A stretch of 35,878 bases of DNA, taken from positions 1 through 35,878 of the IMG/VR virus record IMGVR_UViG_3300006840_000056. One strand, 5' to 3'. Numbering within the stretch: position 1 is the first letter of the stretch; every line of letters starts with the position of its first letter. Position numbers and translations under genes: made by a program. This DNA comes from a virus. Below are positions 1 through 35,878 of the stretch, piece by piece. The notes below the pieces were generated by a model, which did no database searches, was not told where the DNA came from, and worked only from the letters and a program-made list of their open reading frames with translations.

Positions 1-133
1 CTACTATGGTATCAATGTCAAGTCCGTCAGATGGATATACATTTATATTTTGTACTACTGATTTATTATTTATATTATCAGGCAAGCTGTTGTTAGGTAT
101 TATTCTTCCGCTTTGGCTTGGTACAAATAGTTC
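1..133. repeat. terminal direct repeat, copy 1 (identical to 35746..35878); assembly overlap of a circular or circularly permuted genome
   Basis: Read by eye: ctactatggtatcaatgtcaagtccgtcag...ggtacaaatagttc is identical at both window ends (133 nt). Confidence 0.95.
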
Positions 134-1690
134 CCTGCCGAATTCACCAACTATGTAACTTCTACCCGCCTCTACAAGTCCGCCAGATGCTTTACCACCC
201 CAACTACCACCGCCTCCTCCACCACCTACCTCATCTGACTTTTTCTTAAATATATTTATCTTATCTATTGTTTTGTCAAACCATTCTACAACTTCTTTTA
301 ATTTTATTTTTATTAACTCAAACATTGCTAAAAGTTGCTCAAGCAATGTAAATCCTGTTGTTTTCCTTGATATAAAATCAAAGAAAGTATATAGTAATGC
401 TATTAAACCACCTACAGCAAACCACGGAAGAAGTAAAAGACCTAATGCTGCAAAAGAGCTAATAACACTAGTAATAGCACCTACAAGAGCTGTCCCAAGT
501 CCTATTACTAATTTGCTAACCGCAAATAATAAAGTAGTGCCGAGCATTATCGCCAAATAGTCTGCAGCTGCCCAATTCTTTTCAAACCATTCTTTTACAT
601 TTTTTAATGATTCCCGTAGGTTTAATAACTTATCTACAAATATTTCAACTGTTGGGATTACTTTTTCGGACACAAATTGTAGAAAGTCTTTTGCATAGGG
701 TAATAGTTTTTCACCAATTTCCCTTTGTAGTAATATTATTTCTTCTTTTAGTTTTTCAACTTGCCCACTATATGTTCCTGATTGTTTTGTCATTAGGTCA
801 TAGAACTTACCGCCCTCACCTGTCATTAAACCAAAAGCGTTACTAACATCTTCAAAACCTATTTTACCTTCCTCAACCAACTCCATTATTTTTTCTCTTG
901 AATATTCTATCTTTTGGGTATACCCAGAAGTAACCGGACCTAATTCTTCTAGTTTCTTTTTGTTTCTTTCTATGTCAGAAGCAAGGTTTTTGTAACTAGC
1001 ACTACTATCATTACCCTTTTCTTTCATTTCTTCAAGTCGCCTACTTTGTTTTTCTATTGAGTATGACAGATCATCTATCTTTTTAATAGTTTTACTACTT
1101 GTGGCACCTACCGTCTCAAAAGCACCTGCAGATAGTTTACCTTGATTACCTAATTCAACCAACGTATCTATTAGAGGTACACCTGCTACATTAAAGTCTC
1201 TTAATTCTCTACCCGTTAGTTTACCTTGTGTTCTAACTTGTCCAAAGTTAAGTGATAGTCTCCACAAAGGTACACTTAATCCAGCAGATACATCGCCTAG
1301 CATTTTTAACTCTTTTAACACTTCTTCCGAACTAGAACCCATTGCTAACAACTGTTTTGCGTTTTGCTCTATGTCTTGCAAACCAAATGGTGTGTTTTTT
1401 GCGAAATCTGCTAAGTCTGCTAAAAGTTGGTTGGCTTTTTCTGCCGAACCTAACATTGTGGAAAAAGCTATCTGTGACTGTTCAAACAAGTCAGCCTGTT
1501 TGATAGATTCTTTTGCTATAAGGGAAACACCCGTAGCTACTGCAACGGCAGTAGCAATAGCGACATTTTTTAAGCTTAATAAGCCGTTATTAACATCACT
1601 AACAGAATCGTCTAATTCACGCATCGCCCTCTTAAACTGCGTTGAATCAGCCTTTACTATTGCTACTATGTCACCCATTACGGTTGCCAT
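1..1690 (-). CDS. tail tape measure protein, N-terminal 563 codons (ORF runs off the window start and is completed by 35711..35745)
   Basis: Own translation from ATG 1690 (GAGGA upstream): MATVMGDIVAIVKADSTQFKRAMRELDD...FSTMLGSAEKANQLLADLADFAKNTPFGLQDIEQNAKQLLAMG...GKLTGRELRDFNVAGVPLIDTL. This is a TP901-type tape-measure core with hydrophobic and Gly-rich segments. There is no stop down to position 1. It follows the G/GT chaperone pair. It is absent from the ORF track because no stop lies in the window. Confidence 0.9.
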   Translation of the reverse strand, partial: MATVMGDIVAIVKADSTQFKRAMRELDDSVSDVNNGLLSLKNVAIATAVAVATGVSLIAKESIKQADLFEQSQIAFSTMLGSAEKANQLLADLADFAKNTPFGLQDIEQNAKQLLAMGSSSEEVLKELKMLGDVSAGLSVPLWRLSLNFGQVRTQGKLTGRELRDFNVAGVPLIDTLVELGNQGKLSAGAFETVGATSSKTIKKIDDLSYSIEKQSRRLEEMKEKGNDSSASYKNLASDIERNKKKLEELGPVTSGYTQKIEYSREKIMELVEEGKIGFEDVSNAFGLMTGEGGKFYDLMTKQSGTYSGQVEKLKEEIILLQREIGEKLLPYAKDFLQFVSEKVIPTVEIFVDKLLNLRESLKNVKEWFEKNWAAADYLAIMLGTTLLFAVSKLVIGLGTALVGAITSVISSFAALGLLLLPWFAVGGLIALLYTFFDFISRKTTGFTLLEQLLAMFELIKIKLKEVVEWFDKTIDKINIFKKKSDEVGGGGGGGSWGGKASGGLVEAGRSYIVGEFGRELFVPSQSGRIIPNNSLPDNINNKSVVQNINVYPSDGLDIDTIV

Positions 1691-1732
1691 TTTGCTATCC
1701 TCATTTCTGATATTAACTTTTTAGATGTCATA

Positions 1733-2397
1733 TTATTTTTTATATTTCTTTCTATCCATAAACATTTTCTGTTTTAACCTCTGTAGACCTTCTCGGTCAA
1801 GTTCCGAATTGTCTATACCACGTAACTTGGTTAGTTCTGCCTGTAGTTCTTTAAACAATGCTTTTGGCTCTTTTGTGTGTGGGTTGTGAGCTATTACTAA
1901 GTTCATCATTTGTTCTTCTAACTTTTTATATCTGCCCACCCGCAAGTAAACCTCTACATCTTTAGGGTAGACCTGCTCCTTTACTTGTTTAGGTGACCAA
2001 CCATACATATAACCAAGTTCTGCTATTATTTTTTCAAGCCATTGTTTGTTGTTGGGGCTACTTTCTCTCCTTTCTTTATCGCCCCCAACAATTTTCCCAA
2101 CTCATTAAACTCATTTACTTCAAAAATAGCTTTTACTACTTTGGCAAAATCATTTATCCCGAACTCTTTTTCCATAGTTTCCTTTGGTATACCAGAACCT
2201 AAAGATACAATTTCTAATAATTCCGGTAATGCTTCTTTTAGCATTTTAGGCAGTGCTTGTATCATATTCTTTTCAGATATAGTACCCATAGCTTCTATTT
2301 GTGCAGGTATCTTATCTAAAGCTTCTAACAACTCTGCATATCTACCCAATGCTAACTTTTCTATCTTATATTCTTTGTTGTCAATTTTTACTATCAT
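1733..2397 (-). CDS. tail assembly chaperone, -1 frameshift fusion (gpGT-like; shift at 2092..2098; predicted 221 aa)
   Basis: The -1 frame is open from 2098 to the stop at 1733 and overlaps the end of G. G GGA AAA is phased X XXY YYZ in the G frame. This is the conserved G/GT arrangement upstream of a tape measure gene. Confidence 0.7.
2026..2397 (-). CDS. tail assembly chaperone (gpG-like)
   Basis: 123-aa acidic ORF between the tail tube and tape measure genes. It contains an in-phase slippery heptamer near its 3' end. Confidence 0.85.
   Translation of the reverse strand: MIVKIDNKEYKIEKLALGRYAELLEALDKIPAQIEAMGTISEKNMIQALPKMLKEALPELLEIVSLGSGIPKETMEKEFGINDFAKVVKAIFEVNEFNELGKLLGAIKKGEKVAPTTNNGLKK
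2092..2098 (-). promoter_or_regulatory. programmed -1 ribosomal frameshift slippery heptamer G GGA AAA
   Basis: Minus-strand TTG GGA AAA TTG with codon phase checked from ATG 2397. The heptamer resembles lambda G/GT GGGAAAG. Confidence 0.7.
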
Positions 2398-2431
2398 AGA
2401 CGAACATTGTGCCTGTTTCTAATGTCTATTT

Positions 2432-2938
2432 TTAAGCACTAGAATCACCTATTAACCCAAGCATATCGCCATCAAGTCTTGTTTCGTCAATTATTCCTTC
2501 AAATTCCAACTCAACAACTCTTTCCTCATCAACCTTAAAAGGTATTTGAATACTGTTTACTACTACTGCCTTATAGATAACTACATCTTCCGACAAGTCA
2601 TCATCATCGTTTGCTACTGGGTGTAATACAAGTGTTTCTGCTGCATCTGATAACCTTAAACCAACGTCACCACCTATCTTAATAGATGAAGCCGAATTTT
2701 CCCCTGCTGGTATTGCAATAGCCAAGTTAGCTATTGAAGATTCAGCTAAAGGTACTGTAGCTCTTAACTTTTGCCCAATTAATACTTTTTCTGCTGGTGT
2801 GCTTCCGTATTGGTCTACGGTTATATCGTGGATATCCGGTTCGTAAGTCACGGTAACCCCACCTTTAGTATGACCTAGAGGCACGTTACCAAATGTTACT
2901 GCACAGACACCCATTTTTACATTAGATATGTCACTCAT
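2432..2938 (-). CDS. major tail (tube) protein
   Basis: 168 aa, strong SD (GAAAGGCGGTGAAAATAAATG). The position immediately upstream of the chaperone pair is typical of a siphovirus tail tube gene. Confidence 0.75.
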   Translation of the reverse strand: MSDISNVKMGVCAVTFGNVPLGHTKGGVTVTYEPDIHDITVDQYGSTPAEKVLIGQKLRATVPLAESSIANLAIAIPAGENSASSIKIGGDVGLRLSDAAETLVLHPVANDDDDLSEDVVIYKAVVVNSIQIPFKVDEERVVELEFEGIIDETRLDGDMLGLIGDSSA

Positions 2939-3138
2939 TTATTTTCACCGCCTTTCAAATTAGAACTTAATACTTTTACTAACTCATTTTTGGTTGTCTT
3001 AAAATTAATTATATTCACTTCGTTACATTTAGGGCATTTTATTTCCAATCTCCCCGCATAGATATATTCCATAGCCAACAAGTTACGACACTTGCTACAT
3101 CTAAACTCTCTATAAGGTTTTTCATTTATATATCTCAT
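2935..3138 (-). CDS. Com-like zinc-ribbon protein
   Basis: FRCSKCRNLLAMEYIYAGRLEIKCPKCNEVNII matches the phage Mu Com pattern R-C-x2-C-x2-L-L-x(7-8)-[IL]-E-I-[RK]-C-P-[RK]-C. Its stop overlaps the tail tube ATG (ATGA). Confidence 0.65.
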   Translation of the reverse strand: MRYINEKPYREFRCSKCRNLLAMEYIYAGRLEIKCPKCNEVNIINFKTTKNELVKVLSSNLKGGENK

Positions 3139-3515
3139 CTTCTTATCTTACAAACAAAATTAATACTAAACTCGTGCCTGCCCTTGTCGTCACGTCCTAT
3201 GTGGGCTGGTTCATTAAACAAAAATATGTAATAAAAATATGTACCACCAGTTACAAGTTCAATGTTTTCTTTTTGGTGCAATGCCTCTACTATTTCATCT
3301 ACTATGCTTTGCCCAGCAGAGTAACTTGTGTTTCTTACTAATATTTGAAAAGTTGGATCTGCTGTTGGCAAGTATCTGTCCGGTTCTAATCCTCCTGTAT
3401 CATAAATAACCACCTGATTATTGGGACTTTCCGTCTGTCTTGACTTAAACAAATCAGTACCGGCTGTTAAGCTAGTTTCCTGTCCTATGTATGTATATAT
3501 ATCGTTTATAATCAC
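3135..3515 (-). CDS. tail completion / tail terminator-like protein (minor capsid protein family)
   Basis: 126 aa with a GTG start in a GTGA overlap and GAGGT upstream. Size and position between the gp10-like gene and the tail tube fit this role. Confidence 0.55.
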   Translation of the reverse strand: MIINDIYTYIGQETSLTAGTDLFKSRQTESPNNQVVIYDTGGLEPDRYLPTADPTFQILVRNTSYSAGQSIVDEIVEALHQKENIELVTGGTYFYYIFLFNEPAHIGRDDKGRHEFSINFVCKIRR

Positions 3516-3847
3516 CTTATTACCTCTGCACTAAGCGTTTTTCCAACCAACTTTTCTAGTCGGCTTAAATTATGTTTTATAGGATCTTCTAAGTATTTAC
3601 CTTTCCTACCATTCTTAAAATTGTATTCCGGGTGTTCGTGCAATCGGTGAGCATATTTTGTGTGATAACCAACCTCAACGTGATCAGTAAATGTATCTAC
3701 CCTACCAGAGTTAGCCAAAGTACCTTTATCAAAAGGCACTTCTATATTTGATAGACGCAATATTTCATCTCCAGCCATCTTTTCAGCTTTTTGCTTTGCT
3801 GGATCTATCCTTTTATTTAGTTGTTTTAGTAAGTCAGTAAACAACAT
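3512..3847 (-). CDS. HK97 gp10-like head-tail joining protein
   Basis: Motifs VPFDKGTLANSG...VEVGYHTKYAHRLHE resemble the gp10 family. I take ATG 3847 (AAAGGTGGGAAGCATAATG). The track's GTG 3871 has no SD spacing. Confidence 0.7.
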   Translation of the reverse strand: MLFTDLLKQLNKRIDPAKQKAEKMAGDEILRLSNIEVPFDKGTLANSGRVDTFTDHVEVGYHTKYAHRLHEHPEYNFKNGRKGKYLEDPIKHNLSRLEKLVGKTLSAEVIR

Positions 3848-4014
3848 TATGCTTCCCACCTTTGTACCCACACCTCATAGTGATGAACTTTTGAAATATC
3901 GTCCAACGCTTCTTTTAACGCAATAACCCTGTAATCCTGTCCGTCATAGGTAACCTTTGTACCAACCGTCAACCCTTCGGTTTCTTTATCCATATAAATT
4001 AGTGCGTCAGCCAT
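3847..4014 (-). CDS. head closure / head-tail adaptor-like protein (minimal ATG-initiated version; frame is open up to 4167)
   Basis: Own translation: ...IKVYGTVTRNEYNEESFSGGNDYYGRFQLKNKLFTNEKGEDIMADALIYMDKETEGLTVGTKVTYDGQDYRVIALKEALDDISKVHHYEVWVQRWEA. TAATG overlap with the next gene. The first canonical start is ATG 4014. Confidence 0.5.
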   Translation of the reverse strand: MADALIYMDKETEGLTVGTKVTYDGQDYRVIALKEALDDISKVHHYEVWVQRWEA

Positions 4015-4160
4015 AATGTCTTCGCCTTTTTCGTTGGTAAATAATTTGTTTTTTAGTTGAAATCTGCCGTAATAATCATTTCCACCACTAAAAGATTCCT
4101 CGTTATATTCATTACGAGTTACAGTTCCATAAACCTTAATTATGTGTTTAAGTAAATGTT

Positions 4161-4826
4161 TTATAGCTCAATACGACCCTTTTTATTGTAGATGCCTTTC
4201 AGTAGGTTACGAGCATTTGGGGATATGAAGCGGTTTCTACCGCTTTTAACTTTATAACTGTATCCCTCTAATTGCTCGGAATCGTAGTCTACCGCACCTG
4301 CAAAGTAGTCGTTTCCTTTCTCAATTATATACTCAACTTGTGCTAACGTTGCACGTGTTACCGCTTCCGGTATGCTTTTGTACCATTTACTATCACCACT
4401 TAAAAAAGCGTCCTCATCACGTGGGAACTTTCCAAGTTGCTTGATTACATAAAAAGATGTGTTGTCTGGATTTGTAGTCCAATCAGGGCTTACAGTTATT
4501 TTGTTAGATGATTTACTTGACGATACTATGTTACGGGTTTGTCCGCTACCTGTACCGCCAATTATTTCTACCTGACAATAAGTAAAATAGTCGTCAAAAT
4601 GCACCTTTAATGGTGAATCACTTGACGTATCAATTAAATAATTACTGCCACCCGATGTTGCAAGACCAGAATAAACATCGTCTACGTGCTTCACTTGGAA
4701 ACCAACGTAGGCGTCAACCATTTCCTCTGCGTGGGACATTTGGTCTTCTGCCTCTTTAGCATCAGTTACTTGTATGTTGGAAAACTGTTCTATTTCGTCT
4801 TCCGTTACATATTGCCTTTTAGTCAT
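4161..4826 (-). CDS. head-tail connector protein (gp6-like N-terminus, about twice the usual length)
   Basis: The N-terminus MTKRQYVTEDEIEQFSNIQVTDAKEAEDQMSHAEEMVDAYVG looks like phage gp6-type connectors. It is the first gene of the connector block. Confidence 0.6.
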   Translation of the reverse strand: MTKRQYVTEDEIEQFSNIQVTDAKEAEDQMSHAEEMVDAYVGFQVKHVDDVYSGLATSGGSNYLIDTSSDSPLKVHFDDYFTYCQVEIIGGTGSGQTRNIVSSSKSSNKITVSPDWTTNPDNTSFYVIKQLGKFPRDEDAFLSGDSKWYKSIPEAVTRATLAQVEYIIEKGNDYFAGAVDYDSEQLEGYSYKVKSGRNRFISPNARNLLKGIYNKKGRIEL

Positions 4827-4858
4827 ATATGTTAATTATATCACCTACCTTTCACACA

Positions 4859-6346
4859 TTAAACATCTAAATGCTTGTACCACTTTTCGTCTTGCTTTAC
4901 GCCTATGGTTTTATTATCACGGTTATACCAACCTTTATGCTGTCCTGCGTACCAGCTACCCTTACCAACTATTAATGCACTACGGCTTGATGTTCCTGTG
5001 TTGCCACCAGTTAACTTGGCTGGGCGTGTATCTTGGGCGGTGTCCTTACCTGTTATTTTAGCTGTTCTGGTGTCCTGTGCGGTGTCCTGTGCGGTTAGTT
5101 TGGCATTTCTGGTATCGTTAGCCCCTAATATCCCAACCACTTTAGCCGAACGTACACTATTGGCTAAATCACTACCTTTTATTGTTGCACCCCTATTTGT
5201 GTCACTTGTGTCACAACCAACCAACCTTGCATTACGTATATTAGAAAGTGTTTCTATTCCTTTTAGGGTTGCACTTCGGTAATCATTTGCTGTTTCCTTA
5301 CCAATAATGTGGGCGTTCCTTGTATCTTGGGCGGTGTCGTAACCAGTTACTTTAGCGTTACGATTATCATTAACGGTTGTAGCAACACCTGTTAGCTTGG
5401 CATTTCTGTTATCAATAGATGTTTCCTTACCTGTTATTTTAGCCAGTCGGTAATCGTTAGCTTGGGCAACACCTGTTAGTTTGGCGTTCCTTGAACTATT
5501 AACATCTATACTACCCGTAATGTGGGCTGACCTATTGTCGCTGGTGGTGTCAATACCAGTTAACTTGGCTAACCTAACACTACTACTACCACCCTTAACG
5601 GGTATTTTAGCCATTCTAAAAGACGATGTTGTTTGTTTACCAGTTAGCTTTGCGTCCCTTGTATCGTTTTCATTTATACCGCCTGTTAACTTTGCTGGTC
5701 GGTTGTCGTTTGTAGTGACAACACCTGTTAACTTGGCGTTTCTATAATCATTAGCCAAAGCACTACCTGTTAATTTTGCAGAACGGTTATCATTAGAAGT
5801 ATCCTTACCTTTTAGGTATGCACTTCTTTGGGTGTCAGATACCACCCCACCCGTGATAACGGCTGTACGGGCATTGTAGGCGGTTGTTTTTCCGCTTACT
5901 TTCGCATTTCTTGTTGAAAATGCTGTTTCCTTACCTGTTATTTTAGCTTCCCTGTCATCGTAAGCTGTTTCAACACCTGTTATTTTGGCATTTCTGTCTG
6001 AATTGGCTGTGTCTTTACCAGTTATTTTGGCACTTCGTGTATCGTTTGCAGTATCATATCCTGTTAGTTTTGCGGAACGATAATCAAGGGAAGTGTCTTT
6101 ACCGATTATTTTTGCACCTCTGTAGTCGTTAGTGAGTAAACTACCTGCTATCTTAGCCCCTCTGCTATCGTAAGTTGTGGCAGAACCTGATATTTTTGCA
6201 TTTCTATCAGAATTAATATTTGTGCCTACAGTTTCTTCAGTTAGTACAACATATGCCTCACCGTTTATCCAATATTTAAGACTCCCTAACCCTGTGTCGG
6301 GAAGGACAGGCTCTCCATTGTTCCAATATTTGAGGTTTCCAATCAT
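4859..6346 (-). CDS. repeat protein: 30 tandem 14-residue units (consensus x-D-x-R-x-A-K-[IL]-T-G-x-[DE]-T-x), putative fibre
   Basis: I counted 30 consecutive units from SDRNAKISGSATTY to SSRSALIVGKGSWY. The N-terminus has duplicated LKYW(N/I)NGE motifs. The C-terminus is Trp/Tyr-rich (WYAGQHKGWYNRDNKTIGVKQDEKWYKHLDV). Confidence 0.85.
   Translation of the reverse strand: MIGNLKYWNNGEPVLPDTGLGSLKYWINGEAYVVLTEETVGTNINSDRNAKISGSATTYDSRGAKIAGSLLTNDYRGAKIIGKDTSLDYRSAKLTGYDTANDTRSAKITGKDTANSDRNAKITGVETAYDDREAKITGKETAFSTRNAKVSGKTTAYNARTAVITGGVVSDTQRSAYLKGKDTSNDNRSAKLTGSALANDYRNAKLTGVVTTNDNRPAKLTGGINENDTRDAKLTGKQTTSSFRMAKIPVKGGSSSVRLAKLTGIDTTSDNRSAHITGSIDVNSSRNAKLTGVAQANDYRLAKITGKETSIDNRNAKLTGVATTVNDNRNAKVTGYDTAQDTRNAHIIGKETANDYRSATLKGIETLSNIRNARLVGCDTSDTNRGATIKGSDLANSVRSAKVVGILGANDTRNAKLTAQDTAQDTRTAKITGKDTAQDTRPAKLTGGNTGTSSRSALIVGKGSWYAGQHKGWYNRDNKTIGVKQDEKWYKHLDV
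4946..6211 (-). repeat. 42-bp (14-codon) in-frame tandem repeat array, about 30 diverged copies
   Basis: Periodicity is visible in the protein (R-x-A-K every 14 residues) and in the DNA (recurring ttagc/ttggc...acctgtta strings). Confidence 0.85.
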
Positions 6347-6351
6347 AGTTT

Positions 6352-7836
6352 TTAACTCGCTGAAATATCATCAATAAATACATTCCCCGATGAACCCCTG
6401 CATTTGATACGAAGCTCCAAAATTCCATCCTCTGTTATACTCCCAGAAGACGCCACAATACTTTTCTGTGCATAGGAAGTTGTTGGTGTCCACTCTGTCC
6501 AACCTGTGATTTTTTCTCCCATAAAGTAAATTGCCGCTTGTACATCACCATTAAAAGAAGCATCGTCTTTTATGTAAGCAGATAAGGTTTGAGATACGCC
6601 ACTATCGGCTTTGAAAAAGAACGATTGACTAATATAATAAACTGCTGATGTCGGAGTGTATTTTAGACACTCACCACTTCTGGCGTTTGCTGTATCTCTC
6701 TCTGTTGTTCCGTATTCATAGAAACATTTATTTACTCCCGCTGTTTTGAAGTGCTGACATTTTAGACAAGGGTAGTCTCCGTAGTGCCTTGCAGGAGATA
6801 CATAAACATCTGTTGAGTTTCCTGTTCCTGAATATTTATTTACAATGTTGTTTGGACTGTTGCTTAAATAAATACCCCCACTATTACTATTACAAGTTGG
6901 GGTAGTTATGGTGTTGTTTGAACTGTAGTATAAATCAATACCGTAACTATTACTATTACAGGTTGGAGTAGTTATGGTGTTGTTTGAACTGAGTTCTAAA
7001 TAAATACCGTAACTATTACTATTACAGGTTGGAGTAGTTATGGTGTTGTTTGAACTGTAGTATAAATCAATACCGTAACCATTACTATTACAGGTTGGAG
7101 TAGTTATGGTGTTGTTTGGACTGTTGCTTAAATCAATACCCTCACTATTACTATTACAGGTTGGAGTAGTTATGGTGTTGTTTGGACTGTTGCTTAAATA
7201 AATACCATAGTTATATCTCAAAAAATGACATCGTTCTATTTCAACATAACTTTTGCTACTTAAATAGAGTCCATAACCATACCTATTAGCAAAAGTTGAG
7301 TGCATTTGTCTAAAATAAGTCTGCCCATTTTGTGTAGGACCTGATAAATCCCAACCACCAGATATTTTTAACTTACTTGATGAAGTTCCTGAAGCAGAAA
7401 CTGTTTGAACAGCTGTCCAATTGCTTGCCGCTCCTGTACTTGTTATTCCCAATTTCTGTGAAGAAACTCCGCTTTGTGTAGCCCCAGAATAGTTTTTATA
7501 CAGCGTAGCGTGAGTGCTATCCGTAACTGTTATAACTTCCCACCAATTACCATCTCCTCCTTTTATAAAATCACCCAGTCTTACAGAACCATCGGTCTCA
7601 CCACCAGATACAGCATTAACAAAAATTGCACTTGTAGAAACTACTGCCGTATCATTTTGGGTAAAACTCAAAGTTCCTGCTAAATCAATCGGGGCTGGAC
7701 TTTTGGCGACACGAACCTCATCACCACCTGTTAAACCAGTTGACGCTTTAGTTATTGTTTTATAAGGGTTTCCAGCAGAACCATCTCCTGTATCATCGTG
7801 TCCATTTATGTAATCACAATATTTTATATATGCCAT
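6352..7836 (-). CDS. right-handed parallel beta-helix repeat protein with a C-terminal jelly-roll/CBM-like domain (depolymerase-like)
   Basis: The N-terminus DGSAGNPYKTITKASTGLTGGDEVRVAKS is the typical pectate-lyase-fold entry motif. It has 5.5 near-identical 22-aa coils (LSNSPNNTITTPTCNSNSYGID). The C-terminus ends ...GNVFIDDISAS. Confidence 0.8.
   Translation of the reverse strand: MAYIKYCDYINGHDDTGDGSAGNPYKTITKASTGLTGGDEVRVAKSPAPIDLAGTLSFTQNDTAVVSTSAIFVNAVSGGETDGSVRLGDFIKGGDGNWWEVITVTDSTHATLYKNYSGATQSGVSSQKLGITSTGAASNWTAVQTVSASGTSSSKLKISGGWDLSGPTQNGQTYFRQMHSTFANRYGYGLYLSSKSYVEIERCHFLRYNYGIYLSNSPNNTITTPTCNSNSEGIDLSNSPNNTITTPTCNSNGYGIDLYYSSNNTITTPTCNSNSYGIYLELSSNNTITTPTCNSNSYGIDLYYSSNNTITTPTCNSNSGGIYLSNSPNNIVNKYSGTGNSTDVYVSPARHYGDYPCLKCQHFKTAGVNKCFYEYGTTERDTANARSGECLKYTPTSAVYYISQSFFFKADSGVSQTLSAYIKDDASFNGDVQAAIYFMGEKITGWTEWTPTTSYAQKSIVASSGSITEDGILELRIKCRGSSGNVFIDDISAS
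6838..7197 (-). repeat. 66-bp in-frame tandem repeat, about 5.5 near-identical copies
   Basis: ggttggagtagttatggtgttgtttga/gactg... recurs every 66 nt and encodes the 22-residue beta-helix coils. Confidence 0.9.
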
Positions 7837-7837
7837 A

Positions 7838-8254
7838 TTATTTTACCTCCGTAGAAGTGTTAACTAAACACCAGCAATTACTCGGATTATTTTCATCTAC
7901 CCAAAGTTGTAGTCTGTAGTTGGGATAAATTGCCTCAATGAAGACAAATAGTTCTTCGTGTTTTTCGCCGCTGTTATCCTTAACGTCATAACCAATATGA
8001 TGACCAAAGTTAAACCCAATAGGTTTTTCAACGTCATAAAACGCCTTAAATCGTGGTCTTTTTCCACCACTTGGTAAATTAAATGTCCTGTTACCGCTGG
8101 TTAAGAGTGAAAGGGAAGTAATTTCCAAATTATTTTCTTGTACGTATTTTAACAACTTTTGCCACGCCGATGACTCAACGTCGCTTACAAAGTCGTTGTC
8201 TTCTAATATCTGTTGCCCGTTTGATAGAGCAACCTGCCATTTTATAGATTTCAT
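7838..8254 (-). CDS. hypothetical protein
   Basis: 138-aa ORF with an ATG start, tightly packed with its neighbours. No motif recognised. Confidence 0.6.
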   Translation of the reverse strand: MKSIKWQVALSNGQQILEDNDFVSDVESSAWQKLLKYVQENNLEITSLSLLTSGNRTFNLPSGGKRPRFKAFYDVEKPIGFNFGHHIGYDVKDNSGEKHEELFVFIEAIYPNYRLQLWVDENNPSNCWCLVNTSTEVK

Positions 8255-8307
8255 AAAAGCCCCCTATAAAACAAATACTTGGTATCGCTTAATCCCAAGC
8301 CATATTA

Positions 8308-8874
8308 TTAGCTGTAGGTTAATTCTATTCTGAACGCAAAAGCTGTCTTTTCACCAACCGAAGCCGGTGACGCTGATACACCTATGTAATAATCGTGTGA
8401 TGTACTTGCAGTGTCGTCGTTCAAAGTTAAAGCTTTACCACTACCTTCTATTTCTGTGAAGTTGGTGTCACCAACTTCAAATGCCCTTACATCTATGTCT
8501 GTAGGTGCGGTTGCTGGTGTAGTACCATCATACGCATAAAATTTAGCATTTGTAGTTGTTACTGCCGAAGTGTGCGAGAAGTTAATTTTTAGTGTAGCTT
8601 CTGCGTTTGTTATTGCGTCAATGTCTTCTGTACCGTCACCCCAGTCTGCTTGTGAGTCGCCACCGCCACCACCTGATTGTGAAATGAACTTCACGTTGTT
8701 AGGTGTATTGCCAGACGAATCGTTAGCACCCACACTACTTTCAACGTGTGTGCTGTCGTTATACGAACCTACCGTAATGGGGCTACCAAAAGTAGCACCT
8801 GCAAATTGTATTTTGTCGGTTGCGTCTATTGTTGTAGGGGTTGCACCCTGTAATGTCCAAGTAAATGTTGCCAT
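8308..8874 (-). CDS. Ser/Thr/Gly-rich hypothetical protein (possible virion decoration protein)
   Basis: 188 aa with a strong SD (GAAAGGCGGTG). Low-complexity T/S/G stretches (SQSGGGGGDSQ, TTPATAPT). Location in the head-proximal island. Confidence 0.55.
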   Translation of the reverse strand: MATFTWTLQGATPTTIDATDKIQFAGATFGSPITVGSYNDSTHVESSVGANDSSGNTPNNVKFISQSGGGGGDSQADWGDGTEDIDAITNAEATLKINFSHTSAVTTTNAKFYAYDGTTPATAPTDIDVRAFEVGDTNFTEIEGSGKALTLNDDTASTSHDYYIGVSASPASVGEKTAFAFRIELTYS

Positions 8875-8892
8875 ATATAATTACACCGCCTT

Positions 8893-9171
8893 TCAAAATA
8901 AATTAAATACTTTATCTTTCATTTTAGTTATTTCTTTTAATGCAATGTCTTTTTCCATATCTTTTTTAACTGCTTTTTGTAATTGGGCTACAAAGTCTTC
9001 CCATTTAATTACGCCCTGCTCGGTGGATATGCCAAAAGGTTTATACCATTTATTCTTACCAGATACTATTTCAACTGACACAACACCACGCTTGTTGGTA
9101 TCGTCCATTTTTATATCCACTATTTTGGCGGTTATCTTACTTAACTTTTGTTCAAATGATAGTTCTGCCAT
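8893..9171 (-). CDS. hypothetical protein
   Basis: 92-aa Lys/Glu-rich ORF with an ATG start. No motif recognised. Confidence 0.6.
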   Translation of the reverse strand: MAELSFEQKLSKITAKIVDIKMDDTNKRGVVSVEIVSGKNKWYKPFGISTEQGVIKWEDFVAQLQKAVKKDMEKDIALKEITKMKDKVFNLF

Positions 9172-9198
9172 ATATGTTAATTATACCACCTGTATATA

Positions 9199-12183
9199 TT
9201 AAAAACACCTCATAACTTCTTTTGGAATACTACCTGTATACTTTTCTACAGTACCACCCCCGTGTGTAGGTTGTGTCGGGTCGCCTGTTTTCCAGTCGGT
9301 CCAAGTATCTTTTACTGTAAGTCGTGTGTCCCTGTTTTTGTAGAACTCCAATTTGTCTTTAATGTCTTCAGCGTCTTTACAATACCCAAAATGGTGTAAC
9401 TTAATACTATTATCTAATACTCTGCCGTATTTGTCACCTATACGTGTACCACTTACAAGTGTTGGTTCACTTGCGTGTTGCTTGATTTCCAGCCCTTTTT
9501 CGGCAAACCTAAAACATCTAAATAGGTTACTTTCCCACTGACTACCTACGGCTATCATATCTAACGACTTCCAAAAATGTAAATGCTTAAAATAAATAAC
9601 ACCCGCATTGGGGTTTTCACGCATTTTCTTAACTAATTTACGCCAATAATAATCACCCCACACTTCGTCCCCGTCAACAAACAATCCCCAACCTACTTGG
9701 TCAGCTAAATCAATACATTTTTGTCGCAATGCTTCCTTACCACTAACCCACCCCATTTGCTCGTATATTATCTTATTTGGATATTCTTCCATTACCTTGC
9801 GTATTTCCTTTTCAGTATTATCAACACTTAAACCTCTTTCATTAGCACGTGGGTAACGCCTGTCAGCACCCTCAACCACAATTACCTTGTCTACTTCTTT
9901 ACGCTTACATACCGCACGTAATGACGCACCTATGAACTTTTCTTCGTTTAAGACAATAAACATAGGCGTTACTTTTAGTTTTTCGTCTTTTTTCCTGATA
10001 GGTTTAACTATGTTTAACAACTTGTCCTGCATAACCTCAAAATAATGGTCTGTTTTAGGTGTAAGTGGTTTGCTACCAATAGCAAGCCCTAACTTGTCCT
10101 GTAATTCCTGTTTGTCAAAACATTTTGCCTTATACATACCCCCATCATCGTAAATATCCTTTATAGCTGGTAAGTCGTAACACACTACTGGTATACCCAT
10201 TGCCCGTGCTTCCGTAACCCACATACCAAACCCCTCAAAATGTGAACCAGATAACACACATTTACTTTGTGCCATTAGTTTGAACTTTTCCACATCTGAC
10301 AGTTGAGTATGCACCACAACCTTGTCAAACGGTATACCCAATGCCTCTACTTTGTTTATTATGCCGTTATCTTCATTAGTTATTATGTGTAATGTGTGGT
10401 CACGGCTAAACGGCTTAAACGCCCACAATGCTTCTAAAAAGCCCTTTCTTGGGTTATTACGTGATATCATAACTATGTGGTTGCCTCTTGCACGTTTAGT
10501 ACGTTTATCAAACAACTCAACCAACCTACTATTTACTGCGGGGTGTAGTGCTACGATGTATTTCTTGTCTATACCATACCATTTAGCCCAATCGTCAATA
10601 CTGTTTTCTGTCAACACAATTAACTTAAAATCAATTAACTCGTGTAAATGCTTGTCTAAAAAGTCCTTTAACTCGTAGTCCCTTTGTAATTCGTCTTTGG
10701 TACAAACATCACTATTCTCTACCCAAGTAGGTGGGTCAAACATTGTGATATAAACGGGTTTTTTGTATTTAAGCCCCAACCGTAAAGCACACATACTTGC
10801 TTTCGCGGGACTGCCAAAATACGCATTGGCTTCTACATCTAAATCATAAAACGCCTCTGCACCTTTGTATTTTGATTTATTGTCGTGTCCTATTATTCTA
10901 ACTTCGGGCGTTTCGTATAAATCAAAGTCCTTTCTAAATATTGGCATTTCGTTCGTATAAATAACTGTCTTTAGGTTGGATTCGGTTAACATTAATGCCT
11001 GTAACCAACTGTGGTATCTACCGCCAGAATAGAAACGTATATCTTCTGTTAAAAAAGCCACATCAGGTTTATCGTCTGGTATTACCTTGCTGTTTACTTC
11101 CTTTAATACCTTTGCCAACTTTTTAGCCGAGTGTTCTGCTGTCCAATTCTCACTTACCCATTTAGCACCCGCCTTACCTTTTGCCCGTGCTTCGTCTTGG
11201 TGTTCGTATACATAACGCATTTGCTTTTTAAGTGATTCTAAATCGGGTTCAATCATTCTACCCACATCGCTGGGTGCATAGTTTGAGTATACTGCTGGGC
11301 AATCGCCGTTAATGTCTATTTCATAAAAATAATCGGGGTCAAAGTATTCCGACATACCGCTTCCATTAGGTATCAGTACGGGCAGTCCTGTTGCAAGTGC
11401 TTCTAAAGGTGTAAGCCCAAAACCCTCGCCCCTGCTTGGGAATACAAACGCATCTGCTTGGGATAACAGGTCACGCATTTGCTGGTAACTGTATTCGGCT
11501 TTTATTACATCTATGTTAGGGTACTGGTCTTTTAATAATGGGAACGGCGGTTTATTGTGTATGGTTTTGAATATCATCTTAACTGGCTCGTCAATACCGA
11601 ACTCTTGGGTAAACGCCTTAAAAACCAAATCAAAGCCCTTTCTTATATTAAAAGCATTGTAATGTAAAAAGGTAAACACGTCGTGCTTTGGGCGTTCAAT
11701 ATATCTGTATTCTTCGTGGTTATACCCCAAAGGTACTACTGTTGTTTCTATGCCACGTGTGGCAAACATTTCTTGGCAGAACTCACTTGGAACAATTACC
11801 TTATCGGCTCTTTTTAAGTGCCTAACCCAGCTTGTAGGTATGGTGGTGCTTTCAAACATTGAATATATTACTTTAATGGGTGTTTTTAGTCGGTCTGCAA
11901 ATACAGGCGTGTAATAACACATACCTATGTTTTGCCCGTCGTATTTTTTGCTAATATTAACACCGTGTTTTTTTAGGTGTTTCATTAAATATGCTTGACT
12001 TTGCCCGTACCCGTCAGGGCGGTCAGTAGAGGTTAACAAATATACTGGTAAACCAGCACTTGTATCTTGTTTATTAATTGTCTTGGGCTGTTCATCTAAT
12101 AAAGTAAAACCACGCCTTAAAAGCTGTTCAACCTTACTGCTTGAAACACCCACGATTTGCCCAGAAGGATTACGTAAAAACAT
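9199..12183 (-). CDS. three-domain glycosyltransferase (GT-B/GT4-like + GT-B/GT4-like + GT-A/GT2-like)
   Basis: Two E-x7-E type GT4 signatures are present: PSRGEGFGLTPLEALATGLPVL and SGSHFEGFGMWVTEARAMGIPVV. The C-terminal domain (VTPMFIVLNEEKFIGASLRAV...VVEGAD...FVDGDEVW) has a DxD motif typical of GT2. Confidence 0.8.
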   Translation of the reverse strand: MFLRNPSGQIVGVSSSKVEQLLRRGFTLLDEQPKTINKQDTSAGLPVYLLTSTDRPDGYGQSQAYLMKHLKKHGVNISKKYDGQNIGMCYYTPVFADRLKTPIKVIYSMFESTTIPTSWVRHLKRADKVIVPSEFCQEMFATRGIETTVVPLGYNHEEYRYIERPKHDVFTFLHYNAFNIRKGFDLVFKAFTQEFGIDEPVKMIFKTIHNKPPFPLLKDQYPNIDVIKAEYSYQQMRDLLSQADAFVFPSRGEGFGLTPLEALATGLPVLIPNGSGMSEYFDPDYFYEIDINGDCPAVYSNYAPSDVGRMIEPDLESLKKQMRYVYEHQDEARAKGKAGAKWVSENWTAEHSAKKLAKVLKEVNSKVIPDDKPDVAFLTEDIRFYSGGRYHSWLQALMLTESNLKTVIYTNEMPIFRKDFDLYETPEVRIIGHDNKSKYKGAEAFYDLDVEANAYFGSPAKASMCALRLGLKYKKPVYITMFDPPTWVENSDVCTKDELQRDYELKDFLDKHLHELIDFKLIVLTENSIDDWAKWYGIDKKYIVALHPAVNSRLVELFDKRTKRARGNHIVMISRNNPRKGFLEALWAFKPFSRDHTLHIITNEDNGIINKVEALGIPFDKVVVHTQLSDVEKFKLMAQSKCVLSGSHFEGFGMWVTEARAMGIPVVCYDLPAIKDIYDDGGMYKAKCFDKQELQDKLGLAIGSKPLTPKTDHYFEVMQDKLLNIVKPIRKKDEKLKVTPMFIVLNEEKFIGASLRAVCKRKEVDKVIVVEGADRRYPRANERGLSVDNTEKEIRKVMEEYPNKIIYEQMGWVSGKEALRQKCIDLADQVGWGLFVDGDEVWGDYYWRKLVKKMRENPNAGVIYFKHLHFWKSLDMIAVGSQWESNLFRCFRFAEKGLEIKQHASEPTLVSGTRIGDKYGRVLDNSIKLHHFGYCKDAEDIKDKLEFYKNRDTRLTVKDTWTDWKTGDPTQPTHGGGTVEKYTGSIPKEVMRCF

Positions 12184-12224
12184 ATTTTTATTTAATAAAT
12201 TATATCAGTTGGGTGAAATATACA

Positions 12225-12258
12225 CAATACACAAAATGCCCCACCGAAGTGAGGCATT
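12225..12258 (-). terminator. rho-independent terminator after the major capsid gene
   Basis: Minus strand AATGCCTCAC-TTCG-GTGGGGCATT (10-bp stem, UUCG loop) followed by TTTGTGTATT. Confidence 0.7.
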
Positions 12259-12282
12259 CTGCTTTATTCAGTTGTTAGTACC

Positions 12283-13224
12283 TTACGCATCTACTGCGGG
12301 TTGGTGTGCGATAGCAACCATCAATTCAGGTCTAATGGTCTTAACTCCGTAAAGGATATCAAGCGTACATTGTAAACCAAGTCCTGATTTATCGTATCCA
12401 ATAGTGCTTCTGATAGCCAAGCCACTCTCTGCGTCTTGAACAGTCATTTGGCTTACGCCATTTCCGTTACCCCAGTCAGGTAATGGTCTGACCGCCAGAA
12501 CAAGAGCATCGCTACCATAAACGATTGGGTAATAAGTGTCAGGTGACGTACTGTCATCAACACCTACAACTTGTGATTCAAACAAGTTAATACCCGCCAG
12601 TTTTTCAACTGAAGCGTCTAAAAGCGGTTTGTTATTTCCGAATTGTGACGCATCTTCAATACCAGTCTCGTTAAGGATTTCTTCAACCGCATACTCGTCA
12701 AGCTGTGCGAACATAGGTGCGAACTTTGGTAACTTGTTAGTTACTAGGGTTCGTCTAGCTCTTACCAACGCCTTTTTCCAACCAGTAAAGTCGGTATAGT
12801 CAAGCGTTGTACCAGCGTTTGCGTATTCATCGGCAATATCCTGTTCCACCTGTTCAGCGATAACTGCAACCGCATCTCTAATGTAAGCCTCTAACACTGC
12901 TGGGATAGACACTGCTTTCGCAACGTCCTCAATCATAAAGGTTACTTCCTTATGCTTGTTAAGTACCACCTGCACTACATCATCATCAGGTGCTTGTACT
13001 GTAACATTAGTTTTAGCTGTCTTATCGTTTACTTCAAGTGTTCCTCTTACTGGAATATCCAATGTAGTACCTCTGCTTGCGAAATCGCCAGAATAATCCT
13101 TTCTAACGGTTCTTGCAAGGTTTAGGTACTTTCTTAAATAATCAAGTCCCTCGTTTGCTGACCTAACCATTATTTCAGGTATATGATTAGCAAGTTCGGT
13201 TTGTCCTATTGCTGTATATGGCAT
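12283..13224 (-). CDS. major capsid protein
   Basis: 313 aa with a strong SD (GAAAGGTGGTGAAATAAAATATG). It lies directly after the scaffold gene and is followed by a strong terminator, which fits a highly expressed late gene. Confidence 0.8.
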   Translation of the reverse strand: MPYTAIGQTELANHIPEIMVRSANEGLDYLRKYLNLARTVRKDYSGDFASRGTTLDIPVRGTLEVNDKTAKTNVTVQAPDDDVVQVVLNKHKEVTFMIEDVAKAVSIPAVLEAYIRDAVAVIAEQVEQDIADEYANAGTTLDYTDFTGWKKALVRARRTLVTNKLPKFAPMFAQLDEYAVEEILNETGIEDASQFGNNKPLLDASVEKLAGINLFESQVVGVDDSTSPDTYYPIVYGSDALVLAVRPLPDWGNGNGVSQMTVQDAESGLAIRSTIGYDKSGLGLQCTLDILYGVKTIRPELMVAIAHQPAVDA

Positions 13225-13280
13225 ATTTTATTTCACCACCTTTCAACTTTGTGAGCCGTCAGGTGGTAAAACCACCCTAC

Positions 13281-13913
13281 CTACTCATTGTAATTAATAC
13301 GTCCTTCTTTTTTAGCTTTTTCAATTTCTTCCTTATGCTCGGTATACCATTTATTGTCTCTTGACTGTCTTTCTATCTCTGACCATTTCCAAAACTGTGC
13401 TTTGCTTCCTGTATCAGCTGTGGTTGGTGTACCGATGTTCTTTTTATCGGGTTCAGCGAGTAAGTATGGTTTAGCAGTTAGTAATTCAGATACTACGGTG
13501 TTGGCGTTTGCTATGTTGCCCTCTGCATCTACTTCAATAGTGTTAAGGTCAATCAAGCGTACAACGTCATCAAGGGCTTCCTTACGTACGCCCTGTGCAA
13601 CTGCTTGTGAAATAACAGCTTGTCTTTTCGTCTGATTAACGATTTGCTGTTTTAAGCTCTCGTTTTCAGCTTGGTACTTGTCAGCAAGTTCCTTAAACGC
13701 TTCTTTTTCTTTTAACTTTTCTTCTTCGGCTTTGGCTTGGTCGGCTTTTAGCTTTTCAAGTTCCTTTGCTTTTGCAGTTAAATCCTTAAAGCGTGGGTGC
13801 TTAAACGCAAGTTCCCATTGTTCGTCTGTTAATTCTACTTCTTCGCTTTTAGATTGACCCTTCGGTTGTTTAACGTCTTCCGTAGACGGGGTTTCTTCTT
13901 TTTTTTCTTCCAT
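13281..13913 (-). CDS. head scaffolding protein
   Basis: Lys/Glu-rich coiled-coil sequence (KAKELEKLKADQAKAEEEKLKEKEAFKELADKYQAENESLKQQ) between the gp7-like and capsid genes. Start taken at ATG 13913. The track's GTG 13934 is the SD itself (GTGAAAGGTGGTG). Confidence 0.75.
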   Translation of the reverse strand: MEEKKEETPSTEDVKQPKGQSKSEEVELTDEQWELAFKHPRFKDLTAKAKELEKLKADQAKAEEEKLKEKEAFKELADKYQAENESLKQQIVNQTKRQAVISQAVAQGVRKEALDDVVRLIDLNTIEVDAEGNIANANTVVSELLTAKPYLLAEPDKKNIGTPTTADTGSKAQFWKWSEIERQSRDNKWYTEHKEEIEKAKKEGRINYNE

Positions 13914-13978
13914 TTTCAAATCACCACCTTTCACTTGGTAACGGGGTTGTGTCCCCGTAAAGTAGTTTAATATATATA

Positions 13979-14815
13979 TTATATCCTTAATTGGTTAGAT
14001 AATGCAATACCCGTGTCAATTAACTCTGGGTGATAAGGTAATAACCTGTGTTTACAATTAGGGTGAAAAACTCCAGCCATTTCAGCTTCGCTTACTGTAG
14101 GGTATCCGTGCGTAGCACCAGTCATAGACAACACCTTGCCGTCCCACGGCTTACATAAATCGCAACCACCGCCGTGACTACTAACCTGTACTAAATCGTA
14201 CCCTTCCATTTTTAAACGGGTAGTTATACCCATATTAGTTACTTCACGCATACGAGTACGGGTTAACATTTCTGCATACACATCTAACTTCCACTCCCTA
14301 CCGCCCTTATCTACTATGGCTGTAAAATCCTTTGCTAAATCGTTTACTATTTTGTCTTTTAGCTCTTTTAATGTATCGCCTTGCAATTTACCCTCAATAA
14401 ATATAGCCTCTAAACGTGCCTTACGCACATCAGTCATTACTTTTTGCGTAGCAGTAAAAGTACCCCGTAACGCCTCACCATAATCATTTAAGGTATCACT
14501 TATTATGCTATTTAATTCAATTATTTGTTGTTCGGATAGTTTGCCTGTAGCTGTTAAACCAGCACTACGCATTGCATTGGTTACTTCTAATTGACTGCTG
14601 GTATAGTGCCAACGTATTTCTTTTTCTATTAGGGGATATGCTTTCTTTTCAGTACGCCTGATTAGTTCAGCCACACCTTCCATAGCGGTTGGTATATCTA
14701 TGTCACGGCGTGTCACAAAACTGGCTATTATCAGCTTCCTTATATTAGATGATAATTTACTAAATAAACCAGATATTTGTTTTGTAGCGTCTTCTATTGA
14801 TTTCCTTGATGCCAT
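13979..14815 (-). CDS. head morphogenesis protein (SPP1 gp7 / Mu F-like)
   Basis: The C-terminal ...GVFHPNCKHRLLPYHP matches the gp7-family HPNC+C signature. It lies immediately after the portal gene. Confidence 0.8.
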   Translation of the reverse strand: MASRKSIEDATKQISGLFSKLSSNIRKLIIASFVTRRDIDIPTAMEGVAELIRRTEKKAYPLIEKEIRWHYTSSQLEVTNAMRSAGLTATGKLSEQQIIELNSIISDTLNDYGEALRGTFTATQKVMTDVRKARLEAIFIEGKLQGDTLKELKDKIVNDLAKDFTAIVDKGGREWKLDVYAEMLTRTRMREVTNMGITTRLKMEGYDLVQVSSHGGGCDLCKPWDGKVLSMTGATHGYPTVSEAEMAGVFHPNCKHRLLPYHPELIDTGIALSNQLRI

Positions 14816-14817
14816 AT

Positions 14818-16254
14818 TTACTCCTCATCATCGTTAGGCTGTAGCTTATCAATGATAGATGTAAAATTGGCACGGCTTTTTTCTATTTCTTCAACTTCCC
14901 TCTCAGCTTCTGCGTCATCATATCCGTCTAATAACATAATGGCTGATTTCTTGCTTAGTATACCTGCGTCCACACGCTTAATTATTGTTTCTGTTTCTTC
15001 CACAACGTCATTTACAATGCCATCACCAAACACTATGTTAACCGGTTCTATTTCCTTACAGGTTATTTTCTTACCCATATAGGTAACCCCAACGCCCTTA
15101 TTATTAGCTGATAGTTTCTGTGCTATTTCAAATACTTCTTTTAACGCTTGTTCGTAATATCTTTTCTTTCGTTCCGCTTTGGCAATGGTTCTAATAAGTC
15201 GCATTTTTAATGCCCTACCGGATTGAATAGCACCATCCTTGCCCATACCTAATACGTCTGGGCTTACTTCTGATGACATAAACAGGAACTCCATCATCTT
15301 TTCTATCTCTTTGAAAGCATTATCAAGTGAGGCATTCCAAACAATATATTGTGGTACTTCACCATCATCACCTAACTCAATCATTTGCAGGGCTTCTTTT
15401 TTAACCCTGCCTTCTTCATCTAACACCCCGTCAGGCACGGCAAGTATTGGATCGCTGTGTTTGTCTAGTATGTTGGCTGTCTTGGTTAAACGATTATTTA
15501 ACTCAAACTGTAATGATTCAAAATCAATAAAATCAGACACACCCCAAAAGTCCTTACTACCCCTGTAACGCATATTGGGAACAAATACCAGCAGAGGTTT
15601 ATCAATATTGGTTTCAACTAATGGTTCGTAATTAGTACCGTACTGGGCATTGTATTCTTTAACATCTACTTCTTGGTCAATTATATTGTTATCACCCTTA
15701 ACTACGTATATCTTGGTTTCAACCTTACCTGCTGTGTGTATTTCTCTTACTAAAAACCTTGCTTCTTCTCCCTGTTCAGTTTGGTACAAATCAATCCACG
15801 CTAACTCTTGCACGTCTGGTGTCTTGCGTGGGTTTCTACCATTAACTTCCGGGAAATAAATAGCTGGGTCGGTGTCTTCAATTACTATTTCGTTATTTTC
15901 AACACGTATCTTAAATAAAGCATCACCTAAAGCCGAGTTGCTAATAGCAGACTCAAGCAACTGTGTGCTTAACTTATTATTGTAAACTAAACCGTCAACA
16001 AAGTCTTGGTTCTTGTCAGCATAAAAAGCAACATCTTCACCAAACAGCATATCAGCACTTACTTTGGCAACAAGTGCATTAAAATTAGCCACGATGTATC
16101 GTAGCTTATTATATCGTTCAGAAAAGGCACTTTCTCCTTCTATAGCAAATGCTTCAAAATGTTTACCCTCTAACAGTCTTTCGTTTACTTCGTAGGTATG
16201 TAACCTACCTGTTTCCGACTCATACGGAAATTGTTTTGCACCTTTGAATGGCAT
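14818..16254 (-). CDS. portal protein (SPP1 gp6-like)
   Basis: 478 aa directly downstream of terL, with an acidic C-terminus. Size and order fit a portal. Confidence 0.8.
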   Translation of the reverse strand: MPFKGAKQFPYESETGRLHTYEVNERLLEGKHFEAFAIEGESAFSERYNKLRYIVANFNALVAKVSADMLFGEDVAFYADKNQDFVDGLVYNNKLSTQLLESAISNSALGDALFKIRVENNEIVIEDTDPAIYFPEVNGRNPRKTPDVQELAWIDLYQTEQGEEARFLVREIHTAGKVETKIYVVKGDNNIIDQEVDVKEYNAQYGTNYEPLVETNIDKPLLVFVPNMRYRGSKDFWGVSDFIDFESLQFELNNRLTKTANILDKHSDPILAVPDGVLDEEGRVKKEALQMIELGDDGEVPQYIVWNASLDNAFKEIEKMMEFLFMSSEVSPDVLGMGKDGAIQSGRALKMRLIRTIAKAERKKRYYEQALKEVFEIAQKLSANNKGVGVTYMGKKITCKEIEPVNIVFGDGIVNDVVEETETIIKRVDAGILSKKSAIMLLDGYDDAEAEREVEEIEKSRANFTSIIDKLQPNDDEE

Positions 16255-16271
16255 ATATATTATTATAACAC

Positions 16272-17423
16272 CTAGAACGGTTTAGTAGTATATGCTTTTG
16301 CCTTTTTTGGCTTGTTCATATACGAGTGAACCGCATAGCGTAAACTATCTACAAAGTCGTCCCTTATTTTAACGGGTTCGTCAAGCACACGGTCGTCCTT
16401 TGTTTTCCAGCTATAAGACTTCAATTCTTTTAGGGCGTTGCTTGACGCTTTATCAACAAACAACCGCCTACTTTTTATAGTATCTATTCCTTTCTTAACG
16501 TCCTTGTCTGCGGGGTATATGTTGTAACCCGCCTTCTTTATTTCCTCAATACGTTGTGGCTCGGCACTATCTGCAAACATATATGTGTTTTTGTCTATTC
16601 CTATATCGTTCATTTTTTTAATAAGGTCTTGGTTGGTTATGTAGCTTTCGTAAATAACTTCCTGTGTATATACATCATCATCTTTTAACACAACCCTTGT
16701 CAATGCTGTAGGGTGATTCCAGCCAAAGTCCAAACCATAAACCATTTCACCCTCTGGTAAACTATCAATTAGTTCCCACATTGTGTATATTCTCACACTA
16801 CTTACACCACGTTGTCCAAGCCCGTAAATATTCCAATAGTTAGGATCAAGTTCCTTAAAATGTTCTATTTCCTTTACTATTTCCTTTGGTAAAAAGGGAT
16901 TGTCCTTATAGGTACTTACTATTAAACGTGCGTCTTTCCTTGTTAGTACGTCATCGTAAATCCAATGAAACTCATCACTTGGGTTAAAGTCCATAAATAT
17001 CTGCGTGTTGGTACGCATATTCAACTGTCTAAACGATTCCTGCGACAATTCGTTAGCTTCGTTTATCCACAGGTAATCCCTACGCCTACTACGTACTTTC
17101 TGCGGTTCGTCTAACCCGAAAAACTCTATCTCGTTGCCGTGTAATGTGTAAATGTTTTCTGTTTTATTGTGGTTTTCTTCGTTGTACACACCCAAGCCCT
17201 GCAATATGTTAAAAAAGTCCCTCATAGCAGTAGCACGTAACGTGGGCATTGACTTACGCACTATACTAAACACCTTACCCTGTGTTTGCTGTGCTTTTAC
17301 TATGAACAGTTGTGCTAACGAATAAGATTTGGAACTACCTGTACCACCTTGGTTTACTACAAACCTTTCGGTAGCTTTGTAGTTTTCGTTAAATACTCTC
17401 GTTGCTTTCAGAGTTAGTTCCAT
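16272..17423 (-). CDS. terL: terminase large subunit (PBSX/Terminase_3-like)
   Basis: Walker A-like VVNQGGTGSSKSYS. The Walker B region is ...DYLWINEANEL. The C-terminal nuclease region is DFGWNHPTA...FADSAEPQ. Confidence 0.9.
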   Translation of the reverse strand: MELTLKATRVFNENYKATERFVVNQGGTGSSKSYSLAQLFIVKAQQTQGKVFSIVRKSMPTLRATAMRDFFNILQGLGVYNEENHNKTENIYTLHGNEIEFFGLDEPQKVRSRRRDYLWINEANELSQESFRQLNMRTNTQIFMDFNPSDEFHWIYDDVLTRKDARLIVSTYKDNPFLPKEIVKEIEHFKELDPNYWNIYGLGQRGVSSVRIYTMWELIDSLPEGEMVYGLDFGWNHPTALTRVVLKDDDVYTQEVIYESYITNQDLIKKMNDIGIDKNTYMFADSAEPQRIEEIKKAGYNIYPADKDVKKGIDTIKSRRLFVDKASSNALKELKSYSWKTKDDRVLDEPVKIRDDFVDSLRYAVHSYMNKPKKAKAYTTKPF

Positions 17424-17817
17424 CTACTATTTCTACCTTTATACCTGTAATTAAATCACCCTCGTGCTTCATTGTTTGTAGTGCCCTACCCTCTGTTCTA
17501 TCTGCTAAATCCTTATACTCACCTAAATCCTTTCTACTTGCCTTTACTCTTTCGTAAGCAATTATTTCGGCAACATACATATCGTCTTCATTTCTTGAAA
17601 GGGCATATTCTTTGAACTCTTTTGATGTTAGGTTCTTAAAGAACTGCAACCAATAACCAAACCTCTGTTCGTTCTTTGGTCTGCCTGTTCTGTTTATATC
17701 TTCTGGTCGTTCCTGCAACCCACCTTTGCCCGTAGGATTAAGCACAGCACCTTGTTTTAACGTGCCGTCAGGATTCCTCAAACTATCTTGATTTGAAGTT
17801 AGATTATCTTGTTCCAT
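17389..17817 (-). CDS. terS: terminase small subunit
   Basis: NPTGKGG...RTGRPKN motif typical of small terminases. It overlaps the terL start. Start taken at ATG 17817 (the track uses TTG 17823). Confidence 0.7.
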   Translation of the reverse strand: MEQDNLTSNQDSLRNPDGTLKQGAVLNPTGKGGLQERPEDINRTGRPKNEQRFGYWLQFFKNLTSKEFKEYALSRNEDDMYVAEIIAYERVKASRKDLGEYKDLADRTEGRALQTMKHEGDLITGIKVEIVDGTNSESNESI

Positions 17818-17834
17818 ATACAAATTATATCACT

Positions 17835-18251
17835 TTACCTGCGTCTACTAAACATCTGTACACAGTACCCATTACTACAACTGACACAACTATGTGTATA
17901 ATCGTTTTCTAAATTAGCCCTGTGGGTGTCAGAAGATAACCAAGCATTGAGTGTACTTTCAGCGTCATTAAAATCTTTAGCAAGGTTCTCACCAATGTGC
18001 TTATACCCTAACTTAAACATTACCGGTACATATGCCCAGAACCCGCGATGCGACCAATCAACCTGTATTTCTTTTACACGCTTACTTGCTATATAACACA
18101 GACAGTAATCCTTTTTGTAAGCACTTCTTCCATCCTCAACACGCCAGTCCTGTACTTGCTTCCACACGCTACCGGATGACGGAGAAGCAAATGTCGTGGT
18201 TGTAGTAATTACAAGCAAACCTATAAATATAAGGTGTTTAAGTTCTTTCAT
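17835..18251 (-). CDS. secreted CAP/SCP (YkwD-like) domain protein
   Basis: Signal peptide MKELKHLIFIGLLVITTTTTFASP. CAP motifs GENLA...AWLSSDTHRANL...GYCVQMF. Start taken at ATG 18251 rather than TTG 18260. Confidence 0.65.
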   Translation of the reverse strand: MKELKHLIFIGLLVITTTTTFASPSSGSVWKQVQDWRVEDGRSAYKKDYCLCYIASKRVKEIQVDWSHRGFWAYVPVMFKLGYKHIGENLAKDFNDAESTLNAWLSSDTHRANLENDYTHSCVSCSNGYCVQMFSRRR

Positions 18252-18825
18252 ATACTGCAAAGTTATTAATTAAATACCTTATATTACAGTTATCAGTTTC
18301 AATTATTTCTTTAGCTTTGGCGGTTATTAAATCAGTAAGTTCGGGGTTGTACTTAAACCCTGCGTTTTCTATCTTTTCAATCCAGTATTCTTTTGGCTGA
18401 CAGTTAACGTGTGATGTACCACCTTGCCCCACACCTGCACTTGTCATTAGTATTTTGTTTTCAGCGTGGCGGGTTAATATGCTTACATAATTGTCTGCAA
18501 ATTGTGGCTCTATGTGTTCTGCAACCTCAATGCTTAATACCATATCCCACATTTTGTGTAACTCTACTGGTGTTCTTAAATCCTGTATTTCTATCATATT
18601 TGACACACGTGACACAGCTTTGGTAGCTTCCGAACCGTCTATACCGTGTGTGGGGATAAGGTGTGCAAAGTATTCCATCATAAAACCAGCACCGCACCCA
18701 ACATCTAACACGCTTTTTGGCTTTAGTACGTCATAAAACATCTGTGCCAACTTAATATACGTGTTTCTATAGAACTCGTGTCCTGTAAAATATTCCGTTG
18801 TGTATATGTTATTTATTTTGTTCAT
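18238..18825 (-). CDS. class I SAM-dependent methyltransferase
   Basis: Motif I is VLDVGCGAGFMMEYF. A downstream acidic loop and VLSIEVAEHI (motif IV-like) follow. Confidence 0.8.
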   Translation of the reverse strand: MNKINNIYTTEYFTGHEFYRNTYIKLAQMFYDVLKPKSVLDVGCGAGFMMEYFAHLIPTHGIDGSEATKAVSRVSNMIEIQDLRTPVELHKMWDMVLSIEVAEHIEPQFADNYVSILTRHAENKILMTSAGVGQGGTSHVNCQPKEYWIEKIENAGFKYNPELTDLITAKAKEIIETDNCNIRYLINNFAVYERT

Positions 18826-19204
18826 TGTATAATTCCTCTAATTGCCAACTTTTTAATGGTTTAACATCTGCTTTGGCTTGGCGACGTATTTCGTTTAATT
18901 CGTCTAACACTTCCTGCCCGTAGGTTTTTAACATAAATTGCGTATAAGGTACGGGGTTTTTGTTGTGTTCCCAATTACAGCTTGAACATTGCGGGTGGAC
19001 ATTTTTCGGACACCACCTTAATTGTTTAATGTCCCTTGATATGTAATGCCCCACCTGTAACCCAAAAGGGTTGTTTTGTGGGTGAAACCAGTCTATTGCC
19101 TTACCACAAGTAACACACACTTTCGGGTACTCGGCTTTTAACCTATCCCTTACTTTATCGTCTAACTTATCAATGGTTTTTTGGCGTTCGCTTTTTTTAG
19201 CCAT
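18809..19204 (-). CDS. ninG: NinG/Rap-like recombination endonuclease
   Basis: CVTCGKAIDW...VGHYISRD..QLRW...NVHPQCSSCNWEHNKNPVPYTQFMLKTYGQEVLDEL aligns by eye with lambda NinG CISCG...AGHYRT...LRF...[36 protein letters not shown]. Confidence 0.75.
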   Translation of the reverse strand: MAKKSERQKTIDKLDDKVRDRLKAEYPKVCVTCGKAIDWFHPQNNPFGLQVGHYISRDIKQLRWCPKNVHPQCSSCNWEHNKNPVPYTQFMLKTYGQEVLDELNEIRRQAKADVKPLKSWQLEELYNEQNK

Positions 19205-20207
19205 TTAATTGTGCCTCTACCATTAATTGTACCAGTTCTTTGAACTTTGTTGTAGGTTGCCACCCCAATTCCTTGTATGCTTTGGTGTAATCGCCTACTA
19301 ATAAATCAACTTCTGCTGGTCGGTAGTATTTAGGGTTAACCTTAACTACGGTTTGCCCGTGCTGGTTAATACCTACTTCGTCTAACCCCTGCCCTTTCCA
19401 AGTAATATCCCAGTCTAATTGTCGGGCGGTTTCTTCTACGAATTCCCTAACCGAGTGGGTTTCGCCTGTGGCTATTACATAATCATCTGGCTGTGGGGCT
19501 TGTAGCATTGCCCACATAGCTTGTACATAGTCCCCAGCAAAACCCCAATCCCTTTTACTGTCTAAGTTGCCCAGTTCAACACACTCTCTTTCACGTTTCC
19601 AAACCTCTACCATTTGTTTTACTATCTTTTTAGTTACAAACTGCTCACCCCTGCGTGGGCTTTCGTGGTTGAATAAAATACCATTACAGGCAAACATATC
19701 GTAAGCCTCACGATAATTGCGGGTAATCCAATATCCAAATAGCTTACTTGCCCCGTATGGTGAACGTATATTCATAGGTGTATTTTCATTTTGTGGCACT
19801 TCTGCAACCTTTCCAAACATTTCACTACTACTGGCTTGATAGAACTTTATAGTTGGATCTATCTGCCTAATGGCTTCTAACATTCTCAATACACCAACGC
19901 CCGTTATATCTGCTGTCTGAAGTGGTAGTTTGAACGAAGCACCTACATCTGACTGCGAAGCCAAATTATACACTTCTGTAGGCTTAAAATTAGCAATCAA
20001 TGATATTAGACTGCTAATGTCCTGCAAATCCCCATACGCCAACGAAAAATCACTGACACCTACTAAATGCTTTATTCTTGATAAATTATCGGTGCTGGTC
20101 CTGCGGTACATTCCGCACACTTGATAACCTTTCTTCAGTAAGAACTCTATTAAATATGATGCATCCTGTCCGGTTGCACCGGTAACCAATGCTCTTTTTT
20201 TATTCAT
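19197..20207 (-). CDS. gmd: GDP-mannose 4,6-dehydratase
   Basis: ALVTGATGQDASYL (GxxGxxG). The stretch YNLASQSDVGASF...KFYQASSSEMFG...RSPYGASKL...YREAYDMFACNGILFNHESPRRGEQFVTKKI matches the GMD family throughout, including the S/T-Y-K catalytic residues and the NHESPRRG box. Confidence 0.9.
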   Translation of the reverse strand: MNKKRALVTGATGQDASYLIEFLLKKGYQVCGMYRRTSTDNLSRIKHLVGVSDFSLAYGDLQDISSLISLIANFKPTEVYNLASQSDVGASFKLPLQTADITGVGVLRMLEAIRQIDPTIKFYQASSSEMFGKVAEVPQNENTPMNIRSPYGASKLFGYWITRNYREAYDMFACNGILFNHESPRRGEQFVTKKIVKQMVEVWKRERECVELGNLDSKRDWGFAGDYVQAMWAMLQAPQPDDYVIATGETHSVREFVEETARQLDWDITWKGQGLDEVGINQHGQTVVKVNPKYYRPAEVDLLVGDYTKAYKELGWQPTTKFKELVQLMVEAQLNG

Positions 20208-20321
20208 TATTTTTACCTCTTATACCCTCTCGTAATTAAATACCCAATGGTGAGTGCAAGTGCTTGAAACCATTTCGGTTTTGCTTACACCCACCACAGG
20301 GTATTTAACCCTGTTTGGATA

Positions 20322-20879
20322 TTAACTATCCAAGTCCACACCGCCCAAGTCCGGCAAGTCAATCTCCTTGTCTATTTCTTTCATCTCCTCGTCTGTTATT
20401 TCTTCTTCCTTGCTAAAAACCAACCTTTGCAGTTCTTCTTCGGTTAGTTCCGGCAATTTTTCACCTTTAGCGTCTACTTTCATTACTTCCGTAATGTTTG
20501 AGTAGGTCTTGCCGTTACTTTCTTTATGCTTAACAACTATTCGCAGTCTACCACCTATTAGCGTGTTAACGTCTATGGAAGTATCGTCAAGTTGTTCACC
20601 CATTACGGCACAAGCAAAGTCGTATAACTTTGAGGATTGTCCCCCGCTAAAACCTGCTGTAAAAGCCGTACTAACAAAGTGTATTATACCCAAACCTCTC
20701 TGTTCTTCGTCAAGGATACCCAACTTGAACCACAATTTATTTACTAACTTTCCCTTATACCCTTTTTGGTTCTTTTTAAGCACCACGTCTGCTACTTGTG
20801 CGGTATAAACACCTTCCGGGATTAACTCGTAGTTTCCGCCCTCGTTTTTTATTAACGCATCATTTGGATCTACTGGCAT
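20322..20879 (-). CDS. putative ssDNA-binding protein (DUF669-like) with an acidic C-terminal tail
   Basis: YELIPEGVYTAQVADVVLKKNQKG... resembles DUF669 phage proteins. The C-terminus EEEITDEEMKEIDKEIDLPDLGGVDLDS resembles an SSB-type acidic tip. Strong SD. Confidence 0.4.
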   Translation of the reverse strand: MPVDPNDALIKNEGGNYELIPEGVYTAQVADVVLKKNQKGYKGKLVNKLWFKLGILDEEQRGLGIIHFVSTAFTAGFSGGQSSKLYDFACAVMGEQLDDTSIDVNTLIGGRLRIVVKHKESNGKTYSNITEVMKVDAKGEKLPELTEEELQRLVFSKEEEITDEEMKEIDKEIDLPDLGGVDLDS

Positions 20880-20974
20880 TGTTTATCACCACCTTTCAAA
20901 AATAAATTAGTAAAACTCTTAACTAACTACCAAACAATTCTTTTATTAAATTGTTATAGTGTCTGTCTCCTTTA

Positions 20975-20983
20975 TGTTATAAT
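20975..20983 (+). promoter_or_regulatory. extended -10 promoter element TGtTATAAT (plus strand)
   Basis: tatgTTATAAT read directly. A perfect -10 hexamer with TG one base upstream. TTGTTA lies 21 nt upstream, which is non-optimal spacing. Confidence 0.4.
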
Positions 20984-20989
20984 ATCATT

Positions 20990-21048
20990 GCAGATAAGAA
21001 ACCTTATCTGTTATCAACCGCCCGTTGAAAAAGACGGGCTTTTTGTTT
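20990..21048 (+). ncRNA. candidate plus-strand small RNA of about 55-60 nt (two hairpins, the second an intrinsic terminator)
   Basis: CAGATAAG-aaac-CTTATCTG (8-bp stem, 20991..21010) is followed by GCCCGT-tgaaaaag-ACGGGC and TTTTTGTTT (21020..21048). The U-tract is only on the plus strand. Confidence 0.4.
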
Positions 21049-21056
21049 CCTTTTAG

Positions 21057-21227
21057 TCATTTTTTATCTCCTTTAGTCTTGGAATAATAAAACTCCCTGA
21101 AGTGTTGTTTAGACATATATTGGTGTGTTCCTTCTTTTTTATCATAGGTACAACCCGAACAGTCAGGCAACATTTCTTCTATATCACGTAGTATTTCTTC
21201 CTCTATTTGCTTTTCTTTTATGTTCAT
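21057..21227 (-). CDS. hypothetical small protein (56 aa)
   Basis: Own translation: MNIKEKQIEEEILRDIEEMLPDCSGCTYDKKEGTHQYMSKQHFREFYYSKTKGDKK. ATGA overlap with the upstream gene and AAAGGAGAT SD. Below the track's length cut-off. Confidence 0.55.
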   Translation of the reverse strand: MNIKEKQIEEEILRDIEEMLPDCSGCTYDKKEGTHQYMSKQHFREFYYSKTKGDKK

Positions 21228-21694
21228 TTTTTATCTCCTTTAGTTTGTGATAAATATTCTTTAACCGAATCATCATCAACTAAACCACCTAATCCATTGT
21301 TCCAAGCCCATCTTACATAACCCTTTATAGCGTCTTCTCTTTCCTTTTTTAGTTTTGGTTCAAACCAATCCCATATTTTATTAACTAATTCGTTGGACGC
21401 TTTTATACCTGTAATTTCTTCAATTAAATCAAGTGCTTTTTTTTCATCTTTCCACCCTAACCATTTGCCACCACTTTTATCTACATACGCATTATGTGGT
21501 TCTGACCAATAAGAACAATCGCAAAAATACCTTCCATCTTTCGTTTTATTATTTGACATTTCTATCTCAGACATAGAACACAAACTACAATAAAAAGGAG
21601 CAGAACCCCTATCCTCGTATTGTCTTAAATATGGTTCGGACAATTCTCCTTTTTGAATAAACTGTTCATCAAATTCTTTCTTTATATCTTTCAT
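21224..21694 (-). CDS. hypothetical protein (Cys/Trp-containing)
   Basis: Start taken at ATG 21694 (MKDIKKEF...). The track's TTG 21709 is part of the SD TTGAAAGGAAC. Confidence 0.6.
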   Translation of the reverse strand: MKDIKKEFDEQFIQKGELSEPYLRQYEDRGSAPFYCSLCSMSEIEMSNNKTKDGRYFCDCSYWSEPHNAYVDKSGGKWLGWKDEKKALDLIEEITGIKASNELVNKIWDWFEPKLKKEREDAIKGYVRWAWNNGLGGLVDDDSVKEYLSQTKGDKK

Positions 21695-21727
21695 TATTGT
21701 TCCTTTCAATTAAATAATTACTTAGTT

Positions 21728-22258
21728 TTATCCTTCAACAACCACTCCCAATGCTGTTAAGAAGTCATCTATTTGGTTCTTTTTTATTTTTGTATTCCCA
21801 TTTCTTCCATAGAACTTGGCGTGATAGAAGTCAACACCTTTCAAGTTAGCACCTTCCAAGTTAGCACCTATCAAGTAAGCATCTCTCAAGTCAGCATCTA
21901 CTAAGTTAGCACCTTCCAAGTCAGCACCTACCAAGTAAGCATCTCTCAAGTTAGCACCTATCAAGTTAGTACCTCTCAAGTCAGCATCTCCCAAGTAAGC
22001 ATCTCTCAAGTTAGCACCTATCAAGTTAGCACCTCCCAAACAAGCATCTCTCAAGTCAGCATCTCCCAAGTAAGCATCTCTCAAGTCAACATTTCTACTA
22101 ACTGCTTCTTCTACTGCTTCCTTTAAAGTAGTCTTATCACTCTCAAAGAGAACTTCTCCTGCAAGTGTCTTTATCTGCAACTTATTAGACTCTTCCTTTT
22201 CTACTTGACTTTTTATTAACTCATATGTTTCATCTGAAACTGTTATTGTTTTAGTCAT
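21728..22258 (-). CDS. pentapeptide-repeat protein
   Basis: About 19 consecutive A(D/N)LXX pentapeptides: DLRDAYLGDADLRDACLGGANLIGANLRDAYLGDADLRGTNLIGANLRDAYLVGADLEGANLVDADLRDAYLIGANLEGANLKGVDF. The DNA shows the matching 15/30-nt periodicity (caagttagcacct...). Confidence 0.9.
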   Translation of the reverse strand: MTKTITVSDETYELIKSQVEKEESNKLQIKTLAGEVLFESDKTTLKEAVEEAVSRNVDLRDAYLGDADLRDACLGGANLIGANLRDAYLGDADLRGTNLIGANLRDAYLVGADLEGANLVDADLRDAYLIGANLEGANLKGVDFYHAKFYGRNGNTKIKKNQIDDFLTALGVVVEG

Positions 22259-22461
22259 ATATTCCTTTCAATTAAATAATTACTTATTTCTCACGGAAAC
22301 AAACCCTGTATTTTATGCACTTCGTGTCTTCGTATAATATACATTCTTGTATATTTTACGGTAAGGTTATCGCATAAGGTACATTTCCGTACACCAACCT
22401 AACACCTAACTTTTATATGTTCCATCAACCTCGTCATTTCTGCTAACAATCTTGCATTGTA

Positions 22462-22492
22462 TCTCGGCTTTCTTACCCTTTTATAGCCGAGA
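22462..22492 (-). promoter_or_regulatory. conserved stem-loop, copy B (7-bp stem, 17-nt loop)
   Basis: Minus strand TCTCGGC-TATAAAAGGGTAAGAAA-GCCGAGA. Near-identical to copy A at 27423..27455, with one compensatory pair change. Confidence 0.6.
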
Positions 22493-22509
22493 AGTCCCTA
22501 TATTTTTAC

Positions 22510-22707
22510 TCATTCTTGTTCCCTTAGCAAAGTTAATAACTGCTGATCAGTAATGTCATTAAACGACTGTAGGTTAAACCTTTGCTTTGCTTTGTTTTTT
22601 GCGTCTTCACTTCTAACGCCCAAATCCCTAGCAATGGCAAAATACCTGCCAATCATTTTACGCCTGACTTTATTTTGTATTATTAACTTTGCTTCTTTTT
22701 CCGTCAT
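22510..22707 (-). CDS. hypothetical small basic protein (65 aa)
   Basis: MTEKEAKLIIQNKVRRKMIGRYFAIARDLGVRSEDAKNKAKQRF... Start at ATG 22707 with SD TTGAAAGG. The track's TTG start is the SD itself. Confidence 0.6.
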   Translation of the reverse strand: MTEKEAKLIIQNKVRRKMIGRYFAIARDLGVRSEDAKNKAKQRFNLQSFNDITDQQLLTLLREQE

Positions 22708-22754
22708 TGCTAAACCTTTCAATTAACCACCACCATATTTCTAAATACCACTTG

Positions 22755-23501
22755 TTATATACCCGCATTTTCATTGTCCTTTAACTGTTGTATTCTGCGA
22801 TATAATATCAACGCCCCGTTAAACGCCTGTACGTTTTCTTCGTAGTCGTAGTTTTCCTGTATTTCAAAATCGCCGTTTCTACTAACCCTTACTATTAATT
22901 GCCCGTCTATTTTTGTGCCTGTTTCTTCTGTGTATGCCTGTTGGTAGGCGGAAGTCTGAAACCAATACTCATTGTAAATAGCGTTAGATGTTTTTATGTC
23001 ACCTACAAAAGTCTTATCACCAATTACACAAGCAAAGTCCATAGTACCTGCATACTGGTGTTCCTTTGAGTATATTTTCCTTTCGGTTTCAAGGAACTTA
23101 ACCTTATTGTCTTTTGCCCAAGTAAGGAAGTTGTTATAACAAACCTTTGCCTTTTCGTGTATAGGTGGTTCTTCCTTGCCTGTTCTTATATAACTTTCTA
23201 TAGCCTCGTGTACCAGCGTACCTATGTCCCCAGCGTCTTCCTTTTTAACTTTGTGGGCTATCTTTGCACCCTCTAATATCTTTTTAAGCTGTATTTCGTC
23301 ATAACTCTTACCAGCTTTTATTTTCTTACCAATATAAGAAAGTGCCATATTAACCGCCCAATACATTAGGGCTGGTTTGCTCACAACCGATAACACCCCA
23401 GTTGTTCCTTCCACTTTTTTTCCATTAACCGTGTATATATGTTTTTCGCTATCAAACAATAATGCAACTTTTCCATTATATAGTTTGTGTGTTTCTATCA
23501 T
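22755..23501 (-). CDS. PD-(D/E)xK exonuclease (RecB/Cas4-like phage exonuclease)
   Basis: GTLVHEAIESY, then GTMDFACVIGDKTFVGDIKTSNAIYNEYWFQTSAYQQAY. This is the D...D-x-K...Q-x3-Y nuclease core. Confidence 0.75.
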   Translation of the reverse strand: MIETHKLYNGKVALLFDSEKHIYTVNGKKVEGTTGVLSVVSKPALMYWAVNMALSYIGKKIKAGKSYDEIQLKKILEGAKIAHKVKKEDAGDIGTLVHEAIESYIRTGKEEPPIHEKAKVCYNNFLTWAKDNKVKFLETERKIYSKEHQYAGTMDFACVIGDKTFVGDIKTSNAIYNEYWFQTSAYQQAYTEETGTKIDGQLIVRVSRNGDFEIQENYDYEENVQAFNGALILYRRIQQLKDNENAGI

Positions 23502-23722
23502 TTGTTACCTTTCTTAACTATAACCTTGCCCATATAGTTATTTATGTCAAATTGAATATACGCACTTGCCATTTCCTCGTTCATATAAAGGGTAAACATT
23601 CTTTCGTTGTCTTTGCTTAACCCAATGTGGTAGTCACAAAACATATAGTTATCCCTTATATTGTCCAAAAAGTTAGTTATTAACTCTTGGTAATTAATAT
23701 CAAATGTTCCTATTTTAATCAT
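23498..23722 (-). CDS. hypothetical protein
   Basis: 74 aa with ATGA overlaps on both sides. Confidence 0.55.
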   Translation of the reverse strand: MIKIGTFDINYQELITNFLDNIRDNYMFCDYHIGLSKDNERMFTLYMNEEMASAYIQFDINNYMGKVIVKKGNK

Positions 23723-23882
23723 TTTTAGTTTCCTCTTTTAACTTTTTACTAAATCGTAACCCTATTTCCTCTAATATTTCTTCTATCTCTTTTTCTGGTA
23801 TTTTGTGCCTACGCAATATAGCCACTATACTTTCGGAAAGAATTGCTACCGCCGTACTTATCGTATCTGTATGGTATATCAT
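23715..23882 (-). CDS. hypothetical small protein (55 aa)
   Basis: Own translation: MIYHTDTISTAVAILSESIVAILRRHKIPEKEIEEILEEIGLRFSKKLKEETKND. ATGA overlap with the upstream gene. It fills an otherwise empty 160-nt gap. Confidence 0.5.
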   Translation of the reverse strand: MIYHTDTISTAVAILSESIVAILRRHKIPEKEIEEILEEIGLRFSKKLKEETKND

Positions 23883-24358
23883 AGTTTTTCCACCTTTACT
23901 TTACACAAATCAGTACAATTAATGGCATTTTTAACTGCTGGGCTTAAATCAACTATCCTGCCCAACTTATTAAACCCGCCCGTGTCCGTAACCCGTGCAT
24001 AGGTTGTGTCACGTGTGTCATAATTAGTTACTTTTACCCAAGTGTTTAACGGTAGCCAATTAAAGGCAACCGTAAAACCCTCGTCAGTAAATCGTTCTCC
24101 GTTAGCCATAGTAAGGGTGGGGCTACAACCCACACACCCGTCCTCGCTGTAATAACTGGCTGTGCCTATCCATTTGTATTTGTTTTCTTCGTCTATTTCC
24201 TTTTCCTGTTCCTGCAAAACAAATATGTCCTTTTTTAGTTGTTCCACCTGTTGCTCGGCTAACCCTATTTGTGTATCCATTTTACGGCTAATATCCTGTA
24301 AATGGTCGTTGGCTATCCAAAGCATAAATATTAGTGCTATTATTTGCCAATTCTTCAT
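23879..24358 (-). CDS. membrane-anchored RlpA/3D-like double-psi beta-barrel protein (putative lytic transglycosylase-like)
   Basis: N-terminal TM WQIIALIFMLWIA, then a coiled coil. The motifs GTASYYSEDG...TMANGERF...VAFNWLPLNTWVKVTN...YARVTDTGGF...GRIVDLSPA match DPBB motifs. Confidence 0.65.
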   Translation of the reverse strand: MKNWQIIALIFMLWIANDHLQDISRKMDTQIGLAEQQVEQLKKDIFVLQEQEKEIDEENKYKWIGTASYYSEDGCVGCSPTLTMANGERFTDEGFTVAFNWLPLNTWVKVTNYDTRDTTYARVTDTGGFNKLGRIVDLSPAVKNAINCTDLCKVKVEKL

Positions 24359-24630
24359 AAATTAACCTCACTTACTTCTATATCAAAACTGGCATAAATC
24401 CTAATACTGTCTACGGCTTTTTCAGCAAGTTCCTCAATTTTTAAGTCAATTAACTGTTGTAGTTTGAATGCACCCTTATATTCCATTTGTTCGCCCTTAC
24501 AATACTGTGTAATATCCTGCATTAGTTCGTCATTGTCCTTTATACGGTCAATGGTAATGCCTATTAGTTCTTCCTTGTAATCAAAAGCCAAGTCACCAGA
24601 CCTTATTTTATCCTCGTATGTAAATATCAT
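24355..24630 (-). CDS. hypothetical acidic protein
   Basis: 91 aa with an ATG start and an overlapping stop-start. Confidence 0.55.
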   Translation of the reverse strand: MIFTYEDKIRSGDLAFDYKEELIGITIDRIKDNDELMQDITQYCKGEQMEYKGAFKLQQLIDLKIEELAEKAVDSIRIYASFDIEVSEVNL

Positions 24631-24755
24631 TTTGCTACCACCCTTCCGTTGCTTACGGTGTGTAGCCCGTCAAGTTCAACTAACTTTTTAGCGTTTCGTT
24701 TTGCTATTCTTTTGGTTTGGGCGTTTATCTTTTTTATTAGTTCTTTTTGTGTCAT
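24627..24755 (-). CDS. hypothetical small basic protein (42 aa)
   Basis: MTQKELIKKINAQTKRIAKRNAKKLVELDGLHTVSNGRVVAK from ATG 24755, just after the upstream stop. The longer track version overlaps the upstream gene. Confidence 0.4.
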   Translation of the reverse strand: MTQKELIKKINAQTKRIAKRNAKKLVELDGLHTVSNGRVVAK

Positions 24756-24756
24756 T

Positions 24757-25101
24757 TTAGTAGTACCTTCCAAACAACATTTCGTTGTAACTTTGTACAT
24801 CATCTTCATCGTCTGGGTTTAGTCCTACCCTTTGCATATCGGCTCTTGCTTCGTCCCTTTGGTCGTCTAGCATTTCACCTCTAATGTGGTCGCAACTACC
24901 GCACTCGCCACATTCTCTTATAAATAATGCTTCTTCATATGTCCTAGCTGGTTTTCTACAAGTAGGGCAATATGTAGCATTAACCATTAACGGGTCTGTT
25001 AATGGGTTATAAATTGTTACAACACTTTCCTTTTCAGGAAAGCAACTAAATGCTAACTTTGTTAGGTCATTTAGGTTCTTTAGTAAGTTGGTTTCAAGCA
25101 T
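24757..25101 (-). CDS. zinc-ribbon-like hypothetical protein
   Basis: CPTCRK...CGECGSCDH cysteine pairs with an acidic C-terminus. It is the first gene after the promoter at 25134..25162. Confidence 0.6.
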   Translation of the reverse strand: MLETNLLKNLNDLTKLAFSCFPEKESVVTIYNPLTDPLMVNATYCPTCRKPARTYEEALFIRECGECGSCDHIRGEMLDDQRDEARADMQRVGLNPDDEDDVQSYNEMLFGRYY

Positions 25102-25133
25102 TATAAAACCTTTCTTAATTATTTACTAAGAAG

Positions 25134-25162
25134 AATATACACCCTGTTGAGTAAAAAGTCAA
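25134..25162 (-). promoter_or_regulatory. sigma70-type promoter (TTGACT - 17 nt - TATATT)
   Basis: Minus strand GGGTATTGACTTTTTACTCAACAGGGTGTATATTCTTC. The spacer was counted as 17 nt. It lies in the 74-nt gap between the HTH gene and 25101. Confidence 0.6.
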
Positions 25163-25175
25163 TACCCTCTTTTAA

Positions 25176-25355
25176 TCATCTTTTGAACAACTTTTCCCTT
25201 ATTCTACGGTAGAACTTAGCAGTTGCTATTTCCTTGTTATTTTTAACTTGTGATAAATAACTTCTATCACAACCCATTTCACGGGCTAACTTTGATATAT
25301 TAACCCCAACTAAAATGTCCGGGTCTTCTTTTATTACTATCTCTTTATATTTCAC
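25176..25355 (-). CDS. helix-turn-helix DNA-binding protein (59 aa)
   Basis: Own translation: (GTG)MKYKEIVIKEDPDILVGVNISKLAREMGCDRSYLSQVKNNKEIATAKFYRRIREKLFKR. ISKLAREMGCDRSYLSQV is a classic HTH. GTGA overlap with the upstream stop. Confidence 0.6.
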   Translation of the reverse strand: MKYKEIVIKEDPDILVGVNISKLAREMGCDRSYLSQVKNNKEIATAKFYRRIREKLFKR

Positions 25356-25924
25356 GCAAAAATGAACTCCTTAAATGGTGTACAGTCTTTTGCCAGTACA
25401 TAGGTGGCAGGTTCTTTTAATTTCATATCCCCGCCGTCTATGCCGTACTTCCAAAAATTATTTACATTGTAAAAGCCAACTACTATTGCTTGTAAGGGCT
25501 TGTCTGTTTCGTCATCGTGATCTATTTTAACAAACAAGTACCTATCTATACCTTTTTGTAGGTGCTTTTCCCTTTTGTTATTCTGCACCAGTAACCTGCT
25601 TTTAGGATATACTGTGTGCCAACCTTTGCCCAACGGGCTACCCTTAACATCTATCTTTTCATAACGCCACTCAAAATCATATTTGTCGCTTCGTATGTTC
25701 TCGTCAAATATAGGACTGTCCTCTGGCTCAAAACCCCATTTCCTCATCTGCCAAACTACTGCTTGTTGTGCTATTGAACCGGTTATACCTTGATTTTCTA
25801 CTAACACATTCTGCTCACCGTGTTGCTTTATTAACAAGTCTTGGTGTTCCTGTGCCAACTCAATCATTTCATCAGTAATAGGTATAAAGGTTAGGTTTTC
25901 TTGGAACTTATATTCTGCTTTCAA
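25352..25924 (-). CDS. hypothetical protein, possible PD-(D/E)xK-fold nuclease
   Basis: YDFEWRYEKIDVKGS resembles a D...(D/E)-x-K core. TTG start; the start is uncertain. Confidence 0.4.
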   Translation of the reverse strand: MKAEYKFQENLTFIPITDEMIELAQEHQDLLIKQHGEQNVLVENQGITGSIAQQAVVWQMRKWGFEPEDSPIFDENIRSDKYDFEWRYEKIDVKGSPLGKGWHTVYPKSRLLVQNNKREKHLQKGIDRYLFVKIDHDDETDKPLQAIVVGFYNVNNFWKYGIDGGDMKLKEPATYVLAKDCTPFKEFIFA

Positions 25925-26402
25925 TGTATTTTTCTAACTGGTCTCTGGTAATTTTAATGGTTACCCCACTTGCCGTGTAGTTAGCCCTTTCCGCCAAAGA
26001 ATTACTATTTTCATAAATATAGCAAACTAAATCGTCGTAACTTATTTTTAATGGCTCTGGATCGTCCTCTGCCTTGCCTATTAAATACTTATTACATATT
26101 TTGTGCCAACTTATATCTTTACCTTCCGGTAGCATTTCTAAATCCGGATACATTCTTACAAACTGTAAAATCCTGTAGATGCTACGCTTACTTTTCTTAA
26201 TATCTTGTGACACTTGTGACAAATATTCTGGCTTGTCCAAACCGTAGTCTATTATCTGTTTGCCAAGTTCGTGGTATCCCTCAACTAACGACAACCTTGC
26301 ACGAGTTTCAGTTTCCACAACTATAGCCCGTAAATCCTCAACCATTTCTTCGTAGTTTTCTAACTGTCTTGGGTTTTTTATTTCAGTTAGGTCTGTGTTC
26401 AT
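25908..26402 (-). CDS. hypothetical protein, possible DNA-binding (DUF1016 N-terminal-like)
   Basis: LVEGYHELGKQI...KSKRSIYRILQFVRMYPDL is reminiscent of YhcG N-terminal domains. Weak call. Confidence 0.35.
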   Translation of the reverse strand: MNTDLTEIKNPRQLENYEEMVEDLRAIVVETETRARLSLVEGYHELGKQIIDYGLDKPEYLSQVSQDIKKSKRSIYRILQFVRMYPDLEMLPEGKDISWHKICNKYLIGKAEDDPEPLKISYDDLVCYIYENSNSLAERANYTASGVTIKITRDQLEKYIESRI

Positions 26403-26625
26403 AGGTAACCCTAACTTTCTTTACCCCGCCTAACAAAGCCAAAGGTAAAAATACTAAACCAAGTGCTATGCCCTTACCAGCACTATACTTTTTTAGTTCT
26501 TCTTCCTCTACTGGGTAATAACCACTTTTTGCCAACTTTTTTTCTTCCAACTTTCTACCATAGGGGTTACTTACATTGTAGGTTTTAATAATTCTATGTG
26601 GTTTTGTTTCTGTTAGTAAAGTCAT
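26383..26625 (-). CDS. small membrane protein
   Basis: C-terminal hydrophobic segment GIALGLVFLPLALLGG. The first ATG is at 26625 with no clear SD. The track's TTG 26649 lies inside a hairpin. Confidence 0.45.
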   Translation of the reverse strand: MTLLTETKPHRIIKTYNVSNPYGRKLEEKKLAKSGYYPVEEEELKKYSAGKGIALGLVFLPLALLGGVKKVRVTYEHRPN

Positions 26626-26705
26626 ATACAAGTAACTGGCTACCGCCAATCGTGGGGTAAACGGTAGCCAGTTAACTGTTTGTGTGTTTAGTTAATACTA
26701 TACAC

Positions 26706-27110
26706 CTAACTATGTTTTATTGCAAGTAATTTTTCTTTTAATTCTTTTCTGTGAAGTCTTTCCTCATCTGTTAGAGGTGTATTATTACCCCTATTCGCAT
26801 TTATCCTGTTTTGAAAATGTAATGCTAGTTCACCCTGTGGTTTTTTTACAATTAAATATGGGTTTATTTCTTTTAGGAAAGTACCCGCTTTTGCGTCAGC
26901 CAACTTCCAAACGTACGCCTGTGTATGCCTATCACTTCTTTTTATTAATGGCGTAACATAACCACCAAACCTTTTTTTGAAACACATCAACACGTACTTA
27001 TTAGTGTTACTTACCTGCACATTCAATCTGTAATTATTATTACCTTTTGTGTGTACTATTGATATACAGCCCTCGCCATCAAAAAACCCCGCAAAATATC
27101 TTATATCCAT
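26706..27110 (-). CDS. LAGLIDADG homing endonuclease (single-motif, I-CreI-type)
   Basis: MDIRYFAGFFDGEGCISIV contains the LAGLIDADG motif with the acidic residue. The size (134 aa) fits homodimeric enzymes. No SD; it is preceded by a strong terminator. Confidence 0.8.
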   Translation of the reverse strand: MDIRYFAGFFDGEGCISIVHTKGNNNYRLNVQVSNTNKYVLMCFKKRFGGYVTPLIKRSDRHTQAYVWKLADAKAGTFLKEINPYLIVKKPQGELALHFQNRINANRGNNTPLTDEERLHRKELKEKLLAIKHS

Positions 27111-27149
27111 AAACGGATATTATTCTCAAGTATAATTAACATTAACAGA

Positions 27150-27186
27150 AACTAAAAAACAAAAAGACCTCCGCGAAGAAGTCTTT
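27150..27186 (-). terminator. rho-independent terminator
   Basis: Minus strand AAAGACTTC-TTCGCG-GAGGTCTTT (9 bp including one G-U) followed by TTGTTTTTTAG. Confidence 0.75.
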
Positions 27187-27238
27187 TGTATTGAACAGAG
27201 TTTGTCAATATTGTCATTATACAACAACGCCGAAAATA

Positions 27239-27406
27239 TTACAATAGTTTTCCGTCAAACATCACAATGGCATCTCCATAAACATTTGCCTCGCTACGAC
27301 TACTTGGTTGCACGTTTTTAATCATATATTCTTGTATAGCTTTTATTCTCTCGTTTTTATCTTTTATGTTAAATATTTGTTTTATGATCCTTTGTTTTTC
27401 TGTCAT
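27239..27406 (-). CDS. hypothetical small protein (55 aa)
   Basis: Own translation: MTEKQRIIKQIFNIKDKNERIKAIQEYMIKNVQPSSRSEANVYGDAIVMFDGKLL. SD AGAAAGGAAC. The N-terminus resembles that of 22510..22707 (MTEK...II/K.Q). Confidence 0.5.
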   Translation of the reverse strand: MTEKQRIIKQIFNIKDKNERIKAIQEYMIKNVQPSSRSEANVYGDAIVMFDGKLL

Positions 27407-27422
27407 TTTTGTTCCTTTCTAT

Positions 27423-27455
27423 TTCTCGGTTTTCTTACCCTTTTATGACCGAGAA
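27423..27455 (-). promoter_or_regulatory. conserved stem-loop, copy A (8-bp stem, 17-nt loop)
   Basis: Minus strand TTCTCGGT-CATAAAAGGGTAAGAAA-ACCGAGAA. 16/17 loop positions are identical to copy B. The T-A pair here is C-G in copy B. Confidence 0.6.
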
Positions 27456-27459
27456 TCCC

Positions 27460-27840
27460 TGCTGAACTTTTATTATCCGAGTTTAGCCAATGCCCTCAAG
27501 GGTACAGGGACATTGTTATTAGTAAGTACACTACATTAACTTAATACATAGGACTATAAGAGCCGTAAAACAGGAAGAATCCTGCTTAATCTTTTGTATT
27601 GTTGGTCGGTTGATTCCGCAATACTGCACCTTGTCACCACAAGAAACTACTCTTGGTCTATTTCCCCAAGTTAGAAGAAGCGTCAGCGTGACGGGACACT
27701 GATATTCGCTATACTTTTTTCGGTCAACACAGGACCATCGTGTCGCCGGGTACTTATTAGCCACCATTTTATAGTCTTTTTGTTTGACTGCGGTCTGGCT
27801 ACAGCGTACCAGCTTTCAGGTAACCGTATTTCTTAATATT
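27460..27840 (-). ncRNA. candidate structured non-coding RNA/DNA element (function unknown)
   Basis: No credible ORF. The segment is visibly richer in G/C than its flanks. It has many short hairpins: CGTCA-gcg-TGACG, CTTGG-n9-CCAAG, CTTGT-ggtg-ACAAG, CAGGA-ttct-TCCTG, and CGGT...CTGG..CCAG..ACCG. Strand assigned by context only. Confidence 0.25.
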
Positions 27841-27842
27841 CC

Positions 27843-27892
27843 ATAAACAAAAATAACCCCGCAAGGTACTGCCCAGCCCTTGTAGGGTTATT
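27843..27892 (-). terminator. rho-independent terminator (long interrupted hairpin)
   Basis: Minus strand AATAACCC-ta-CAAGG-n11-CCTTG-cg-GGGTTATT followed by TTTGTTTAT. Confidence 0.6.
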
Positions 27893-27898
27893 TCTGCC

Positions 27899-27923
27899 AA
27901 CAAAAAAACCACTTAAAAAGTGG
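27899..27923 (-). terminator. rho-independent terminator (short stem, T7 tract)
   Basis: Minus strand CCACTT-TTT-AAGTGG followed by TTTTTTTGTTGG. Confidence 0.55.
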
Positions 27924-27957
27924 CTATTGCAATGGCTATTTGTTTTTGTTATAATTA

Positions 27958-27984
27958 TGTTAGTCATAAGAGTGTTAGTCATAA
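27958..27984. repeat. 12-nt direct repeat x2 (TGTTAGTCATAA, 15-nt period) next to a 7-bp palindrome (ATTCTTG-ttc-CAAGAAT, 27986..28002)
   Basis: Read directly at 27958..27969 and 27973..27984. Confidence 0.7.
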
Positions 27985-28030
27985 CATTCTTGTTCCAAGA
28001 ATAGGTAACTGCAACAAACTAATTATAAAC

Positions 28031-28057
28031 GAACCCCAAACATTTTGCAAGGGGTTC
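28031..28057 (-). terminator. terminator-like hairpin (T-rich on both sides, possibly bidirectional)
   Basis: GAACCCC-n13-GGGGTTC (7-bp G/C-rich stem), flanked by gtttaattt (plus strand) and GTTTATAATT (minus strand). Confidence 0.5.
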
Positions 28058-28195
28058 GTTTAATTTACCTTTAGCCACGATATAATCAGTAGGTTAATCA
28101 TCAATCAGCGAACCACGTTAGTTGTTATGGCTGTTGCTTTAGCAAACCAATTATATCGTCGCTAAAAGTAAAAAGGGATAGTTGGTTGGCGTTGC

Positions 28196-28282
28196 CTACC
28201 CCTTTTTTCCAGTACGTCTAATACGCCTCATTAACCGTTTACGGCGTCTGGTTTCAGTCTTCGGTATCTTCGTAGGTTTCAT
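28196..28282 (-). CDS. 28-aa arginine-rich peptide (hypothetical)
   Basis: Codon-by-codon translation: MKPTKIPKTETRRRKRLMRRIRRTGKKG (14 of 28 residues are K/R). SD AGAGGT lies 5 nt upstream of ATG 28282. It overlaps the 3' end of the Cys-rich ORF in another frame. Confidence 0.3.
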   Translation of the reverse strand: MKPTKIPKTETRRRKRLMRRIRRTGKKG

Positions 28283-28415
28283 TTTTAACCTCTGGTATTT
28301 CCGAAGTGCAAACAGTATGTCCCTCGCATTGATGCTCACAAACGAACTTAATATATTTTGCTCGTTGGTCTGTGCAACATACCTCACCGCAACTACAAAT
28401 TGCTATGTATTTCAT
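28254..28415 (-). CDS. 53-aa cysteine-rich mini-protein (hypothetical)
   Basis: Codon-by-codon translation: MKYIAICSCGEVCCTDQRAKYIKFVCEHQCEGHTVCTSEIPEVKNETYEDTED (8 Cys, 2 His). GAGGTG lies 5 nt upstream of ATG 28415, directly after the upstream stop. Confidence 0.5.
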   Translation of the reverse strand: MKYIAICSCGEVCCTDQRAKYIKFVCEHQCEGHTVCTSEIPEVKNETYEDTED

Positions 28416-28426
28416 AACACACCTCA

Positions 28427-29272
28427 CTAGTAATCGTTCTTTTTCATTTCGTAGAAGTGACGCCAGTCATACTTTACGCCAACCAAACCTTTGTCATTAA
28501 CTTCTACCTCAACCACCAAACCCGACACGTTAGGCATTAAACCTTTACGTACCAAATAAGGTGTCTGTGCTTGGAACGCCCCAATAGATACGCCCTCTAC
28601 ATTTCGGTAAGCGGGTATCATTGCGTTTACGTGCCAATGTCCTACAAACATTAGGTGCGGTTTTGCTTCTGGTGAAAGTTGTTCAATGATTTTTTGCACT
28701 TTATACGAACGGGCATACGCCACACCCCCGTCCGAGTGCATAATTGCCACACGTATTGTGTCAAGGTTAATGTAAGCAAGATAATCACCGATGTATTCCA
28801 TATCGTCCCGTTCGGCACAAATAGCTTCAACTACATTGTAGCCACTCGTTTTATAGAACGATTCATCGTGATTGCCCATAATTACAAGTGTTTTAATACC
28901 TGTAACGTGTGGGTAATTGTCTACACAATATCGTTTCTGGGCTGTAGCCCCGTGTGTGTGCAGTTCGTACTCCATACCACGATATATTTTTTCACCGTCA
29001 ATCAAATCACCGCAATGCAAAACTGTGTCCACACCCTTGCGTTTACAATACTTGTAGAACGTATACAGGTGGGTTAATTGTTGGTACTTGCTACCCAAGT
29101 GGGTGCAACTAACAACACCAAAACGATACTTGCGTCCTGACATTTGCCGTATATCTGGTTTGAATGTCTTGCCAGAAGCAGTAGGTGGAACTCGTGAAAC
29201 GAAGTAGCCCCGTTTCTTTAGTTCCTCAATCAAGGTAACATTTGTTGCTTTTTCAATGTTCTGGGCAGTCAT
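28427..29272 (-). CDS. SbcD/Mre11-like calcineurin-fold metallophosphoesterase
   Basis: Motifs in order: VVSCTHLG (compare SDWHLG), HCGDLIDG, VIMGNHDESF, IMHSDGG, FVGHWH. Strong SD AAAAGGAGGGAACGATG. It is the first gene after the 330-nt intergenic region. Confidence 0.8.
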   Translation of the reverse strand: MTAQNIEKATNVTLIEELKKRGYFVSRVPPTASGKTFKPDIRQMSGRKYRFGVVSCTHLGSKYQQLTHLYTFYKYCKRKGVDTVLHCGDLIDGEKIYRGMEYELHTHGATAQKRYCVDNYPHVTGIKTLVIMGNHDESFYKTSGYNVVEAICAERDDMEYIGDYLAYINLDTIRVAIMHSDGGVAYARSYKVQKIIEQLSPEAKPHLMFVGHWHVNAMIPAYRNVEGVSIGAFQAQTPYLVRKGLMPNVSGLVVEVEVNDKGLVGVKYDWRHFYEMKKNDY

Positions 29273-29447
29273 CGTTCCCTCCTTTTAGGAACAAAAAAAA
29301 CACCGTCAAAATTGTACAGCGTTTTATAAAAATGATTTTTCATTTTTGGACATTAAAATAATTATACTACTCATATTATATTTTTTATATAACTTACTCC
29401 CCTACCCCACTCCCCTATTTAATACATAATTTCCGTTTTTTGTTGAT

Positions 29448-29522
29448 GTGTCGGGGCTAATTATTTCCCGCACGGGAATTAGAGGGCGTTATTTGTATAA
29501 CATTTCCGTTTAACGCCGACAC
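29448..29522. promoter_or_regulatory. nested inverted-repeat structure in the lysis/early intergenic region
   Basis: GTGTCGG (29448..54) pairs with CCGACAC (29516..22). This encloses TTCCCG-ca-CGGGAA (29465..78) and GGCGTTA-n17-TAACGCC (29485..29517). A further ATAACGCC/GGCGTTAT pair lies at 29551..58 and 29589..96. ATTTCCGTTT occurs twice. Confidence 0.5.
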
Positions 29523-29600
29523 TACGGTGTAAACACTCCTTTTACTAAAAATAACGCCTCAAACAACGGTGGGGTAGTGGTGTTTTTTGGCGTTATTACA

Positions 29601-29813
29601 CTACTTTATTCTTGTAATTGGTTCTGATGCTTTAGTTCTCAATAATATATTACCCAACCCACTTATTAAAGCCACTATTTGTAATACGGTTTCATTAGCT
29701 TCAAAGTCTTCAAAACCAAATGCAGATGCTACTGCTATTACTAATGCAAGTATATTAAACCAAAATGTTTTTGATTTAAGTAACGCCTTACCATTTATTT
29801 TCTTTTTTGCCAT
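29601..29813 (-). CDS. holin-like membrane protein (70 aa, two hydrophobic segments)
   Basis: MAKKKINGKALLKSKTFWFNILALVIAVASAFGF...VLQIVALISGLGNILLR. Start at ATG 29813 (TAATG overlap with the endolysin stop, SD AAAGGCGGTGAAG). The longer track version is rejected. Confidence 0.65.
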   Translation of the reverse strand: MAKKKINGKALLKSKTFWFNILALVIAVASAFGFEDFEANETVLQIVALISGLGNILLRTKASEPITRIK

Positions 29814-30772
29814 TATTTCTTCACCGCCTTTAGTATGCTTTCCAACCAAGCACGGAAAGCTGAAACAAGTAACTCAATACTTTGCTGTATTGTGTAGTCA
29901 GCTTGGTCTAATAATTGTTGGTTCAATTCCTCAACTTTTGTTTCCAGCTTGGTAACCTTATTTGTTAATGTAGTATTCTTGGCAGTTAGTTTGTCACACG
30001 TGTCATTCAACTTTAATATTGCCTTATCCTTTTCTTCCAGTATTATATTATTGGCTTCCCTATACCTTGCAAAACTGTCGTTTAGTTCGTCATATTTATC
30101 TTCGGCTTTGTTAGCTCTGGTCTTTTCAATAAACCACTCGTAAACATACCAACCTACCGTATGGCGTTTGCCCTCTGCGTCGTCCCAGTTGATTTTAATG
30201 TCTTTTAGGTTGCTGGGTACTACCTTGCCTATTAAAATACAATAATCAATCAATGTACGTCTTAAACTGGGTCTAAACCACCCCAGATACGATTTAAGCG
30301 ATTTAATTGTGCCACCCAATGGGTCAACTATTGTAATGTCATTCTCGTCTGCTGGGTTATACCCAACTGCCAAAACCCAATGCTGGTCGTCTGCACCTGT
30401 CTTGGGGTTATAATCAATATGTAAAATGACGGGGTAACCGTCATCAAGTGCGTTTTTTATTTGTTTAATATGGTCGTCTGTGGCGGGGTAAATATCACCA
30501 ACCCTAACCAATGCTTCCTTCATTTTATCGGTTATTTTTTCTACCGAGTGCCATACATAATTACCGCCACCTGCAAAACCACCTACCTTTTTTAGTTTAT
30601 TGTTCAAGTCTTCTGGGTCGGTATTATAACCGTAATAACATAGCCCCATTGCTAAACAGGATAACAAACAACCATAGTTCTTTATGTTGTACTTGGGATC
30701 AGTATTAAAACCTAACAAGATATTAGCCCAACGGCTATCCTGTTGACTGATTAATTTTGGTAATGTAATCAT
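29813..30772 (-). CDS. endolysin: C39-like/papain-fold cysteine peptidase with a C-terminal coiled coil
   Basis: QQDSRW...NYGCLLSCLAMGL (catalytic Cys context), DQHWVLAVGY (His), ITIVDPLGG (Asp). The C-terminal ~110 aa has heptad-like repeats (LTAKNTTLTNKVTKLETKVEELNQQLL). It lies between holin-like genes. Confidence 0.65.
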   Translation of the reverse strand: MITLPKLISQQDSRWANILLGFNTDPKYNIKNYGCLLSCLAMGLCYYGYNTDPEDLNNKLKKVGGFAGGGNYVWHSVEKITDKMKEALVRVGDIYPATDDHIKQIKNALDDGYPVILHIDYNPKTGADDQHWVLAVGYNPADENDITIVDPLGGTIKSLKSYLGWFRPSLRRTLIDYCILIGKVVPSNLKDIKINWDDAEGKRHTVGWYVYEWFIEKTRANKAEDKYDELNDSFARYREANNIILEEKDKAILKLNDTCDKLTAKNTTLTNKVTKLETKVEELNQQLLDQADYTIQQSIELLVSAFRAWLESILKAVKK

Positions 30773-30785
30773 ATAATATATTATA

Positions 30786-31049
30786 TCACTTATTAGATTT
30801 GTCTTTTAATAGAGAGTGAAAATGTATTCCAGCCCACAACACTACTGCAGGAGTCAATACAAAACTATTGGTAATATCCCTATCAACCGCACCAAACCTA
30901 AACAAAGCATTTGCAGTAAAAAGTCCAAATGCCATTAAAATATCCCCTATAAATAAATCGTTAGTGAACTTTCTTTTAACAATACCTTTTAGTGATGACA
31001 GTATAACTATGGCATAACACACTAACCTAATGTATTCCAATATTATCAT
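30786..31049 (-). CDS. holin-like membrane protein (87 aa, three hydrophobic segments)
   Basis: YIRLVCYAIVILSSL, ILMAFGLFTANALF and FVLTPAVVLWAGIHF, with a charged C-terminus KDKSNK. Confidence 0.55.
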   Translation of the reverse strand: MIILEYIRLVCYAIVILSSLKGIVKRKFTNDLFIGDILMAFGLFTANALFRFGAVDRDITNSFVLTPAVVLWAGIHFHSLLKDKSNK

Positions 31050-31282
31050 TTTCTGGTTACCCCCAAATATGTGGCTATTGCACCAACTATAGTAGAAAAT
31101 ACGGCTTGAAATACTGCAAGGTTAGACACCCTTTCAGTAGTAGCAACCTGTTTATTTTCTACCTCGTCTAACTTTTTACAATAAGTATCAGTAGCCTTTT
31201 CTAACTTGGAAATCGTAGCACTTATATTCTTTATTTCGTTTTTAATTACGGCTATGTCGGTTGCCAAGTCTTTTTGTGTCAT
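31046..31282 (-). CDS. xhlA: XhlA-like lysis-associated protein (coiled coil plus C-terminal TM)
   Basis: The architecture matches PBSX XhlA: an N-terminal coiled coil (IAVIKNEIKNISATISKLEKATD...) and a C-terminal TM (LAVFQAVFSTIVGAIATYLG). Confidence 0.55.
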   Translation of the reverse strand: MTQKDLATDIAVIKNEIKNISATISKLEKATDTYCKKLDEVENKQVATTERVSNLAVFQAVFSTIVGAIATYLGVTRK

Positions 31283-32553
31283 ATAAACATAAAGTTGCTG
31301 TGTTGCAACGAATTTAATTTAATAAAAGCTACTGTCCTATATTCTGGTTCGTTAGATGAAGAAGAAGCCGATATGTTAGCACTTGATATTGTAGGTGATT
31401 GACTATTAGCAGATATAGAGTGTGTGGTTGCTGTTGTTGCCATTAAACCACCAGCATCACTATCTCTACCTGTTTGTCCTGCGTGTGTTACCGAGCCTGT
31501 ATGTGTATGTGCTAAACTACCACCGTGATTGTGTGACTGTGCTGTGTGGGTATGTGTGTTTGAACCACCAGTATCTCCTACATCTCCTGCTGTAGCAGTT
31601 GATTTTAAGTGTCTACTTCTCATATCAGTTGTTCCGTTTGTGCCATCACACAAAAGATAATTATTTGGAATGTTTGCCAAAGTTCCTAACCACATACCTA
31701 TCATTCCTTTTCTACAACTTGATGAGCCTGTATTTTGGTTTTGTATTGTTAATAGTTTTGTATATGCTGGTTCTATAGTACCCGATGCTGTAAATGACAG
31801 AGTACCCCCCAAACTAGTTGTGTTGGCGTTTGGTGATGCAGAGTGTGTGTGTGTTTTAAGTGGTAAGGTGTTTGGGTCTACTGCTCCCTGTTTTGTACCA
31901 CTATCACTTGATGCTGGAACTGTTACAGCAGAGTGTGTGTGTGTTTGTGTATGTGCGTGGGTTACTGTGTGTACGTTAGTTGTACTACCACCCGTACTAC
32001 CTGCATTTGCACCTGCGTTAGCACCTTTTAGGTATTTGTTAACCAGATTGGGTGTTGAGTTATTACCGTTACAAACATAATGTCCTGCTTTACTGTCCGT
32101 GCTGTCATATAAGTAAATTGCTTTATCAGGAAAGTATATTTGATTAGAAGTTGGTGTTATAAATATAACTGTGTGGTATGGCGGGTCGTTTGAAAATGAT
32201 TGCCAAGTTGGTGCTACTGATTGAACACTTGCACCTGTAACACCCCCAGAGGTAACGGAACTGTGGTTATGGTTATATATAATAGTATATTGGTCGCCAA
32301 ACTGTGAATTTACCCCGCCACCACTACCTGTGCCAATAGTTAAAGTATGTGTATGTGTGCCTATTGTATGTGTGTGTGAAGCTGTTGATGTATGTGTGTG
32401 TGTAGCATTACCACCTGTATCATTAGGATTAGTTGCATTAGCAGTACCTTTAGGATATTTACCATCAAGAGTAGTAACTCTTTCCCAACCAGATGGGATA
32501 GATGCGTTTGTTCCTGACCAAATGTAAATTACTCCTGCTGGAAAGTTAGCCAT
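31279..32553 (-). CDS. tail fibre protein with three tail-collar-like modules, each followed by His-Thr (HxH) arrays
   Basis: Module 1: GVIYIWSGTNASIPSGWERV...THTHTSTASHTHTIGTHTHTL. Module 2: AIYLYDS...GHYVCNGNNSTPNLVNKYLKG...VHTVTHAHTQTHTHS. Module 3: MIGMWLGTLANIPNNYLLCDGTNGTTDMRSRHLK...NTHTHTAQSHNHGGSLAHTHTGSVTH. Start at ATG 32553 (SD GGAAGGGA, TAATG overlap). Confidence 0.75.
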   Translation of the reverse strand: MANFPAGVIYIWSGTNASIPSGWERVTTLDGKYPKGTANATNPNDTGGNATHTHTSTASHTHTIGTHTHTLTIGTGSGGGVNSQFGDQYTIIYNHNHSSVTSGGVTGASVQSVAPTWQSFSNDPPYHTVIFITPTSNQIYFPDKAIYLYDSTDSKAGHYVCNGNNSTPNLVNKYLKGANAGANAGSTGGSTTNVHTVTHAHTQTHTHSAVTVPASSDSGTKQGAVDPNTLPLKTHTHSASPNANTTSLGGTLSFTASGTIEPAYTKLLTIQNQNTGSSSCRKGMIGMWLGTLANIPNNYLLCDGTNGTTDMRSRHLKSTATAGDVGDTGGSNTHTHTAQSHNHGGSLAHTHTGSVTHAGQTGRDSDAGGLMATTATTHSISANSQSPTISSANISASSSSNEPEYRTVAFIKLNSLQHSNFMFI

Positions 32554-32738
32554 TATTTCCCTTCCCGATACTCTACGACTTCTGCCAACAGCCAAAAGGG
32601 TTTATCAATTATCTTTTTAGCTCTTTCTAAAGCATTTTCGTAGGTGGTATCTATTAACCTAATTACTACCTTATCTTCCAAGTTACCTAACTGGTCTATC
32701 TTTTCGTACCCAACTATGTGGAATATTAAATAGGTCAC
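32553..32738 (-). CDS. hypothetical protein
   Basis: 61 aa with a GTG start in a GTGA overlap. Confidence 0.5.
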   Translation of the reverse strand: MTYLIFHIVGYEKIDQLGNLEDKVVIRLIDTTYENALERAKKIIDKPFWLLAEVVEYREGK

Positions 32739-33580
32739 GATAAAGTCATTCCCTGTCCAATTATGTAGCCCTCAAAACGCCCGTCTGACTTTATCTTAAA
32801 GCCAAACACATCTGCTTTACTTGCGGTTGTGGTTAATACTGGTGTAACGTTGTTATCCCAGTCAATATTAGCCCACCAAGTAACTGTCCTTGAACCGTTT
32901 CCGTCTTGGATTAGCTTAATAATGAATTCGTCACCTACTTGGTAATTCTCTAACGCCAAAGTTCTGTTACCACCTAATGTTACTTGTATTGCCCTGTCTT
33001 CCACATCAAATGTAACTGTAGCCCCGTCACTTGCTGTTGCATAAACACCGCTTTTCTTTATGTTTATTGCTCTAACTCGCATATCGGTTATGTTAGCGTT
33101 GGTTATTTCTGACACGCCCGAACCTACTGCAACATTAGCCAACCTTAAAAACGGATTACTTGCACCTATTGCTGTTGATATATCATTATCGCTTGGTGCT
33201 GTTGGTGATGCACTTGGAGTACCTGCTACCACACCTAATTTAGCCACGTTAGTAACTGTTGCGTTTGGTGATTCGGCAGTATCTATTAAAAGAACTACTG
33301 CGTCTATCCTACTGTTACCTGAAGCATTGGCAGATATGGTTGCGTTTTCTGTACTACTGTACATTCTAACTGGGAACACCTTTGAGCCGTCCGAGTTTTT
33401 AATAAAAGCATAGCCCAAATTAACCTTAACAGTCATATTTGGTGTACTCTGTGCTTCTACATAAAAATCACCACCAACAGCAATGCTTTTAACACCGCTT
33501 TGGTCTATTATGTGTGTCATCAGAAAATCCAGCATTTCTTCTGGGTGTTCTGTTCCACCTGTACGTGTTGTTTGTATCAT
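32735..33580 (-). CDS. putative tail fibre / receptor-binding protein
   Basis: 281 aa in the distal tail block. The pattern ...RIDAVVLLIDTA...VAGTPSASPTAP...LRLANVAVGSGVSEITNANITDMR is common in Firmicutes-phage fibre proteins. Weak call. Confidence 0.45.
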   Translation of the reverse strand: MIQTTRTGGTEHPEEMLDFLMTHIIDQSGVKSIAVGGDFYVEAQSTPNMTVKVNLGYAFIKNSDGSKVFPVRMYSSTENATISANASGNSRIDAVVLLIDTAESPNATVTNVAKLGVVAGTPSASPTAPSDNDISTAIGASNPFLRLANVAVGSGVSEITNANITDMRVRAINIKKSGVYATASDGATVTFDVEDRAIQVTLGGNRTLALENYQVGDEFIIKLIQDGNGSRTVTWWANIDWDNNVTPVLTTTASKADVFGFKIKSDGRFEGYIIGQGMTLS

Positions 33581-33619
33581 ATTATTTTCCTTTCTTTAAT
33601 TATACCAATTAATTACTAT

Positions 33620-33847
33620 TTAATGAACAGCCACCCACGAACCATTAGCCCTTACCATTAACTTATCTGTGGTGGTATTGTAAAACAACTGCCCATCTTC
33701 ACCACTTGCTGGATTACTTGCACCAGTAGGCACACGAAAAGTTCCCTCGTCTGGTATGGTTAGGTTAACAATCAAACCCCTTGTTTGTAGGTTTTTTATG
33801 TCCTGTTCCATTTTCTTTATTTTTTCAATAATATTATAGTTTTCCAT
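33620..33847 (-). CDS. small tail-fibre-associated protein
   Basis: N-terminal coiled coil plus GQLFYNTTTDKLMVRANGSWVAV, a motif frequent at fibre N-termini. Confidence 0.45.
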   Translation of the reverse strand: MENYNIIEKIKKMEQDIKNLQTRGLIVNLTIPDEGTFRVPTGASNPASGEDGQLFYNTTTDKLMVRANGSWVAVH

Positions 33848-34884
33848 TAGTATTCCCTAAATGTTATACCTACCTCACCTGTTTCGTTACAGGTACGTCT
33901 ATTGACCCTGTAACTGCTGTTTATATCGTAAGACGGTATAACAACATTTAACCAATCACCTACAGCGTAATTATTAAAAATAGGTTCATCGTACCTGCAA
34001 GTTAAATAAATAGTTAAACGTGGTGCTTGGTATATTTCTAAATGCTTATCGCCCTTATCTTCTAAAGTTGTCTGTACGCTGACATCTGATTCATTTAATA
34101 CATCTTGCAGTAAAAAGAACGCTTCCTTATATGTATTACTTGCGTCACGCGTGACAACTAACTGATTATCCTCATCAACCCCACTACCTATTACGATAAC
34201 CTGATTAACCATACCATCAATAAATGTTTTACTTATTTGATATGTGTTAATGTTAAAGTCTTCTTCTAAATAAATGTTCCTTGTAGTGCCTTTGGGGTAG
34301 TAAATATTGAACTTTTTATCAGCGTCAACATCAAAATCATATCCGTCTTTAACTTCATTTGCCGACATTTTTTTAATGACTTCTGCTATGTTTTTATATC
34401 TTAAATCAGTCCTGTCCCTGTTTTTAGTGGTTGGGTCTGCACCCCTTGTAATACCCAAATCACCATACGCCCCATTAGTTTGGGTATAATTAATTAAACC
34501 CCAAGCTATATCAGAGCTATCGGTTGCTGTATAAGAAAGACTATCATCAGTATATCGTTTTTCCAATAAGCTAAAAAAACCTTTGCTTTGTACTGATATT
34601 GTACCTAATTGCCCAACACCAGAATTGAATTGTAGCTCTGAAATATACCCCGCATATATTTTATTGTCTTCCTCATCGTATATTTCTATTTCCCTGTAAC
34701 TTGCACTAAAAATGTATTCAATGGTAATATCGTGTGCGTCTGCAATAGGTTTAATGGCTGTACTTTCAAACGTAATACTTAACGATTCACCTTTGTTAAG
34801 TTCCTGCTCAATATTAAAACCAACAAAAGGTAGTTCCCATATAAGCGAATCGTCGCTATTTTTTACTACACATCTAAATGTCAT
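33847..34884 (-). CDS. tail-associated protein (Tal / prophage-tail N-terminal-domain-like)
   Basis: 345 aa immediately after Dit in the TMP-Dit-Tal order, with ATGA overlaps. Confidence 0.6.
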   Translation of the reverse strand: MTFRCVVKNSDDSLIWELPFVGFNIEQELNKGESLSITFESTAIKPIADAHDITIEYIFSASYREIEIYDEEDNKIYAGYISELQFNSGVGQLGTISVQSKGFFSLLEKRYTDDSLSYTATDSSDIAWGLINYTQTNGAYGDLGITRGADPTTKNRDRTDLRYKNIAEVIKKMSANEVKDGYDFDVDADKKFNIYYPKGTTRNIYLEEDFNINTYQISKTFIDGMVNQVIVIGSGVDEDNQLVVTRDASNTYKEAFFLLQDVLNESDVSVQTTLEDKGDKHLEIYQAPRLTIYLTCRYDEPIFNNYAVGDWLNVVIPSYDINSSYRVNRRTCNETGEVGITFREY

Positions 34885-35714
34885 AAACCTAAATAACTAT
34901 CCCTGTAGGTTATTAGCACCAAAGCATTATAACCGTACGTAGTAGCAGTTAACTTAATACCATTACTCCCAGCGTCCAAAGACAACCAATCCCCACTAAA
35001 ATATTGTCTTAAATTGGTAGTTCCGTTTAATATAATTGTCCTATTAAAAGTGTCTATTACAACCTGCGATGCGTCTGCTATTTCGTAGTCAAGTGAAAAC
35101 GTGTCGCCGTTCGTTTCGTTTGTTAAAGTAGCATCTTCTAACTGTCCGTATAATGTAATTATTGGGTACGATTTGGTGTTGCCGTCATTAACTACGTTGG
35201 CAACAACATCACCACCGCAAGACATATCCAAAGGTAACTCAAAAGGCAAACCCCAACCACCGCCCGACCATAAAGATATTAACGAACTTTTTTGGTCTTT
35301 GCTATTAAAAAATGGGTATGGTGCGGTTAGTTCTAACCTTACCGAACTAAATATCATTTGCCCTTTGGTGTAAGGCAAATCAAAATCACCTGTAACAATA
35401 GCGTCACATATAACCTCAATACCTGAACGTGTGGTAATGTAAATCCTTTGTAAGCCCCGTGTAATATCACAAGCCAATTCTAATGCTCGTCTTTTTGTTT
35501 CGTAGTCGGTTGTGTTTTTACCTATTATTTCCAACTCAATACCCATAACACGTCTGCCGTATAATTTAACGCCTAAATCAGCCCCGTGTGTGCTTCCTCG
35601 TTCTTTTATATCTACTTTTAGTGACGGGAAGCCGAACCCAGTTAAGTTACCGAATATGTAACCTGATTCTAAAGTTCCCATTGTTAAATTGTATATTTGT
35701 ATTGTTTTTATCAT
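34881..35714 (-). CDS. distal tail protein (Dit, siphovirus tail component)
   Basis: 277 aa. Its start overlaps the tape measure stop (ATGA). The position is conserved in siphoviruses. Confidence 0.7.
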   Translation of the reverse strand: MIKTIQIYNLTMGTLESGYIFGNLTGFGFPSLKVDIKERGSTHGADLGVKLYGRRVMGIELEIIGKNTTDYETKRRALELACDITRGLQRIYITTRSGIEVICDAIVTGDFDLPYTKGQMIFSSVRLELTAPYPFFNSKDQKSSLISLWSGGGWGLPFELPLDMSCGGDVVANVVNDGNTKSYPIITLYGQLEDATLTNETNGDTFSLDYEIADASQVVIDTFNRTIILNGTTNLRQYFSGDWLSLDAGSNGIKLTATTYGYNALVLITYRDSYLGL

Positions 35715-35878
35715 AGTGATGTCCTATATTTGTATGCCAACCTTTCTACTATGGTATCAATGTCAAGTCCGTCAGATGGATATACATTTATATTTTGTAC
35801 TACTGATTTATTATTTATATTATCAGGCAAGCTGTTGTTAGGTATTATTCTTCCGCTTTGGCTTGGTACAAATAGTTC
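35711..35878 (-). CDS. tail tape measure protein, C-terminal end (35746..35878 duplicates 1..133; unique tail ...DTIVERLAYKYRTSL, stop TGA 35711..35713)
   Basis: The frame continues from position 1 through the repeat into 35745..35711. The stop overlaps the ATG of the next gene (ATGA). The circular-genome product is 574 aa. Confidence 0.85.
   Translation of the reverse strand, partial: ELFVPSQSGRIIPNNSLPDNINNKSVVQNINVYPSDGLDIDTIVERLAYKYRTSL
35746..35878. repeat. terminal direct repeat, copy 2 (identical to 1..133)
   Basis: Same 133-nt string as the window start. The repeat lies inside the tape measure coding frame, which reads through the junction in phase. Confidence 0.95.

Follow-up and report, generated by a model that had tools for sequence, protein, structure and literature searches.

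The window, i.e. the whole stretch of 35,878 nucleotides that was analysed (IMG/VR record IMGVR_UViG_3300006840_000056), contains the complete genome of a siphophage, circular and 35,745 bp long, with a terminal overlap of 133 bp, and for this reason the TMP is split across the window ends. The GC content is ~38% and the phage is not an actinophage. The late genes are arranged in the order terS, terL, portal, gp7-like, scaffold and MCP (the capsid protein). Six co-oriented ORFs on the minus strand follow (4859-12183), after which the order continues with the head-tail adaptor, p119, tail terminator, p67, tube, G, p91, TMP, Dit and the Tal-like protein. An RBP-like protein, a tail protein of 438 aa, holins and lysin are encoded downstream of the Tal-like gene. 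The features considered are:

12283..13224, minus strand: MCP (phrog_283, E = 2.8e-32; C-terminal match to P22_CoatProtein)
12231..12262, minus strand: intrinsic-terminator-like hairpin between the capsid gene and the glycosyltransferase (GT) gene
9199..12183, minus strand: fused three-domain GT of 994 aa (Pfam and PHROG matches)
8893..9171, minus strand: p92, a small lineage-restricted protein of 92 aa
8308..8874, minus strand: p188, a conserved core protein of the mobile cassette, 188 aa
7838..8254, minus strand: p138, 138 aa, the other conserved core protein of the cassette
6352..7836, minus strand: right-handed beta-helix protein of 494 aa, in the variable slot of the cassette
4859..6346, minus strand: fibre-like protein of 495 aa with 30 tandem repeat units
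4161..4826, minus strand: head-tail adaptor, 221 aa, which closes the six-gene stretch downstream
33847..34884, minus strand: Tal-like tail-tip protein (phrog_1885), after Dit
19197..20207, minus strand: GDP-mannose 4,6-dehydratase (PF16363; phrog_540), outside the interval of the initial annotation
18238..18825, minus strand: class I SAM-methyltransferase-like protein, adjoining the dehydratase gene

The six ORFs described in the initial annotation were all found, and they are indeed extra relative to the usual capsid-to-connector order. The flanking gene order given there, the separate tail-tip block (Dit, Tal-like, RBP-like and the 438-aa tail protein) and the assignment of a three-domain GT, a small Ser/Thr/Gly-rich protein, a beta-helix protein and a protein of 30 tandem repeats are likewise confirmed, as is the overall content of a GT plus fibre/depolymerase-like proteins; the combination matches no described system. 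The adaptor that closes the stretch carries an insertion of ~95 aa (phrog_541 and phrog_4931 match aa 146-215 only), and the adaptor is equally long in relatives that lack the fibre cassette (L024, 228 aa).

The 994-aa enzyme consists of two GT4 regions (~aa 50-365 and ~390-700), a GT2 region (~aa 740-880) and a C-terminal region. All three catalytic regions score above the Pfam cut-offs: PF00534 matches two stretches with 106.3 bits (cut-off 26.4), accompanied by PF13692 with 85 bits, and PF00535 matches aa 744-876 with 37.9 bits (cut-off 23.3). The highest 19-residue Kyte-Doolittle mean is 1.22, hence no transmembrane helix is expected and the enzyme appears to be soluble. No Shine-Dalgarno (SD) sequence precedes its start codon.

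The hairpin between the capsid and GT genes has a UUCG loop and a 14-bp stem. A UUCG-loop terminator had been noted behind the capsid gene at 12225..12258; the element is present, at 12231-12262. Its minimum free energy is -24 kcal/mol, compared with -12.2 +/- 2.7 kcal/mol for shuffled sequences (z = -4.35), and it is kept in five relatives (L083, L001, L004, L005 and L006) with compensatory changes in the stem. Terminator-like sites show no excess over chance across the region (7 found, 7.3 expected). The hairpin is probably an attenuator lowering the expression of the downstream enzyme.

The GT gene is located directly 3' of the MCP gene in 13/13 window-type loci showing both genes. The same adjacency is observed in five distant relatives (MCP 29-35% and portal 41-44% identity), in which the first GT4 is 42-47% identical, i.e. 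more conserved than the MCP. One of them, L019, is integrated as a prophage in an alphaproteobacterial contig of 1.4 Mb, and the relatives with this arrangement include contigs attributed to very different phyla. The rest of the complement varies. In L024 the activities are encoded as separate genes (GT4, GT4, GT4, a Methyltransf_24 methyltransferase and GT2), while close relatives of the window phage carry an additional GT2 (L001, L083) or an FkbM methyltransferase together with a GT2 (L006). Judged from these comparisons of genes, the GT part is ancestral in the phage lineage and forms a cassette syntenic with the capsid gene, with a GT/methyltransferase content that differs among relatives.

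Two genes outside the six-gene stretch can be counted within the same putative glycosylation system. The dehydratase matches PF16363 over its full length (E = 4.3e-133, 444 bits, aa 7-329 against positions 1-332 of 332 in the profile) and is also encoded by L009 (98.5%) and by a distant relative, L027 (44%); it would supply an activated 6-deoxyhexose precursor. The adjoining product (18238..18825) gives weak matches to methyltransferase families of Pfam and PHROG, all below the cut-offs except PF08241, and is tentatively a candidate glycan O-methyltransferase.

The closest precedent is the virion glycosylation of mycobacteriophages. In phage Corndog, gp35-38 comprise a methyltransferase and three GTs inside the head module, and PMC11600133, citing Freeman 2023, reports that they modify the capsid and the tail tube. 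Both systems have several phage-encoded GTs with a methyltransferase in the head block of a siphophage, and a GT complement that varies among relatives. In the window phage, however, the GT gene follows the capsid gene instead of preceding it, three catalytic domains are joined in one 994-aa chain, and a GDP-mannose 4,6-dehydratase is present. The genome, with ~38% GC, is not that of an actinophage, and the identity to actinophage GTs is only 25-29% and extends over one domain. The acceptor region in mycobacteriophages was reported at the C-termini of the capsid and tube proteins, whereas the corresponding ends in the window phage (...AHQPAVDA in MCP, ...IGDSSA in the tube protein) show no conspicuous Ser/Thr-rich extension.

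A second parallel is the chlorovirus PBCV-1, which builds the glycan of its MCP in the cytoplasm with its own GDP-mannose 4,6-dehydratase and the multi-domain protein A064R, made of two rhamnosyltransferase domains plus a methyltransferase. The viral dehydratase and the fused multi-domain transferase are common to both viruses, as is a cytoplasmic route in which the host secretory machinery is not needed; the analogy is functional only, and PBCV-1, a giant virus of eukaryotes, has another capsid fold.

The GT gene is placed in the late operon directly after MCP, within the virion structural genes. Virion glycosylation in the window phage is plausible, and the MCP, as the syntenic partner of the GT cassette, is a candidate glycan acceptor. 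An unlikely alternative is that the enzyme acts away from virion proteins. It could modify either a glycopolymer of the host envelope, causing superinfection exclusion or preventing re-adsorption of the progeny as the prophage GTs of wall teichoic acid and O-antigen do, or phage DNA, by the glycosylation of hydroxymethyl bases. GT4 and GT2 are generic families that also act on lipid-linked and cell-wall polymers and on DNA, the enzyme matches PF20706, 'GT4 in conflict systems', with 69.5 bits, and PHROGs places its relatives in the class 'moron, auxiliary metabolic gene and host takeover'. Roles of phage GTs on DNA and in host serotype are both in the literature (PMC12619734), and several small ORFs of this genome (~8) remain without annotation. 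Nevertheless, the enzyme comes without transmembrane or Gtr-type components, and no base-hydroxymethylase or other DNA-hypermodification gene, thymidylate-synthase-like gene or polymerase was recognised in the genome. Its gene lies in the late structural operon, away from lysogeny and early genes. The strict synteny of the first GT with MCP, together with 42-47% identity across phyla, argues for a phage-borne acceptor and not for a host-specific polymer.

The remaining genes of the stretch behave differently. The first of them, p92, has no family match in Pfam or PHROG, and its homologues are confined to window-type loci (L006, L043, L071, L072 and L083), where it precedes p188; an extended -10-like motif is found just upstream of it (9180-9189). 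The p188 family is large, with 627 homologues (nearly all of 187-190 aa) that form 292 clusters at 50% identity, nearly all of them stand-alone. The protein contains 25.5% Ser+Thr and 35.6% Ser+Thr+Gly. Its AF2 model (pLDDT 80.7, pTM 0.81) suggests a compact, stand-alone beta-sandwich, for which no significant fold neighbour was found in PDB or BFVD. The p188 gene has the strong SD sequence TTGAAAGGYGGTG, common to the MCP and tube genes, and a sigma-70-like promoter (TTGACA-17-TATAAT) is located immediately upstream of many of its homologues (L039, L061, L063 and others). The MCP-like SD or own promoter suggests a high copy number, and p188 is probably abundant.

The p138 homologues come after p188 in L006, L032, L036, L037 and 37 IMG/VR loci. 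The AF2 model of p138 (pLDDT 89.8, pTM 0.83) has an alpha/beta fold with no known relative (the best Foldseek E-value against PDB is 0.43), and a profile search of PDB sequences gave no match.

The position after p138 is occupied by different proteins. In the window phage it encodes the beta-helix protein (PF13229 72.6 bits, NosD 79.7 bits), in which five near-identical rungs of 22 aa are encoded by a 66-nt DNA repeat (6846-7206). This protein matches the tail-fibre N-termini phrog_1980 and phrog_38424, and an OB-like module at aa 49-125 is homologous to the anchor domains of side tail fibres: aa 74-124 align to aa 16-68 of PyoF13 (E = 9.4e-6). No full-length solved homologue was found. The sequence matches make the protein a candidate depolymerase of polysaccharides, or a spike that binds them. 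The close relative L083 has a repeat-rich protein and a GT2 in its place, and across loci the slot also holds CBM96, a polysaccharide deacetylase with LamG, or LamG with CarboxypepD_reg.

In the F2-pyocin protein PyoF13 (PDB 25ve) and Ur-lambda Stf, an N-terminal OB or Ig domain serves as the anchor of the side tail fibre; the OB domain of PyoF13 rings the central fibre shaft (PMC13455828). Only a module of ~50 residues is common to PyoF13 and the window protein, in which it sits after an N-terminal beta-helix cap segment and the rest is a pectate-lyase-like beta-helix instead of a stem/tower/RBD fibre. The beta-helix core also resembles tailspike depolymerases of the P22 gp9 type, being swapped for unrelated carbohydrate-active or adhesin proteins between near-identical genomes, and the lectin-type domains on the neighbouring fibre are similar to swappable RBP modules. 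Unlike the gp9 type, it is encoded in the head module together with two conserved partners of unmatched fold.

The 495-aa fibre protein comprises an N-terminal module of 47 aa (2 x LKYWxNGE), 30 tandem units (29 of 14 residues and one of 15) and a C-terminal tail of 27 aa with three WY motifs. The consensus of the repeat is R-N-A-K-[IL]-T-G-K-D-T-A-N-D-T, with R1 and A3 invariant and G7 present in 27/29 units; there were no Pfam, PHROG or PDB sequence matches. No tandem repeat is visible at the DNA level, hence the repeat is old and kept at the protein level. Triple beta-spiral shafts, such as the adenovirus fibre, reovirus sigma1 and PRD1 P5, are built of ~15-residue repeats. The length of the unit (14-15 residues), the small or turn residue G7, the alternation of small and hydrophobic residues (A3, I/L5) and the 30-fold repetition are similar here, but the consensus differs (invariant R1 and A3).

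The fibre diverges fast, with 44-54% identity next to adaptors that are 99-100% identical. Between genomes with 92-99% identical backbones, the C-terminus of the fibre is retained, whereas its N-terminal domain and the slot protein are exchanged, and the type of the C-terminal tail tracks the backbone type. The N-terminal domains found on the homologues are LamG, DUF2341, F5/8-type-C (discoidin) or Gly-rich.

The triad of p188, p138 and repeat protein co-occurs in unrelated phage backbones, in at least five positions within the late operons: after MCP, between portal and MCP, upstream of portal, between Dit and Tal (L056, L081, L082) and after the tail fibres (L036, L073). Head modules account for 34/39 resolved positions, 30 of which are downstream of MCP, either adjoining it or separated from it by the GT cassette or by a few small genes; one position is upstream of portal and four are in tail modules, which together with L036 makes five tail-module contexts. 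The triad is missing in L019, L020 and L024, which have GTs, and it is present in close relatives, while many backbones carry it without an adjacent GT. These distributions indicate that p188, p138, the slot protein and the repeat fibre are an independently mobile cassette. The single island proposed initially is thus not upheld, as the GT part is ancestral to the lineage and syntenic with the capsid gene, and the fibre part moves on its own. Nor does position establish head association, which had been read from it: the tail-module location that would speak against such a reading does occur in some relatives, including L056 (with a backbone distantly related to the window phage), although most positions are in head modules.

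That all six genes nevertheless form one head-associated unit, with p188 decorating the capsid, the beta-helix and repeat proteins anchored on it and the GT glycosylating the coat, is rather unlikely. Proteins that decorate the head or form head fibres are usually encoded next to MCP, e.g. phi29 gp8.5, and the prevalence of positions in head modules and after MCP counts for this arrangement, as do the inferred high copy number of p188, its compact beta-sandwich (common among decoration proteins) and the extra GT2 embedded among the cassette genes of L083. What it leaves unaccounted for is the different distribution of the GT and fibre cassettes, the placements between Dit and Tal and after tail fibres, the fusions to Tal, and the tail side fibre as the structure anchored by the known homologue of the OB module. 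With respect to phi29 gp8.5, T4 Hoc and phage L Dec (reviewed in PMC7602432), p188 is alike in being a small beta-sandwich, encoded by MCP in most genomes and probably highly expressed; it differs in having no fold match to any decoration protein in PDB or BFVD, in occurring also between Dit and Tal, and in showing no co-variation with the capsid family. The associated MCPs are P22-coat-like, PF05065, phrog_1005 or phrog_10, while p188 retains 60-75% identity across backbones with unrelated MCPs, tubes and Dits. Such constancy would hardly be expected of an adaptor in direct structural contact with one of these partners; a chaperone or a self-contained assembly is an equally good explanation. 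Head attachment of the cassette proteins is possible.

Two phages, L056 and L082, encode the 14-residue repeats as an in-frame N-terminal extension of a homologue of the window's Tal-like protein, which makes the Tal-like protein a candidate docking partner for the fibre. The proteins might accordingly be accessory fibres of the tail tip in the window phage too, with the WY tail docking non-covalently on Tal-like/Dit and the beta-helix spike riding via its OB module on the fibre shaft or the tip; we hold this to be less likely than not. In addition to the fusions, the insertion between Dit and Tal in three phages, the PyoF13-type anchor and PHROG tail-fibre matches of the beta-helix protein, and the variable N-terminus and constant C-terminus, consistent with a proximal C-terminus, point to the tail. 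The known tail-module contexts are only five, however, the window already encodes an RBP-like protein and the 438-aa tail protein, and a high expression of p188 would be needless for a low-copy tip adaptor. In the window phage, the cassette precedes Dit by ~7 kb along transcription (~29 kb apart in window coordinates).

The cassette also shows features of a moron, namely own promoters, presence/absence polymorphism and different insertion sites, and its promoters and position-hopping fit a non-structural moron too. Such a moron, whose products would act in or on the infected or lysogenic cell or be freed at lysis in the form of an adhesin or enzyme complex, seems very unlikely. The sigma-70-like promoters directly upstream of p188 in many loci, the promiscuous insertion, the conservation of p188 whatever the backbone and the lack of resemblance of p188 and p138 to known virion protein folds agree with it. 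Against it, every resolved cassette is embedded in, and co-oriented with, a late structural operon, and no signal peptide or transmembrane segment was seen on inspection of the cassette protein sequences. The beta-helix, lectin domains, OB fibre anchor and Tal fusion are moreover the repertoire of virion receptor-binding proteins. An accessory adhesin or depolymerase role is plausible from these domains.

Gene content, domain composition, synteny, mobility, fusions and the variability pattern are, in our view, accommodated somewhat better than not by two separate late-gene modules, a glycosylation system and a mobile adhesion cassette. The first module would comprise the GT4-GT4-GT2 enzyme, the GDP-mannose 4,6-dehydratase and probably the methyltransferase-like protein (18238-18825). 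The dehydratase would divert host GDP-mannose to a 6-deoxyhexose donor, and the soluble GT would build a short oligosaccharide stepwise in the cytoplasm late in infection. As acceptors we infer virion proteins, in preference to DNA or the cell envelope; the capsid protein may carry the glycan, as may the Ser/Thr-rich p188, beta-helix and fibre proteins, either together with it or in its place. The conserved hairpin and the absent SD may hold the enzyme at catalytic levels. The varying GT/methyltransferase complement suggests that different phages carry different glycans, as an exposed surface coat would lead one to expect.

The second module, a horizontally mobile accessory adhesion cassette, would consist of p188, p138, the beta-helix protein and the 14-residue-repeat fibre. 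The constant core, p188 and p138, may act as adaptor or platform, or as assembly factors; the slot after p138 would carry a swappable carbohydrate-active or adhesin protein, here the candidate depolymerase with its OB-type fibre-anchor module. The last gene would encode a long, beta-structured and probably trimeric fibre, with the variable, ligand-binding N-terminus distal and the backbone-specific C-terminus proximal to its attachment site. Incorporated in the virion, the cassette would give it an extra, rapidly exchangeable way to bind or degrade surface polysaccharide.

A more speculative reading, to which we assign a low likelihood, is that the p188/p138/repeat cassette is a backbone-independent, exchangeable head-fibre kit. 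In that case p188 would be a platform that seats on unrelated HK97-fold capsids, or on the glycan coat made by the GT/dehydratase system, and the tandem aromatic WY/PY motifs in the C-terminal tails of the fibres would dock on it in a lectin-like manner. If this were true, any phage acquiring the cassette would gain swappable lectin/depolymerase fibres on its head and, considering also the MCP-GT synteny, glycan-coated and fibre-bearing capsids would be common in environmental siphophages far beyond actinophages.

Virion glycosylation as such is already described; to our knowledge, it has so far been shown in phages only for mycobacteriophages. The MCP-linked GT clade extends the candidates outside actinophages. 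This broad clade has among its members one genuine prophage of an alphaproteobacterium as well as contigs that were binned with several other phyla. In it, the GT cassette stays joined to the capsid gene through deep divergence, while the predicted sugar chemistry diversifies by the addition or loss of GTs and methyltransferases and by a phage-borne GDP-mannose dehydratase. Its members are concrete, testable candidates for capsid glycosylation beyond actinophages. The p188/p138/repeat-fibre family is widespread. Two of its proteins have confident models without a fold match, and its 14-residue fibre repeat had not been recognised before. The cassette travels among unrelated phages and changes place between the head and tail blocks of genes, a caution that virion location should not be read from gene order. 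The docking site and ligand of this cassette would show how phages exchange adsorption devices, and the same knowledge would help to predict host ranges and to annotate many "hypothetical" late genes.

The first and last 133 bp of the window (1-133 and 35746-35878) repeat each other exactly and in direct orientation. The window is therefore a complete genome, circular or terminally redundant, whose unique length is 35,745 bp and whose junction is crossed by the 574-aa tape-measure gene (TMP). Every gene is on the minus strand. The late-gene order of the initial annotation is borne out by gene calls and domain matches along the window: terS, terL, SPP1-type portal, gp7-like, scaffold and major capsid protein (MCP) genes come first. 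After the six open reading frames at 4859-12183, present exactly as described there, follow a 221-aa head-tail adaptor, p119, the tail terminator (PF12691), a 67-aa zinc-ribbon protein, tube, G, p91 and TMP, and then Dit (PF22768), Tal-like and RBP-like proteins, a 438-aa tail protein, holin-like proteins and a C39_2-type lysin. The six genes had been taken for a single island. They divide into a capsid-linked, ancestral glycosylation module (module A) and a mobile cassette found in unrelated backbones (module B: p188, p138, a variable slot and a fibre of 14-residue repeats).

Features of the window
2935-3138, minus: zinc-ribbon protein, 67 aa, conserved between tail terminator and tube
4161-4826, minus: head-tail adaptor, 221 aa; adaptor profiles match aa 146-215 only
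4859-6346, minus: repeat fibre, 495 aa
6352-7836, minus: beta-helix protein, 494 aa
7838-8254, minus: p138
8308-8874, minus: p188
8893-9171, minus: p92
9199-12183, minus: glycosyltransferase (GT), 994 aa
12283-13224, minus: MCP
18238-18825, minus: methyltransferase-like protein, just upstream of terS
19197-20207, minus: full-length GDP-mannose 4,6-dehydratase (PF16363, E = 4e-133)
21728-22258, minus: pentapeptide-repeat protein, 176 aa, early region (PF00805, E = 4e-41)
33847-34884, minus: Tal-like protein

The zinc-ribbon protein, whose orthologue in the close relative L083 (16475-16678) shows a weak match to PF10122 (Zn_ribbon_Com), is a possible Com-like translational regulator in an unusual location, and the pentapeptide-repeat protein may act in anti-defence or by mimicking DNA. 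Two proteins encoded outside the lysis cassette are DPBB/lytic-transglycosylase-like (23879-24358, minus; PF03330, at threshold) and, weakly, of CAP-domain type (17835-18260, minus). Extra sequence splits the gp7-like gene of relative L007 (1481-2493; about 1 kb) and the p67 gene of relative L014 (2027-2575; about 0.55 kb). These insertions could be mobile, for instance an intron, an intein or a homing endonuclease.

INPHARED megablast with 25 kb of the window gave zero matches and tblastn with the MCP a single one, at 24.8% identity; the phage is thus without a cultured relative or an assigned host. A profile scan of GTDB with the MCP returned distant relatives only (29-38% identity), in MAGs of many phyla, and the host was left unassigned because binned contigs of 34-42 kb are unreliable for host assignment. 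An exact match of the GT protein, sought in public assemblies, gave no record.

The 994-aa protein of module A has the domain order GT4-GT4-GT2, and a GT of ~1000 aa stands right after the MCP gene in all IMG/VR relatives at 77-99% identity. In the distant GTDB relatives (29-35% identical to the window in MCP and 41-44% in portal), one of which is a prophage within a 1.4-Mb Vitreimonas contig, a GT4 is always found immediately 3' of the MCP gene; it is 42-47% identical to the first domain of the GT and better conserved than the capsid protein. Between MCP and adaptor, the deep relative L024 carries three GT4 genes (an 82-aa ORF precedes the third), then a methyltransferase and a GT2, and last a pair of conserved unknowns (251 and 392 aa); the L024-like seven-gene layout is seen again in L039, L042, L061/62 and L070. 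The GT of the window is a reduced, fused version of such a cluster. Close relatives show additions, namely a 222-aa GT2 (L001, L005, L083) or an FkbM methyltransferase with a GT2 (L006). The GT cassette is ancestral to this capsid lineage, with a varying enzyme content and hence a varying glycan, because the GT after the MCP gene is kept across relatives while the set of GTs and methyltransferases changes. The two proteins closing the ancestral cluster before the adaptor (L019 16433-18230, L020 18451-20266, L024 16596-18504) measure about 236-252 and about 354-392 aa, are 40-56% identical among distant relatives and are absent from the window. They had zero matches in Pfam and PHROGs; the pair could be further glycan enzymes, or an acceptor/decoration protein.

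The GDP-mannose 4,6-dehydratase and the methyltransferase-like protein lie outside the interval initially marked; the former recurs at 98.5% identity in L009 and at 44% in L027, a distant relative. The initial annotation placed a UUCG-loop terminator after the capsid gene at 12225-12258. The hairpin stands, with coordinates corrected to 12231-12262 (UUCG loop, minimum free energy -24 kcal/mol, z = -4.35), and terminator-like sites show no excess in its region as a whole. It is a selected structure, because relatives retain it with compensatory substitutions in the stem. The GT has zero transmembrane helices, lacks a Shine-Dalgarno sequence and is positioned behind this conserved hairpin, which fits a soluble enzyme produced at low levels; a PDB sequence search with it gave generic GT4 matches only. 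DNA hypermodification was considered and set aside, as no base-hydroxymethylase or related gene was recognised in the genome, several small ORFs of which are unannotated. Module A would be a system of cytoplasmic protein glycosylation, coating virion proteins, the presumed acceptors, with a lineage-variable glycan that includes 6-deoxyhexose.

The extended -10-like motif GTG(A/G)TATAAT occurs 0-15 nt 5' of seven start codons on the minus strand.

Positions of the -10-like motif
4835-4844, minus: adaptor
9180-9189, minus: p92
12199-12208, minus: GT
16262-16271, minus: portal
17824-17833, minus: terS
30780-30789, minus: lysin
33599-33608, minus: RBP-like

Overall, 15 matches are found for 8.0 +/- 2.7 expected (15 were reached in 3 of 100 shuffles), and the sites may be promoters for leaderless or short-leader mRNAs.

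The GT module resembles the virion-glycosylation cassettes of mycobacteriophages and is a candidate, rather than an established, member of that group. The Corndog cassette, a methyltransferase and three GTs enclosed in the head module, reportedly modifies capsid and tube (PMC11600133). In the window, by contrast, the GTs are 3' rather than 5' of the MCP gene, three catalytic domains are joined in one chain and the phage encodes its own dehydratase; the GT is 25-29% identical to actinophage GTs, and the host range also differs. PBCV-1, in which a viral dehydratase is paired with a fused multi-domain transferase whose target is the capsid protein, may serve as a functional analogy to the dehydratase and fused GT described here.

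Module B has a constant core. Homologues of p188 number 627 at E <= 1e-3, nearly all of 187-190 aa, in 292 clusters at 50% identity among 1.84 billion representatives; Rosetta-stone fusions sought in this set showed p188 to be almost always stand-alone (three longer proteins were uninformative). Homologues 60-75% identical occur in phages whose heads are unrelated (PF05065 capsids, Mu-like heads, phrog_10 capsids), each time accompanied by a p138 homologue and a 14-residue-repeat protein. The Ser+Thr+Gly content of p188 is 35.6%, and its AlphaFold2 model is a beta-sandwich (pLDDT 80.7, pTM 0.81); p138 was modeled with pLDDT 89.8 and pTM 0.83. Foldseek gave zero matches at E <= 0.001 for p188 against PDB and BFVD and for p138 against PDB, and the weak resemblance of p188 to pilin-like (FimG) and CBM32-like folds (TM 0.3-0.4) was rejected as non-diagnostic. 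Single and profile sequence searches of the PDB with the repeat protein, p188 and p138 gave nothing usable. The strong Shine-Dalgarno sequence TTGAAAGGYGGTG is common to the p188, MCP and tube genes of the window, and the ribosome-binding region TTGAAAGG(T/C)GGTG is nearly identical upstream of 13224 (MCP), 8874 (p188) and 2938 (tail tube), all minus; this shared region suggests a p188 output comparable to that of the major structural proteins. A promoter close to consensus (TTGACA-17-TATAAT) stands directly 5' of many p188 genes.

The slot that separates p138 from the fibre varies in content: a beta-helix protein in the window, L010, L017, L038 and L053, a CBM96 in L032, a polysaccharide deacetylase with LamG in L063, and LamG with CarboxypepD_reg in L082. 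In L083, with a backbone 92-96% identical to the window, it is occupied by a 383-aa repeat-rich protein, which by eye looks like a BspA-type leucine-rich repeat, and a 324-aa GT2. The 494-aa protein of the window is a right-handed beta-helix, and its aa 74-124 share homology (E = 9.4e-6) with the OB domain at the N-terminus of PyoF13, a side fibre of the F2 pyocin; by this domain the side fibre is anchored around the shaft of the central one. At 6846-7206, five rungs of 22 residues that are nearly identical (…NNTITTPTCNSN…) are encoded by a tandem repeat of 66 nt in the DNA (5.5 copies, 90% matches). This rung expansion is recent, whereas the repeat of the adjacent fibre gene is old and exists at the protein level only, with no DNA-level tandem repeat found.

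The 495-aa fibre comprises 30 tandem 14-residue units with invariant R1 and A3 and with G7 in 27 of 29. As far as the sequence can be read, this repeat recalls triple beta-spiral shafts. N-terminal domains of the homologues are LamG/DUF2341, discoidin or glycine-rich, and between near-identical backbones this domain is swapped, with retention of the C-terminus and of the repeats, the latter at 71% identity. After the last unit, two to four short tandem aromatic motifs follow, of the types (D/N)WY(D/E)xDPKT…NWYKKY, SPYSxK and DWSKQ (read in L039, L045, L052, L055, L062, L064, L065, L067, L068, L070 and L073, and in the window at 4859-4945). The type tracks the backbone whatever the cassette position, WY..DPKT in window-type backbones and SPYSKK in another type; docking to the virion and ligand binding are candidate roles. 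The fibre would be oriented with its N-terminus distal and its C-terminus proximal, a polarity as presumptive as its oligomeric state.

Positions of the cassette in 46 IMG/VR loci, 39 of them resolved
16 loci: window-type (MCP and GT, then cassette, then adaptor)
14 loci: 3' of MCP, other backbones
4 loci: between portal and MCP
1 locus: upstream of portal
3 loci: between Dit and Tal (L056, L081, L082)
1 locus: after baseplate hub and tail fibre (L073; L036 likewise)
7 loci: position unresolved

Deep relatives of the window's backbone (L019, L020, L024) are without the cassette. L056 (11028-13556, 843 aa) and L082 (12613-14001, 463 aa) each have a single ORF in which a variable N-domain is followed by the 14-residue repeats and these, in frame, by a complete Tal-like domain homologous to the Tal-like protein of the window. 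The Dit homologue of L056 lies in the reverse orientation (9862-9056), perhaps through a local inversion. The adaptor of the window has an insertion of ~95 aa (roughly aa 45-140) that breaks the usual fold, and its length is the same with or without the fibre cassette; the insertion was dropped as a neck dock for the cassette, given an adaptor of equal length in the cassette-free L024.

The evidence on the attachment site is conflicting. The initial annotation regarded the island as head-associated, and the cassette does lie in head modules at 34 of the 39 resolved positions, with an apparently high expression of p188. Against this stand the Tal fusions, the insertions between Dit and Tal, the OB-anchor homology and the lack of co-variation of p188 with the capsid family, which point to the tail tip or to self-contained assembly, and head association is not accepted as established. 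The cassette is similar to head decoration/fibre systems but fails the co-evolution expected of a decoration protein; it also resembles side-fibre or tailspike RBP modules and is linked to Dit or Tal only sometimes. Module B would be an exchangeable accessory adhesion/depolymerase apparatus, presumably incorporated into the virion, in which p188 and p138 are the constant core, the carbohydrate-active spike can be swapped and a long fibre is formed by the repeat protein. Taken together, protein glycosylation by module A and accessory adhesion by module B form a reading that we consider probable, if modestly so, in view of the gene content, domains, synteny, mobility, fusions and variability observed.

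Virion glycosylation and accessory fibres are already known in kind. Three features are new: the deep MCP-GT synteny, accompanied by a dehydratase, across a broad clade outside the actinophages; a large and uncharacterised cassette that hops between positions and brings an unrecognised fibre repeat and two folds that lack a match; and the presence of both modules side by side in the window's genome.

Follow-up and report, generated by a model that had tools for sequence, protein, structure and literature searches.

Introduction

Phage fibers decide what a phage sticks to, and to our knowledge their shafts use only a handful of known repeat folds. In the triple beta-spiral shafts of the adenovirus fiber and reovirus sigma-1, each repeat takes ~15–16 residues. 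The extra fibers lambda Stf and T5 pb1 are dispensable, have exchangeable distal domains, and speed adsorption by reversible glycan binding. In the hair-like exosporium nap of Bacillus, BclA combines a collagen-like stalk of variable length with a C1q-like head and is attached to a small basal-layer protein. In the phage head module, T4 Hoc, phi29 gp8.5, SPP1 gp12, and T5 pb10 are non-essential elongated proteins that project and promote binding to cell-surface carbohydrate (PMC7602432). Hoc has three N-terminal Ig-like domains and a non-Ig fourth domain that contacts the capsid, according to the structure section of that paper; another passage of it calls the capsid-binding domain N-terminal (PMC7602432).

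We analyzed a stretch of 35,878 nucleotides of viral DNA (IMG/VR record IMGVR_UViG_3300006840_000056), hereafter the window. Its two ends share an exact 133-bp terminal overlap, and the assembly is therefore circular and complete, at 35,745 bp; synteny with relatives continues across the window ends, and the GC content is 38%. One minus-strand gene encodes a 495-residue protein with a strict 14-residue repeat. A modular phage fiber is a known kind of structure; what is new here is the repeat, its apparent anchoring by the C-terminus, and the partner genes that always accompany it. Comparison with related sequences leads us to propose that the repeat array is the beta-rich shaft of a modular accessory virion fiber, anchored at its C-terminus, carrying an exchangeable head, and travelling in a mobile cassette. 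We hold this reading with modest confidence, as somewhat likelier to be right than wrong.

The Repeat Array

The repeat-protein ORF is complete and comprises 495 codons plus a stop (4859..6346, minus strand). When units are delimited by anchoring on R-x-A, residues 45–465 (4952..6214, minus strand) form 30 consecutive units with the consensus N-D-x-R-x-A-K-[IL]-T-G-K-D-T-A. An earlier note on this DNA had also counted 30, in a slightly different register (4946..6211), and had described the array as uninterrupted. This is not quite exact: 29 of the 30 have 14 residues, and unit 20 (IDNRNAKLTGVATTV; 5372..5416, minus strand) has 15. Arg at position 4 and Ala at position 6 are present in 30/30 units, as that note had stated, and position 8 is Ile, Leu, or Val in all 30. 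The Gly at position 10, which it had likewise considered strict, occurs in only 28, being replaced by Val in unit 15 and Ala in unit 27. Lys at position 7 (22/30) and Thr at position 13 (20/30) are less constant, and the units are rich in Thr and Ser. N-glycosylation sequons (N-D-T) were also considered; they occur in a minority of units only.

This periodicity far exceeds chance. Autocorrelation along the array peaks solely at 14, 28, and 42 residues, and residue identity in the protein reaches 0.44 at lag 14 but only ~0.05 elsewhere. R-x-A recurs at intervals of exactly 14 residues in a run of up to 20, whereas 2,000 shuffles gave runs of no more than three. The same autocorrelation found no G-X-Y, 5-residue, or 6-residue periodicity of the collagen-like, pentapeptide, or hexapeptide kinds. 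At the DNA level, pairwise identity between unit copies averages ~51% and reaches at most 79%, and Tandem Repeats Finder reports no 42-nt array in the window. The invariant Arg is encoded by AGR in 18 units and by CGN in 12. Because the DNA copies have diverged and both Arg codon families are in use, selection acts on the protein and has maintained an old array, as had been surmised earlier in preference to recent slippage.

Searches for a described counterpart gave little. No Pfam family, phage fiber repeat models included, matches the repeat protein at E ≤ 1. NCBIfam returns only FlbB (19 bits against a cut-off of 110), and PHROG only phrog_26055, a family of unknown function (E = 0.0035). 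In the PDB, a single-sequence phmmer search finds no match at E ≤ 10, and a profile of 53 repeat sequences finds only a spurious match to ribosomal L29. Tblastn of the repeat protein, two homologs, and the neighboring gene product o188 (described below) against cultured phages (50,697 phage records) finds no real match; the homolog P0035 draws compositional matches only, at 23%–27%. A protein scan of GTDB genomes recovers no relative, and no host was identified. A DNA pattern for the repeat recovers the window and finds six IMG/VR contigs, and a literature search on 14-residue phage fiber repeats, and on DUF2341 in phages, found nothing relevant. By these searches, which include the repeat-family profile comparisons suggested in the earlier note, the repeat is of an undescribed type, in keeping with that note's view that it belongs to no known repeat family.

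AlphaFold2 models were of low confidence, both for the full protein (31 sequences; mean pLDDT 52, pTM 0.31) and for a 10-unit fragment modeled from a register-shifted alignment of 53 fragments (pLDDT 59, pTM 0.46). Both give each unit one strand of 6–7 residues (positions 6–12) and a bridge at position 2, the strands being stacked in parallel, and from these models the array is probably a beta-rich, stacked rod. Foldseek searches of the PDB with the same low-confidence models returned only matches with E ≥ 1, the top ones being generic solenoids, among them the ryegrass beta-roll 3ULT (E = 5, TM 0.17–0.19, non-significant), and a fold search of BFVD returned only matches with E ≥ 0.25. The array had been expected to form a regular solenoid or fiber, and prediction as a monomer had been suggested. 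The modeled stack of one strand per unit, along with the use of the array as a spacer in homologs, makes a fiber or solenoid shaft the most reasonable reading; at a pLDDT of only 52–59, the array may be a single-chain roll or an intertwined oligomer.

Of the known shafts, the triple beta-spiral is close in general design: it too has a short strict repeat with a conserved Gly, forms a viral fiber shaft with a globular head, and varies in unit number, and the Gly or Pro expected at its turn has a counterpart in the window repeat, where Gly stands at position 10 in 28/30 units. There are also differences. The period is 14 in 29/30 window units and in 85% of spacings across the family, versus 15–16 in the spiral; position 8 is the one consistently hydrophobic position, in place of an alternating hydrophobic pattern; the window repeat has an invariant Arg; and the polarity is apparently reversed, with an N-terminal head and a C-terminal anchor. 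Nor does the window protein give any sequence, profile, or fold match to such shafts, the fold comparison having been made with single-chain models only.

A Large Family with Exchangeable Heads

A word-indexed search yielded 34 homologs of the repeat protein. When a 10-unit profile was compared with 1.84 billion representatives, 701 proteins (representatives at 50% identity) passed E ≤ 1e-3, of which 174 also passed E ≤ 1e-30; the longest has 2,193 residues. Across 139 members, 85% of the ~2,600 gaps between anchors measure exactly 14 residues, and another ~9% are multiples of 14. These members have a median of 21 strict units and a maximum of 60 (homolog arrays span 12–60 units), and in 76% of them the sequence past the last unit is at most 60 residues long. 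The family consensus is N-[SD]-x-R-x-A-K-[ILV]-T-G-K-D-T-A, and the window protein (495 residues) is among the shortest members.

The homologs have in common an architecture of a variable lectin-like or beta-helix head, the array, and a short C-terminal tail. The domains found N-terminal to the arrays include Laminin_G_3/DUF2341, F5/8 type C, Beta_helix/NosD, and fn3, along with several that have no Pfam match. In three homologs (P0005, P0035, and P0045) an internal domain is flanked by arrays. Since arrays flank internal domains and join modules, the array behaves as a spacer. A repeat stalk of variable length, topped by a globular head and served by a small partner protein of its own (see below), recalls BclA, and the head of homolog P0042 has a weak, below-threshold match to BclA_C. 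The window repeat, however, is not of the G-X-Y type, the polarity differs, and the one protein belongs to a phage and the other to a spore.

In the window, a 44-residue N-terminal stub (6215..6346, minus strand) takes the place of the 150–670-residue heads of the homologs. It contains LKYWNNGE (residues 5–12; 6311..6334, minus strand) and LKYWINGE (residues 23–30; 6257..6280, minus strand), and a search for homologs of the stub found none. This duplicated motif and a Trp/Tyr-rich C-terminus had been noticed earlier, and both are present in the 495-residue ORF. Set beside the larger family of its homologs, the window copy is headless, and could be a decaying or a functionally different variant.

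Immediately upstream, between the repeat gene and o138 (see below), lies a gene for a right-handed beta-helix protein (6352..7836, minus strand) with NosD and Beta_helix Pfam matches, 5.5 near-identical 66-nt repeats, and a good ribosome-binding site of its own. No Shine-Dalgarno sequence precedes the repeat gene, which begins with an ATG 5 nt past the stop of the beta-helix gene. A fusion of the two by frameshifting was considered and rejected, because there is no slippery site and two stops stand eight codons 5' of the ATG in the repeat frame. Since NosD/Beta_helix domains like those of this gene sit inside the repeat protein of homolog P0045, the separate beta-helix protein may serve the window copy as the head that it lacks.

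A Conserved Three-Gene Cassette

The genes considered here all lie on the minus strand of the window. Read in the direction of transcription, the head genes come first, in the order large terminase, portal, minor head protein, scaffold, and major capsid protein (12283..13224, minus strand). Among cultured phages the capsid protein has only one match, a distant one of 25% identity. Next come a 994-residue protein with three glycosyltransferase domains, a 92-residue ORF, the genes o188 and o138, and the beta-helix gene, followed by the repeat gene, the head–tail adaptor, connector proteins, and the major tail protein. The adaptor gene (4161..4826, minus strand) is directly downstream of the repeat gene. 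Elsewhere in the genome is an ordinary set of Dit, a Tal-like protein, and two tail or tail-fiber-like proteins (31279..35714), and the repeat gene is therefore an extra one, located in the head-to-neck region. At every locus examined the repeat gene is in the late structural region, usually between portal or capsid genes and neck or adaptor genes, and after tail genes in the L001/L006 and L017 backbones. From this gene context we infer that the repeat protein is carried on virions.

The two genes upstream accompany the repeat gene with great regularity. The first, o188 (188 residues; 8308..8874, minus strand), is 52%–97% identical across phages with unrelated head genes; at loci where the capsid and portal families differ, it is 55%–75% identical to the ORF 5' of the repeat gene. 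Its family comprises 627 clusters, nearly all of 187–190 residues and ~70% identical, all unnamed. It has no match in Pfam, PHROG, NCBIfam, the PDB, or cultured phages, and a PDB profile search gave spurious low-complexity matches only. The second, o138 (138 residues; 7838..8254, minus strand), is 31%–45% identical across loci, always lies between o188 and the repeat gene, and found nothing usable in family searches of Pfam, PHROG, and NCBIfam. Both genes are upstream of the repeat gene in 11/11 loci with enough sequence. Conversely, o138 occurs in 42 of the 43 o188 loci with at least 1.5 kb of downstream sequence. In IMG/VR, 32 o188 loci extend 4 kb or more downstream, and every one of them encodes a 14-periodic repeat protein there (26 with the strict motif within 3.5 kb, six of divergent flavors). 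Two of the loci found by way of o188, L016 and L017, do have repeat proteins. In most backbones the cassette follows the capsid gene or lies between the portal and capsid genes; in L001/L006 and L017 it follows baseplate genes. As read from these genomes, o188, o138, and the predicted fiber gene are a mobile three-gene cassette, strictly linked and so far seen in uncultured phages only.

A strong ribosome-binding motif stands before o188 (TGAAAGGCGGTG; 8884..8895, minus strand). The genome has only five exact copies of the motif, TGAAAGGYGGTG: the one at o188, and four that precede the genes for the major capsid protein, the scaffold, the major tail protein (tail tube), and SSB. Because it has this motif of the capsid, scaffold, tail, and SSB genes, o188 is probably made in large amounts, as judged from one genome. 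Its conservation while backbones and translation signals differ makes a contact with another component of the cassette more likely than one with the backbone. This extreme conservation is unexplained by a simple fiber model.

It is here that the strongest of the alternatives arises, in which the array is a docking scaffold or ruler: each unit would bind one copy or a small oligomer of o188, and the number of units would set the length of an o188-coated filament. Such a role would account for the strict co-occurrence of o188 with a 14-periodic protein (11/11 and 32/32 loci), and for an o188 that stays ~70% identical beside unrelated capsid and portal families, as would be probable for a protein binding a component of the cassette. 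The TGAAAGGYGGTG motif before o188, together with the lack of a Shine-Dalgarno sequence at the fiber gene, implies a large excess of o188 over fiber, and the few invariant positions of the repeat (Arg, Gly, and one hydrophobic) would suit a binding site repeated many times. A purely structural repeat, however, would equally be expected to keep its Arg and Gly, and the Arg is lost in a divergent branch of the family (L064). The high expression of o188 is, moreover, extrapolated from a single genome. Mutual information between repeat positions, considered as a sign of contacts, picked out lineage-specific flavors only, and correlations at the same position in different units likewise reflect lineage and not contact. 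We consider the docking scaffold unlikely. There is a similarly small chance that the cassette builds a self-contained, o188-coated appendage of programmable length, which a change of the short C-terminal tail alone would fit to unrelated particles.

Polarity of the Protein

The C-terminal tail of the window protein (residues 466–495; 4862..4951, minus strand) is 97% identical to that of homolog P0057, and there are three W-Y dipeptides in the last 31 residues of the protein. The last ~155 residues are 97%–100% identical to P0057, but the N-termini are unrelated: P0057 has a 670-residue N-terminal domain and ~25 units, versus the 44-residue stub and 30 units of the window. A comparison of repeat number among related phages, which the earlier note had suggested, thus finds that it differs between close relatives. 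Two further homologs with window-type tails, P0001 (LamG head) and P0046 (another domain), also have different heads. Between the window and L009, nucleotide identity is 89% below position 5418, a stretch that takes in the remaining units, the tail, and the adaptor gene, and 67%–77% above ~5680, where the N-terminal domains are unrelated; this places an approximate recombination breakpoint zone inside the array (5418..5680, minus strand). In the close relatives L004, L009, and L010, which share the C-terminal tail, the adaptors are 89%–91% identical to that of the window.

Over a wider range of phages, the type of tail follows the backbone. The W-Y type occurs only in backbones with a window-like adaptor, the P-Y type in L001/L006, the ...TIL type with a Mu gp36-like downstream gene (66% identity, L002 versus L015), the ...DG.ITLG type in L007/L012, and the FIFVD type in an SU10-like podovirus backbone (L008). 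Because the tail and the neck genes are inherited together whereas N-termini are swapped, the C-terminal tail is more likely to be the attachment end. The simplest reading of these comparisons is that the tail would be a backbone-specific attachment element and the N-terminus an exchangeable distal end. The Trp/Tyr-rich C-terminus had earlier been suggested to bind carbohydrate. The inheritance of the tail with the backbone and its neck genes speaks against this, as does the position of recognizable carbohydrate-binding-type domains, which in the homologs are N-terminal to the arrays or within them.

Such a polarity would be the reverse of that of classical tail fibers. It is the one described for Hoc in the structure section cited above, where the fourth domain contacts the capsid. 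Hoc, gp8.5, gp12, and pb10 nevertheless differ from the window protein in being built from Ig domains, a helical supercoil, or collagen-like repeats, with no sequence similarity to it, and none is reported to have obligate partner genes like o188 and o138. Lambda Stf and T5 pb1 resemble the proposed fiber as extra fibers with exchangeable distal domains, but are anchored N-terminally at the tail, use other repeats, and come without an o188/o138 cassette.

The opposite orientation, that of a conventional receptor-binding tail fiber with its N-terminus on the baseplate and the aromatic C-terminal tail as a distal, carbohydrate-binding tip, appears rather unlikely to us. Aromatic-rich short repeats can bind sugars, and a conserved N-terminal domain of 165 residues common to P0005 and P0007 could be expected of such a fiber. 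A location on the tail would also fit the L001/L006 and L017 cassettes, which follow baseplate, Collar, or Phage_tail_fib genes; most backbones, however, place the gene between portal or capsid genes and adaptor genes. Near-identical phages swap the N-terminus and retain the C-terminal tail, the class of which follows the backbone, and the N-terminal domains are of lectin or beta-helix types, all of which argues against a baseplate-bound N-terminus. The window genome, in addition, has its separate Dit, Tal, and fiber set.

A Possible Product Acting Outside the Particle

A further possibility, which we find quite improbable, is that the protein is not part of the virion and is released or displayed at lysis, as a beta-roll that binds matrix, ice, or cell surfaces or as a substrate for glycosyltransferases. 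The attraction of this reading lies in the ice-binding beta-roll of the ryegrass Lolium perenne (PDB 3ULT, PF21300; 14–15 residues per coil), which has the period of the window repeat and a similar richness in Thr, Ser, Asn, and Gly. The low-confidence AlphaFold models put one stacked strand in each window unit, as in such a roll, 3ULT appears among the non-significant Foldseek matches, and the homolog P0091 scores 23.4 bits with PF21300, short of the cut-off of 30. The window protein itself, however, has no PF21300 match even at E ≤ 1, and the grass protein has a 7-residue half-repeat, lacks the Arg, is monomeric, and is not viral. As to glycosylation, a three-domain glycosyltransferase is encoded just upstream in the window, sugar enzymes occur in L007 and L018, and the units are rich in Thr and Ser; against this, most cassettes have no glycosyltransferases nearby. 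The repeat-protein sequence shows neither a signal peptide nor a membrane segment, and the constant location of the gene in the late structural region also argues for a part of the particle.

A meaningless low-complexity ORF or recent product of replication slippage, suggested by repetitiveness alone, is refuted by the divergence of the DNA units (~51% identity, with mixed Arg codon families), by an open frame of 495 codons in a genome of 38% GC, and by hundreds of diverged homologs that hold the same register, and its probability is close to nil.

A Proposed Accessory Fiber and Its Significance

In the accessory-fiber model that we favor, the 30 units would form a rigid, beta-rich shaft, held at a backbone-specific site on the head or neck of the virion by the short aromatic C-terminal tail. 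The array would extend from this site as a spacer that is longer the more units it has. An exchangeable N-terminal head, lectin-like or beta-helical, would in most relatives bind surface glycans and aid adsorption; in the window copy the upstream beta-helix gene may provide the function of the absent head. The fiber would be the third member of the cassette, with o188 and o138 needed to build or complete it. We infer the glycan binding, the polarity of attachment, and the roles of o188 and o138 in the fiber from the same comparisons.

The repeat adds a large uncharacterized shaft candidate, with ~700 representative metagenomic proteins and no Pfam model, solved structure, or cultured phage. 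Its apparent modular grammar consists of an exchangeable head, a countable spacer, and a backbone-specific plug, accompanied by two obligate partner genes, one of which, o188, is unusually conserved for a phage protein. As a probably abundant and as yet unexplained phage protein, o188 deserves a structure. If the o188-coated appendage were real, phages would possess a portable surface organelle unlike any described for them. If the accessory-fiber model is right, the array represents a new structural fold to solve and a natural plug-and-play display scaffold, and the cassette would be a marker with which to follow the horizontal exchange of adhesion modules among unrelated phages.

Genes of the Cassette and Neighboring Sugar Enzymes

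The cassette of three genes (o188, o138 and the gene for the repeat protein, a proposed fibre) is found well beyond close relatives of the window phage. More than 600 clusters of o188 (~70% identity) come from phages whose head genes are unrelated; in nearly all of them the protein is 187–190 aa long. The window copy (188 aa; 8308..8874, minus strand) has a strong ribosome-binding motif at 8884..8895, the same as that of the capsid, scaffold, tail-tube and SSB genes. The 138-aa o138 (7838..8254, minus strand) carries a W-x-V-x-L-S-N-G motif at its N-terminus and had no match in family or structure searches; in 42 of 43 IMG/VR loci it has o188 on one side and the repeat gene on the other. In one related phage locus, L016, the interval from o138 to the long fibre holds a CBM96 protein and two ~600-aa proteins. 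Some cassettes have two tandem repeat-protein genes (L012, 4717..9070; L016, 14243..20570).

The protein encoded directly after the capsid gene (9199..12183, minus strand) is 994 aa long and has three glycosyltransferase domains, of which two are GT4-type and one is GT2. The window also encodes a nucleotide-sugar epimerase (19197..20207). Sugar enzymes are encoded by two related phages as well (L007 and L018). The virion or the fibre may be glycosylated.

Repeats Beside and Beyond the 14-Residue Array

In the beta-helix gene (6352..7836, minus strand), between o138 and the repeat gene, a 66-nt unit coding for 22 aa of parallel beta-helix recurs 5.5 times with 90% DNA identity (6846..7206, minus strand). 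These copies seem to have expanded recently, unlike the adjoining 42-nt units of the repeat gene, which are old and diverged. A further tandem repeat, of 15 nt (21828..22088), encodes a 176-aa pentapeptide-repeat protein (21728..22258, minus strand; Pfam PF00805, E = 4e-41) in the early or replication region. In the close relative L010 (161..685), the C-terminal motif W-Y-x-R-D-x-K-x-I-G-E-K-Q-D-E-K occurs three times, so that the tail following the 14-residue array is repetitive too, with a short unit whose copy number varies.

Genome Form, Expression Signals and Hosts

The ends of the window (1..133 and 35746..35878) are identical, and this exact 133-bp terminal overlap shows that the assembly is circular and complete at 35,745 bp; the tape-measure gene crosses the junction. 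A strong 14-bp stem-loop immediately 3' of the major capsid gene (12231..12262, minus strand) may be an attenuator that separates expression of the capsid from that of the glycosyltransferase gene and the cassette, which lie further downstream. The ORF listed for the scaffold (13281..13934, GTG start) has the same strong ribosome-binding motif as o188 within it (13922..13933, minus strand); translation probably begins a few codons beyond the listed GTG.

Such strong Shine-Dalgarno sequences set the window phage apart from most of the related phages (L001–L018), in which the regions upstream of genes lack them and leaders are A/T-rich. The phages sharing the cassette therefore probably have widely differing hosts.

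Follow-up and report, generated by a model that had tools for sequence, protein, structure and literature searches.

A three-domain glycosyltransferase encoded next to the major capsid gene of an uncultured siphovirus, a candidate enzyme for head-protein glycosylation

What does a tailed phage glycosylate with an enzyme whose gene lies beside that of its major capsid protein? The question is raised by an ATG-to-stop open reading frame at 9199..12183 of IMGVR_UViG_3300006840_000056, which encodes a 994-aa protein with Pfam, PHROG and AlphaFold2 support as a three-domain glycosyltransferase. The whole 35,878-nt stretch, referred to here as the window, has a 133-bp terminal repeat and constitutes a siphovirus genome that is circular and complete; its GC content is 38% and it has no tRNAs. 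Transcription of the entire genome is unidirectional, with all genes on the same strand, and the coordinates below refer to this minus strand; on the opposite (+) strand, the frame at 9199-12183 is riddled with stops. The portal protein is closest to those of Clostridium, Paenibacillus and Bacillus phages (~31%), and this similarity, together with a strong Shine-Dalgarno motif, hints at a Bacillota-like host.

A preliminary description of the window had proposed that the protein fuses two GT-B/GT4 domains and one GT-A/GT2 domain, and Pfam, the invariant motifs and a structural model all bear this out. The motifs quoted in it were all located in the 994-aa protein: EGFGLTPLEALATGLPVL at aa 253-270, EGFGMWVTEARAMGIPVV at aa 650-667 and FVDGDEVW at aa 835-842. 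Three family models scored above their curated cut-offs and support the GT folds, namely Glycos_transf_1 (PF00534; whole-protein E-value 1.7e-30, 106 bits versus a cut-off of 26.4, two stretches, the best at aa 558-698), PF13692 (85 bits versus 27) and Glycos_transf_2 (PF00535; aa 744-876, E-value 2.2e-9, 37.9 bits versus 23.3). The best stretches of Glyco_trans_1_4, Glyco_trans_1_2 and GT4-conflict (E-value 3.4e-19 for the last) fall within ~aa 217-356, and two PHROGs annotated as glycosyltransferase, 2170 (1.8e-58) and 4356 (5.6e-34), were matched as well. An AlphaFold2 model built from 43 homologues (mean pLDDT 89.8) contains three separately folded alpha/beta domains, with short low-confidence linkers at aa 33-41 and aa 367-369. 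No hydrophobic or transmembrane segment was found in the protein (Kyte-Doolittle maximum 1.22 over 19 residues). The domain and motif matches are far beyond chance, and the protein is predicted to comprise two retaining-type GT4 domains and one inverting-type GT2 domain with intact catalytic motifs.

The first GT4 domain (aa ~45-365, 11089..12051) carries the EX7E motif E253-x7-E261 and the second (aa ~372-725, 10009..11070), which holds the best Glycos_transf_1 stretch, carries E650-x7-E658. Both motifs lie in the C-terminal Rossmann half of their domain and are invariant in the 43 homologues, and R181, K182 and K206 are further invariant residues of the first domain. The closest solved sequence relatives of the first domain are generic GT4 enzymes (the mannosyltransferase WbaZ-1, 7qsg and chlorovirus B736L), and the profile of the second matches MshA-like 7qsg, BshA, WaaG, SdgB and GtfA. 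In a Foldseek search with the whole model, MshA, BshA, PglA, WaaG, PimA and B736L were matched with a probability of 1.00 and target TM-scores of 0.6-0.76, in agreement with a two-Rossmann GT-B fold, and further matches include TarM. The top match was the capsule-synthesis multienzyme 8qoy, with 808 aligned columns, a TM-score of only 0.28 and 12% identity, followed by the chlorovirus GT-B protein B736L (3oy2). No functionally defined transferase model of NCBIfam was matched above its cut-off, so the donor and the acceptor are not assignable by homology.

The GT2 domain (aa ~738-994, 9202..9972) contains a DxDE motif, D837-G-D839-E840, of which D837, D839 and E840 do not vary among 18 full-length homologues. 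It ends in a conserved C-terminal tail of its own (K..YY..RD...W..WK.G..TQPTHGGG) and is found elsewhere as a free-standing gene. A comparison of its profile with the PDB ranked GmaR first (1.3e-6, full length), SpsA second (3e-4) and SunS third (3e-3). GmaR, the Listeria flagellin O-GlcNAc transferase, and SunS, the SPbeta sublancin peptide S-glycosyltransferase, align over the whole catalytic domain, including the DxD and HYGY regions, albeit with weak similarity and E-values. Neither the TPR/anti-repressor part of GmaR nor the peptide-binding domains of SunS have a counterpart in the GT2 domain, and no acceptor-binding domain is shared with either enzyme. At the other end of the protein, aa 1-30 (12094..12183) form a mini-domain with the consensus M.YL.NPSGRIVEV...L...GF, conserved in stand-alone and fused relatives and modeled as a beta-hairpin and a helix (elements E2-4, E10-12 and H15-23). 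The linker behind it is variable and disordered, and pLDDT is low at aa 33-41. That this mini-domain serves in docking is only a guess.

The gene sits within a head-morphogenesis array, with the major capsid gene (313 aa, 12283..13224; PHROG 283 major head protein, 2.8e-32; Pfam P22_CoatProtein) on one side and head-tail connector genes on the other. The proposed placement in a late structural operon thus stands as far as the structural genes are concerned; its "late" part is weaker evidence, because in a genome with all genes on one strand position alone does not prove late co-expression. Related transferases were found in 479 IMG/VR stretches. In 72 of 75 loci a capsid homologue lies immediately 5' of the transferase on the same strand; the two matches are a median of 128 nt apart, and capsid identities go as low as 29%. 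Of 82 loci scanned, 80 contain the N-terminal GT4 domain (the remaining two are cut upstream of it), 56 the middle GT4 domain and 19 the C-terminal GT2 domain. Judged from these sequences, the N-terminal GT4 domain is the universal core of the family. Its pairwise identities correlate with those of the portal (r=0.94) and the capsid (r=0.86), and its mean identity of 0.49 is similar to that of the portal (0.51), a pattern that points to the first GT4 domain being inherited vertically together with the portal and the capsid, as for a head-module gene.

After the first domain, the cassette is hypervariable, 1.3-9.1 kb long and with enzymes fused or split. The smallest cassette has just one transferase, of 482 aa; other loci have a stand-alone N-terminal-domain gene (~400 aa) followed by separate transferases, or fusion proteins 730, about 970, 1255 and about 1650 aa long, and up to nine glycan genes are present. 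A Pfam census of 67 cassette open reading frames counted Glycos_transf_1 (16), Glycos_transf_2 (8), Methyltransf_24 (8) and GDP-mannose dehydratase (3), together with FkbM and O-methyltransferases, cytidylyltransferase and PAPS reductase. Everything 3' of the first domain is subject to wholesale swapping, fusion and fission. Cultured phages gave no match in a DNA-level search and, at the protein level, only distant single-domain actinophage and archaeal-virus transferases. The closest cultured-phage matches of the N-terminal domain were glycosyltransferases of Streptomyces, Rhodococcus, Arthrobacter and Microbacterium phages (24-29% identity), and no Mycobacterium phage matched it at E <= 1e-5.

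Two further enzymes encoded in the window may belong to the same pathway. A 336-aa protein (19197..20207) exceeds the cut-off of the GDP-mannose 4,6-dehydratase equivalog TIGR01472 (461.7 bits versus 415; Pfam GDP_Man_Dehyd, 4e-133) and is predicted to be a bona fide enzyme supplying GDP-4-keto-6-deoxymannose; in relatives its homologue lies within the cassette, adjoining the transferase. The genome has no gene for a reductase acting on the 4-keto sugar. A class I SAM-dependent methyltransferase of 195 aa (18238..18825), for which the matches to Pfam Methyltransf_23/25/11 are all below or near the curated cut-offs, is possibly a sugar O-methyltransferase, and methyltransferases recur in the cassettes of relatives, also as fused domains. 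The cassette is closed by a 92-aa protein (8893..9171) that matches no family and has homologues of 94-100 aa at the same position in relatives.

On balance, we consider it somewhat more likely than not that the cassette glycosylates head proteins in the cytoplasm, with a conserved initiating enzyme and a variable extension. The soluble enzyme would build a short glycan on at least one phage head protein during particle assembly. The conserved N-terminal GT4 domain would transfer the first sugar onto Ser/Thr of a conserved head protein, and the second GT4 domain and the GT2 domain would then elongate the chain or add branches. At least one of the sugars would be a 6-deoxyhexose derived from GDP-4-keto-6-deoxymannose, and the 195-aa methyltransferase may cap the product. 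Given the hypervariability of the cassette, the glycan would vary from phage to phage, as O-antigens do. The gene studied here would represent one local version of a modular "head glycosylation cassette", itself part of the head-module core in a large uncultured lineage of 32-41-kb siphoviruses. We also put forward, with slightly less than even confidence, the wider proposal that in this undescribed, non-actinobacterial lineage the glycosylation cassette is vertically inherited with the head module and gives each phage a capsid "glycotype" under diversifying selection.

By association, the foremost candidate for the acceptor is the capsid protein, which is also the sole candidate that all relatives possess. 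The second candidate is a beta-sandwich protein of 188 aa (8308..8874), noted earlier for its Ser/Thr content, which we confirmed (25.5%). Its 627 homologues are all 187-190 aa long and ~70% identical; its model (pLDDT 85) gave no significant match among solved and predicted viral folds, and it is probably a high-copy head protein. However, it is missing in about half of the transferase-carrying relatives and therefore cannot be the universal acceptor; where present, it would be an additional one. For Che8-type systems, Freeman et al. reportedly described in 2023 that the capsid subunit bears a terminal acceptor segment with Ser/Thr. The 77 capsid proteins aligned here, by contrast, have no Ser/Thr-rich or C-terminal extension; they are compact (300-319 aa), end after the last conserved strand and share only a few conserved single Ser/Thr positions, e.g. 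S227-P228. This architecture and the patchy occurrence of the 188-aa protein argue against head glycosylation, as do the top whole-model structural match being a bacterial capsule enzyme, the weakness of the likeness to GmaR and SunS and the missing 4-keto-sugar reductase. The preference for virion over host-surface glycosylation, as voiced in the preliminary description, is nevertheless strengthened by the capsid-transferase adjacency, an N-terminal domain that diverges in step with portal and capsid, and a genome with no lysogeny or membrane glycan genes among its annotated open reading frames.

The main competing view, unlikely in our assessment, is that the cassette instead modifies a host envelope glycopolymer, such as O-antigen, capsule, wall teichoic acid or another cell-wall polysaccharide. 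Such a modification could block superinfection or keep progeny from adsorbing to the debris of lysed cells, and the hypervariability would then follow host surface diversity. The gene content speaks for this view: GT4, GT2, dehydratase and methyltransferase genes together also form the classic set of O-antigen, capsule or teichoic-acid loci. WaaG, PglA, TarM and PimA accompany 8qoy among the Foldseek matches. Like 8qoy, the Actinobacillus pleuropneumoniae serotype 3 capsule multienzyme, the phage protein combines several transferase domains in one chain, and bacterial multi-domain polysaccharide synthases, including the tandem GT4 mannosyltransferases of the WbdA type, are associated with GDP-sugar enzymes and methyltransferases, as the cassette is. 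These synthases, however, act at the membrane on lipid-linked or growing-polymer acceptors and are encoded in export loci, whereas the cassette lies in a phage head module with no export machinery. Phage transferase islands, for example those of pelagimyophages, are conventionally seen as envelope-modifying (PMC7029224). Against this view, the transferase has no transmembrane segment, and the annotated open reading frames of the complete genome include no flippase, polymerase, ABC transporter, Gtr-type or membrane glycan gene. The traits of Gtr-type systems (a GtrA-type flippase, a polytopic transferase and a temperate life style) are not seen here, and with no integrase or lysogeny gene among the same reading frames there would be no lysogenic conversion. 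In its vertical inheritance and its position next to the capsid gene, the first domain resembles a head-module gene rather than a moron. Finally, no bacterial-sized contigs carry the system: the largest contig among the 70 best protein clusters has 40.4 kb, and a genome-collection scan with the lineage-specific 188-aa protein returned only four contigs of 10.7-40 kb, in MAG bins of four different phyla, and never placed it inside a bacterial chromosome.

A target outside both virion and envelope polymer, i.e. host flagellin, pilin or a receptor, or a small molecule or lipid modified for takeover or defence evasion, appears quite improbable. The small-molecule transferases MshA, BshA and SenB are among the GT4 relatives, the GT2 domain resembles the flagellin-directed GmaR, and the GT4-conflict model was matched. 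Functions that modify host targets, however, are normally encoded by early, accessory genes, whereas the core domain here is conserved like the portal and fixed behind the capsid gene, and cassettes with as many as nine glycan genes suggest an elaborate oligosaccharide rather than a single sugar. Glycosylation of hydroxymethylated phage DNA bases for restriction evasion is highly improbable: phage transferases of both folds do hypermodify DNA, with a co-encoded 5hmC/5hmU pathway as the criterion (bioRxiv 10.1101/2023.12.21.572611), and the relative L083 has a PF20691 TAGT gene near its terminase, but that gene is separate from the cassette, no such pathway (C5-cytosine methyltransferase, TET/5mYOX, dCMP/dUMP hydroxymethylase or thymidylate-synthase homologue) was found among the scanned reading frames of the complete genome, where the unannotated rest are <200 aa, and the folds match GT4 sugar, lipid or protein transferases, with T4 beta-glucosyltransferase absent among the 50 matches listed.

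Head-protein glycosylation by this cassette may represent another form of a known kind, with precedents in mycobacteriophage virions and chlorovirus A111/114R. The analogy with chlorovirus PBCV-1 proved closer than first claimed: like PBCV-1, the phage encodes a GDP-mannose 4,6-dehydratase, here assigned at the equivalog level, and also a methyltransferase. PBCV-1 A111/114R is an 860-aa protein with three glycosyltransferase domains of ~300 aa, and chlorovirus capsid glycosylation is cytoplasmic and organelle-independent, with a conserved glycan core and virus-specific decorations (PMC7826918). The phage likewise has three enzyme domains in a single viral polypeptide plus a virus-encoded sugar-nucleotide enzyme, and core and decorations parallel the N-terminal domain and the variable cassette. 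However, PBCV-1 is a eukaryotic giant virus with N-linked glycans and a double-jelly-roll capsid, whereas we describe a 36-kb tailed phage with an HK97/P22-type capsid. The GT4-GT4-GT2 order and families also differ from those of A111/114R and of A064R, which has two rhamnosyltransferase domains and a methyltransferase; the likeness is one of architecture, and B736L is the only chlorovirus protein among our sequence and structure matches.

Only for a few actinobacteriophages has it been demonstrated that phage enzymes glycosylate the virion; there, glycosylation alters antibody recognition and is relevant to phage therapy (PMC11256854, PMC10568470). Phage transferases of mycobacteriophages Che8, Rita and relatives, often with a methyltransferase, are held responsible for glycans covalently linked to the capsid (PMC11256854, PMC13313380), and their genes are located close to the right end of the genome (PMC11256854). 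The present system shares with the Che8-type ones a siphovirus genome with glycosyltransferase and methyltransferase. Actinophage transferases, however, are single-domain, and their genes are not tied to a place behind the capsid gene (those of Streptomyces phage Beuffert precede the portal by several genes), whereas here three domains are capsid-adjacent; and their hosts are high-GC Actinobacteria, in contrast to the 38% GC and the Clostridium/Paenibacillus/Bacillus-like portal of this phage.

If head proteins are indeed glycosylated, virion glycosylation would be a common, modular phage trait, present in hundreds of environmental genomes and not an actinophage curiosity, and a single 3-kb gene coding for three transferases would be genetically simple enough to transplant. 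The variable cassette would then offer a natural transferase library for a defined protein scaffold, of use in glyco-engineering of phage capsids and in probing selection on capsid glycan diversity. Caution would also be due with default labels such as "glycosyltransferase involved in cell wall biosynthesis" or "auxiliary metabolic gene" for genes of this type.

The spacer between the capsid and transferase genes contains a hairpin with a 14-bp stem (12231..12262, -23.1 kcal/mol), attenuator- or terminator-like and directly 3' of the capsid stop codon. The hairpin is conserved: among 45 related spacers listed, 41 fold at -18 kcal/mol or below, a value that only 8.8% of 70-nt windows drawn at random from these loci reach; this criterion replaced one of -12 kcal/mol, which was uninformative because 40% of random windows reach it. 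By reducing read-through, the hairpin would keep the enzyme at catalytic rather than structural amounts. An extended -10-like element, TGATATAAT (12199..12207), lies 15 nt 5' of the transferase start codon and is one of seven copies on the coding strand, each just 5' of a start codon. It was found in just 6 of 55 relatives' spacers and was rejected as a general private promoter of the transferase; this lack of conservation makes its function doubtful. A strong ribosome-binding motif, absent from the transferase gene, is common to the genes of the 188-aa protein, capsid, major tail protein, scaffold and SSB, and appears to be reserved for high-copy proteins.

The minus-strand ORF at 9199-12183 codes for a protein of 994 aa, which the preliminary description had presented as a three-domain glycosyltransferase encoded in the structural operon. 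Analyses with Pfam, PHROG and AlphaFold2 showed that the ORF is real and that the structural description is correct, with the gene placed on the minus strand. The Pfam matches exceeded the curated cut-offs for all three domains: Glycos_transf_1 (GT4) matched two stretches (whole-protein E-value 1.7e-30) and Glycos_transf_2 matched one, aa 744-876 (2.2e-9). The best PHROG match reached 1.8e-58, and the matching families are annotated as glycosyltransferase. The transferase is a clear member of the CAZy-type families GT4 (twice) and GT2. The three motifs quoted previously were located at aa 253-270, 650-667 and 835-842; the EX7E signature is kept in both GT4 domains (E253/E261 and E650/E658), and the GT2 domain retains D837-x-D839-E840. 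These catalytic residues are invariant in 18-43 homologues with an overall identity of only 34-68%, and the protein is presumably an active, trifunctional enzyme. In the AlphaFold2 model (mean pLDDT 89.8, built on 43 homologues), three alpha/beta domains fold separately with short linkers between them, and aa 1-30 form a small beta-hairpin-plus-helix element followed by a disordered linker. No hydrophobic segment was found in the transferase, which is therefore soluble.

The first and last 133 bases of the window are identical (direct repeat 1-133 and 35746-35878), and the tape-measure gene spans the end-to-start junction; the window thus represents a complete genome of about 35.7 kb in circular assembly. 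All genes are carried by the minus strand. Read in transcriptional order, a GDP-mannose 4,6-dehydratase (19197-20207; TIGR01472 equivalog, 461.7 bits, cut-off 415) is followed by an HNH endonuclease (18809-19204), a small SAM-dependent methyltransferase (18238-18825), a CAP/YkwD-like protein (17835-18260), a 144-aa protein with no assigned function (17389-17823), the terminase large subunit (16272-17423), portal (14818-16254), minor head protein (13979-14815), scaffold (13281-13934) and major capsid protein (12283-13224). The transferase comes next, and then 92-, 188- and 138-aa proteins with no assigned function (7838-9171), a 494-aa beta-helix protein (6352-7836), a 495-aa repeat protein (4859-6346), head-tail adaptor and connector proteins (3135-4826), the major tail protein (2432-2938) and, across the junction to 31279, the tape measure, then Dit and tail proteins.

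The position of the transferase behind the capsid gene is shared widely. A capsid homologue lies immediately upstream, on the same strand, in 72 of the 75 related loci with enough upstream DNA, at a median gap of 128 nt between the matches and with capsid identity down to 29%. Of 82 loci scanned, 80 contain the N-terminal GT4 domain (the other two are cut upstream of it), 56 the middle domain and 19 the C-terminal domain. Between the transferase start and the next conserved head gene lie 1.3 to 9.1 kb. The minimal cassette is a single 482-aa transferase; in another form, an N-terminal-type gene of about 400 aa stands alone, with up to nine separate genes after it. Fused forms include GT4-GT4 (730 aa), GT4-GT2-GT4 (about 970 aa), a 1255-aa fusion with an FkbM methyltransferase and proteins of about 1650 aa that add methyltransferase domains and a third GT4. 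When 67 cassette ORFs were compared with Pfam, the matches comprised Glycos_transf_1 (16), Glycos_transf_2 (8), Methyltransf_24 (8) and GDP-mannose dehydratase (3), as well as FkbM-type and O-methyltransferases, cytidylyltransferases and PAPS-reductase-like proteins. Since the dehydratase and methyltransferases lie within the cassette and adjoin the transferase in several relatives, the distant genes 19197-20207 and 18238-18825 of the window can be tied to the same function. The C-terminal GT2 domain is also encoded as a free-standing gene. One such homologue occurs in locus L090 (8118-11438), beside a GT2-FdtA fusion and a DegT aminotransferase and immediately upstream of the terminase; this phage is unrelated (portal, terminase and capsid all differ), and its locus is a further sugar cassette bordering a head module.

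Pairwise identities were compared across 26 loci. Those of the N-terminal domain correlated with the identities of the portal (r=0.94) and the capsid (r=0.86), about as highly as the head genes correlated with each other (0.78-0.90), and its mean pairwise identity (0.49) was close to that of the portal (0.51) and above that of the capsid (0.46). It follows that the N-terminal, initiating domain has passed down vertically along with the head module, while everything after it has been shuffled. By these sequence comparisons, the N-terminal GT4 is a core gene, not a moron.

The transferase family is large, and metagenomes are its only known source: 276 protein clusters matched at E <= 1e-5, the best 70 of them on contigs of at most 40.4 kb, and 479 IMG/VR stretches matched. 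A DNA-level search for the transferase gene in cultured phages gave no match. Among cultured phages, the nearest proteins are actinophage transferases with a single domain, which share 24-29% identity with the N-terminal domain and whose genes do not adjoin a capsid gene; no Mycobacterium phage matching the transferase was found. Full-text literature searches found neither this lineage described nor any transferase cassette locked in place after a capsid gene. Genomes of the lineage (related loci L085-L088 and the source of the related protein P0018, contigs of about 8-40 kb) have been binned into Fermentibacteria, Patescibacteria, Saccharibacteria, Paceibacterota and Gammaproteobacteria MAGs. 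This binning is probably an artefact; three of the five bins are of Patescibacteria type, a recurrence that might point to the host.

The capsid stop codon is followed by a hairpin with a 14-bp stem (-23 kcal/mol); 41 of the 45 related capsid-transferase spacers listed fold at <= -18 kcal/mol, a value reached by only 8.8% of random windows drawn from those loci. An attenuator that sets a high-copy structural gene apart from a low-copy enzyme would fit this pattern. The strong ribosome-binding motif TGAAAGGYGGTG has exactly five mismatch-free copies on the coding strand, where 0.2 are expected with one mismatch allowed: 2946-2957, 8884-8895, 13234-13245, 13922-13933 and 20887-20898 (minus strand), before the genes for the major tail, 188-aa, capsid, scaffold and SSB proteins, respectively. 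All five sit just upstream of a high-copy gene; no such site was found before the transferase. As the copy at 13922-13933 falls within the GTG-start ORF 13281-13934, the scaffold start is probably about 10 nt downstream of the motif. An extended -10-like sequence, TGATATAAT, lies upstream of the transferase and is not conserved in relatives. TGNTATAAT, likewise extended -10-like, has seven coding-strand copies, each 0-17 nt ahead of a start codon (4835-4843, 9180-9188, 12199-12207, 16262-16270, 17824-17832, 30780-30788 and 33599-33607, minus strand), with 9 matches in total vs 2.9 expected; these copies may act as internal promoters, from which mRNAs with short leaders or none would arise.

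The capsid protein is the sole candidate acceptor found in every relative. Capsid proteins are compact (300-319 aa), and no Ser/Thr-rich extension was found in them. In Che8, the capsid acceptor feature is reportedly a Ser/Thr-bearing terminal segment, which is absent from the capsid proteins here. The candidate named earlier, the 188-aa protein (8308-8874, minus strand; 25.5% Ser/Thr), has 627 homologues, all of 187-190 aa and about 70% identical, and surpasses the capsid protein in conservation; it is missing in about half of the transferase-carrying relatives. It is modeled as a beta-sandwich that exposes a conserved loop, DGTTPATAPT, matched no fold significantly in PDB or BFVD, and is suggested by its ribosome-binding site to be made in high copy. 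A genome-collection scan placed this lineage-specific protein on only four contigs (10.7-40 kb), whose bins belong to four unrelated phyla. Two more Ser/Thr-rich proteins, the 495-aa repeat protein and the beta-helix protein, are encoded in the same head-to-connector interval. The former consists of 30 tandem 14-residue repeats of exact period (G-x-D-T-x-x-D-x-R-x-A-K-[IL]-T) for which neither Pfam nor PHROG gave a significant match; 9 related loci carry homologues (34-48% identity), just upstream of the head-tail adaptor gene wherever both are covered (L009, L025 and L046). This protein may form a head fibre and could serve as a glycan acceptor. The gene for the right-handed beta-helix protein (NosD and Beta_helix in Pfam, about 1e-20) lies between head and connector genes, not among tail genes, and 5.5 copies of a 66-bp (22-aa) tandem unit at 90% identity (6846-7206) suggest a recent expansion of helix rungs.

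In structure and sequence searches, the GT4 domains grouped with generic GT4 enzymes (MshA, BshA, methylmannose-polysaccharide mannosyltransferase, PglA, WaaG, PimA and chlorovirus B736L). No NCBIfam functional model reached its cut-off for the transferase, so donors and acceptors are not assignable by homology. The GT2-domain profile matched GmaR best (1.3e-6, full length), followed by SpsA and SunS. GmaR targets flagellin and SunS a peptide, and this similarity gives a weak hint of a protein acceptor for the GT2 domain.

We regard as somewhat probable, taken as a whole, a mechanism in which the conserved N-terminal GT4 would act in the cytoplasm, adding the first sugar to a head protein as particles assemble, and the second GT4 and the GT2 domain would lengthen or branch the chain. 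The phage dehydratase converts host GDP-mannose into GDP-4-keto-6-deoxymannose; in the proposed mechanism, a 6-deoxyhexose derivative would be built into the glycan, and the methyltransferase may cap the chain. The cassette could instead modify a host-envelope glycan. Its gene set fits this reading, as does the best match of the whole transferase model, a bacterial capsule-synthesis multienzyme (at a low TM-score), but the complete genome yielded no membrane or export component, membrane glycan machinery included, and no lysogeny genes, integrase included; moreover, inheritance is vertical, with the head genes, and phage-sized contigs are the exclusive place of occurrence. We consider this explanation unlikely. 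A non-virion protein or small molecule as the target is more doubtful still, since conserved placement in the head module and cassettes of many genes are hard to reconcile with it. DNA base glycosylation is highly improbable: the required base-hydroxymethylation pathway is missing, with no enzyme for making hydroxymethylated bases found in the complete genome.

Glycosylation of a virion protein, as originally proposed, is plausible and now better supported, by capsid adjacency and vertical inheritance, although not proven. In chloroviruses, glycosylation of the capsid protein takes place in the cytoplasm and is carried out by three-domain transferases (A111/114R, A064R) together with a viral dehydratase, and the glycan has a conserved core with virus-specific decorations (PMC7826918). 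The transferase and dehydratase of the window look functionally like this system and also resemble mycobacteriophage virion glycosylation (PMC11256854, PMC13313380), but differ from the actinophage cases in gene position, domain fusion and probable host group; the window's system is not demonstrably a member of either. The wider interest lies in a cassette with a conserved initiator and hypervariable extension that is common to hundreds of uncultured phages, more than in one fused gene.

Three further genes were noted. The CAP/YkwD-like gene (17835-18260, minus strand) lies between the methyltransferase and 144-aa genes, the latter just upstream of the large terminase. A 176-aa pentapeptide-repeat protein in the early/replication region (21728-22258, minus strand; Pfam 4e-41) may be a DNA mimic or anti-defence factor. 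In related locus L083, whose transferase is two-domain, a PF20691 (TAGT) gene (3146-3979) adjoins the terminase, apart from the head cassette, and this phage may modify its DNA as well.

Follow-up and report, generated by a model that had tools for sequence, protein, structure and literature searches.

The window, by which we mean the whole stretch of 35,878 nucleotides that was analyzed, begins and ends with an exact 133-nt direct repeat (1..133 = 35746..35878) and therefore represents a complete circular assembly of 35,745 bp (35.7 kb). All of its genes lie on one strand, and neither an integrase nor a lysogeny module was found. The portal protein is at most 31% identical to that of any annotated phage. 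The source of the phage, a siphovirus with 38% GC, is wastewater (sludge and digester metagenomes).

Upstream of the terminase genes lie a GDP-mannose 4,6-dehydratase (GMD) gene, a NinG-like gene, a methyltransferase gene and a CAP gene, at the positions given in the first-pass annotation and on the minus strand (Table 1). The stretch from gmd to terL is a run of overlapping or abutting genes with no break (overlaps of 8 nt for GMD/NinG, 17 nt for NinG/methyltransferase and up to 23 nt for methyltransferase/CAP, and a gap of 11 nt between CAP and terS), and the packaging and structural genes continue unbroken after the cluster. This arrangement would be compatible with co-expression with the late genes. 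The DUF669 gene is the last conserved gene ahead of the variable region and holds the same place in the related loci L001, L004, L007 and L008 (L numbers designate the loci used for comparison).

Table 1. Genes of the gmd region and of the capsid region in the window
Gene or product	Position	Strand	Length	Matches and remarks
DUF669 / NGO0469-type replication protein	20322..20879	minus		PF05037 2.4e-7; NF046043 5.5e-13
gmd, GDP-mannose 4,6-dehydratase	19197..20207	minus	336 aa	TIGR01472, PF16363
NinG/Rap-like Cys4 His-Me-finger nuclease	18809..19204	minus	131 aa	PF05766, PHROG 5034
Class I SAM-dependent methyltransferase	18238..18825	minus	195 aa	Methyltransf_11, Methyltransf_23
CAP/SCP (YkwD-like) protein, hydrophobic N-terminus	17835..18260	minus	141 aa	PF00188 borderline
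terS	17389..17823	minus		start of packaging and structural genes, with terL
terL	16272..17423	minus		Terminase_3 6e-34; TIGR01547 4.5e-39
Major capsid protein	12283..13224	minus	313 aa	PHROG 283 'major head protein' 2.8e-32; P22_CoatProtein C-terminal match 6.9e-10
Three-domain glycosyltransferase	9199..12183	minus	994 aa	GT4, GT4, GT2; directly after coat gene
p188TS, Ser/Thr-rich all-beta protein	8308..8874	minus		after the glycosyltransferase

The dehydratase and its missing partners

The gmd product scored 461.7 bits against the TIGR01472 'gmd' equivalog model (cut-off 415) over profile positions 1-339 of 342 and matched PF16363 with E=4.3e-133; its best solved relative was the Aquifex GMD 2z1m (E=1.6e-121). 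The catalytic Ser/Thr-Glu-Tyr-Lys set is intact (S127, E129, Y151 and K155), and the corresponding motifs read ASSSE and YGASK, with NHESPRRG in the substrate loop. Glu, Tyr and Lys were invariant across 130 close homologues, 118 of which have Ser at the Thr position. The N-terminal NADP-binding GxxGxxG motif reads GATGQDA, with Ala in place of the third Gly as in 2 of the 130 homologues; judged from the sequence, this is the only unusual residue, and it is a conservative change. Values of dN/dS of 0.07-0.13 (against L007 and L004) indicate purifying selection. With a score above the equivalog cut-off and a complete catalytic set, the original assignment as a GMD stands, and the gene is genuine and is predicted to be active. 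The gmd-like genes of L041, L051, L076 and L084 scored 335-370 bits, under the equivalog cut-off. The occurrence of gmd in phages is already known: 239 phage records match the window GMD, all at less than 60% identity, including S-CAM7, S-SKS1, ACG-2014f and human-faecal contigs.

To look for the remainder of the nucleotide-sugar pathway, the complete genome was scanned with Pfam, taking each called ORF as well as the stop-to-stop segments of 60 aa or more in all six frames. Across these ORFs and frames, no second SDR of the GMER/Fcl or Rmd kind (gmd being the only SDR), no DegT/Per/ColD-type aminotransferase and no cupin sugar epimerase was found. Enzymes that form GDP-mannose (NTP_transferase, ManC, ManB) were likewise absent from the six-frame Pfam scan of the complete genome. 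Since one SDR alone emerged from the six frames, the phage encodes no recognizable step after GMD, and the first-pass observation that GMER, Rmd, Per and ColD are lacking holds for the complete circular genome. An iterated GMD/SDR profile recovered a second SDR in L076 and L084 only. In these more distant relatives it is encoded two genes after the gmd-like gene, which suggests that the keto group is normally processed. Among the close phage GMD clade, GMD without a second SDR is the rule (the window, L001, L004, L005, L006, L007, L092, L093 and L094). We know of no sequence determinant of bifunctionality in GMDs. The GMD of PBCV-1 also reduces its own product, yielding GDP-D-rhamnose, whereas that of ATCV-1 is without this second, reductase activity (PMC5408694).

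The methyltransferase

The methyltransferase matched Methyltransf_11 at 23.0 bits (threshold 21.2) and Methyltransf_23 at E=1e-5. Its motif I reads VLDVGCGAG, and a second motif, PGQGGxxHVNCQPxxYW, is conserved family-wide. An AlphaFold (AF2) model (pLDDT 96.4) showed a class I Rossmann fold, with a Foldseek probability of 1.00 to many class I methyltransferases, so that the first-pass classification as a class I SAM methyltransferase is upheld by profile, motif and fold alike. Methyltransferases that act on small molecules are its fold neighbors, among them the sugar N-methyltransferase TylM1, and the fold does not separate substrate classes. The first-pass annotation had also allowed for a DNA methyltransferase unrelated to glycans. 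The DNA part of that suggestion is ruled out: the protein has no (D/N/S)PP(Y/F/W) motif, no PP dipeptide and no N6_N4_Mtase or DNA_methylase Pfam match, and none of the 50 Foldseek matches listed is a DNA methyltransferase. Two cellular homologues, P0070 and P0086, sit in polysaccharide/EPS clusters (both of the contexts read). The same methyltransferase accompanies a big glycosyltransferase (GT) in L007 and L008; L008 has no gmd, which indicates that the methyltransferase is independent of the GMD product. Its dN/dS is 0.17, and we regard the 195-aa protein as a probable glycan O-methyltransferase.

The glycosyltransferase and the capsid region

The three-domain GT that had been noted 7 kb from the cluster is real. 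It comprises GT4 domains at about aa 1-370 and 400-720 and a GT2 domain at about aa 740-994, and its Pfam matches are Glycos_transf_1 (1.7e-30, two stretches), GT4-conflict (3.4e-19) and Glycos_transf_2 (2.2e-9). The GT has no hydrophobic segment, and neither it nor GMD nor the methyltransferase has membrane segments. Proteins annotated as glycosyltransferases in phages of Streptomyces, Rhodococcus and Arthrobacter are weak homologues of the GT (24-29% identity, covering about 30% of its length). In 29 of 32 related loci, with portals about 40-99% identical, the start of a GT gene lies no more than 1.5 kb past the coat gene. The coat protein has no Ser/Thr-rich C-terminal extension, and GT-bearing and GT-less relatives are alike at the coat C-terminus; the C-terminal glycan pattern of mycobacteriophages is thus not visibly reproduced.

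p188TS is highly conserved: it has 627 homologues, the best 120 of which are at least 68% identical. Its AF2 model (pLDDT 89.9) is all-beta, and a structure search with this model found no structural neighbor. In L041, L051 and L093 the p188TS gene comes after the gmd/GT genes, and p188TS is a conjectural candidate for a glycosylation substrate or a decoration protein. Fiber-like proteins are encoded between the coat and adaptor genes.

Gene order in related loci

The gmd gene occupies at least three different genome positions among relatives and lies repeatedly in or beside the GT block. The order after the coat gene is GT728, GT4, GT4, Methyltransf_24, gmd-like gene and p188TS in L041; GT, GT4, gmd-like gene and p188TS in L051; and GT1664, a GT-A-like protein, gmd (71% identical, above the cut-off) and p188TS in L093. 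L005 has the order gmd, 188-aa ORF, GT4, GT4. L094, which belongs to a different lineage, has gmd and Methyltransf_24, with a GT4 gene about 0.3 kb past the capsid gene and a 59-aa ORF between the two. Both loci have a methyltransferase of another family; that of L041 lies within the GT block, that of L094 in the interval from portal to capsid gene. A GT was present in all seven gmd-bearing loci with enough flanking sequence, and no gmd was seen in GT-less relatives. Within the sequence covered, gmd was not seen in 8 of 15 GT-bearing relatives; together with the gmd-free methyltransferase and GT of L008, this means that gmd is dispensable for the system. The gene order in relatives supports a tie between gmd and the GT block, and the link between gmd and the distant GT that had been surmised from the window gains support from L041, L051, L093 and L005.

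The accessory-gene hot spot

The first-pass annotation took the four genes upstream of terS for one functional cluster, with the NinG-like nuclease as an odd neighbor. Neither view survived comparison with relatives. The NinG-like protein matched PF05766 (E=1.4e-11, 45.1 bits, gathering score 25.4), over profile positions 87-179 of 193 only, and PHROG 5034 'NinG/Rap' (E=1.2e-18), and it contains the pattern CxxC...GH...CxxCN.H (Cys4 and His-Me finger). In 18 sources homologues are found upstream of the terminase, whether or not gmd and the methyltransferase are there as well, so the gene is not an odd neighbor. It has a dN/dS of 0.08 and is, on this distribution, a backbone gene that would stand outside the sugar system.

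The CAP protein is a weak call (PF00188, 22.1 bits, threshold 21.1), with partial matches to TIGR02909 YkwD (E=3e-8) and to the SCP domain of PDB 4ifa (E=4e-4). Its N-terminus is hydrophobic (MKELKHLIFIGLLVITTTTTFA/SP, with a TFA/SP site) and would be compatible with a Sec signal peptide. CAP is a variable accessory gene, missing in L007, in L008 and in L004, the GMD of which is 99% identical to that of the window.

Between the NinG-like gene and terS lie the methyltransferase and CAP in the window, the methyltransferase alone in L004, the methyltransferase and a DNA methyltransferase in L007, the methyltransferase and TAGT in L008, and QueC/Vut_1 in L092. The stretch from DUF669 to terS is a hypervariable accessory-gene hot spot. 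When the window is compared with L004, dS shifts sharply at the gmd/NinG junction, showing that the histories are separate. Because the hot spot also gathers DNA-modification genes elsewhere, the position of gmd and the methyltransferase in the window is by itself uninformative.

Discussion

The reading that we favor, with moderate confidence and on sequence evidence, is a phage-encoded glycosylation system, probably directed at the virion, in which gmd supplies a 6-deoxyhexose donor to the phage's own GT and the methyltransferase finishes the glycan. The enzyme activity, donor sugar, methylation target, virion acceptor and reductase source named here are those that we infer from the genes. 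GMD would convert host GDP-mannose to GDP-4-keto-6-deoxymannose, which would be committed to a 6-deoxyhexose donor, and the 4-keto group may be reduced either by GMD itself, through a second, NADPH-dependent reductase activity that would yield GDP-D-rhamnose, or by a host enzyme of the Rmd/GMER type. The donor would be used by the soluble GT4-GT4-GT2 protein, whose gene immediately follows that of the capsid, and the SAM methyltransferase would most likely O-methylate the glycan after transfer. The acceptors would most probably be virion proteins at assembly, whether p188TS, the fiber-like proteins or the coat. The NinG-like and CAP proteins would be unrelated to the sugar system, with gmd, the methyltransferase and CAP as independent inserts around the NinG-like backbone gene.

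The chlorovirus PBCV-1 resembles the window phage in having its own GMD, a soluble multi-domain glycosyltransferase and a SAM methyltransferase activity of roughly 200 aa. Its GMD and GMER genes are A118R and A295L. The PBCV-1 protein A064R is a three-domain protein with glycosyltransferase and predicted methyltransferase domains that builds the capsid glycan (PMC5408694). There the methyltransferase activity caps a deoxyhexose and the glycan is carried on the major capsid protein, whereas in the window phage glycosylation is a prediction from the genes. PBCV-1 also differs in being a eukaryotic giant virus that additionally encodes a GMER, and in having the methyltransferase fused to the GT; in the window phage the methyltransferase is a separate gene 6 kb away. 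The characterized GT domain of A064R has a GT-A fold, in contrast to the GT4-GT4-GT2 arrangement of the window GT, and the sequence kinship seen is that of generic families.

Mycobacteriophages offer a second comparison. Work cited in PMC11600133 and PMC12619734 describes phages of clusters O and F (Corndog, Che8) in which an O-methyltransferase and several GTs decorate capsid and tail-tube subunits; for cluster O, an O-methyltransferase and three tandem GTs modify the capsid as well as the tail tube (Freeman 2023, cited in PMC11600133). In the window phage, which is very distant from them, the corresponding pair is the GT4-GT4-GT2 protein with the class I methyltransferase, a probable O-methyltransferase. 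The cluster O/F GTs are separate genes, whereas the window has one three-domain GT, and the mycobacteriophage glycans are placed on C-terminal extensions that the window coat lacks. To our knowledge, cluster O/F mycobacteriophages have no nucleotide-sugar enzyme such as gmd.

The common polysaccharide antigen of Pseudomonas aeruginosa, a D-rhamnan, is made with Gmd, Rmd, the GT4 rhamnosyltransferases WbpX/Y/Z and associated methyltransferases. Its logic (GDP-mannose, GMD, GDP-6-deoxyhexose, GT4, O-methylated chain) is the same as that proposed here, a likeness at the level of the pathway; for the D-rhamnan the cell possesses a dedicated Rmd together with an ABC exporter and a lipid carrier, whereas the window phage has none of these.

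The same enzymes might instead remodel a glycan of the host envelope (O-antigen, capsule or S-layer glycan) during infection, which we consider unlikely. The outcome would be receptor masking, prevention of progeny adsorption to infected cells or debris, or exclusion of rival phages; completion of the nucleotide sugar would fall to a host Rmd/GMER, with the phage GMD serving only to increase flux at the committed step. The need for host GDP-mannose fits this account, since a phage without ManC and ManB implies a host with a GDP-mannose pool and quite possibly the downstream enzymes. GT4/GT2 enzymes and the methyltransferase family of the window are typical of cellular polysaccharide clusters, annotated cyanophages have gmd adjoining fucose synthase, and cyanophage gmd/epimerase genes are usually interpreted as modifying the surface of the host (PMC12801897). 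The setting in these phages is different: gmd of S-CAM7 is adjacent to an annotated GDP-L-fucose synthase, whereas the window gmd stands alone, and the cyanophages and gut phages with gmd are large myoviruses with many LPS-type genes, whereas the window is a 36-kb siphovirus with a capsid-adjacent GT. Phage envelope-conversion genes usually sit elsewhere than among head-morphogenesis genes. The fixed place of the GT right after the coat, among such genes, in 29 of 32 loci argues against an envelope target, as does the absence of a flippase, polymerase or membrane GT from the Pfam scans of the complete genome. With all genes on one strand and no integrase or lysogeny module found, long-term surface conversion is unlikely.

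Quite improbable, in our estimation, is that gmd, the methyltransferase and CAP are independent hot-spot genes that share no function, the GT using ordinary host nucleotide sugars and gmd being employed otherwise. The hypervariability of the DUF669-to-terS region across the window, L004, L007, L008 and L092 would fit, as would the dS jump at the gmd/NinG junction between the window and L004, the GTs unaccompanied by gmd in about half of the relatives, and the methyltransferase and GT of L008. Against it stand the independent placements of gmd or gmd-like genes in or beside the GT block in L005, L041, L051 and L093, a gmd near the capsid-adjacent GT4 gene in the unrelated L094, the different-family methyltransferases in the L041 GT block and the L094 portal-capsid interval, and the lack of any gmd in the GT-less relatives seen.

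DNA hypermodification, in which the GT would act on modified bases with an unusual sugar provided by gmd, and the methyltransferase on base or sugar, for restriction evasion, is highly improbable. Glycosylation of DNA by phage GTs is well known (cited in PMC12619734), the window GT has a further match to PF20706 'GT4 in conflict systems', and the same hot spot holds TAGT (L008), 7-deazaguanine genes (L092) and a DNA methyltransferase (L007). The complete genome, however, lacks a hydroxymethylase, TET/JBP, thymidylate-synthase-like enzyme, kinase or any other enzyme that would modify bases and so provide an acceptor, the GT lies in the capsid block and not in the replication module, its generic Glycos_transf_1 match is stronger than that to the conflict-system model, and PADLOC gave no match for the GT or GMD.

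We know of no GT4 or GT2 enzyme with GDP-4-keto-6-deoxymannose as donor. Direct transfer of the unreduced 4-keto-6-deoxymannose or a methylated form by the GT, which would make a reductase unneeded and would suit both the lack of a reductase in the genome and the GMD-only rule in the close clade, deserves very little credence given the second SDR near the gmd-like gene in L076 and L084 and the documented alternative of the bifunctional PBCV-1 GMD (PMC5408694).

Outside the proposed virion glycosylation system, the NinG-like gene recalls lambda NinG/Rap and the HNH genes found by terminases, which likewise encode a small Cys4 His-Me-finger nuclease in the late early region, upstream of the packaging genes. 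The window protein is a predicted nuclease of 131 aa that corresponds to the C-terminal part only of the 193-position NinG profile.

Genome organization

The two ends of the window (1-133 and 35746-35878) form an exact 133-nt terminal direct repeat. Because both ends are identical over this length, the window represents a complete genome, assembled as a circle of 35,745 bp. All of its substantial ORFs are carried on the minus strand. From gmd, the gene for GDP-mannose 4,6-dehydratase (GMD), through terL, genes either overlap or lie no more than 11 nt apart. Around this cluster, promoter-like sites fell below shuffled expectation in a promoter scan, and terminator-like sites about equaled shuffled expectation in a terminator scan. 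Pfam searches of all called ORFs and of six-frame segments of at least 60 aa revealed no integrase, and the window carries no tRNA genes.

Several other genes of the window were recorded. The pentapeptide-repeat protein (Pfam, 4e-41) is weakly similar to HetL, MfpA and Qnr, and could be a DNA mimic acting against gyrase or host defences. The early genes also include a homing endonuclease ORF (PF00961, 8.6e-7), with LAGLIDADG ORFs likewise present in two relatives (L007 and L094), a calcineurin-like phosphoesterase, and a peptidase C39-like protein whose C-terminal half is a long coiled coil. A right-handed beta-helix protein (NosD/Beta_helix) and its 495-aa neighbor are encoded between coat and head-tail adaptor, a position that is unusual for a depolymerase- or fibre-like protein; the two may be head or neck fibres.

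Coordinates and neighborhoods of features in the window and in related metagenome loci (L-numbers); GT, glycosyltransferase; SDR as in the text
Feature	Source	Coordinates	Strand	Position
Peptidase C39-like protein	window	29813-30772	minus	early region
Calcineurin-like phosphoesterase	window	28427-29272	minus	early region
LAGLIDADG-type homing endonuclease ORF	window	26706-27110	minus	early genes
Pentapeptide-repeat protein	window	21728-22258	minus	early region; then two small ORFs
DUF669/NGO0469-type replication protein	window	20322-20879	minus	114-nt gap before GMD
GMD	window	19197-20207	minus	first of gmd/NinG-like/methyltransferase/CAP run
NinG-like protein	window	18809-19204	minus	between GMD and methyltransferase
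Methyltransferase	window	18238-18825	minus	between NinG-like protein and CAP
CAP	window	17835-18260	minus	then terS, terL, portal, minor capsid protein, scaffold, coat
Coat	window	12283-13224	minus	directly before three-domain GT
Three-domain GT, 994 aa	window	9199-12183	minus	then 92-aa ORF
p188TS (188-aa Ser/Thr-rich protein)	window	8308-8874	minus	after 92-aa ORF, before 138-aa ORF
494-aa beta-helix protein and 495-aa protein	window	4859-7836	minus	after 138-aa ORF, before adaptor
Head/tail joint: head-tail adaptor-like p221, connector and terminator genes	window			after 495-aa protein
Tail: major tail protein, chaperones, tape measure, Dit, tail proteins	window			after terminator
Tape-measure gene	window	2-1720	minus	spans circular junction
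Hot spot	L007	9550-12273		
Hot spot	L008	5195-10054		
Hot spot	L092	10989-14327		
Hot spot	L004	1902-3358		
Multi-domain GT	L093	4366-9360		
Extra GT2 gene	L001	12737 onward		right after large GT
Extra GT2 gene	L007	20392 onward		right after large GT
188-aa ORF	L005	10995-11561		between gmd and two GT4 genes
Second SDR	L076	3107-3997		two genes past gmd-like gene
Second SDR	L084	2857-3675		two genes past gmd-like gene

A genuine GMD and the step that follows it

On its sequence, the gmd of the window beyond doubt encodes a genuine GMD, in agreement with the first-pass annotation. Against the curated equivalog TIGR01472 (cut-off 415) the protein reaches 461.7 bits, and it matches PF16363 at 4e-133 and the solved Aquifex enzyme at 1.6e-121. 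In an alignment of the window protein with 120 database homologues and 9 homologues from phage loci, the catalytic Glu, Tyr and Lys are without variation across all 130 sequences. The catalytic Thr position, which corresponds to Thr132 of the E. coli enzyme, is Ser in 118 of the 130 and is thus in the majority state of the clade. The sole oddity is replacement of the third Gly of GxxGxxG by Ala (G16A), a state present in 2 of the 130. Values of dN/dS for gmd are 0.13 against the L004 relative and 0.07 against L007.

The same annotation had noted that no enzyme acting on the GMD product is visible, and this stands for the complete genome. Pfam searches of every called ORF and of 112 further six-frame segments (stop to stop, at least 60 aa) found no downstream tailoring enzyme; GMD is the only SDR recovered, and no DegT/Per/ColD-type aminotransferase, cupin epimerase or nucleotidyltransferase was detected. 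As far as sequence can show, the window encodes no recognizable enzyme for GDP-4-keto-6-deoxymannose and, since it has no nucleotidyltransferase by these scans, the host must supply the phage's GDP-mannose. A second SDR is likewise absent from the examined sequence of the close GMD clade (window, L001, L004, L005, L006, L007, L092, L093 and L094), and occurs only in the distant loci L076 and L084. There it is an extended SDR that PDB and NCBIfam alike do not place with Rmd or GMER; its best matches, all sub-threshold, are to UDP-glucose 4-epimerase-like proteins and heptose 6-epimerase. This second SDR may supply the missing keto processing or belong to a different, perhaps heptose, pathway.

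A lone gmd is therefore normal in the close clade, which speaks for an arrangement that works and against decay, and the earlier label of an incomplete pathway was premature even though no recognizable next enzyme is encoded. GMDs that also reduce their product have been reported from P. aeruginosa and Aneurinibacillus. The GMD of the window possibly reduces its own product, as is documented for the GMD of PBCV-1 and not for that of ATCV-1 (PMC5408694). The keto reduction might otherwise be performed by a host enzyme of the Rmd or GMER type. A lone phage gmd need not mean an incomplete pathway.

An accessory-gene hot spot around the NinG-like gene

The first-pass annotation had treated gmd, the NinG-like gene, the methyltransferase gene and the CAP gene as one cluster, with NinG as an odd neighbor. 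Gene order in relatives contradicts both views. L001 and L002, which are near-identical phages, have the order of the window, and L004, whose GMD is 99% identical, has that order minus the CAP gene. L007 reads DUF669, gmd, NinG-like, methyltransferase, a 161-aa ORF, an N6/N4 DNA methyltransferase and terS. L008, which lacks gmd, reads DUF669, NinG-like, methyltransferase, further ORFs with TAGT (a DNA-base glycosyltransferase family) and terS. L092 has gmd, NinG-like, Vut_1, QueC and ParB_N. Many further loci (L036, L044, L047, L048 and L073) carry a NinG-like gene upstream of the terminase with neither gmd nor methyltransferase there. Judged by these arrangements, the NinG-like gene is a backbone gene and both of its sides are an accessory hot spot, which includes the variable slot between it and terS. 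As the NinG-like gene is backbone, its interleaving with gmd and the methyltransferase gene needs no functional explanation, and neighboring genes in such a terminase-proximal hot spot do not necessarily share a function.

Between the window and L004, dS is 0.04-0.06 for DUF669 and gmd, compared with about 0.25-0.5 for NinG, methyltransferase, terL and portal (0.3-0.5 for the first three). The jump at the gmd/NinG junction (window 18809-20879, L004 227-2297) indicates a recent recombination boundary between these two phages.

The NinG-like protein exceeds the gathering score of PF05766, matching only the C-terminal zinc-finger and His-Me part of the profile, and also matches PHROG 5034 (NinG/Rap). 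The CAP assignment is weak, yet the same in three libraries; its hydrophobic N-terminus offers a plausible cleavage site, TFA/SP.

The methyltransferase (195 aa) carries motif I as VLDVGCGAG, and its AlphaFold model has a class I fold (pLDDT 96.4). The DNA-methyltransferase motif is absent from its sequence, and the Foldseek neighbors of the model are small-molecule methyltransferases throughout, among them FPP methyltransferase, ChlM, phosphoethanolamine methyltransferase, cyclopropane synthase and the nucleotide-sugar N-methyltransferase TylM1. By these features it is not a DNA enzyme, a role that had been left open. As to substrate, PDB sequence searches and Foldseek reached generic small-molecule class I enzymes only. 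One cellular homologue lies in a polysaccharide cluster whose other genes include GT4s, a flippase, MBOAT and acetyltransferases, and another in an exosortase/EPS cluster beside heptose nucleotide-sugar genes.

A capsid-adjacent glycosyltransferase with roaming, probable tailoring genes

A portal-profile scan of metagenome contigs yielded 74 related loci, many of them from activated-sludge and digester assemblies. Among the 32 with enough sequence (portal identity ~40-99%), 29 have a GT whose start lies no more than 1.5 kb past the coat gene; the other three, distant relatives, pass from coat straight to adaptor with no GT. The architecture of the GT varies, from the three-domain GT4-GT4-GT2 protein of the window to a 1664-aa multi-domain GT in L093. 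An extra GT2 gene of ~221-222 aa directly follows the large GT in the close relatives L001 and L007 and is absent from the window.

In contrast to this fixed GT, gmd roams. It occupies the terminase-side hot spot in the window and L007, and lies between terminase and portal in L006 and L094. In L005 it precedes a 188-aa ORF and two GT4 genes. L093 has the order coat, 1664-aa GT, GT-A-like protein, gmd and p188TS, the last being the Ser/Thr-rich protein also encoded after the GT of the window. L041 reads coat, GT728, GT4, GT4, Methyltransf_24, gmd-like and p188TS, and L051 reads coat, GT, GT4, gmd-like and p188TS. For L005, L007, L093 and L094 the gmd scores above the equivalog cut-off; the genes in L041, L051, L076 and L084 score below it and are termed gmd-like. 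The methyltransferase family of the window accompanies the large GT in L007 and L008, while a different family, Methyltransf_24, lies within the GT block of L041 and, in L094, between portal and capsid genes, with a GT4 after the capsid gene.

Because the association recurs at differing positions, which is the main evidence, gmd and the methyltransferase probably serve the GT, as had been proposed earlier for the GT distant from gmd in the window. The association is not obligatory: 8 of the 15 loci that have both a GT and adequate flanks show no gmd, which suggests that gmd changes or boosts the donor sugar and does not enable the system. A comparison with solved structures for GT donor specificity gave only two weak matches, and a PADLOC defence-system search gave no meaningful match.

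The 188-aa ORF of L005 starts with FLITGFARSGTKY. Its PAPS-loop likeness was seen by eye only, and assignment as a sulfotransferase found no Pfam or PDB support.

Acceptors and a proposed virion glycosylation system

Virion proteins are most likely the acceptors, since the three-domain GT, GMD and the methyltransferase are predicted to be soluble, the GT gene lies beside the capsid gene in the head block, and there are precedents. In cluster O/F mycobacteriophages, an O-methyltransferase and tandem GTs act on capsid and tail tube (Freeman et al. 2023, as cited in PMC11600133), and A064R of PBCV-1 is a second precedent for virion glycosylation (PMC5408694). A serious rival is that the same enzymes remodel the host envelope. 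Glycosylation of DNA by the GT is unlikely, because Pfam scans of the complete genome found no enzyme creating an acceptor base.

Among virion proteins, we infer that p188TS would be a better acceptor candidate than the coat. It is always encoded just after sugar (GT or gmd) genes. Of its 627 homologues, the best 120 are at least 68% identical, a conservation above that of the portal, and are 187-190 aa long with one exception of 233 aa; the contigs bearing them are ~30-42 kb and come from sludge, digester and other metagenomes. Its AF2 model is all-beta (pLDDT 89.9), with no sequence match in Pfam, PHROG or PDB and no Foldseek neighbor at E <1e-3 in PDB or BFVD. A C-terminal acceptor tail on the coat, in the style of mycobacteriophages, was considered and set aside, the coat having no Ser/Thr-rich tail.

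Taken jointly, we consider it possible, though on balance doubtful, that a large, undescribed environmental siphovirus family has self-contained virion glycosylation in its head-gene block. Its core would be a multi-domain GT fixed after the capsid gene, with the novel-fold p188TS as acceptor or decoration. Mobile and interchangeable tailoring would be provided by gmd, methyltransferases of two kinds, additional GT2 or GT4 genes and, perhaps, a sulfotransferase-like protein. In the window, a stand-alone and possibly bifunctional GMD would lead to a methylated D-rhamnose-type glycan coat. If true, this would give bacterial viruses a counterpart to the capsid glycosylation of chloroviruses.

Phage-made glycans on phage particles were shown only recently, in actinobacteriophages, where they blunt antibody recognition. 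Phages with gmd and virion glycans of phage making have both been described before. The novelty lies in how and where they are combined, namely in a siphovirus family, widespread and uncultured, whose multi-domain GT adjoins the capsid gene and whose tailoring genes, a lone gmd among them, roam. The window suggests that phage-made virion glycans may reach far wider and could extend to this abundant family of wastewater and other environments, with an architecture that differs from that of actinobacteriophages in its fused three-domain GT adjoining the capsid gene. It also suggests that a phage of this sort can carry a nucleotide-sugar enzyme of its own, altering the sugar used.

Relatives and host

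Megablast of window 16000-22000 against 50,697 phage records recovered no relative, whether near-identical or annotated. Portal identity reaches no more than 31%, with Clostridium and Paenibacillus phages, so no annotation is transferable. A portal-profile search of genome contigs for a host gave no match. Those named homologues that come closest to the GMD (~60% identity) belong to a scatter of taxa, namely Caldisericum, CPR bacteria, archaea and Armatimonadota, and the sole name returned by a cluster look-up was a contig binned as 'Candidatus Fermentibacteria'. Two distant relatives, L059 (portal 44% identical) and L078 (37%), lie inside contigs of 1.41 Mb and 1.07 Mb, respectively, and because of this megabase context may be prophages, unlike the integrase-less window.
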